Source of the DNA: an uncultured Chloroflexia bacterium | GTDB lineage: Bacteria; Chloroflexota; Ktedonobacteria; Ktedonobacterales; JADMIN01 | Direction: 5' to 3' | Length of the DNA stretch: 32,000 bases | NCBI GenBank assembly: GCA_963718915.1 | Contig: CAVRAI010000014.1 | Location: 210,001-242,000 of the forward strand | Shown here: in pieces, positions 1 to 32,000 of the stretch | Position numbering within the stretch: the stretch's first letter is position 1 | Layout of the letters: each line of letters opens with the position of its first letter | Translations under genes and position numbers: made by a program | The notes under the pieces: generated by a model | Database searches by the model: none | Seen by the model: the letters and a program-made list of their open reading frames with translations, nothing else | Told to the model about the DNA's origin: nothing

Positions 1-1266
1 GCCATCAGTCAGGCGACCGATACGCTGCTGCGCATCGAGGATGTGGTGGGCAAGCAACTAGTCTCCACGCGGCTGGCGGGCAATGTCATCGTCGAGGAGG
101 ATCAGGCGGCGGCGGCGCTCGAAGTGATGAGCCGGTTCGCGCTCGATCCGCGCTGGCTGATCTATCTGCCGCCGACGATGTCGCCCAGCGAGACATCACG
201 CCAGCCGGAATGGCTCGAATATCCCTCGGAGGCGTTCGGATACTTCCGTGGTCAGGGTGTGCCGCGCGTGGTCTGCGAGGAAAAGCACATGGGTAGCCGT
301 GCCGTGGTCGTGCTCTGCCGCGATCTGGCGACCGCCGCGCGCCGCTTCGGCGTCAGCGATAGCGCCGCCCCCGGCGCGTGCTACACCCGCACAGGCCGCC
401 GCTTCTTCGACGACGACGCGCTCGATACCGTATTCATCACCCGGCTCTCGCATGCGCTCACCACCGCTGGATTCTGGGAGCGTTTCAATACCGATTGGGT
501 CTGTCTGGATGCCGAATTGCTGCCGTGGAGCGCCAAGGCGCAGGGGCTGCTGCGCGAGCAATATGCGCCCAGTTGCCGCCGCTGGGCAGGCCGCGCTGGC
601 AATGGCGCTAGCCTCCGCCGAGTCGGCGCTGGCGCAGACCGCCGGAGTGAGCGGCGCTCATCGAGCGGCTGCGCGCCCGCCAGGAGAATATCGCGCGCTA
701 TGCCGACGCCTACCGCCGCTACTGCTGGGAGACGGACGGGCTGGATCGCGTGCGCCTCGCGCCATTTCATCTGCTCGCCACCGAGGGGCGCACCTACTTC
801 GACCGCGACCATCTCTGGCATATGCGCGAACTGGCGCAACTGGCGGAGGCCGATCCGCTCTTCCTCGCGACGAACTATCGCGCAGTCAACGTGCTGGACG
901 AGACGGAGTGCGCCGAGGCGGCGGCCTGGTGGGAGGCGGCGACCGATGCGAGCAGCGAAGGGATGGTCGTCAAGCCGCTCGACTTCATCGTCCGAGGCTC
1001 CCGTGGCCTCGTGCAGCCCGCGCTCAAGATTCGTGGCCGTGAATATCTGCGCATCATCTACGGGCCAGACTACACCGAGCCAGCCAACCTGGAGCGGCTG
1101 CGCCTGCGCGGGATTGCGCTTCAAGCGCGCACTGGCCGTCCGTGAGTTCGCCCTGGGTGTCGAGTCGCTGGAGCGCTTCATCCGCCGCGAGCCACTCTGG
1201 CGCGTGCACCAGGCGGTCTTCGCGGTGCTGGCGCTCGAATCGGAGCCGGTTGATCCGCGGCTGTGA
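1..1266 (+). pseudogene. pnkp: polynucleotide kinase-phosphatase (Pnkp) C-terminal ligase-like domain; 5'-partial at window edge, three +1 frameshifts
   Basis: Frame 1 is open from nt 1 and reads ...RVVCEEKHMGSRAVVVLCRD...WSAKAQGLLREQYAP. The sensible sequence continues in frame 2 (~570-655, VAAAGQAALAMALASAESALAQTAGVSGA). It then continues in frame 3 (~657-1112, LIERLRARQENIARYADAYRRYCWE...MVVKPLDF...IYGPDYTEPANLERLRLRG). It returns to frame 1 (~1114-1266, LRFKRALAVREFALGVESLERF...LALESEPVDPRL*). The EEKHMGSR motif and the ESEPVDPRL tail match my memory of bacterial Pnkp ligase domains. Confidence 0.6.
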
Positions 1267-1455
1267 GCCAGACCTATCGCGCTTGTGTTATCCTGAGTGG
1301 CAAATACCACGAAACGACACATTGAAGGGGGTGTTGTCCAAACGTCCAGCGGCTATGGACGAGAGATTCGGTCCTCTGCTGTCTCTGAAGTCACTGAACC
1401 GACTGTAGATTTCTGAGTCACCGATGTTGGTGAACACACACAGGAGGCATCTGCT

Positions 1456-3261
1456 ATGTCCTGGTTCAAACGCAAAACAACCACTGCTGGGCCCGCTGTT
1501 GCCACGCCCGCCGCAGAACCTGTAACTCCGTCTCCGTCTCCGTCTCCGTCTCCAACTCCAGCGCCCGTGGTGGCTCCCGCTGCCCAGTCTCCGACGCCGA
1601 CAAGCAACGGATCGTCCATCGCGACGACAATGATGGACTATCCGCTAACGCTGCAATACGCCGCCGACCGCGCCAAAAACTATTTCGCCAACCGCGAGAT
1701 CGTGACCCTGACGGCGGACGGCTACGACCGGACGACCTATGGCCAGGTCTGCGACCGTGCGCGTCAGATGGCGAGCGCGCTCGAAAAGCTGGGCATCAGG
1801 CAGGGCGACCGCGTGGCCACGCTGGCCTGGAATACCGCGCGCCACTTCGAGCTATATCTCGGCGTTCCCTGCATGGGCGCTGTGCTGCATACGCTCAACC
1901 TGCGGCTGCCGCTCGATCAGTTGACGTTCATCATCAACGACGCCGCCGACCGCGTGATCTTCATCGACGCCGACCTGATGCCGATTCTTGAGAAAGTCGC
2001 GGGCCAAATCCCGTCGGTGGAATATCTCGTCGTCATGAACGGCCAGGCCAGCCCCGCAGCCGAGGGTCTGCCAAAGGTGCTGGACTATGAGGAGTTGTTA
2101 GCCACCGGCTCGCCCGACTATACCTGGCCAGAGCTGGATGAGCGCGCCCCCGCCGCGATGTGCTACACCTCCGGCACGACCGGCAACCCGAAGGGCGTCG
2201 TCTACAGTCATCGCTCGTCGCTGCTGCACGCGCTCACGGTAACGCAGGCTGATACGATAGCCCTCTCCGAGCGCGACGTTGCCATGCCGCTGGTGCCGAT
2301 GTTCCACGTCAACTGCTGGGGGCTGCCACACGCGGGAACGCTGGTGGGCTGCAAGTTGGTGCTGCCGGGGCGCTTCATGACGCCGGATCGCACCTCCCAG
2401 GCGATGGTGGACGAAGGCGTGACGCTCTCGGCGGGCGTGCCGACGCTCTGGCTTGGACTGCTCCAGGTGATGGCGCAGCGGCCCGATCTCAAGTTCCCCA
2501 AACTCAACCGCGTCGTCATCGGTGGCTCCGCCTGCCCGGTCTCGCTGATTCAGGCATTGGAGGCGAACGGCATCCCGGTGCTACACGCCTGGGGCATGAC
2601 CGAGACCTCGCCGATTGGCACCGTCTCGCGGCTGCTTTCGACGCTCGAGGATCTGCCACAGGACCAGCGGATAGCCTATCAGGCGAAGCAGGGCCGTGTC
2701 GTGCCAGGCGTCGAGCTGCGCATCGTCGATCTGGGGTCGGGCGAAGTCGTTCCCTCAGACGGCGAGACCTTTGGCGAGATACAGGTGCGCGGGCCATGGA
2801 TTACCGGCAGCTATTACCACGCCGACAACGCCGAGATGGGCCAGGACAAATTCATGGACGGCTGGTTCCGCACGGGCGATGTGGCGACGATGGACGCCGA
2901 GGGCTACATGCAGATCGTCGACCGCACCAAAGATGTGGTGAAGTCGGGTGGCGAGTGGATCTCGTCGGTGACGCTCGAAAACGATATCATGGGCCATCCG
3001 CAGGTGCTGGAGGCGGCGGTGATCGCGCTGCCGCACCCGAAGTGGCAGGAGCGCCCGATTGCGGTGGTCGTGCCCAAGCCGGATGCGGTGGGCCAACTGA
3101 CCGAGGCCGACATCATCAGCTATCTGGAGCCGCGTGTCGCCAAATGGTGGCTGCCTGACCGCGTGATCTTCGTCGAGGCGATCCCGAAGACCAGTGTCGG
3201 CAAGTTCGACAAGAAGGTGATGCGCGCGCAGTTGGCCTCAGAGGTGAAGCTCGGCGAATAA
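1456..3261 (+). CDS. long-chain fatty-acid--CoA ligase (AMP-dependent synthetase, Thermus ttLC-FACS-like) with a 58-aa Pro/Ser/Thr/Ala-rich N-terminal extension
   Basis: 601-aa ORF. AGGAGG at 1442-1447 lies 8 nt before the ATG. Motifs YTSGTTGNPKGVVYSH, GMTETSP, GWFRTGD, SGGEWISS and PKTSVGKFDK. The core begins at MMDYPLTL (nt ~1630), which has no SD. Confidence 0.9.
   Translation: MSWFKRKTTTAGPAVATPAAEPVTPSPSPSPSPTPAPVVAPAAQSPTPTSNGSSIATTMMDYPLTLQYAADRAKNYFANREIVTLTADGYDRTTYGQVCDRARQMASALEKLGIRQGDRVATLAWNTARHFELYLGVPCMGAVLHTLNLRLPLDQLTFIINDAADRVIFIDADLMPILEKVAGQIPSVEYLVVMNGQASPAAEGLPKVLDYEELLATGSPDYTWPELDERAPAAMCYTSGTTGNPKGVVYSHRSSLLHALTVTQADTIALSERDVAMPLVPMFHVNCWGLPHAGTLVGCKLVLPGRFMTPDRTSQAMVDEGVTLSAGVPTLWLGLLQVMAQRPDLKFPKLNRVVIGGSACPVSLIQALEANGIPVLHAWGMTETSPIGTVSRLLSTLEDLPQDQRIAYQAKQGRVVPGVELRIVDLGSGEVVPSDGETFGEIQVRGPWITGSYYHADNAEMGQDKFMDGWFRTGDVATMDAEGYMQIVDRTKDVVKSGGEWISSVTLENDIMGHPQVLEAAVIALPHPKWQERPIAVVVPKPDAVGQLTEADIISYLEPRVAKWWLPDRVIFVEAIPKTSVGKFDKKVMRAQLASEVKLGE
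1528..1551 (+). repeat. (CCGTCT)x4 in-frame hexanucleotide microsatellite encoding PSPSPSPS
   Basis: ccgtctccgtctccgtctccgtct read directly, inside the N-terminal extension of the acyl-CoA ligase ORF. Confidence 0.9.
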
Positions 3262-3283
3262 TGGCCAGCTAGCTTTTCAGGAG

Positions 3284-3318
3284 CGCCTCTCTCCGTTGCT
3301 GGGGAGGGGCGTTTTCTT
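3284..3318 (+). terminator. intrinsic terminator of the acyl-CoA ligase gene
   Basis: 11-bp stem CGCCTCTCTCC / GGGGAGGGGCG (two G-U pairs), 6-nt loop, then TTTTCTTGTG. Lies 22 nt after the stop codon. Confidence 0.7.
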
Positions 3319-3470
3319 GTGCCAGTGCATCTATGAGCTATCGCACAGTATTTCTGTGATGCTCACCGTAGGGCGAGACTTGACAAGCATGCAATCATAG
3401 CGTCATCGAATTATTGTGATTGCGTCGGTTCGGGATATGCGCCCGTGGGCAGCGCGTGCAGGGGTGGCTC

Positions 3471-3574
3471 GCCGCAGGCTAAAGCCCTGCGGCTAATCCT
3501 GACTCTCCAGGTCTCCTTATGCAAGGAAGGCCAGAACGGTGGCTCAGGGATTAGCCGTGGTCTTCAGGCCACGG
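3471..3574. repeat. two inverted hairpin units of dispersed repeat family A (GGATTAGCCG...)
   Basis: 3471-3499 is gccgcaggctaaagccctgcggctaatcc, the reverse complement of 7558-7586. 3548-3574 is ggattagccgtggtcttcaggccacgg. Both units are preceded by ggtggctc. Confidence 0.8.
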
Positions 3575-3700
3575 TGCGCGGCTTTGCCGCGCTGATGGGA
3601 TAGCTCTCCCGAACTGACGGGTTTTTGCGTTGAAACAGGATGATACCGGGAGGGGAGAAGATACCTGGTCATCTTGCAACGCGCCGTGAAAGGGCCTCCG

Positions 3701-4786
3701 ATGACGCACTTCTTCTTGTCATCATGGAAGCGACCCAGGACAGGACTCCTCATTCTTTGTCTCTCGTTGATGCTCGCCCTGGCTGCCTGTGGGAGCAGCA
3801 CGACACCAGGGACGGGCGATCTCACCGCTGGCGCGAATCCAACTGCTACCACCACCAGCGGAGGCAGCGGCTCGCCGACCGCGACAACCAGCACAGGTGG
3901 CGGCTCGCCCACCGCGACGCCATCGGGCAGCGGCACGCCGGATGCGGTGGCTCCGCCGTTCTTCTTTACCGTCCGCGCGACCGTCAGCAATAGTGTCGGT
4001 GACTACACCCTCATCGACAACGTCGTCACGAATGGCGACCCTGGCCTCGTCCTCTTCGTCACGGCGAACTACAACCCGAATGGCGCTGGCGGGGTCTATG
4101 ACAACCATCCGCTGGGGGTCTTTTACATCAGCGGAACCACCAACAAGTGGGCGATCTATCATGATGACAAGACACCCTACATCATCAATGCCAGCTACAA
4201 CGTCTGGGCACGTGAGACCAGCCAGCCCGGCACGTTCATCTGGCGCGCCAGCGCGGCCAACAGCGCGGGGGACTACACCATCATCGACAATCCCGCCACG
4301 AACGGCAACCCCAACGTCGTCATCCTGGTGACCCACAACTGGAATCCCGGCGGAGTCGCTGGCATCTACGAGAATCACCGGCTGGGCGTCTACTATATCG
4401 GGGGAACCACCAACAAGTGGGCGATCTACCATCAGGACACGACACCCTACACGCTCAACGCCAATTACAACGTCTACGCGACGGTCGCCGACGGCGCGAC
4501 GCGGTTCGTGGCGCACGCCTGCTCCGCGCCGTGTACCTACGACTACATCACATTCAGTAGCTCGGCGTCGAACAACAAGCCTGGCGCCATCGTCTTTGCC
4601 ACGGCGAACTGGAATCCCGGCGGCACGGGCGGCGTCTATGATGACCACAACCTGGGCGTCTTCTATTCCAGCGGCTACCTGCGCTGGGCGGTCTATCACC
4701 AGGATCAGGCGGCCTACATCGCCAACTCCTCCTTCAATGTGGTGATCCCGCAGACCGGGCGAGTGAGGGCAGACCTCACCCCCTAG
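3701..4786 (+). CDS. secreted lipoprotein with a Thr/Gly/Ser/Pro linker and three tandem ~83-aa repeats of an unnamed domain
   Basis: ATG at 3701 (the ORF track opens at TTG 3674). Signal peptide LLILCLSLMLALAAC has a lipobox-like LAAC. Three repeats carry GDYT.IDN..TNG.P..V..VT.NWNPGG..G.Y.NH.LGV.Y...T.KWAIYH.D...Y..N..YNV. Confidence 0.8.
   Translation: MTHFFLSSWKRPRTGLLILCLSLMLALAACGSSTTPGTGDLTAGANPTATTTSGGSGSPTATTSTGGGSPTATPSGSGTPDAVAPPFFFTVRATVSNSVGDYTLIDNVVTNGDPGLVLFVTANYNPNGAGGVYDNHPLGVFYISGTTNKWAIYHDDKTPYIINASYNVWARETSQPGTFIWRASAANSAGDYTIIDNPATNGNPNVVILVTHNWNPGGVAGIYENHRLGVYYIGGTTNKWAIYHQDTTPYTLNANYNVYATVADGATRFVAHACSAPCTYDYITFSSSASNNKPGAIVFATANWNPGGTGGVYDDHNLGVFYSSGYLRWAVYHQDQAAYIANSSFNVVIPQTGRVRADLTP
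3959..4747 (+). repeat. three tandem coding repeats (about 3959-4210, 4232-4480, 4499-4747) within the lipoprotein gene
   Basis: Repeats 1 and 2 share long near-identical nucleotide runs, e.g. accaccaacaagtgggcgatcta(t/c)cat. Repeat 3 is more diverged. Confidence 0.85.
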
Positions 4787-4811
4787 CCCCCTCTCCCACG
4801 AGGAGAGGGGG
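4787..4811 (+). terminator. perfect 10-bp G/C hairpin directly after the lipoprotein stop codon (no U-tract)
   Basis: CCCCCTCTCC (4787-4796), loop cacga, GGAGAGGGGG (4802-4811). Confidence 0.4.
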
Positions 4812-4843
4812 AACCAGACACCACACACGGACGCGGACTCCGG

Positions 4844-4957
4844 CTCTGGCTCCCCTCCCCGCGCCGGGGGCTGGTGCGCGAGCCGTCAGGCGAGAAGCGC
4901 GCGACGAGCGCGCGGAGCTCCAGCGGCCCGAAGGGCGGGGTTGGGGGAGAGGTCCGC
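4844..4957. repeat. dispersed repeat family C copy carrying a ~67-bp internal insertion
   Basis: ctctggctcccctccccgcgccgggg (4844-4869) and ggggttgggggagaggtccgc (4937-4957) are contiguous in the 48-bp copy at 7634-7681. Confidence 0.8.
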
Positions 4958-4963
4958 GCCACC

Positions 4964-4992
4964 TTGAATGCTATTGCCCCAGATGTTACACT
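4964..4992 (+). promoter_or_regulatory. sigma70-like promoter upstream of the TIR gene
   Basis: TTGAAT (4964-4969), 17-nt spacer, TACACT (4987-4992); 48 nt before the ATG at 5041. Confidence 0.4.
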
Positions 4993-5040
4993 GGCAGGGC
5001 AGCCGGACGGCATATATCTGTAGCACAGGGGTCGGCCATC

Positions 5041-5784
5041 ATGAGCGAGACGGATTCCTACAAAATCTTCATCTCCTATCGCCGCGACGACACTCAGGCG
5101 ACCGTTGACCACATCTATGACTGGCTGGTGCGCGCGTTTGCCCGCGAGCTAGGCGCCAAAGCCATCTTCAAAGACGTGGACGCGATTCCAGTGGGCTATG
5201 GCTTTCCTGGCGTGGTTGCCAGCAAGATGCGCCAGTGTCGCGTGGCGCTGATTGTGATTGGCCCCTCCTGGACAACGCTGCTCTCGCATGATGATCCCTA
5301 CACGGGGCAGCCGCGTCTCAACGACCCGGCCGATAACGTGCGTGTCGAGGTGGAGCAGGCGCTGGTGTTGGCCCCGATGAACGAAGCGGGGGAGCCTGCC
5401 AGTCAGCTCCTCCTGATTCCGGTGCTGGTGCAGGGCGCACGCATGCCCCGCGCGGAACAGTTGCCCGAGAGTCTTCGTCCACTGACCCTGCGCAACGGCA
5501 CGCCGATTCGTCCTGACCCCGACTTCGCGCACGATACCTGGCGGCTTATCACGCGGATGGCGGACTGGATGGGCGTGACCGCTGACGACCCGCGTGGTGG
5601 ACATGTCACGCCGCCCGTCGTCACGCCTCCGCCATCGTCTCCAACGCCCGCCGATCCGATAGCCGACCTGCTGGCGCGCTTCCTGCCACAGCTGCGCGCC
5701 GCCTTCGACGCGCAAGACTGGCCGCAGGTGGCGCGGCTGGCCGCCTTCATCCAGCGCAGCGTCCCTGCCGAGCGGCTGCCCTAA
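5041..5784 (+). CDS. TIR domain protein; an intact ORF that is the N-terminal fragment of a disrupted TIR-TPR-FGE gene
   Basis: YKIFISYRRDD start motif, then ...CRVALIVIGPSW... and NVRVEVEQAL (candidate catalytic Glu region), then a Pro-rich linker. The stop at 5782 follows a CCC run. Deleting one C gives ...ERLPNEVYAMQGRALMAERDYAGA, continuous with the next ORF. Confidence 0.8.
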   Translation: MSETDSYKIFISYRRDDTQATVDHIYDWLVRAFARELGAKAIFKDVDAIPVGYGFPGVVASKMRQCRVALIVIGPSWTTLLSHDDPYTGQPRLNDPADNVRVEVEQALVLAPMNEAGEPASQLLLIPVLVQGARMPRAEQLPESLRPLTLRNGTPIRPDPDFAHDTWRLITRMADWMGVTADDPRGGHVTPPVVTPPPSSPTPADPIADLLARFLPQLRAAFDAQDWPQVARLAAFIQRSVPAERLP

Positions 5785-5785
5785 C

Positions 5786-6455
5786 GAGGTCTACGCGATG
5801 CAGGGGCGGGCGCTGATGGCCGAGCGCGACTATGCCGGAGCAAAGACCGCCTGGGATACCGTGCGGCAACGTGACCCACTCGATGTCGTGGCGCTACGTG
5901 CCGCCGCCGATGCCCGCATCGCGCTAGGCGAGAAGGTCGCACGCCCTGCCGCTGCTCGACGACGCGCTCACGCTCACATCAGATCGCGCTCAGCGGCTGG
6001 CGTTACTGCGTATCTACGCCAGCGTGCTCGCCGATGTCGCCCGCGCCGAGCAGGGAAGAACGCTGCCAGCGCCCAATCCCACTGGACGACGCTGCTCCGG
6101 GTGGCCAATGAGGGGCTGACCCTGGCGGGAGAGGGTGACCCGGGCTGGCAGACGACGAGGCTGGAGGCGCTCGCTGGGCTGGGACGCGACGGTGAGGCGC
6201 TGGAGGTGGCCCGCGTGCTAACCGCCCGGCAGGACGCCACCGCCGCGCTCTGGCTGACCCGCGCCCGACTGGCGTGGAAGCTGGCGGGCGAGATCGCCCA
6301 CCGACGAGGTGCGCGCCGCCCTCGACGCCGCCAGTCGCCTGGCGCCAAACGACCCGACCATCACCCAGGCGCGGCAGGAACTGCTGGTGATCCTCAAGCC
6401 TGATCGCTTCCCGCCACGGCTGGCAGAGTTGGGGTTCACTGCTCAGGAAGCGTGA
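5786..6455 (+). pseudogene. TPR-like helical-repeat middle segment of the disrupted TIR gene
   Basis: Sensible sequence hops frames. Frame 2: MQGRALMAERDYAGAKTAWDTVRQRDPLDVVALRAAADARIALGEKV. Frame 3: HALPLLDDALTLTSDRAQRLALLRIYASVLADVARAEQG. Frame 2: WTTLLRVANEGLTLAGEGDPGWQTTRLEALAGLGRDGEALEVARVLTARQDATAALWLTRARLAWKLAGEI. Frame 3: PTDEVRAALDAASRLAPNDPTITQARQELLVILKPDRFPPRLAELGFTAQEA, then TGA at 6453. Confidence 0.65.
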
Positions 6456-7190
6456 GTGGCGTCAAGTTCATCCTACCCGCCGGTCTGCGCCGTGCCCGCG
6501 GGCGAGTTCCTCATGGGCAGCGATCCCAGACGCGGATAAGGATGCGCAGGCCAGCGAGCAGCCGCAGCATCGCGTCAATCTGGCCGCCTTCTCGATCGGC
6601 CGCTTCCCGGTGACGGTGGCCGAGTACGCCTGCTTCGTCGAGGCGACGCAGCAGCGCCAGCCAAATGATTGGCCGAACCAGATGCAGAAAGCTCGATCAT
6701 CCCGTCGTCTATGTCTCCTGGGATGACGCCGTCGCCTATGCCGCCTGGCTGGCGCGGACGACCGGGCAGCCCTGGCGCTTGCCGACCGAGGCGGAATGGG
6801 AGAAAGCGGCCCGGTGGGACCAGCGCGACGGGCGTCGCGCGTCTCTATCCCTGGGGTGATACGTTCGACCAGTCGCGTGCCAATACCAGCGAAAGCGGCA
6901 AGGGCGGCACAACCGCCATCGGCAGCTATCCGAGCGGGGCCAGCCCATACGGCGCGGAGGAGATGGCGGGCAACGTCTGGGAGTGGACGCACAGCCTCTA
7001 CAAACCGTATCCATACACTGTGAGTGATGGTCGTGAAATGGAGAATTCCACTGAGAATCGAGTGCTGCGTGGCGGTTCGTGGGGCGACGACCAGCAGTCG
7101 CGCGCGCGGCCTTCGCACGGCCTCAGGCCGGTCATCCTCGACATTGGTATCGTCTCGTTGTCGGCCTCGGCTGGTTCTAGTAGCCATTAA
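6456..7190 (+). pseudogene. FGE-sulfatase / SUMF1-type (C-type lectin fold) domain, frameshifted; C-terminal part of the disrupted TIR gene
   Basis: The following pieces lie in different frames: VPAGEFLMGSDP; [40 protein letters not shown]; [41 protein letters not shown]; LYPWGD...YGAEEMAGNVWEWTHS...RVLRGGSWGDDQQ. An alternative frame then gives ARAAFARPQAGHPRHWYRLVVGLGWF* (stop 7178-7180). Confidence 0.75.
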
Positions 7191-7260
7191 CTCTGGTTCT
7201 TGATTTCTCAATCACGCTCATGTAAGTGTATCGGGTATATCGTGCGGGTTTCTGGTTCTG

Positions 7261-7292
7261 TCCGCGCGAGCGCGGAAATTCGCGGATTTTTT
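7261..7292 (+). terminator. intrinsic terminator-like hairpin with T6 tract
   Basis: TCCGCG (7261-7266) pairs with CGCGGA (7281-7286), followed by TTTTTT (7287-7292). The loop can pair internally. Confidence 0.55.
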
Positions 7293-7342
7293 GTGAGCGC
7301 CGAGGGGTAGTTTGGAATCCCGTGCGTGTGAGAGGATGTCCT

Positions 7343-7447
7343 ATGGATGATGTCCCTGAAACACCATCACTCTATGATCGTCTCTGCTCCTTCGAGAATC
7401 TCCTGCCGTATCGCGCGCCGTTCGCGGCGATAGGTGCTGGCGGTTAA
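7343..7447 (+). pseudogene. N-terminal stub of a reverse transcriptase (DGR / retron-type), truncated after ~30 codons
   Basis: ATG at 7343 encodes MDDVPETPSLYDRLCSFENLLPYRAPFAAIGAGG*. The L(Y/W/F)(D/E)x(I/L)xSFENLLxAYR pattern matches RT N-termini I remember, e.g. Bordetella Brt ...LIDQITTWENLLDAYRK. The reading frame runs into repeat family B at 7447. Confidence 0.45.
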
Positions 7448-7681
7448 AACCGCGCCTGAAGGGCCTCGCTGCGCTCTGCCACGAAACCCGCCTGCGCGGA
7501 TTCCCAGAGCGTTGAGCTACTTTGGTGTCTGTCCATTGGGCGCTCCTGAGCGACTGGGATTAGCCGCAGGGCTTTAGCCTGCGGCGGGGACACCCAGAAT
7601 CGGGTTGCCTCTTCCCGCCTGCTCCGTTCGCATCTCTGGCTCCCCTCCCCGCGCCGGGGAGGGGTTGGGGGAGAGGTCCGC
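7447..7681. repeat. array of dispersed repeat units: family B (7447-7500), family A (7558-7586), family C (7634-7681)
   Basis: aaaccgcgcctgaagggcctcgc...aaacccgcctgcgcgg recurs at 8864-8926. ggattagccgcagggctttagcctgcggc recurs, inverted, at 3471-3499. ctctggctcccctccccgcgccggggaggggttgggggagaggtccgc recurs at 4844-4957. Confidence 0.85.
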
Positions 7682-7682
7682 C

Positions 7683-8126
7683 CTACTGGTCGAGCGTGGC
7701 GTTGACCGTGATCTCGACGTTGTTGCGCAGCGCGTTCGAGACGGGGCAGCCCTGCTCCGCTGTGGCCGCCGCAGCCGCGAATCCCGCCTGATCGAGACCA
7801 GGTACCTTGCCGTGGACATCGAGACGCACGGCGGTGATCTTCATCTTGCCGTCCACGCGATCCAGCGCGCAGGTCGCCGTCACGTTTAGTTGCTCCGGTG
7901 GCGTGCCCGCGCCGTTGAGCGTATTCGAGAAGGCCATCGCATAGCATGAGGCATGCGCCGCCGCGATCAACTCTTCGGGGCTTGTCCGCCCATTGGGGTC
8001 TTCGGTGCGTGACGCCCAGGTGACGGGCAGTGTGCCGAAGGCCCCGCTTCCCGGAGTCACCGTCCCGCTCCCCTGGATCAAGTTTCCCTGCCAGACCACT
8101 TCCGCCCTGCGTTCCGCGACTGCCAT
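7683..8126 (-). CDS. osmC: OsmC family peroxiredoxin
   Basis: Start at MAVAERRAEVVWQGNL (ATG complement at 8124-8126, AGGA upstream). Contains TSPEELIAAAHASCYAMAF and AEQGCPVSNAL, which aligns well with E. coli OsmC from memory. Confidence 0.85.
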   Translation of the reverse strand: MAVAERRAEVVWQGNLIQGSGTVTPGSGAFGTLPVTWASRTEDPNGRTSPEELIAAAHASCYAMAFSNTLNGAGTPPEQLNVTATCALDRVDGKMKITAVRLDVHGKVPGLDQAGFAAAAATAEQGCPVSNALRNNVEITVNATLDQ

Positions 8127-8160
8127 GGTTGTTTTTCCTTTCACTTCACTGTGAAGTCTG

Positions 8161-8508
8161 CTAGGCGTGTGCTGTATAGAGTGTATCCGTTCGCGCCGCC
8201 AGAATGAAATCGTTGCGGTGCAGCCCGCCGATGGCATGCGTCCACCAGGAGACGGCGACTCGCCCCCACTCCGTCAGCAACGCCGGATGATGGCCTTCCT
8301 GCTCGGCCAGCGCGCCGACACGATTGGTAAAGTCCAGGGCGCTGGCAAAGTCGGGGAAGGTAAAGACGCGCATCAGCCGGGGAATGCCGCCCTGCTCGAC
8401 AATGCGCCATGTGGGGATCTGCTTCAGGTATTCCTGGCTATCCTCCTCGGATACCGTTGGTTCGCCAGCCCGACAGGCCACACACGTCATCTGCGCCAGT
8501 GGCTCCAT
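8161..8508 (-). CDS. pterin-4-alpha-carbinolamine dehydratase (PCD/DCoH family)
   Basis: Start at MEPLAQM with GGAGG upstream. Contains [61 protein letters not shown]. Confidence 0.85.
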
Positions 8509-8713
8509 CTTGCGCCTCCTTCTTCCCGTGCAACCCTCCAGGGCAACGTAGCTTCCAGTGCAGAACGTAGCACAGAGCGGGCCGGAAAGGCGATGGGGGC
8601 GCGTGGCGGTATGGGGAGAGGTTCTGGCGGAAGATGCCTGGGGATGCAGGCCGAAGCGTGTTGTCGGGTAATCCATGAAATGGGTCTGGCAGAGGGAGCG
8701 CGGGCGGTTACTG

Positions 8714-8787
8714 TCGTTATAGGATGTGCGACGGACACGGGCATTGCGGTGGGGCGAGCAGACCGGAGCGTTCACGCTACGGCGAAT
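8714..8787 (+). repeat. dispersed repeat family D, copy 1
   Basis: tcgttataggatgtgcgacggacacgggcattgcggtggggcgagcagaccggagcgttcacgctacggcgaat matches 18921-18993 with about 8 differences over 74 nt. Confidence 0.85.
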
Positions 8788-8863
8788 TTCCTGGCCCCAT
8801 TTGCTGGCAGGCTCCGGCGCGCTCGCCTCAGCACACTGTACGGCGTTACTGCTAAAACTACAT

Positions 8864-9025
8864 AAACCGCGCCTGAAGGGCCTCGCCTGCTGCGCACGCT
8901 CCGCCACAAAACCCGCCTGCGCGGGTTGCAGAGGCTCGCTCGCCAGTCAGGTACGCCGTTGGGGGCAGGATCTGGGGAGTCCGCGTCGGCGGACTTCGTG
9001 GCCGCAGGCCCTCAAGGTGCGGTTT
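8864..9025. mobile_element. MITE-like ~162-bp element with imperfect 19-bp terminal inverted repeats (family B left end)
   Basis: Left end aaaccgcgcctgaagggcc (8864-8882). Right end ggccctcaaggtgcggttt (9007-9025), whose reverse complement aaaccgcaccttgagggcc matches 16/19. No coding capacity. Confidence 0.6.
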
Positions 9026-9143
9026 TAACCGCCCGCGTACCCGCGCGGTGTCCCTGGTATTCTGTAAAACCACATCAGTCGCCAGCGTCCGTGGAAAATA
9101 CGAGAGGGGCGGTGATCTACCGCCCCAACAAGTATTTATGTGG

Positions 9144-9282
9144 AGAAACAGCCTCCACCAACATCGAAGAGAAACAGCCTCTTCGTGTTGAGCGCCGCCA
9201 AGCAGAAAACAGCCTGCTCATCCGGCGATGCACGGCAGAAAACAGCCTGCCCGCATTTCCACCGACACCGAAAAACAGCTCG
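9144..9282 (+). promoter_or_regulatory. five phased direct repeats of G-AAA(A)CAGCCT(GC), iteron- or operator-like
   Basis: AAACAGCCT at 9146, 9172, 9207 and 9240, and AAACAGCT at 9273. Intervals are 26, 35, 33 and 33 bp. Lies 350-490 nt upstream of the histidine kinase start. Confidence 0.6.
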
Positions 9283-9634
9283 TTGCCAATGGGAGTGATC
9301 TGACTCCGACTAACCCTCTTCATCAGATCGGTGATGGGGATAGTATACCCGCGCATTTGCCGGAAGTCCAATATATGTTTGTGAGGTTACTCATAAATTA
9401 TAGTTAATGACTGTGGTGTATAGCAAGCGTTCTGCTATGTTGTCAATGCGCTGCTGCTGTGATATGCTGAACCGGCATTTCACGCCACGCTACGCGCTTC
9501 GTCACTGGCTCGATTCCTGTATGATCTGGCGCTCACTGAATACGGCAATCTGGCGCATCGCGTCATCCTGTGGGGTAGCGTCTAGTTCAAGCGGTTCAGG
9601 CGCGCGGAGACGCAGCGAGAGAAGATAGTTAAGC

Positions 9635-12304
9635 ATGCCATCTCGATCATCCCAGCCACCCAAAACATCCACCGGATCACCACCAGACGATGCGCCCGAC
9701 GCCTCGGGGCGCGAGCACGCCCGTCCGGACGACGCCCTGAGCGACATCGATATCGCGCGCCTCTATCAGGACGCCCTTGCGGGTGCGCTCAAACTCGTCG
9801 GCGCCGACGGTGGCGAGCTGGCAATGCTCGATCCCCAGCGCCGGGTGATGGCCGTCCGCGCGCGTCTGCGGGGTGAGCCGGGCGCGTCTGGCAGTGGCTC
9901 GGCATTCGGCGCGCCCGCGCGCTCATCGCAGCCCCTCGCGTATAGCAGCGTCCGCTACGATCCATCACGCGCGCCCGCGCCACAGCCCGCCGATGACGAT
10001 CCTGAGTTGGGCGAGCAGCCGACTGTCCTGCTTGCGGCGATCCCCACCGCGCGTGTCTACCGTCAGAGTGAGGGGCTGGTAGGCGCCGTCTGGCAGCGCG
10101 CCGATGTCATTGTGTTACGCGGCGAGGAATTTCGCGTGCTCGCCCACGGCACTGGCGCTCCCGGCGCCGAGGCGCACTGGCATGTCGGGGTGCCAATCTA
10201 CCGCCCCGGCGCGCTTGATGTCATTCCGCCAATTGGGAACAACGGCGACATCATCGGGGTGCTTGCGGTCTATTCGGATGGGTCGCGTGGGTTCAGCGCG
10301 CGTGATGTCGAGATGCTCCGTCTGCATGCCGACCGGGTAAGCCGTCACCTGCGCATCGCCGAGCTGGCGCGCCAGGGCCAGAGCCAGAGCGAGTTGCTTG
10401 AGGTGCTCTGGAGCGACACGCAGGACCTGCCCGCGCTGTACCAGCGGATTCGCGATCTCGTGCGTCATCTGATCGATGCGCCGTCATTTGGGCTGATTCT
10501 CTACAATGCCCAGACGAGGGAGGCGACGCTCGAGGTCGCCGAGCGTGATGGAACGCCAATTGCCCCGCCTGCCCGCCGCGCCTCGACGCTGCCCGCCTGG
10601 TGGAATGCGGTGGGCGCCGGTCAGGTAGTGCGTAGCATCAGCGCAGAGGAACGCGCCGCCCATCCCGAATTCAGCCAGTTGGGCTGGGGCGACGATATGC
10701 CGGTAGTCTCACTGCTGGCGGCGCCGCTCATCAGTGGCCAGAAGTTCCTGGGAGCGCTGGTGGTCGCCAGCCCACAGGCGGAGGCATATAGCCCTGAGCA
10801 GGCGCAACTGTTCGAGTCCATCGCGCGCGCGGGCGCGGTCGTGCTGGAGAACACGCGGCTGGCGTTTGAGACGCGCGACAACGCCGCCCGTAATCAGGCG
10901 AAGGCGTACCAGATGGCCGCCCTCAACAATGCGGCCCTGACCATCAATGCGTCCCTCGACCTCGGTACGACTGTGCAGGCGCTGGCCGATCAGGCGTCAC
11001 ATCTGGCGACCGCCGAAATCTGCTCGGTCTTCCTCCTCAATGAGGAGCGTACTCACCTGGTGATGAGCGCCACCAGTCTTCCTCGCGATCCGCAGGCGCC
11101 ACCGCCGATACCCACCCAGGCGCCACTGACTTGGCATGATGTGGGTCAGGTCCTCAAGAGCGGGCAGTTTAGCGTCATGGATCACCTTGACGAGGACTGG
11201 GAGGACGCCACCATTATCGGGGGTCTGCTGAGAGAATATCAGGTCTATAGCGGACTCCTTGTGCCGATTGCGCATCGCGCCGCCGACAGCAGGCAACCGG
11301 GAACCTCAGGCACGTTTAGCAGCGAAGGGCCACAGGAGCGTGATGAGCTGCTTGGCGCGCTCTTTGTCTTTACGCCTGGTCAGCGCCACCACTTCTGGCC
11401 GACGGAAATCGGGCTGTTACAGGGGTTGGCCAGCCAGGCGGGCGCCGCCATCAGCAATGCCCGGCTCTACCAGAATCTCAAAGACGCGAAGGAAGGGCTG
11501 GAAGAGGTGGATAGGCTCAAGAATGACTTCATCCTGACCATCTCGCATGAGTTTCGCACCCCGCTCACGACGATCAATGGCTACATCAGCCTGATTACGC
11601 GCCACGGCGAGAAGCTGGAGCCGGAGAAGTTGAACCAGTTTGGCGGCGAGATTCAGCTGGCCACCGATAAGCTGGCGGGGATGATTGGCATGCTGGCGGA
11701 TGCGAGTATGCTGGAGGAGCGCGGGCTGGATGTGCATATCGAGCCGGTGAGCCTGCGGGCGATGGCGGAGCGGGCAGTGGCGGGGCTGACCGAAGACCTC
11801 AAGGGGCGCATCGCGATCGATATTCCAGCGGATATGTGGGTGCTGGCGGATGCCGAGCGCCTGCCGATGGTCATCTCGAACCTGCTGACGAACGCGGGCA
11901 AGTATGCGCCTGGCTCTCCCTATCGCCTGGCCGTGCGGCGCGAGCAGCGCGAGCGGTTGCAGCAGAAGGGCAGGCTGGTTGGCAGGAAGGAAGCGGATGG
12001 CAAAGACGCCCGCAACAACGAGACGGTTACGCGTACCATCCGCGCCCACGAACAGTGGCTGGTGGCCCATGTGATAGATTCTGGCCCGGGAGTTGCCAGC
12101 GAGGAGCTGGATCGTATCTTCGCCCGGTTTGTACGCACCCCCCAGTCGCTCACCACTCCCGTGCGCGGGACAGGCCTGGGGTTGTGGATTTGCCGCGAGT
12201 ATATCGAGGCGATGGGCGGTAATATCTGGGTCGAGAGTTCCATTGGCAGCGGCTCAGACTTCCAGTTCTGCCTACCAGAGACCGCGCCTCCACAGACGCC
12301 CTGA
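9635..12304 (+). CDS. cytoplasmic multi-GAF sensor histidine kinase
   Basis: 889 aa with no obvious TM segment. GAF-like blocks (e.g. GVLAVYSDGSRGFSARDVEMLRLHADRV and LGALVVASPQAEAYSPEQAQLFESIA). H-box DRLKNDFILTISHEFRTPLTTINGY. ATP-lid GTGLGLWICREYIEAMGGNIWVES. Confidence 0.9.
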   Translation: MPSRSSQPPKTSTGSPPDDAPDASGREHARPDDALSDIDIARLYQDALAGALKLVGADGGELAMLDPQRRVMAVRARLRGEPGASGSGSAFGAPARSSQPLAYSSVRYDPSRAPAPQPADDDPELGEQPTVLLAAIPTARVYRQSEGLVGAVWQRADVIVLRGEEFRVLAHGTGAPGAEAHWHVGVPIYRPGALDVIPPIGNNGDIIGVLAVYSDGSRGFSARDVEMLRLHADRVSRHLRIAELARQGQSQSELLEVLWSDTQDLPALYQRIRDLVRHLIDAPSFGLILYNAQTREATLEVAERDGTPIAPPARRASTLPAWWNAVGAGQVVRSISAEERAAHPEFSQLGWGDDMPVVSLLAAPLISGQKFLGALVVASPQAEAYSPEQAQLFESIARAGAVVLENTRLAFETRDNAARNQAKAYQMAALNNAALTINASLDLGTTVQALADQASHLATAEICSVFLLNEERTHLVMSATSLPRDPQAPPPIPTQAPLTWHDVGQVLKSGQFSVMDHLDEDWEDATIIGGLLREYQVYSGLLVPIAHRAADSRQPGTSGTFSSEGPQERDELLGALFVFTPGQRHHFWPTEIGLLQGLASQAGAAISNARLYQNLKDAKEGLEEVDRLKNDFILTISHEFRTPLTTINGYISLITRHGEKLEPEKLNQFGGEIQLATDKLAGMIGMLADASMLEERGLDVHIEPVSLRAMAERAVAGLTEDLKGRIAIDIPADMWVLADAERLPMVISNLLTNAGKYAPGSPYRLAVRREQRERLQQKGRLVGRKEADGKDARNNETVTRTIRAHEQWLVAHVIDSGPGVASEELDRIFARFVRTPQSLTTPVRGTGLGLWICREYIEAMGGNIWVESSIGSGSDFQFCLPETAPPQTP

Positions 12305-12439
12305 TATTTGCCTGGCACGCTATACTGAAGCAGGGCGCTGAAACGCGAGCGGATGATGTCGCCGCCGCTTCAGCGGGAGAGACGCGCGTACTCATAACGC
12401 ATATATGCAGCACACGTGTATAGAGAAAGAGGATGACGC

Positions 12440-12808
12440 ATGCCACACGCGCCAACAGTATTGATCGTGGATGACGACCCAGCGATCCGCAAGTTGCTGG
12501 TCGAGGTGCTATCGCTGGAGGGCTATCCGACGGAAACAGCAGTCAATGGGCGCGAGGCGCTGGACCTGATAGCACGCGGTGGCGCGCGGGTGATCCTGCT
12601 CGACTTGATGATGCCTGTACTGGATGGCCGTGGTGTGATGACGGAGCTACAGGCCAATCCAGCGGAGCGTGGCCGCCACAAGGTGATTCTGGTGTCAGCG
12701 ATCGGCTTTCTGGAAGGCGCGCGCGACCTGGAGGCGGATGGCGTGCTGGCCAAACCGTTTACGGTTGAGCAACTGTTGAATGTGCTGGAAACGGCCACCA
12801 CGCCCTAA
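12440..12808 (+). CDS. single-domain response regulator (CheY-like receiver)
   Basis: VLIVDDDPAIRKLL...VILLDLMMPVLDG...VILVSA...KPF; 122 aa with no output domain. Confidence 0.9.
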   Translation: MPHAPTVLIVDDDPAIRKLLVEVLSLEGYPTETAVNGREALDLIARGGARVILLDLMMPVLDGRGVMTELQANPAERGRHKVILVSAIGFLEGARDLEADGVLAKPFTVEQLLNVLETATTP

Positions 12809-12859
12809 GTTCTCCCGTACCGCGTGCTGGGGGCGCGCCTGCCGGAAGCCCAAAGGCCC

Positions 12860-13083
12860 CGGCGAATGGGCCTGAGTGGCGGAAATTCGCCGTAGCATTT
12901 ATGCTACGGTCTGCCTCGCCCGCCGCCACGCGCGGGGTTCGGAGGAATCAGTGAACGTTCATCAGGCTCCGGCGAATCCAGCTATCTTGTCCATTCGCCG
13001 GAGCGTTGACGCTCCGGCTTGCCTATCCACCAGCGACCCAGCCTGATTCGTATCAGACGTAGCATGGTAGCATGGTAGCATGA
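12860..13083. repeat. cluster of hairpins and palindromes between convergent genes, ending in (TAGCATGG)x3
   Basis: CGGCGAAT (12860-12867) pairs with ATTCGCCG (12885-12892). GTAGCAT-tt-ATGCTAC at 12892-12907. TGAACGTTCA at 12952-12961. CTCCGGCGAAT (12967-12977) pairs with ATTCGCCGGAG (12993-13003). 8-bp tandem repeat x3 at 13060-13083. Confidence 0.75.
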
Positions 13084-13090
13084 GCCGAGG

Positions 13091-14038
13091 TTAATCCGCG
13101 TCGACGATCATTGGATTGCGGATAATCGGCGCTTTGCCAGTCCGCGAGCTGATCGATGGCGCACCGCCGCCACCGCCGCCACCGCCGAAGCCGCCCGCGC
13201 GTGGCGCCTGGGGCTGTTCGCCTGATTCGACCATAATCATGCCCTGGCGTAGCATATCGAGGTCGCGCAGGAAGCATGCGACCGCGCTGGCCGCCGAGCC
13301 TTTCGACTGGGAATTATCGTAGCGGCGCGCGGTATTATCGGGGGCGTTTGGGCCTGCTGCGCTGAAGGAATCGGTATAGATCTGTTCCCAGCCGTTCCAG
13401 CGTCCGCGCAGTGGTTTCCAGCCGAGCTGGCTGTCGCTGACCGCGCGCCACTTCTCCTCGGTGAAGGCCATCCAGTCTTCGATCAGCCGCGAGTAGGTGG
13501 CGAGCATGTCGCGCAATTCCTCGGAGCGCTCATCCAGCCGCATGCTTGGCACACCGCCGCGCCCGTAGTCATCATACTCACCATAATCGTCCTGCCCATA
13601 GCCGGGGCCGAGCGCTCCCTGGCCGTAGCCGGGGGCATATCCCCCCGCCAGACCCATGCCACCATAGGCAAGCTGGCCCTCGTGCAGCGAGCCATCCTCC
13701 GTGGTGAACATATCTGGGCGCAGGCCGCCGATGATGATTTCCTCGGTGCCCATCGCATCCATCAGCCGCCATGCCAGCCGGGGATGGCGCATGGCCCAGA
13801 GTCCCTTGCGCATAAGGTAGACGAACGAGAAGGCGAAATTCACGAGCAGCCAGATGGCGCCTTTGACCGCGATCCAGTTCAGCAGGCCAAACAGCGCCCA
13901 TTCAGTCGGCGTGGCGTTTGAGCTGCCTTTCTCGATCACCGTCAGGATGATGGCGACGAGCAAGCTTGGGTCACGAATGGGATTAATCAGACCAAAAAGA
14001 CGGGAGCCAAATCCTCGTTTCCGCTCGCCGTTCGCCAT
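13091..14038 (-). CDS. hypothetical membrane protein with a Gly/Tyr-rich low-complexity centre and poly-Gly tail
   Basis: 315-aa ORF. Hydrophobic segments LLVAIILTVI and GAIWLLVNFAFSFVYL. Low-complexity AYGGMGLAGGYAPGYGQGALGPGYGQDDYGEYDDYGRGG, and later GGFGGGGGGGGAP. No family recognised. Confidence 0.65.
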   Translation of the reverse strand: MANGERKRGFGSRLFGLINPIRDPSLLVAIILTVIEKGSSNATPTEWALFGLLNWIAVKGAIWLLVNFAFSFVYLMRKGLWAMRHPRLAWRLMDAMGTEEIIIGGLRPDMFTTEDGSLHEGQLAYGGMGLAGGYAPGYGQGALGPGYGQDDYGEYDDYGRGGVPSMRLDERSEELRDMLATYSRLIEDWMAFTEEKWRAVSDSQLGWKPLRGRWNGWEQIYTDSFSAAGPNAPDNTARRYDNSQSKGSAASAVACFLRDLDMLRQGMIMVESGEQPQAPRAGGFGGGGGGGGAPSISSRTGKAPIIRNPMIVDAD

Positions 14039-14394
14039 TGCGTTCTCCCTCTGCTCTCACGCGCTATTCTGTGCCAAGCCGATAACACCGTTCACCGTGA
14101 GGCGAACTATCGGCCGTTCTCAAGACGTTATCGAGACTATCGAGACATGCCGCCGTTGCCGTGTGGAATGTGGATGGCTGAGGCGACCGTGTTTGTCCTG
14201 GCAAGTTCAGTATCACCGAGTTCTCAAAGCAGGCTATCTCACCAGCGAAAAGCGTCAGGCCAGTGCGGTGCGAAATGCCCAAAGACTATTTTCACACAGC
14301 GGTGTGAAACCAGCAATGACACTAGGCCATTCATACCGCCCTCCGTGTATAAAACGTCCGCAGTGGGTGAATCGCTCAGTGGCATGTCGCGCTC

Positions 14395-15069
14395 TCAGCG
14401 TGGCGCGGCGCCATCGAGAAAGAAGCGCGCCACCTGGATTGCTACCTGGCGATGCTCGTCGGGCGTGCGCGCGCTGTGGCCTCCCTGCGCGGTGAAGGCG
14501 TCGAGCAGACCGAACCAGGCGCGCACAAGGAAATCGGCGTTGCCCTCCGCGATCGCGCCCAGGCGCATACCGTCGCGCATGAGTTGGGCGATGGGCGCCA
14601 GCATCTCGCGCGCATAGGTCTCGTGAACGCGCCGCCCGTGGGAGGCGCCCAGCAACTCGGTGGCGTCGCGCAGCATCGGCTCCATCGTCGCGTCGGCATA
14701 CTGAAAGTAGCCCGCGGCCAGGTCTTCCAAGCGTTGCCGCGCGGTGGCGTCCGCCTCTGTTACCGAGCGAATGTAGCCGCCAACCTCCCGCATCAGGTCG
14801 CAGAGCACATCGGCATAGAGGCCTTCTTTATCGCCGAAGTGATAGTAAAGTGTTGGCTTGGTGACACCCGCCGCGCGGGCCACCTCGCCGACGGCCACAT
14901 CGGCGAAACCACGTTGTATGAAGAGGCGACGTGCCGCCGTCAGAATCAATGTGCGTGTCTCCACCTCAGCGATGGGCGCGTCATTAGTGGGACGTCCGGG
15001 GCGACGGCGCGCGGCGCTGGCCACCGCTCCGGGTAGGCTGGGCGCTGGAATCTCGTTGTTTTCTAACAT
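14395..15069 (-). CDS. TetR/AcrR family transcriptional regulator
   Basis: HTH region ILTAARRLFIQRGFADVAVGEVARAAGVTKPTLYYHFGDKEGLY. Divergent from the oxidase gene. Confidence 0.9.
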   Translation of the reverse strand: MLENNEIPAPSLPGAVASAARRRPGRPTNDAPIAEVETRTLILTAARRLFIQRGFADVAVGEVARAAGVTKPTLYYHFGDKEGLYADVLCDLMREVGGYIRSVTEADATARQRLEDLAAGYFQYADATMEPMLRDATELLGASHGRRVHETYAREMLAPIAQLMRDGMRLGAIAEGNADFLVRAWFGLLDAFTAQGGHSARTPDEHRQVAIQVARFFLDGAAPR

Positions 15070-15147
15070 GGTTTCCTGACTTCATGCCAGGGGCGGGCAT
15101 GCGCGCGGTCGGTTCGTCGGGAACGGTTCGCCGCTCCTTCTGTCGAG

Positions 15148-15161
15148 AATAGTATACAATT
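15148..15161. promoter_or_regulatory. 14-bp near-palindrome AATAGTATACAATT, a candidate TetR operator
   Basis: 12/14 self-complementary, centred on GTATAC. Lies in the 136-bp divergent intergenic region, 45 nt before the oxidase GTG. Confidence 0.35.
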
Positions 15162-15205
15162 GCCTCAGGCGGCATGCTATTGAGCGCAAGATCGGAGGCC
15201 TGGGC

Positions 15206-16285
15206 GTGGAGCCTATCAATATCGCCGAGTATGAGGAACTGGCCGCTGAACGGCTGGCGCCGATCACCTGGGACTATTACCGTGGCGGCAGCGATGACGA
15301 GCAGACGCTCCGTGCCAATCGCGACGCATTCGGGCGCATCAAGCTGCGGCCGCGGGTGCTGGTGGACGTGAGCCGGATAGCGCTTGGGACGACCGTGCTG
15401 GGAATCACATTGCCTACCCCGTTGCTGGTCGCGCCGACGGCTTATCATGGGCTGGCGCACCCCGAGGGCGAGTGCGAGACGGCGCGCGGCGCGGGCGCGG
15501 CTGGTTCGCTGATGGTTGCGAGCACGATGTCAAACCGGTCGCTGGAGGAGGTTGTCGAAGCGGCAACCTGCCCGCTCTGGTTCCAGCTCTACGTCTATCG
15601 CGACCGCCAGGTGACAGAGCAGCTCGTGCGCCGGGCGGAGGCCGCGGGCTATCGCGCGCTCGTGCTGACGGTGGATACCGCGCGGCTTGGTCGGCGCGAA
15701 CGCGATATCCGCAATGGATTTGGTCTGCCACCGCATCTGCACATGGGTAATTTCGAGGGCGCTGCCCACGAACAGCCTGGTCAGGAGCCAGGTCTTTCCG
15801 GCCTCGCGGTCTATGCGAATGCGCTGCTGGATAGCTCGCTGACCTGGGAGGCGCTCGACTGGCTGCGCTCGATCACGACGCTGCCCATCGTCGTCAAGGG
15901 TATCCTGACGGCGGAAGACGCGAAGCTGGCGGTGGAGCATGGCGCGCGGGGAATCATTGTCTCGAATCACGGCGGGCGTCAACTTGATAGCGGGATGGCG
16001 ACCATCGAGGCGCTTCCCGAAGTGGTCGCGGCGGCGCATGGAGGCGCGGAGGTCTATCTAGATGGCGGTATCCGCCGGGGAACGGATGCGCTCAAGGCGC
16101 TCTCGCTCGGCGCGCGGGCGGTGCTGCTAGGCCGACCGATCCTCTGGGGGCTGGCGGTCAGCGGGGAGCAGGGAGTCGCCCGCGTCCTGGAGTTGCTCAA
16201 CGCCGAACTGGAGATGGCGATGGCGCTTGTGGGCAGCCCCTCGCTGGCCGCGCTCGGCCCGGAGTTGGTGCGCCTGCCAGTATAG
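15206..16285 (+). CDS. FMN-dependent alpha-hydroxy-acid oxidase/dehydrogenase (glycolate oxidase / L-lactate oxidase family)
   Basis: GTG start with GGAGG 8 nt upstream. N-terminus INIAEYEELAAERL...WDYYRGGSDDEQTLRANRDAF. Also LWFQLYVYRDR, IVVKGI, IIVSNHGGRQLD and LDGGIRRGTD. Confidence 0.9.
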   Translation: MEPINIAEYEELAAERLAPITWDYYRGGSDDEQTLRANRDAFGRIKLRPRVLVDVSRIALGTTVLGITLPTPLLVAPTAYHGLAHPEGECETARGAGAAGSLMVASTMSNRSLEEVVEAATCPLWFQLYVYRDRQVTEQLVRRAEAAGYRALVLTVDTARLGRRERDIRNGFGLPPHLHMGNFEGAAHEQPGQEPGLSGLAVYANALLDSSLTWEALDWLRSITTLPIVVKGILTAEDAKLAVEHGARGIIVSNHGGRQLDSGMATIEALPEVVAAAHGGAEVYLDGGIRRGTDALKALSLGARAVLLGRPILWGLAVSGEQGVARVLELLNAELEMAMALVGSPSLAALGPELVRLPV

Positions 16286-16364
16286 CGGCAACCTCAACTT
16301 TCGGCGCGCATTTGTAGCATCGGTAGCTCAAGCACATCCGTCCGCCCAAACGGGGCGCGGGATA

Positions 16365-16392
16365 TTGCGACATATACACCGCATGGTACACT
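16365..16392 (+). promoter_or_regulatory. sigma70-like promoter upstream of the DUF4126 gene
   Basis: TTGCGA (16365-16370), 16-nt spacer, TACACT (16387-16392). Confidence 0.35.
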
Positions 16393-16475
16393 GCTGAGTG
16401 AACACCGTGTAGCCTGTGTATGGTCTTGCGTATGGTCTTGCGGCGTGTCATTTGGCGCGCAGGAGGAGATGACCC

Positions 16476-17318
16476 ATGCCATTTTCGTCGGGCGACCCCA
16501 TTACCGACCCGCTGAGTCCGGTTGCGCTGACGACGCTGCTCACCGCCCTGGGACTCAGTTCCACTGCTGGGCTGCGCGCCTATCTGCCGCTGCTGATTCT
16601 TGGCATCGCCAGCGACATCCGCGGCCCGGATGGTGTGGCGCTGCTGCCGGTTCAGGATCAGTTCCATGTCCTGGGCAATCCGATTGTGCTTGGGGTGCTG
16701 GCGATCCTGGTGGTACTGGAGTTCCTGGCGGATAAAGTGCCGGGCGTGGATCACATCAGCGATATCGTGCATACGGTCATTCGCCCCGCCGCTGGCGCAT
16801 TGATTATGGCGGGCAGCGCCAATACACTGAGCGACGAGAGCAAAATCGTGGCGGCGGTGGTGGGCGCGCTGGTGGCGCTGGCGACACACTTCATGAAGGC
16901 TGGCACACGCGCTGCGGTCACATCGACTACCGCTGGCATAGGCAACCCTTTTGCCAGCTTCCTCGAAGATATTCTGGTCGTGGGGGTCATTCTGCTGCTG
17001 GTGCTGGCGCCGATTGTCGGATTCATCGCGCTGGTGTTGCTGCTGATTCTCTTCTTCAAGGCTGCGCGGGCGATGTTCCGCGGCGTCCGGCAGATCTTCG
17101 GCGGTGGAGGATCCAAACCGGCGGGAGCTGCCAAAGCGCCTAACGCGTTTTCTGACACAACGATGACCTATTCATCCCCATCAGATGACTCGCTTGCGCC
17201 GCTGGGAACCACCTATGGCGCATCTGGCGCGCCACCAGCGCTGCCAACCGTCTCCGGCGGATACGCGGCCAACGCGCCCTATCCTCCCGACGCCGACACG
17301 ATTCAGCGGCCAAACTAG
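16476..17318 (+). CDS. DUF4126-type integral membrane protein
   Basis: AGGAGG lies 9 nt before the ATG. Contains GLRAYLPLLILGIAS and LEFLADKVPGVDHISD (the F-x-ADK-x-P-x-x-D pattern I associate with DUF4126). Several TM segments and a Pro/Ala-rich tail. Confidence 0.7.
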   Translation: MPFSSGDPITDPLSPVALTTLLTALGLSSTAGLRAYLPLLILGIASDIRGPDGVALLPVQDQFHVLGNPIVLGVLAILVVLEFLADKVPGVDHISDIVHTVIRPAAGALIMAGSANTLSDESKIVAAVVGALVALATHFMKAGTRAAVTSTTAGIGNPFASFLEDILVVGVILLLVLAPIVGFIALVLLLILFFKAARAMFRGVRQIFGGGGSKPAGAAKAPNAFSDTTMTYSSPSDDSLAPLGTTYGASGAPPALPTVSGGYAANAPYPPDADTIQRPN

Positions 17319-17326
17319 CGCTTACC

Positions 17327-18853
17327 ATGCCAGACAGCTCGCCCGGTTCTGAATCTACATCCGCCGCCCACCGCCGTTCCCGGTTGTGGGCGGCTGTCGT
17401 TGTGGCGGTTGTGCTGACGATTATCGGCTCGGCGGCCATCGCGCATGCGCTGGTGGAGCGAGCGCGCCAGGCCGAGGCGGTTGTCGCCGCGCCGTCCCTG
17501 CCAACGCTCCCGGTAGTAGCGGTTGCCCACCCGGAGGCGGGCGCGCTCCTGACGGCGTACGATTCTGCGACCGGCAACCTCGCGACACTTGCCAGCCAGC
17601 GCGAGCCGTTCTGCCCGCCCGTCGGCGCGTGCCAGCCCGTTCGCCCGGATGCCTTCGTCCTGCTGAATGGCGCGAGTGGCCAGCAGATAGCACGGACGCC
17701 CCTGACCGGCGACGCCTCCGCCGCAGCCGACACGCTGTTGCTGCTGGATGATCCGGTACGCCAGCGGGCATACGCCATTGCGCCCAGTACGATAACGAGC
17801 TTCTCGACTGTGAATGGCGCGTTAGTTGGCCATCTGACACTGGCGCACATTGCCCCCTGGACTGGCGGCGCGCTCGATGCCGCGACTGGCCATCTTTATC
17901 TTGTCGGCGGTGGGCAGGTGGTGACGCTTGACGTGGCGACCGGGAACGCGCTGGCCGCGGCAAGACTCTCCATGACGAGCGACATACCTGTTCCCGATGG
18001 GCCGGTCTTCGATATAGCGCGGCGACTGCTCTACATCGCGATACGCCCCAAACTTGCCAGCGATGCGCCCCACCTGCTGGCGCTGGATGCCGCGACGCTC
18101 CGGCAGGTCAGCGCGCTGGCGTTGCCGGTTGGCGCGCGCCTGGGGCCGATTGACGCGGCGACCGGAGCGCTCGATATCTTTGGTGGCGATGGCCGTGGCT
18201 GGCAGCTTCACGCGGGACTGGCGACTGCCCCGACGCTCACGCGGGCGCCCATGCTCGACGGCGCGCTGGCGGTGGGGGCGAATCCAGCCCTGCGGCGCCT
18301 CTATGTCGCTGGTTTCACGCAGACGCTCTCGCTGGATACGCGCGATGGGCGAATGCTCGCGGGGCTGCCCCTGGTAGCGCGTTGGCCCATGTATGAGCCG
18401 CTGCCGGTGGATCAGGCGCATGGGCTGTTCTACCTGCCATCCGATCACGGCGCGATAGTCATCGTCCGCGATGGCGCGGGCAACACACGCATAACTGCGC
18501 CCTCGGCGGCGATTCTGGCGCGGGCAGCGCTGGCGGAATTGCTGCCAGATACGAATCAGGATCCGCCGTTCGTCGCGCCCGATACATTCCCGCTCGGCGC
18601 AGGCACGCCCGCGCATCCCGAGACGCGCGCGCTGGACTTCTGGATCCACTTTGCCGACCGCGGCTGGCAGGGGCCGTATCCTGGAACCGCCAGCGTCGCC
18701 GTCACGACGAATGGCGCGCAGCCCGGCGGCTACATCGTCACGTTTACGATGACCTGGCGGCAACTTTTCGAGCGGACGCATACATGGGTCTGTGCGGTTG
18801 CGCCAGGCGGCACGGTGGCGCTACGTTCCGAGACAGGCGATACTGTGCCGTAG
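17327..18853 (+). CDS. membrane-anchored hypothetical protein with YVTN/YncE-like beta-propeller-type repeats
   Basis: N-terminal anchor LWAAVVVAVVLTIIGSAAIAHAL. Recurring blocks LDAATGHLYLVGGGQVVTLDVATGN, LLALDAATLRQV, IDAATGALDIFGG and RRLYVAGFTQTLSLDTRDGR. Starts 8 nt after the DUF4126 stop. Confidence 0.65.
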   Translation: MPDSSPGSESTSAAHRRSRLWAAVVVAVVLTIIGSAAIAHALVERARQAEAVVAAPSLPTLPVVAVAHPEAGALLTAYDSATGNLATLASQREPFCPPVGACQPVRPDAFVLLNGASGQQIARTPLTGDASAAADTLLLLDDPVRQRAYAIAPSTITSFSTVNGALVGHLTLAHIAPWTGGALDAATGHLYLVGGGQVVTLDVATGNALAAARLSMTSDIPVPDGPVFDIARRLLYIAIRPKLASDAPHLLALDAATLRQVSALALPVGARLGPIDAATGALDIFGGDGRGWQLHAGLATAPTLTRAPMLDGALAVGANPALRRLYVAGFTQTLSLDTRDGRMLAGLPLVARWPMYEPLPVDQAHGLFYLPSDHGAIVIVRDGAGNTRITAPSAAILARAALAELLPDTNQDPPFVAPDTFPLGAGTPAHPETRALDFWIHFADRGWQGPYPGTASVAVTTNGAQPGGYIVTFTMTWRQLFERTHTWVCAVAPGGTVALRSETGDTVP

Positions 18854-18920
18854 ACGCGAATGAGGCGATCCCGGCCTTGACGCAGCTCTGCTAATAGTGA
18901 TGGCTATCTCGGCCTTGATG

Positions 18921-18993
18921 TCGTTTTAGCATGTGCGATGGACACGGGCATTGCGGTGGGGTGAGCAGGCCGGAGCGTGAACGCTACGCGAAT
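18921..18993 (+). repeat. dispersed repeat family D, copy 2
   Basis: tcgttttagcatgtgcgatggacacgggcattgcggtggggtgagcaggccggagcgtgaacgctacgcgaat. See copy 1 at 8714-8787. Confidence 0.85.
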
Positions 18994-19151
18994 GGACGCA
19001 TGCGACGATATGCGCTGGTGGGGCAGGGAAATTCGTGGGGCATGTATGCTCCGGCACGCGTCTCTCAGCAGACCGCTGGCGCAAGCTGGAGATTTGTCCC
19101 TCCTATGTTCTAAAACGACGTTATGGCCGAGAAAGTCCCAAGGAGAAGATG

Positions 19152-19871
19152 ATGACGCGCGTAGATGGACGTGCCAACGATGAGATGCGCCCGGTGACGG
19201 TGACGCCTGACTACATCAGCCATGCCGAGGGGTCGGCGCTGATTGAGTTCGGCAGAACACGCGTGCTGTGCGTGGCGACGATAGAAGACGGCGTGCCGCC
19301 ATGGCTGACCGGGCGCGGCCAGGGCTGGATTACCTCGGAATATGCGATGCTGCCACGCGCGGGGACGCAACGGTCGCGGCGCGAGTCGGTCGCGGGCAAG
19401 ATCGGCGGGCGTACGCACGAAATTCAGCGGCTGATTGGGCGCTCGCTGCGGGCGGCGGTGGACTTGAAGGCGCTGGGCGAACATACCATCACCCTCGACT
19501 GCGACGTGATTCAGGCGGATGGTGGCACCCGCACCGCCGCGATTACCGGCGCGTGGATCGCGCTGCAACGGGCGACGAAGCGGCTAAAGGCGCGCCATAC
19601 GCTGCGAGTTGATCCGATCCGGGTGGGCGTCGCGGCGATCAGCGTTGGCATCGTCAAGGGCAGCGTGATGCTCGATCTCGCCTATGACGAAGACTCGAAG
19701 GCCGAGGTGGACGCCAATGTCGTGATGACGAGCAATGGCGAGTTCATCGAGGTGCAGGGCACGGCCGAGGGCAAGCCGTTCTCCCGCGCCCAACTGGACG
19801 AACTGCTAGGACTGGCCGAGGGTGGCATCCGCAAGCTCCTGGAGATGCAGCAGAAGTTTGTAGAGCTTTAG
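19152..19871 (+). CDS. rph: ribonuclease PH
   Basis: AGGAG at 19141-19145. Tandem ATGs at 19149 and 19152. Reads [15 protein letters not shown]...[15 protein letters not shown]...[17 protein letters not shown]...[20 protein letters not shown]...[19 protein letters not shown]. Confidence 0.92.
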
Positions 19872-19875
19872 GTTG

Positions 19876-20586
19876 ATGGCTATGGTTACTCCCGACACAA
19901 TGACGGCGCTGGTGATCGCGGCGCACCCCGACGACATCGAAAGCTGGTGCGCGGGCGCGGTTGCCGGGCTGGTGCGGGCCGGATGGCGGGTGGTCTACGT
20001 CCTTTGCACCTCCGGCGAGAAGGGTACGAGTGATCCCATTGAGTCACTACAGGCGGTGGCGGCGCGGCGCGAGGAGGAGCAGCGCGAGGCCGCGCGACTC
20101 GTTGGCGCTGATAAGCCGGTCTTTCTGCGGCTGGGCGACGGCGAACTGGAAGACACTCGCGAGTTCCGTGGATTGCTGGTGCGTGAGATACGCCGCCACC
20201 GCCCACGATTGCTCATCACCCACGACCCGGAGCATCCCTGGCCGCCGTACACAACTCACCGCGATCATCGTATCGCCGGGCGTGTCGCACTTGACGCCGC
20301 CTATCCCTACGCGCGCGACCCGTTCCACTTTCCCGAACAGCTTGCCAGCGAGGGGTTGACGCCGCACGCCGTTCCGGAGGTCTGGCTTTTCAGTTCAGAT
20401 ACACCAGATCATTACGTGGATATCAGCGCGACGCTTGACGCCAAGATTGCGGCGCGACTGGCCCACGCCAGCCAGACAAGTGATCCCGACGCGCTGGCGG
20501 AGTCGTGGCTTCACCGAGCGCAGGAGACGGGGCAGTCCGCTGGGTTGCCCTATGCCGAGGCGTTCAAGCGGCTGATACTGGGCTAA
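19876..20586 (+). CDS. PIG-L / LmbE family deacetylase
   Basis: ALVIAAHPDDIESWCAG motif and HRDHR. Starts 5 nt after the rph stop. Confidence 0.85.
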   Translation: MAMVTPDTMTALVIAAHPDDIESWCAGAVAGLVRAGWRVVYVLCTSGEKGTSDPIESLQAVAARREEEQREAARLVGADKPVFLRLGDGELEDTREFRGLLVREIRRHRPRLLITHDPEHPWPPYTTHRDHRIAGRVALDAAYPYARDPFHFPEQLASEGLTPHAVPEVWLFSSDTPDHYVDISATLDAKIAARLAHASQTSDPDALAESWLHRAQETGQSAGLPYAEAFKRLILG

Positions 20587-20610
20587 CATATCCGCGATGT
20601 CGCTCGTCCG

Positions 20611-20976
20611 CTAAGATGCTGATGCGTTGTCGCTGGCTGCCACAATCGTGTAGACGCGGCGGAGCGCGAGCGTATGGGCCTCGTCGCGAGTCGCATACAG
20701 CAGATAGTCGCCAGCGCTGTTATAAGGTTTGGGGCCAGACTTCGTGCCTTCTGGCTGGGGAGCAATGCGTTCCTTGATTTCGGCGAAAAAGCCAGTCGCG
20801 ATTTGCACCCACTGATTTTTGGCCGCATTCCAGGATTCGCATATCCCTGGATAGATACCGATCGTGAAGTCGCGCCCACCCTGATGCTGAAGATGCCATA
20901 TCACCGGAACCGTAGCAGGTCCCTTCGCCCTCCGAATGCGTGTATCAGAAGCGTTGTTGGTCATGATAGTATCCAT
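20611..20976 (-). CDS. hypothetical protein
   Basis: 121-aa ORF at the start of a lower-GC stretch. No motif recognised. Confidence 0.4.
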   Translation of the reverse strand: MDTIMTNNASDTRIRRAKGPATVPVIWHLQHQGGRDFTIGIYPGICESWNAAKNQWVQIATGFFAEIKERIAPQPEGTKSGPKPYNSAGDYLLYATRDEAHTLALRRVYTIVAASDNASAS

Positions 20977-21062
20977 CCTGTCTGATGTTAGAAACGCGCG
21001 AAACGCGAATTTCTATGTGGTCTACGTAACGTTGCTATCTGCGAAGCTGTTGGGCGATCCGC

Positions 21063-21515
21063 TTACCCAGCGATGCGCCAACCAGCCCACAGCGCCCACC
21101 AGGCGGTGTTGCGCTGAATCCCAATCATATCCCCGACACTGAAGTGATTGAATTGGCTCTCGCTACACTTTATCTGCTGCGATTTTTGGCGCCACGTCTG
21201 CGGATCTCTGAACCGCACGAGCAGGTTACAGGGTGTATGTGAACCCACCAGGCCATCTCTGCCTTCGCCCCGATACTTCCTGGATACTACTCCCGTAGAT
21301 GTAACGACCATGTTCTTTCTCCTGCCATTGCCTTCGTGGCTTTTCATTGGGGGAATGGCGCATGTAACAACTGACCCGCACGTGTACAGTACGAGCTGCA
21401 GCGGAATGAGGGCCGTGAATGCTAACCCTGCGAGAGCACGACGTATGAGGAACGGATGGATAACGCGCTCTCGCTCAATGTTCGTTACCGCAAAATCACG
21501 CACGCGCCAATGCAT
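21063..21515 (-). CDS. hypothetical ORF (weak)
   Basis: 150-aa ORF in ~45-50% GC DNA, overlapped by an equally unconvincing + strand ORF. No motif recognised. Confidence 0.2.
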   Translation of the reverse strand: MHWRVRDFAVTNIERERVIHPFLIRRALAGLAFTALIPLQLVLYTCGSVVTCAIPPMKSHEGNGRRKNMVVTSTGVVSRKYRGEGRDGLVGSHTPCNLLVRFRDPQTWRQKSQQIKCSESQFNHFSVGDMIGIQRNTAWWALWAGWRIAG

Positions 21516-21579
21516 TTATTGGCGTCTGGTGCGTCGAGCCGCTGGCAAAGTTGCAGGAACTTTTTCGATGCAGTACCCA

Positions 21580-21682
21580 GAGTATAGCATAAGGCAAGGC
21601 AATGGGCGCGCGAGCATGCCGTTCACTCGCGCCCCAACTGGATGAACTGCTGGAGCTTCAGCAGAAGTACGCGGAGCTATAG
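21580..21682 (+). pseudogene. degenerate 3'-end fragment of a second rph-like gene
   Basis: ...EYSIRQGNGRASMPFTRA then (one extra C) QLDELLELQQKYAEL*. Compare rph ...[43 protein letters not shown]. Nucleotide similarity continues past the stop (tagg..gctatggt in both copies). Confidence 0.65.
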
Positions 21683-21819
21683 GCGGCTATGGTAGATTAT
21701 GGTGTAGTTGCTTCACTGCTTGCACGACACATCAGCGCGAGTTCCGCACATTGGATGCTGTCTTCGAGCGGAGACTTCTCATCTCTGAAAGTAGGTCTAC
21801 CGTGAGCGCCATCACGGCG

Positions 21820-22191
21820 ATGAAAATCGTAGCGATTGTCAATTTGGCAGTTGCGGCGCTCTGCCCTCTTATATGGTACATCTACTATCAGAGAAGGGTC
21901 GTGCCGCGTCTTCCTGGAACAGAAATGACGCTCACTCGCCGAGGCATCCACAAGCAACTCATCAAATTGGTGATCGAGTCCAGTTTGATTTACATCGCGT
22001 GGGCGGGCTTTTGGTATACTATGTCAATAATGCCGACTGCTGGTGCGAAGCTGGGCTTTGTTGCTGCTGAGAGAGTGGGCTTGGTATTGCTGATCGCTGG
22101 CTTACTGAGTCTTGGTGTTGTTGTCTCTTCACTCTTTATGGCAATAGCAACGTTTGCGAAAGTGCAAGCGATGACACCTCGCAGCGGCTAG
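21820..22191 (+). CDS. hypothetical small membrane protein (3-4 TM) in lower-GC DNA
   Basis: MKIVAIVNLAVAALCPLIWYIYY..., LIYIAWAGFWYTMSIM and LVLLIAGLLSLGVVVSSLFMAIATF. The ORF could also start at TTG 21751. Confidence 0.45.
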   Translation: MKIVAIVNLAVAALCPLIWYIYYQRRVVPRLPGTEMTLTRRGIHKQLIKLVIESSLIYIAWAGFWYTMSIMPTAGAKLGFVAAERVGLVLLIAGLLSLGVVVSSLFMAIATFAKVQAMTPRSG

Positions 22192-22210
22192 GCAGTTTGG
22201 TTGTCAGTTC

Positions 22211-23149
22211 CTACTCGTGACCCGGCGCCCAGGCGACAACGAGGATGCCTGCCGCCAGCACCAGCCCGCCGAGCCAGAACGCGCCGGTCAGCGCTTCGTG
22301 CAAAAACAGGCCCGCCAGGATGCCACCGACGACGGGCTGGGCGAAGAAGTAGATCGAGGCGACGCCCGCCTCCATATGGGCGATGCCGCGATACCAGAGG
22401 AACCATGCCAGCGCCGTCGCGCCCAGGCCCAGATAGAGTACCGCGCCCACCGCGCCGGGCGAGAAACTGAGCGCGCGCCAGTCATCGCGCAACGCCAGTT
22501 CGATGGCCGCCGCCGGGAGCATGAACAGCAGGCTCCAGCGCGTGGCGGAGGTCGCGGCGACCAGCGCGGAATGCCTGCGGATCAGCGGTGCGCCGACGAC
22601 CGTAAACAGCGCCCAGCAGAGCGCCGAGAGGACGAGCAGCCCGTCGCCCAGCAGCGCCGTCTGGTTGGCTGAGCTGCCAGTATCCGTAGCGGTCTGCGCC
22701 GCGACGACGATGGCGACGCCGACCACTGCCAGCAGCATCCCGGCAACCACAGGCCAACGAGGCCGCTCGCCGAGCAGCATCCACGCCAGCAGAACCACGA
22801 AGACTGGCGTACTCGTCGTCAGCAGCGCGCCGTCGTGGGCGCTGGCCAGCGCGGTGCCGAGAAACTGCGTGATGATGGTCGCGGCGACGATGCCCCCCAG
22901 CGAGATGGCGCGCCAGCGGTCGCCGGATGTCCAGGAGAGACGCGCAGTCGCCGCCAGTTTCGGATTGCGCCGGGCCGCCAGCCAGAGCGCCAGCGTGAGC
23001 GCCGCGCCGCCAATGACAACCCGCAGCGCGCCCAGCGTGACCGGGGGAATCAGCCCGAACCCGGCGCGGCTGACGACGTACATCCCGCCCCACAGGCATG
23101 ACGCCAGCAGCGGATCGATCCCGGCGCGCAGACTGCCTGGCGATCCCAT
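22211..23149 (-). CDS. EamA/DMT superfamily transporter
   Basis: 312 aa with about 10 hydrophobic segments in two halves. N-terminus LWGGMYVVSRAGFGLIPPVTLGALRVVIGG. Confidence 0.85.
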   Translation of the reverse strand: MGSPGSLRAGIDPLLASCLWGGMYVVSRAGFGLIPPVTLGALRVVIGGAALTLALWLAARRNPKLAATARLSWTSGDRWRAISLGGIVAATIITQFLGTALASAHDGALLTTSTPVFVVLLAWMLLGERPRWPVVAGMLLAVVGVAIVVAAQTATDTGSSANQTALLGDGLLVLSALCWALFTVVGAPLIRRHSALVAATSATRWSLLFMLPAAAIELALRDDWRALSFSPGAVGAVLYLGLGATALAWFLWYRGIAHMEAGVASIYFFAQPVVGGILAGLFLHEALTGAFWLGGLVLAAGILVVAWAPGHE

Positions 23150-23153
23150 GGCG

Positions 23154-24161
23154 CTAGCTCATCCGCGGCTGGATAGTGGAGCGCAGCCACGAGCCGACGA
23201 CGCGGACGAACTCGTCGGGCAGCTCGTCCTGTGGCAGCCCGCCACAATCGAAGACGCGCAGATCGGTCCGAGGATTGAGCTGACGGAAGGCGCGCGCGTG
23301 CTCCAGCGGCGTGAGACGGGCGTTTTTGCCCCAGAGCAGCAGGATGGGCATCGTCAGCCGCATATACTCCTCATCCACGGGCGTATCGAGCGCGCCGGAG
23401 ATAAAGCTGGCGGGGGCATAGCGCGCGTTGGGCTGGTGCGCGAGCGTGTAGTAATAGTCAATCAGGTCGTCGCTGACCTCCTCGCGCCGCTCATAGACCA
23501 TGCGCAGGTAGTAGCGAATGGAGAGGCGCGAGGCGACGGCGTTATACATTGACTGGCCCAGTAGCGGCGAACGCAGAATCGCGCGCCAGAAGACATGGCT
23601 GCTCTCCTCCGGGTCGGAGGCGAGATCCTGGATGCCCGTCGGCTGAATCAGCGCCAGCCGGTCGAAGAGGTCGGGCCGCTCCGCCGCCGCGCGCACTGTG
23701 AACGCCGCGCCGAGTGTCGAGGCGATCACCTGCACCGGGTGGTCCATCGCGCCGACGACCTGCCGCACGAAGTCCTGGATAAGGGCGACGTAGAGGTCGG
23801 GAGTGTAGGTGATGCGCGGGCGATCCGAGAGGCCGAAGCCGAGCAGGTCGAACGCATAGACGCGGTGATGCTCGGCAAGCTGCGCGAAGACGCGGCGAAA
23901 CTCGAACGACGACGCGCCCGCGTAGATTCCGTGGATCAACACCAGTGGCTCACCGCGCCCGCGCACGGTATAGCTGATGCCGCCGCGCGTCCAGGCGTAG
24001 CGGCCATGCTCGCCTTCCAGCACGCTATATGGCTCGCCCGCCGTTGCCTCAGCGATCCGATTGGCCAGCGCCAGGAGACCGATGCCGCCCGCCGTCGCCA
24101 GCGCCGCGATCTGCCATGTCGCTGGCCGCCGACGCCTCCCCACCTGCTCACCGTTCCACAT
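23154..24161 (-). CDS. alpha/beta-fold hydrolase
   Basis: EPLVLIHGIYAGASSFEFRRVF...HRVYAFDLLGFGLSDRP. N-terminal anchor IAALATAGGIGLLALA. The stop lies 4 nt before the EamA start. Confidence 0.85.
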   Translation of the reverse strand: MWNGEQVGRRRRPATWQIAALATAGGIGLLALANRIAEATAGEPYSVLEGEHGRYAWTRGGISYTVRGRGEPLVLIHGIYAGASSFEFRRVFAQLAEHHRVYAFDLLGFGLSDRPRITYTPDLYVALIQDFVRQVVGAMDHPVQVIASTLGAAFTVRAAAERPDLFDRLALIQPTGIQDLASDPEESSHVFWRAILRSPLLGQSMYNAVASRLSIRYYLRMVYERREEVSDDLIDYYYTLAHQPNARYAPASFISGALDTPVDEEYMRLTMPILLLWGKNARLTPLEHARAFRQLNPRTDLRVFDCGGLPQDELPDEFVRVVGSWLRSTIQPRMS

Positions 24162-24180
24162 GCGGCTTTTCCTCCTGCCA

Positions 24181-24236
24181 TGCTTGTGCCGTGCTTGTGC
24201 CGTGTTTGTGCTGTGTTTGTGCTGTGTCTATGTGCC
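24181..24236. repeat. 11-bp tandem repeat x5 immediately upstream of the hydrolase RBS
   Basis: tgcttgtgccg, tgcttgtgccg, tgtttgtgctg, tgtttgtgctg, tgtctatgtgcc. The hydrolase SD (complement of cctcct, 24171-24176) lies 5 nt away. Confidence 0.9.
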
Positions 24237-24381
24237 CGCGCGACCTCCCGCCGCGCCGTCATTGTACCCCAAGGAGTCCCAGCGGAGGCGAGACAGGTAC
24301 CCTCGCCACGCACTTCTTGTATATCCTTGTCTCTATATCCTAACGTGCGAGAGCGTGGCTACGCCTCAACGATATTTGCCG

Positions 24382-24876
24382 CTATCCGCCGTGTGATGTA
24401 TTGCGCCCGGTGACGAGATCGACGGCGTGTGGCAACACCGGCAGAATCACCTCCAGACATTCGCGCACGCCCCGCGGGCTGCCAGGCAGGTTGACGATGA
24501 GCGTCGTCCCGCGGCACCCAGCCACGGCGCGCGAGAGCATGGCGAACGGCGTCTGCAGCAGGCTTTCCTGGCGCATTGCCTCGGCCAGCCCCGGCACGAG
24601 CCGGTCGATCACCGCGAGCGTCGCCTCGGGTGTGACGTCGGTTGGGCTAAGGCCGGTGCCGCCGGTCGTGAGAACAAGGTTGAGATGGAGATCGTCGGCC
24701 CAGTGGCGCAGGACCGATTCGATGGCAGCGCGGTCGTCGGGGACGATACGCTGATCCGCCACGTCGGCGGAGAGCGGAACCGCCGTCACGAGCTCGCGAA
24801 TCGCCTCGCCAGAGGTGTCCTCGCGCTGGCCCGCCGCCCCCAGTGTGCTCACGGTCAAAATGCCCACGGTAATCAT
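24382..24876 (-). CDS. mog: MogA/MoaB family molybdenum cofactor biosynthesis protein
   Basis: LVLTTGGTGLSPTDVTPEATL and LIVNLPGSPRGVRECLE, which aligns with E. coli MogA from memory. Confidence 0.85.
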   Translation of the reverse strand: MITVGILTVSTLGAAGQREDTSGEAIRELVTAVPLSADVADQRIVPDDRAAIESVLRHWADDLHLNLVLTTGGTGLSPTDVTPEATLAVIDRLVPGLAEAMRQESLLQTPFAMLSRAVAGCRGTTLIVNLPGSPRGVRECLEVILPVLPHAVDLVTGRNTSHGG

Positions 24877-24902
24877 CGCGTATCTCTCCCTCCATCAAAG
24901 GC

Positions 24903-25060
24903 GCTGGCGGCTGAAGCCGCAGCTAAGGGACGCGCTCCCGCGCATCCGCGAAGCCTGCCTGCGCAGGCTCCAGACATTACCCCAAACGTTCACGCTTCTG
25001 GGAGGCCGCGAAGGCGGCCTTTGCCGCCGCAGGCGCTTAGGCGCGGCTTCAGCCGCCAGC
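24903..25060. mobile_element. MITE-like 158-bp element with perfect 18-bp terminal inverted repeats
   Basis: gctggcggctgaagccgc (24903-24920) is the exact reverse complement of gcggcttcagccgccagc (25043-25060). Internal hairpins include gaagcctgcctgcgcaggctcc. Confidence 0.65.
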
Positions 25061-25113
25061 CGTCATCACCCCACAATAATGTTCCGCCTACACCCTCACT
25101 GACAACCAACCGA

Positions 25114-25143
25114 TTGACACAAATACACAAGCAATGTTACACT
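25114..25143 (+). promoter_or_regulatory. sigma70-like promoter for the riboswitch-permease transcript
   Basis: TTGACA (25114-25119), 18-nt spacer, TACACT (25138-25143). The aptamer begins ~25 nt downstream. Confidence 0.5.
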
Positions 25144-25167
25144 AGATTTGTCCGAAACACGTCGGAC

Positions 25168-25241
25168 ACATCCCGTATAGTTCCGGGGATATGGCCCGGA
25201 TGTATCTACCAGGCGACCGTAAATCGCCCGACTACGAGATG
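25168..25241 (+). promoter_or_regulatory. purine riboswitch aptamer, guanine/hypoxanthine class (C at the specificity position)
   Basis: acaucccGUAUAGUUCCGGGGAUAUGGCCCGGAUGUAUCUACCAGGCGACCGUAAAUCGCCCGACUACGagaug. This matches the xpt-type pattern UAUA-P2(GAUAUGG loop)-UCUACC-P3(CCGUAAAU loop)-GACUA. P1, P2 and P3 can all be drawn. A purine permease lies downstream. Confidence 0.85.
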
Positions 25242-25434
25242 AAGTGCATCTAGGGTTCCGTGCCTGCCAGCTCCATGCGCAGCATCGGCGCAGTGTCGCG
25301 TCGTCCATCATCTGGATTTATCATAGCGGCGCGTTTTGGCGAGCGGCGGCGGTCTGGTCCGAGCGATGCAGGCATGTCGGTTCCGCGTGAGATGATAAAG
25401 CGGCACTGTGCATGTTACACCACGGGGAAGAAAA

Positions 25435-25489
25435 GCCCGGATGGTAGGTTCACTCGCGCAGAAGGACCTACCACCGGGCTAATGTTTTT
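25435..25489 (+). terminator. strong intrinsic terminator inside the permease leader (candidate riboswitch expression platform)
   Basis: 14-bp stem GCCCGG(A)TGGTAGGT / ACCTACCACCGGGC with one bulge and a 16-nt loop, then TAATGTTTTT. Lies 64 nt before the permease ATG. Confidence 0.75.
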
Positions 25490-25552
25490 CCGGTGTGCAG
25501 GTCTGGTGATTTGGGACCGTCGCCTGGTGTCCTTTTCAGGAGGATTCTCTCC

Positions 25553-27034
25553 ATGGCCTCTGAGGTCGCGCCAGAGTCAACTGCAACAGCTTCGTCTTCG
25601 TCGCGCGCCGGTGGTATCTTTGCCACGATCATGAATCCCGGGCACCGTGGCAGCAGTCATCGTATTGAGTTCATCGCGGGCCTGACGACCTTCGTCACGA
25701 TGGCCTACATCATCTTCGTCAACGCCAGCATCATGGAGGCGGCGGGGCTGAATTTCGACGCCCTCGTCATCGGCACCATCTTCTGCGCCGTCGTCCCCAC
25801 GCTCTTCATGGGGATTTGGGCCGATCTGCCGTGGGCGTTGGCCCCTGGCCTCGGCTATAACGCCCTCTTCGCGTTTACCGTCGTCGGTCAGCGCCACTTC
25901 CCGGTGGGCGCGGCGCTCGCGCTCGTCTTCCTGGATGGCCTCGCCTTCCTGCTGATCGTCGTCGGGCCGTGGCGCGAATCTATCATCAAAGGGATTCCGC
26001 TGCCGATCAAGCTGGCCGCTGGCGCTGGCATTGGCCTGTTCATTGCCTTCATTGGCCTTGCCAATGCGGGCATCATTAAGTTCAGCGCCTTCGCCGACAT
26101 CAAAGCGGGGCAGACGGTGCCCTTCGGCGACGCCTTTGGCCTGCCGGGACTGAGCGTGCTCAACGACCCCGTCGTCATCGTGGCCTTCGTCGGGCTGCTG
26201 CTGACGGGGCTGCTGATGGCGTGGCGGGTGCGTGGCGCGCTGCTGATCGGCATCCTGGTGACCACGGCGATTTGCTGGGTCGCATCAATGGTCAACACGT
26301 CACTGCGAGGGCAGCTGCTGCCCAACGCTCCGAAGAATCCTACTGGCGTCAGCAGCTTCATCGCGCTGCCCAACCTGGGCCAGTTCTGGAGCCAGCGCGG
26401 CCTGATCGATTTCGGCTCGCTCTTTAGTGGCAACCTGGCTACCGGCGCGATCATCCTCTTCTTCGTGACATTCCTCGTCACGGATATGATGGATTCGCTC
26501 GGCACCTTCAGCGGCCTGGCCACCAAGCTTGGCATCCTCGACAAGGAAGGCAACTTCCCGCATTCGGGGCGCGCGCTGATTGTGGACGCCGCCGCTGGCA
26601 TGTTTGGCCCAATCACCGGCAACGCTACCATCGCGACATTCATCGAGAGCGCGGCGGGCGAGAGCGAGGGCGGCAAGACTGGCCTCACCTCCGTCTGGGT
26701 CGCGATCTTCTTCCTGCTCACGCTCTTCCTGGTGCCGTTCATTGGGCTGGTGCCGCCGGTGGCGACGGCTCCGGCGCTGATCGTCGTCGGCTTCCTGATG
26801 ATCGAGCCAATTGTCAAGATCGGCTTCGATAGCATCACCGATGGCCTGCCCGCTTTCCTGGCGCTGCTGTTCATGCCGCTGACCTACTCCATCGCGGACG
26901 GCATGTTCGTCGGCATCGTCAGCTATGTCGTGCTCAAGACGCTCACCGGCAAGATTCGCGAGGTCAGCTGGATCATGTGGGTCTTTGCCGCGTTGCTCAT
27001 ACTCGCCAAGATACTCGACGCGGCGAGTTTGTAG
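25553..27034 (+). CDS. NCS2 family purine permease (AzgA / PbuG-like adenine-guanine-hypoxanthine permease)
   Basis: ATG at 25553 with GGAGG 9 nt upstream. Reads IEFIAGLTTFVTMAYIIFVNASIM..., with about 12-13 TM segments, plus ATIATFIESAAGESEGGKTGLTS. Confidence 0.88.
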   Translation: MASEVAPESTATASSSSRAGGIFATIMNPGHRGSSHRIEFIAGLTTFVTMAYIIFVNASIMEAAGLNFDALVIGTIFCAVVPTLFMGIWADLPWALAPGLGYNALFAFTVVGQRHFPVGAALALVFLDGLAFLLIVVGPWRESIIKGIPLPIKLAAGAGIGLFIAFIGLANAGIIKFSAFADIKAGQTVPFGDAFGLPGLSVLNDPVVIVAFVGLLLTGLLMAWRVRGALLIGILVTTAICWVASMVNTSLRGQLLPNAPKNPTGVSSFIALPNLGQFWSQRGLIDFGSLFSGNLATGAIILFFVTFLVTDMMDSLGTFSGLATKLGILDKEGNFPHSGRALIVDAAAGMFGPITGNATIATFIESAAGESEGGKTGLTSVWVAIFFLLTLFLVPFIGLVPPVATAPALIVVGFLMIEPIVKIGFDSITDGLPAFLALLFMPLTYSIADGMFVGIVSYVVLKTLTGKIREVSWIMWVFAALLILAKILDAASL

Positions 27035-27046
27035 ACCTCTCCCTAC

Positions 27047-27068
27047 CCCCTCCCCTAAAAGGGAGGGG
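27047..27068 (+). terminator. G/C hairpin (CCCCTCCC-ctaaaa-GGGAGGGG) after the permease stop
   Basis: Perfect 8-bp stem 12 nt after the stop, with no U-tract. Same style as the hairpins at 4787 and 7642. Confidence 0.4.
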
Positions 27069-27121
27069 CCGCAAGGGAATTTAGTAGTCGCCTCCTGTCA
27101 CTCGCTGGCAGGGGGCGATTT

Positions 27122-27763
27122 TTATGGCATAGAGGCGTGCTGTGCCGCATAGCGCGCGTGCTCCTCGATGATACGTTGGGCGATGGTGTCGCGGTCGGGG
27201 AAACGCTCATCAATTTGCCAGAGCACTGGCAATTGCGATGAAACAATTCGGAGTTTGAGGCTAAAGTCAGTGCCATAACGTGAGCTTGTAACTTTCAAAC
27301 CGACAGACGCCAGCTTGCCATACGGTATGGTGAAAATACGCCCCTTTTGCGTGCCCTCCCAGGGCCACGATGTTATTCCAGTCGACAGTCCTGAGGGCAG
27401 CCTGCCGACACGACCTACGACTCCCTCTGGTGTGAGTACTAATACTTGTTTTGGCGTTGAATCTGTCTGCGCTAGCAACATGCGGCCCTGGCGTGCAAAG
27501 TAGACAGCTAACAACGCGATGAGTATTCCAAGTGGCAGAAGCACAAAGATCAATGTGCCTGCCCCCCAGATATCTGTTAGGCCTGAAATGACGAGGGAAA
27601 CCACACCTGAGGCGGCTCCTAGCGCCAAAAATAACGCAATGATAATGTAGAGGCTTCCAACGACTCTGAAATACGACTTCCTGGCCCGGTAGACCTTCCA
27701 TATGTCGGGCGCTGTGCCCGCGTCAACGGTGTCGAGGATGGCCTGAGGATCGAACGTAGCCAA
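27122..27763 (-). CDS. hypothetical membrane protein: two TM helices plus a C-terminal beta-rich (bacterial PH-like?) domain
   Basis: 213 aa at ~50% GC. TM segments VVGSLYIIIALFLALGAASGVVSLVISGL and TLIFVLLPLGILIALLAVYF, then QVLVLTPEGVVGRVG...IFTIPYGKLASVGLKV. The domain assignment is a guess. Confidence 0.55.
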   Translation of the reverse strand: MATFDPQAILDTVDAGTAPDIWKVYRARKSYFRVVGSLYIIIALFLALGAASGVVSLVISGLTDIWGAGTLIFVLLPLGILIALLAVYFARQGRMLLAQTDSTPKQVLVLTPEGVVGRVGRLPSGLSTGITSWPWEGTQKGRIFTIPYGKLASVGLKVTSSRYGTDFSLKLRIVSSQLPVLWQIDERFPDRDTIAQRIIEEHARYAAQHASMP

Positions 27764-27881
27764 TGCGTCTTGCCTCGTGAGGAGGGAGGAATGGCTGCTC
27801 CCTTACCTGTTATACGGCATGCGAAAGGCCCGGCGCCATACGACACCGGACCTCGAAAATACCACCAAAAATACAGATAAA

Positions 27882-29285
<1,404 letters not shown>

Positions 29286-29465
29286 TTCCCCGCAATCCCT
29301 CCTGAAGAACGTCCAACCAGCAGCGAAGGATGCGCGTCCCGTATCCAGTCATACAGGACGTCATAACGGACGCTCGCCCGCCGCGCGGGCCGTTGCGCCC
29401 CATTCACGCCGGGGTTCCCTACCCGGCGCATATCCCATCACTCTACTGAAACGAACATCGTCGCA

Positions 29466-29493
29466 AAACTAAACTTCAAGCGAAAATTGTCCA
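29466..29493 (-). promoter_or_regulatory. possible rpoD promoter in the dnaG-rpoD spacer
   Basis: On the minus strand: TGGACA (complement of 29488-29493), 16-nt spacer, TAGTTT (complement of 29466-29471). Confidence 0.25.
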
Positions 29494-29529
29494 TACAGCC
29501 ACATGCGTCTTGGCCACTGCTGCTACGTG

Positions 29530-31671
29530 TCATCCCCAGATATCCGTCGCCGCGTCGATGGCCCGGCGCTGTGACAAGAGCAGCTTCTTGCGCGTCATCA
29601 GCGTGCGCAACGCCTCGTCGTCAGCCTCGCGTACCAGATAGTCCAGTTCAGCCATCTCCGCCTTCAATCGCATCCGCTTCAGCCGATAGGCGGCTTTGCT
29701 GGCGATTTTCGTGAGTGATGGGCCAGATTCGGGCAGATTCAATGAGACACGCGCGCCCGCAGCCGCGGCAACCTGGCGTAGCTCTTCAGGCAACATCCCG
29801 CTGAATGCATCACCCTGTGCGGATGGGGCTAGTCTCCCCTCGCGCGTCGCCATCGCGAAGATGGTATAGATCGCGCGCATATCCGCGCTGGTGAAATCGC
29901 TCTCATCGAGAATCGCGAAGATATCCATCCATGTCGCCGGGTTCGCCGCCAGCAGCCCCACGCAGTATTCCGCCTGCGCCAGTTCCGCCAGCAGTTCGCC
30001 CGTCGCCCCGGCAGCGCCTGAAGCTCTATAGTTGAAGAACGGGCCAGTTGGCGACCCTTCCGCCTCAGAGTACTTTCGTCCGGGTGAGTCGTCAGCAGCG
30101 TCTGAATCTGCTTGTCCAGAATCTACCGGGCCGCGTGACTGTCCGCCCTGCGCGCGCGTCTCGCGATCCAGCCGTCTGCGTGTCTGGGCGAGGTCGCGTT
30201 GCACGTCATGCACATCGAGGTGCAGGTGGGCCGCCAGCCGATCCGCGTATTCGCCGGCCAGCGTGCGATTGCGCACCTCCGCCAGAATCGGCAGCAAGCG
30301 GCGCGACGCCTCCATTTTGCCCTGAGGCGTATCCAGCGCGAGGTCGGCGGTCTGGGCGGCGATGAGGTATTCGATCAGCGGGGCCGAGTGCTCGATGGCC
30401 TGCTGCCAGCCAGCGGGGTCGCGCCGCGCGAATTCGTCTGGGTCTTCGTGTGGCGGCAGCTTCGCGACGGTGATCTCGGCGTCCACCTGCTCCTCAAAAC
30501 TGACGATGCCCCGTGGCGAGCCGCGCTTGCCGCTGTGCGTCGCCCAGCCCCCTTGCTGCGCGCGCGCGGAATCTGGCGCTGGCCCAGGCACGGGCACGAC
30601 GACACGGTCGAACGCTTGTTGCGCGACGGTGATACCACGCAGGGTGGCCGACTCACCCGCCGCATCGGGATCGAGGGCGAGCGTTACCCGGCGGGTCAGC
30701 TTTTTGATCTGGCGGATGTGCTTCTCGGTGATGGCGCTGCCGATACAGGCGACGACGTTGCGCGTGCCATACTGGTGCGTCACGACAGCATCCATGTAGC
30801 CCTCGACGATGACGATCCGATTGCCACGGCGGATGGCGTCGCGGGCGAGATCGAGGCCGTAGAGGGTGGCGCTTTTATCGAAGAGCAGCGTCTGTGGAGT
30901 GTTGAGGTACTTGATGTTACTGCCATCCAGCGCGCGCGCGCCAAAGGCGATGGTCTGGCCGCGTACGTCGCGGATCGGGAAGATCAGTCGATTCCGGAAA
31001 TAGCCATAGATGCCGCCGCCACGACTCGCCTCGCGTTCGCGAGCCAGCCCCACCTCGACCAGCTCTTTCTCGCTATAGCCGACGCTCAGCAGATACTGCG
31101 TCAGCGCGTCGCCATCGGGCGCGTAGCCGAGCCGCCACTGCGCGATGGAATCGTTGCTGACGCCGCGCGAGTCAAGGTAGGAGCGGCAATACTGGGCGCT
31201 GGTGGACTGGAGCAGTTGGTGGTGGAACCAGATGGCGGCGGCTTCGTTGAGCGCGCGCATGCGTTTGCGGGCCGAGGTTTCGGCGGCTTCTTCGGCGCTT
31301 TCCGGGCGGCTGCCGCTCTCCAATGGGATACCCGCGCGTTCGGCAAGTAGCTCCAGCGCCTCGCGGAAGTCGAGCGATTGCTGCTTCTGCACAAAGGTAA
31401 TGATGTCGCCGCGCTCGCCACAGCCAAAGCAGTGCCAGTCCTGCTTATCGGGGAAGACGTAGAACGAAGGGGTGCGCTCGCCGTGGAAGGGGCAGAGACC
31501 CTTGAAGGCCTTGCCAGACTTCTTCAGCGAAACAACCGCCCCAATTTCTTCGACGATGTCGAGCTTCTGCTTAATGCGCTCGATAATGCTCGTTGCGTCC
31601 GTTGCCGTGATCCTCTGAGGGATAACCGCCCCTCTGGTCGCGCTAGATGTGTCAGAAACCGAGACTGACAC
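29530..31671 (-). CDS. dnaG: DNA primase DnaG (long form, 713 aa)
   Basis: GTG start. CHC2 zinc finger GLCPFHGERTPSFYVFPDKQDWHCFGCGERGDIITFV. TOPRIM IVIVEGYMDAVV. Immediately upstream of rpoD, the classical macromolecular-synthesis operon order. Confidence 0.95.
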   Translation of the reverse strand: MSVSVSDTSSATRGAVIPQRITATDATSIIERIKQKLDIVEEIGAVVSLKKSGKAFKGLCPFHGERTPSFYVFPDKQDWHCFGCGERGDIITFVQKQQSLDFREALELLAERAGIPLESGSRPESAEEAAETSARKRMRALNEAAAIWFHHQLLQSTSAQYCRSYLDSRGVSNDSIAQWRLGYAPDGDALTQYLLSVGYSEKELVEVGLAREREASRGGGIYGYFRNRLIFPIRDVRGQTIAFGARALDGSNIKYLNTPQTLLFDKSATLYGLDLARDAIRRGNRIVIVEGYMDAVVTHQYGTRNVVACIGSAITEKHIRQIKKLTRRVTLALDPDAAGESATLRGITVAQQAFDRVVVPVPGPAPDSARAQQGGWATHSGKRGSPRGIVSFEEQVDAEITVAKLPPHEDPDEFARRDPAGWQQAIEHSAPLIEYLIAAQTADLALDTPQGKMEASRRLLPILAEVRNRTLAGEYADRLAAHLHLDVHDVQRDLAQTRRRLDRETRAQGGQSRGPVDSGQADSDAADDSPGRKYSEAEGSPTGPFFNYRASGAAGATGELLAELAQAEYCVGLLAANPATWMDIFAILDESDFTSADMRAIYTIFAMATREGRLAPSAQGDAFSGMLPEELRQVAAAAGARVSLNLPESGPSLTKIASKAAYRLKRMRLKAEMAELDYLVREADDEALRTLMTRKKLLLSQRRAIDAATDIWG

Positions 31672-31679
31672 GGAAACAC

Positions 31680-31952
31680 TCAGGTGTCGTTGGTATCGCT
31701 GGATGCGCTGTCATCATCACGATCACTGGCGCCGGTCACGCGGCGCGCCACGGCGATGACCAGTCCAATCGCCGCCAGCCCGGCGAGCAATCCGCCGCCC
31801 ACCAGTGCCGCTCGTCGTAGCCACACGCGCTGTTCTGGCGCAAGAGCCGCCGCCTTTTGGCATAATGACCACCCGCCCACGTGGCGTGGTGAGGTGACGC
31901 ATGCTTGCGGGCGAGACTGCCTCGCCGCGTAGTGCGACGGTGGCGCGGTCAC
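31680..31952 (-). CDS. possible small membrane protein upstream of dnaG
   Basis: 90-aa ORF with one hydrophobic helix ALVGGGLLAGLAAIGLVIAVA and an acidic tail. Ends 8 nt before the dnaG start. The start codon is uncertain. Confidence 0.3.
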   Translation of the reverse strand: MTAPPSHYAARQSRPQACVTSPRHVGGWSLCQKAAALAPEQRVWLRRAALVGGGLLAGLAAIGLVIAVARRVTGASDRDDDSASSDTNDT

Positions 31953-32000
31953 GCAACGCTCCGGCGAAGTGTTCCGCCGAGCCGTTCCACGCGGTTCGGC

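Follow-up and report, generated by a model that had tools for sequence, protein, structure and literature searches.

Conflict systems of multicellular bacteria include DGR-diversified sensors with a C-type-lectin/FGE ('FGS') domain (Dore et al. 2024, PMC10907252; Kaur et al. 2020, PMC7159879). These sensors combine a C-terminal FGE-type lectin carrying a DGR variable region with N-terminal effectors including TIR, and their filamentous or multicellular hosts include Chloroflexi. The Ktedonobacterales family described here shares these features, and in its closest homologous locus (L085) a reverse transcriptase (RT) and Avd lie beside the target. The published sensors usually hold a central STAND/NACHT NTPase or are part of vWA-MoxR ternary systems. 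In this family, TIR and lectin are linked by a TPR superhelix alone, with no NTPase domain detected by Pfam in the protein studied or its homologues, and the copy studied here stands without its DGR. In TvpA and Mtd, too, the variable region (VR) lies at the C-terminus of a lectin-fold domain terminating in a 'GFRLV'-type motif, and adenine-specific TR-to-VR changes are found in L085. TvpA and Mtd differ in being binding proteins of the surface or the tail fibre that lack a TIR effector. The FGE part of our structural model has a pLDDT below 50. SUMF1/FGE and EgtB share Pfam family PF03781 with the present proteins; unlike SUMF1/FGE, the family studied here is hypervariable after the 'RGGSW' motif, a segment that lacks Cys in our copy and in most homologues. 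The TIR domain resembles that of SARM1, differing in its bacterial context and the absence of ARM and SAM domains.

The window analysed is a 32-kb stretch of an uncultured Chloroflexia bacterium of the order Ktedonobacterales. Positions 5041-7190 are, judged from sequence, one gene of a sensor-effector family that combines a SARM1-like TIR domain, a TPR superhelix and an FGE-type C-type-lectin domain. Three-frame translation reads this gene only via the successive frames 0, 1, 2, 1, 2, 1, 2, 0, 1 and 2, and the frame-hopped reading is supported by frameshift-aware alignment to the intact homologues P0001, P0002, P0003 and P0005, as well as by DNA alignment to four homologous genes. Overall, we assign a probability of about 0.6 to the reading that this is a real DGR-family TIR-TPR-lectin gene on a 2.9-kb strain-specific segment, broken by consensus errors of the assembly. 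The gene and its upstream element are organized as follows.

4964-4992, plus strand: promoter-like element, TTGAAT (4964-4969), 17-nt spacer with TG (4984-4985), TACACT (4987-4992)
5041-5784, plus strand: intact 247-aa open reading frame with TIR domain (aa 1 to ~175), Pro-rich linker and first helix of the TPR region; profile and fold match
5347-5349, plus strand: codon of Glu103, invariant in 19 family sequences and aligned with the Glu of SARM1 'HKEI'
5785-6479, plus strand: TPR-like helical region in frames 1, 2, 1, 2, 1; sub-threshold TPR_16 match (18.8 bits), homologues with TPR Pfam matches
6480-7090, plus strand: core of the FGE-sulfatase/C-type-lectin-fold domain (PF03781) in frames 2, 0, 1, 2
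7075-7190, plus strand: VR-homologous region with about four small deletions, by alignment to the VR and TR of L085; ancestral stop TAA at 7188-7190

The repaired protein of ~710 aa scores 1022 bits against P0001 (69% identity over 97% of the length) and 177 bits against the Pfam FGE-sulfatase model; the collinear multi-frame reading is therefore beyond chance. A single protein of this size had been proposed from frame hopping in an earlier, sequence-only reading, and translation and both kinds of alignment bear it out. Ktedonobacterales contain at least six full-length TIR-helical-FGE proteins, each encoded by a single ORF and 696-719 aa long, with 57-69% identity to the repaired protein over 96-99% of its length. 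Further searches were less productive: a contig scan with the repaired protein yielded no close orthologue, its 'MAGNVWEW' pattern pulling in generic FGE domains, and a metagenome scan with the TIR and TPR part gave no match. Using the neighbouring AMP-binding protein, the best metagenome match reached 67% identity, and no near-identical locus appeared in three collection scans.

The 247-aa TIR reading frame is unbroken, as had been noted before. Its match to TIR_2 (26.7 bits, E=8.5e-6) falls just under the cut-off of 28, so that of the domains anticipated in the repaired translation the TIR domain is recovered only below threshold, whereas the FGE-sulfatase domain stands clearly above it. A family TIR profile built from 19 sequences, however, aligns with the SARM1 TIR over the whole domain (E=3e-12), and a homologue fold matches it in Foldseek with a TMt of 0.80 and an rmsd of 3.5 Å. 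Glu103 coincides with the 'HKEI' Glu, the catalytic residue of SARM1. The TIR domain thus appears to be of the SARM1-like NADase type, by TIR model match and conserved Glu, with NADase activity being predicted from sequence and fold. The TTGAAT-17-TACACT promoter proposed for this ORF belongs to an element that is conserved upstream of five homologous genes, where the alignment columns CTTG...GATG.TACACTG.C.G.GCAGCC are invariant; a consensus promoter scan missed it, as it agrees with the consensus at just 8 of 12 positions.

For the central region, the AlphaFold model of P0001 displays 13 helices at a pLDDT of ~90, whose best Foldseek matches are consensus-TPR and OGT TPR superhelices (E ~3e-6). 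The model thus points to a TPR-like scaffold of paired antiparallel helices, in support of the TPR-like repeats suggested previously. PF03781 rises above cut-off only after frame repair (E=7e-52, profile positions 5-239 of 255), and sequence matches of the FGE domain in the PDB comprise ToxD, EgtB and FGE (E=1e-19 to 7e-32). The two catalytic Cys that FGE carries in the segment following 'RGGSW' are missing from the tail of the window protein. As this segment is hypervariable and free of Cys, the FGE-type domain is predicted to be a binding module rather than a formylglycine-generating enzyme.

The last ~40 residues of the family's C-terminal lectin domain are a DGR variable region. Beyond GGSW, the family tail is 40% identical, compared with 71% in the core. 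In L085, the target gene is followed by RVT_1, bAvd and TR, and VR and TR are 84% identical, with all 21 mismatches located at TR adenines. Such a DGR target had been thought unusual for this architecture; L085 is instead a textbook case, and lectin/FGE sensors that are diversified by DGRs and carry TIR effectors have been published (PMC10907252, PMC7159879). Downstream of the window copy, little of this cassette is left.

7343-7447, plus strand: stub of a DGR reverse transcriptase, N-terminal ~30 codons, 'SLYDRLCSFENL-LPY/RAVRGDR'
7436-7655, unstranded: stack of dispersed REP-like repeats (families I3, I4, D3, D15, I11) in place of the remaining RT, Avd and TR

The stub is the best match in the window of an RT N-terminal profile, and its frameshift-aware score against the N-terminus of the L012 RT is 58, compared with 28.9 +/- 3.4 for shuffles (z = 8.5); a big-database search with the stub peptide returned no candidates. 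Beyond these codons, neither RT nor Avd was detected in the 32 kb by profile search (no RVT_1 or Avd match) or by tblastn with the L085 proteins, nor was any TR-like repeat, and a sensitive blastn search of the window with the VR gave no match. RT-like motifs on the minus strand at ~25.4 kb ('LRE*TYHPG', 'VV*HAQCRFI') were considered as a second RT remnant and discarded (z <= 2.1). Hence, within the 32 kb the window copy has no cognate TR, RT or Avd, in contrast to L085 with its TR, and since only the stub remains, the copy has truly lost its own DGR machinery and its variable region is probably frozen.

Lesions within the gene were mapped by frameshift-aware alignment and by DNA alignment of the window to L081, L083, L085 and L086. 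Nine or ten frame-breaking lesions lie between 5782 and 6830 on the plus strand, and further ones at the end of the variable region.

5782, plus strand: insertion of T, creating the TAA at 5782-5784 that ends the TIR ORF
~5941, plus strand: +1
~6057, plus strand: net -1/+2
~6294, plus strand: +1
~6453-6457, plus strand: +2, GCG[T]GAG[T]
~6475, plus strand: +1
~6534, plus strand: +1
~6687, plus strand: +1
~6830, plus strand: +1
~7097, ~7114, ~7157 and ~7183, plus strand: variable-region deletions of 1, 2, 1 and 5 nt, by alignment to the VR and TR of L085

All break sites named before (~5781, ~5939, ~6050-6075, ~6293, ~6528, ~6690, ~6832 and ~7095) were recovered, at 5782, ~5941, ~6057, ~6294, ~6534, ~6687, ~6830 and ~7097, respectively. 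Their number was nevertheless underestimated: instead of about 8 frameshifts, 13-14 frame-breaking indels are present in 1.4 kb. The TGA at 6453, formerly counted as a stop, is a by-product of two additional shifts (+2, then +1), as homologues read frame 1 ('GVKFI') from ~6453 to ~6476, and no in-frame stop is left after repair. Similarly, about four deletions replace the single optional -1 shift supposed near ~7095. Upstream of the VR, nine or ten lesions are insertions, mostly of single bases, and at least five of them cannot be homopolymer slippage. In a GC3 phase plot the phase walks stepwise through the TIR-FGE gene; for detecting frameshifts without homologues the plot proved too noisy in this genome, with flips in proven-intact genes too.

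Comparison with the syntenic relative L168 places the whole locus on a segment missing there, and lesions of the same type recur elsewhere in the window.

4767-7655, unstranded: 2.9-kb segment with the whole locus, missing from L168 (blastn)
571-1113, plus strand: further cluster of such lesions, in the unrelated PNKP ligase gene (43-1266), single-base insertions at 571, 651 and 1113

By blastn, L168 positions 13144-14281 correspond to 3621-4766 of the window and 14316-15287 to 7656-8630, so that DUF7452 and OsmC are joined by 34 nt where the window holds the segment. The three extra bases in PNKP ligase are missing in both L168 and L169, and their deletion turns a PNKP_ligase match of 313.5 bits in 2 stretches into one of 588.2 bits in a single stretch (1-377 of 377). 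Sister assemblies named 'contig_N' contain clustered 1-nt indels that break conserved genes: PLDc and Hen1 of L168 are split in this way, both being intact in L169, and 20 indels separate L171 from L081 over 5.8 kb. The 'contig_N'-named assemblies in our contig scan are Microflora Danica MAGs, which derive from Nanopore-only data assembled with Flye and polished by one Medaka round (PMC12313526). In the window, eight other genes (~8 kb) showed no frameshift relative to their orthologues, and errors would therefore need a patchy distribution.

A pseudogene should combine a disrupted frame with relaxed constraint, visible as lost residues, a longer branch or in-frame stops; the frame is disrupted here, but signs of relaxed constraint are missing. 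Of 220 columns without variation among six intact homologues, 217 are retained in the repaired protein, whereas intact proteins keep 84-94% of invariant columns in the same leave-one-out test. It is also the member closest to every other one, with the shortest branch of the family and the highest identity to all homologues. In bacterial mutation-accumulation studies, substitutions outnumber indels roughly tenfold, so that ~100 substitutions and ~20 lost invariant residues would be expected alongside thirteen neutral indels. Moreover, untemplated insertions away from homopolymers are rare as natural mutations, and PNKP as well as conserved genes of sister assemblies carry the same lesions. The old pseudogene with a surviving TIR ORF envisaged by the sequence-only reading accordingly fits poorly. 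A true pseudogene, in which the DGR cassette was lost, the T at 5782 truncated the gene to a 247-aa TIR product that is still expressed from the conserved promoter, and the untranslated 1.4 kb downstream accumulated indels, is nonetheless the main competitor, about half as probable as the reading we prefer. The lesion patch spares the 741-nt TIR ORF with its catalytic Glu, where ~7 indels would be expected at the downstream rate (an estimate from lesion counts), and begins exactly at the domain boundary with a stop, which is exactly what selection on a TIR-only product predicts. The promoter motif is conserved, and the segment is missing in the closest syntenic relative, hence dispensable; with the RT cut to a stub and both Avd and TR lost, the target may plausibly have come under relaxed selection. 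Insertions also dominate here, whereas L168 mixes insertions and deletions, which speaks against errors. If the indels were real, an unusual mutational process with untemplated single-base insertions would have affected TIR-TPR-FGE and PNKP, both dispensable, without accompanying substitutions, and a promoter-driven, sensor-less SARM1-like TIR protein would then have been kept by selection after DGR loss as a free effector or decoy, a scenario that we regard as improbable.

Somewhat less credible still is a mixed case, a heterogeneous population at a strain-variable locus where some lesions, such as those in the VR including the 5-nt deletion, are real alleles and others collapsed ones. Between L081 and L171, identity is only 81% in the homologous gene but 96.5% in its flanks, so that this locus changes rapidly from strain to strain, and four-base 'codons' resemble two alleles side by side (ATCG as ATG plus ACG, both occurring in homologues; AAAG, GGGC and CCCT similarly). 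Such doubled third codon positions are, however, expected for about two-thirds of random insertions, so the merging of alleles is not significant, and PNKP carries the same lesions without being strain-variable. We give almost no weight to programmed recoding by ribosomal frameshifting or transcriptional slippage at each shift: conservation of all segments and the lack of in-frame stops after repair would suit it, yet ~13 sites in both shift directions would be needed without a shared slippery motif, intact homologues need none, and no recoding on such a scale is known from bacteria. Equally negligible is an arrangement of the TIR, helical and FGE parts as separate adjacent genes. Gene callers gave separate ORFs, and P0121 (247 aa) and P0122 (201 aa) are separate protein entries, but this is refuted by the full-length single-ORF homologues in at least six assemblies, with which the segments are collinear, and by the lack of start or stop signals at the junctions; the single gene proposed earlier thus holds. 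We conclude that the indels are most likely consensus errors of long-read metagenome assembly, a platform we infer, and not evolutionary decay. On this reading the full-length protein is probably still encoded in the organism, and a single spurious T at 5782 probably accounts for the 247-aa TIR-only ORF.

In intact members of the family, the diversified lectin tip may bind a foreign or non-kin ligand, and the TPR scaffold could couple this binding to self-association, whereupon clustered TIR domains would hydrolyse NAD+ or make a signal. The window copy has lost its own DGR machinery, probably leaving a frozen variable region, and its indels most likely stem from consensus errors. Patches of single-base insertions in high-GC long-read MAGs can look like pseudogenes with many frameshifts, and they can also go unnoticed where an ORF remains open, as in PNKP; gene decay claimed from such assemblies calls for a substitution-level check or read support. 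With this locus, a Ktedonobacterales TIR-TPR-lectin family joins the published DGR-diversified conflict sensors, and the window copy represents one family member stranded without its retroelement. Should the indels be real, a sensor-less TIR effector kept once the DGR was lost would usefully serve as a natural experiment on how TIR is regulated.

Translation of the TIR-TPR-FGE gene (window 5041-7190, + strand) yields an unbroken 247-aa ORF at 5041-5784, 3' of which a sensible protein is obtained only via frame changes. Lesions were mapped with a frameshift-allowing dynamic programme comparing four intact homologues with the window DNA, and again by aligning the window DNA to four homologous genes. 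Both methods agree on the sites at 5782-6830, which are specific to the window copy when compared with intact homologues, and the kind and positions of the indels in the assembled sequence are thereby established.

Lesions in the TIR-TPR-FGE gene (all + strand; 5782-6830, both alignments; ~7097-7183, 3'-end alignment versus homologue variable region)
5782: +1, inserted T, creating the TAA that ends the TIR ORF
~5941: +1
~6057: net -1 or +2
~6294: +1
~6453-6457: +2
~6475: +1
~6534: +1
~6687: +1
~6830: +1
~7097: -1
~7114: -2
~7157: -1
~7183: -5

Beyond the last site, the frame rejoins the ancestral TAA at 7188-7190. The frameshift map of the sequence-only reading was thus essentially right, but the TGA at 6453, which it took for an in-frame nonsense codon, was a misreading: homologues read 'GVKFI' in frame 1 across 6453-6476, so that this stretch holds another two shifts and repair leaves no in-frame stop.

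The repaired protein, i.e. the conceptual translation with frameshifts mended, was matched by Pfam to FGE-sulfatase (E=7e-52), whereas TIR_2 stayed just below its cut-off (E=8.5e-6, 26.7 versus 28 bits) and TPR matches were weak. A 19-sequence profile of the TIR domain matches the TIR of the NAD+ hydrolase SARM1 over its whole length (E=3e-12), with the invariant Glu103 (nt 5347-5349) opposite the Glu of the SARM1 'HKEI' motif in the profile alignment. The AlphaFold model of the homologous protein P0001 is confident for the TIR and a 13-helix central domain (pLDDT ~90) and poor for the lectin part; Foldseek searches with this model returned TPR superhelices at the top and the SARM1 TIR at TMt 0.80, and the domain identities are established. 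The C-terminal part resembles ToxD, EgtB, and FGE in sequence, but lacks Cys at the positions of the FGE catalytic pair; it is hence a binding module rather than a formylglycine-generating enzyme. Among 5.8 billion proteins searched, full-length single-ORF relatives of 696-719 aa share 57-69% identity over 96-99% of the query, and all family relatives carrying a source name are labelled Ktedonobacterales. The TIR, helical, and FGE parts hence constitute one gene in relatives, as had been proposed for the ancestor, and separate genes for the three parts are effectively excluded, as is programmed recoding.

The window is chromosomal: dnaG and rpoD lie at 27.9-31.7 kb, and further housekeeping genes include those for RNase PH and a histidine kinase. 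A syntenic relative (L168, 88-90% nucleotide identity) shares the order PNKP, AMP-binding, DUF7452, OsmC, pterin dehydratase, GAF kinase, response regulator, TetR, and FMN dehydrogenase, with just 34 nt in place of window 4767-7655. The locus is therefore a 2.9-kb strain-specific segment, and it is bounded by REP-like palindromes. Intergenic regions are packed with short palindromic REP-like families (CCCCTCTCC...GGAGAGGGG then GGGGTGAGGT, plus others), copies of which also lie beside the homologous genes at loci L081, L083, and L085.

REP-like repeats in the window
3470-3499 / 7557-7586: pair
4772-4818: single
4852-4882 / 7634-7664: pair
4933-4962 / 7657-7686: pair
7436-7466 / 9006-9036: pair
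7472-7502 / 8897-8927: pair
8712-8791 / 12881-12934 / 18919-18988: trio

The upstream DUF7452 gene (3674-4786, +) encodes a protein with three repeats inside it (232-nt direct repeat 3974-4205 / 4244-4475, 72% identity); its N-terminal stretch is rich in Thr/Gly/Ser/Pro and takes in a 33-nt tandem repeat at 3851-3916. Between AMP-binding and DUF7452, L168 carries a DDE_3 transposase gene (11873-13060) missing at window 3322-3332, and the window has ~330 nt of repeat-rich excess over L168 in the pterin dehydratase-GAF kinase gap (8631-9089). At 8161-8907, the called 248-aa ORF probably extends too far, the gene proper being ~115 aa long. Window 20600-22200 has a GC content of 53.5% versus ~63% and three small ORFs (121, 150, and 146 aa) without Pfam match. 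Within the ~80 nt 5' of the TIR-TPR-FGE start codon, TTGAAT-17-(TG)TACACT and a GGCAGGGCAGCC box are invariant in five homologous loci; this conserved motif, although not called by a simple consensus promoter scan, supports the promoter predicted earlier.

Downstream of the target gene at the locus of the closest homologue (L085) come RVT_1, then bAvd, and then 129 nt that repeat the target's 3' end. This template repeat and the variable region differ at 21 positions, every one of them a template adenine, the hallmark of a DGR, which establishes adenine-specific diversification in this homologue. Family-wide identity is 71% in the domain core but 40% in the tail after 'GGSW'. The visible flanks of four other homologous loci (P0002, P0003, P0005, P0006/P0012) contain no RT, as expected for remote DGR targets. 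In the 32-kb window, RT, Avd, and template repeat are lost, apart from an RT-like stub at 7343-7447 (+), 153 nt 3' of the gene. This short ORF opens with 'SLYDRLCSFENLLPYRA', followed after a shift by 'RAVRGDR'; its 'SLYDRLCSFENL-LPYRA' matches DGR RT N-termini, scoring 58 versus 28.9 +/- 3.4 in shuffles. It ends ~30 codons in, at dispersed REP-like repeats that occupy 7436-7655, and is a relic of the locus's own retroelement, removed by deletion. The DGR of the strain-specific segment that carries the window copy is dead. A collinear motif pair at 25394-25461 (-), 'LRE*TYHPG' and 'VV*HAQCRFI' with a stop in each, is probably a chance resemblance to RT (z <= 2.1 versus shuffles).

Does the broken frame reflect decay? 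Neutral DNA accumulates substitutions ~10x as often as indels in mutation-accumulation studies, so that 13 indels should be accompanied by several stops and ~20 lost invariant residues. Neither these nor other substitution-level decay is seen in the repaired window protein, which retains 217 of the 220 positions (98.6%) invariant in six intact homologues, compared with 84-94% for intact homologues in the same leave-one-out test. For every other member of the family set, the window protein is the closest relative, and it hence sits on the shortest branch. Nearly all lesions 5' of the variable region are single-base insertions, at least five of which cannot be homopolymer slippage (e.g. CCC[T]AAC, GC[A]CGC, GAGA[T]CGCC), an unusual natural spectrum. 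In a comparison of ten window ORFs with orthologues (nine credible genes and the doubtful hyp165), the conserved PNKP (RNA repair) ligase gene (43-1266, +) displayed similar insertions at 571, 651, and 1113, missing in both syntenic relatives. The high-GC ORF remains open and so masks them, although 571-1113 is read out of frame. Without the three bases, the PNKP_ligase match climbs from 313.5 bits over two stretches to 588.2 bits over a single one (1-377 of 377), and the repaired protein is 92% identical to its orthologue, on par with intact neighbours.

Sister assemblies behave alike. Clustered 1-nt indels split PLDc and Hen1 in L168 (1-950, 4700-5230), both unbroken in L169, an independent MAG. 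The assembly L171 differs from the related L081 by 20 one-base indels over 5.8 kb of flank (96.5% identity), again in clusters and for the most part away from homopolymers; its molybdopterin dehydrogenase and FAD-binding subunit genes (5790-5880, 6660-6890) are split but full-length in L081. The TIR-TPR-FGE gene itself is only ~81% identical between the two (L081 399-2522, L171 629-2646; flanking genes 96.5%), suggesting allelic replacement or very fast gene evolution between strains. The split conserved genes have 'contig_N'-named ENA/NCBI assemblies as their common source; those among the genome-scan matches are Microflora Danica MAGs, built by Flye from Nanopore reads alone with a single Medaka polishing round (PMC12313526), and we infer that the window stems from the same project. 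A true pseudogene, the earlier interpretation, would fit the genuine loss of the DGR machinery and a lesion patch that spares the entire TIR ORF and opens with a stop at a domain boundary; moreover, the eight other compared genes are frameshift-free, so assembly errors would need to be patchy. Weighed against the retained residues, the absence of in-frame stops, and the similar lesions in PNKP and sister assemblies, decay appears unlikely, and a mixed reading with a heterogeneous population highly improbable. The multi-frameshift appearance is thus most likely technical, and the main value of the finding is a caution about patches of insertion errors in high-GC long-read MAGs.

Lectin/FGE sensors that are diversified by a DGR and have TIR among their effectors have been published for multicellular bacteria, including filamentous Chloroflexi (PMC10907252; PMC7159879), so a DGR link, initially thought unusual, is expected here. 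The window family shares the TIR effector and FGE lectin with these sensors but has no NTPase. By analogy with this literature and SARM1-type TIR biology, the diversified lectin tip may sense a ligand, the TPR domain may mediate assembly or autoinhibition, and clustering of TIR domains would trigger NAD+ depletion or signalling. The gene is real and adds to this known sensor class a Ktedonobacterales TIR-TPR-lectin architecture without NTPase.
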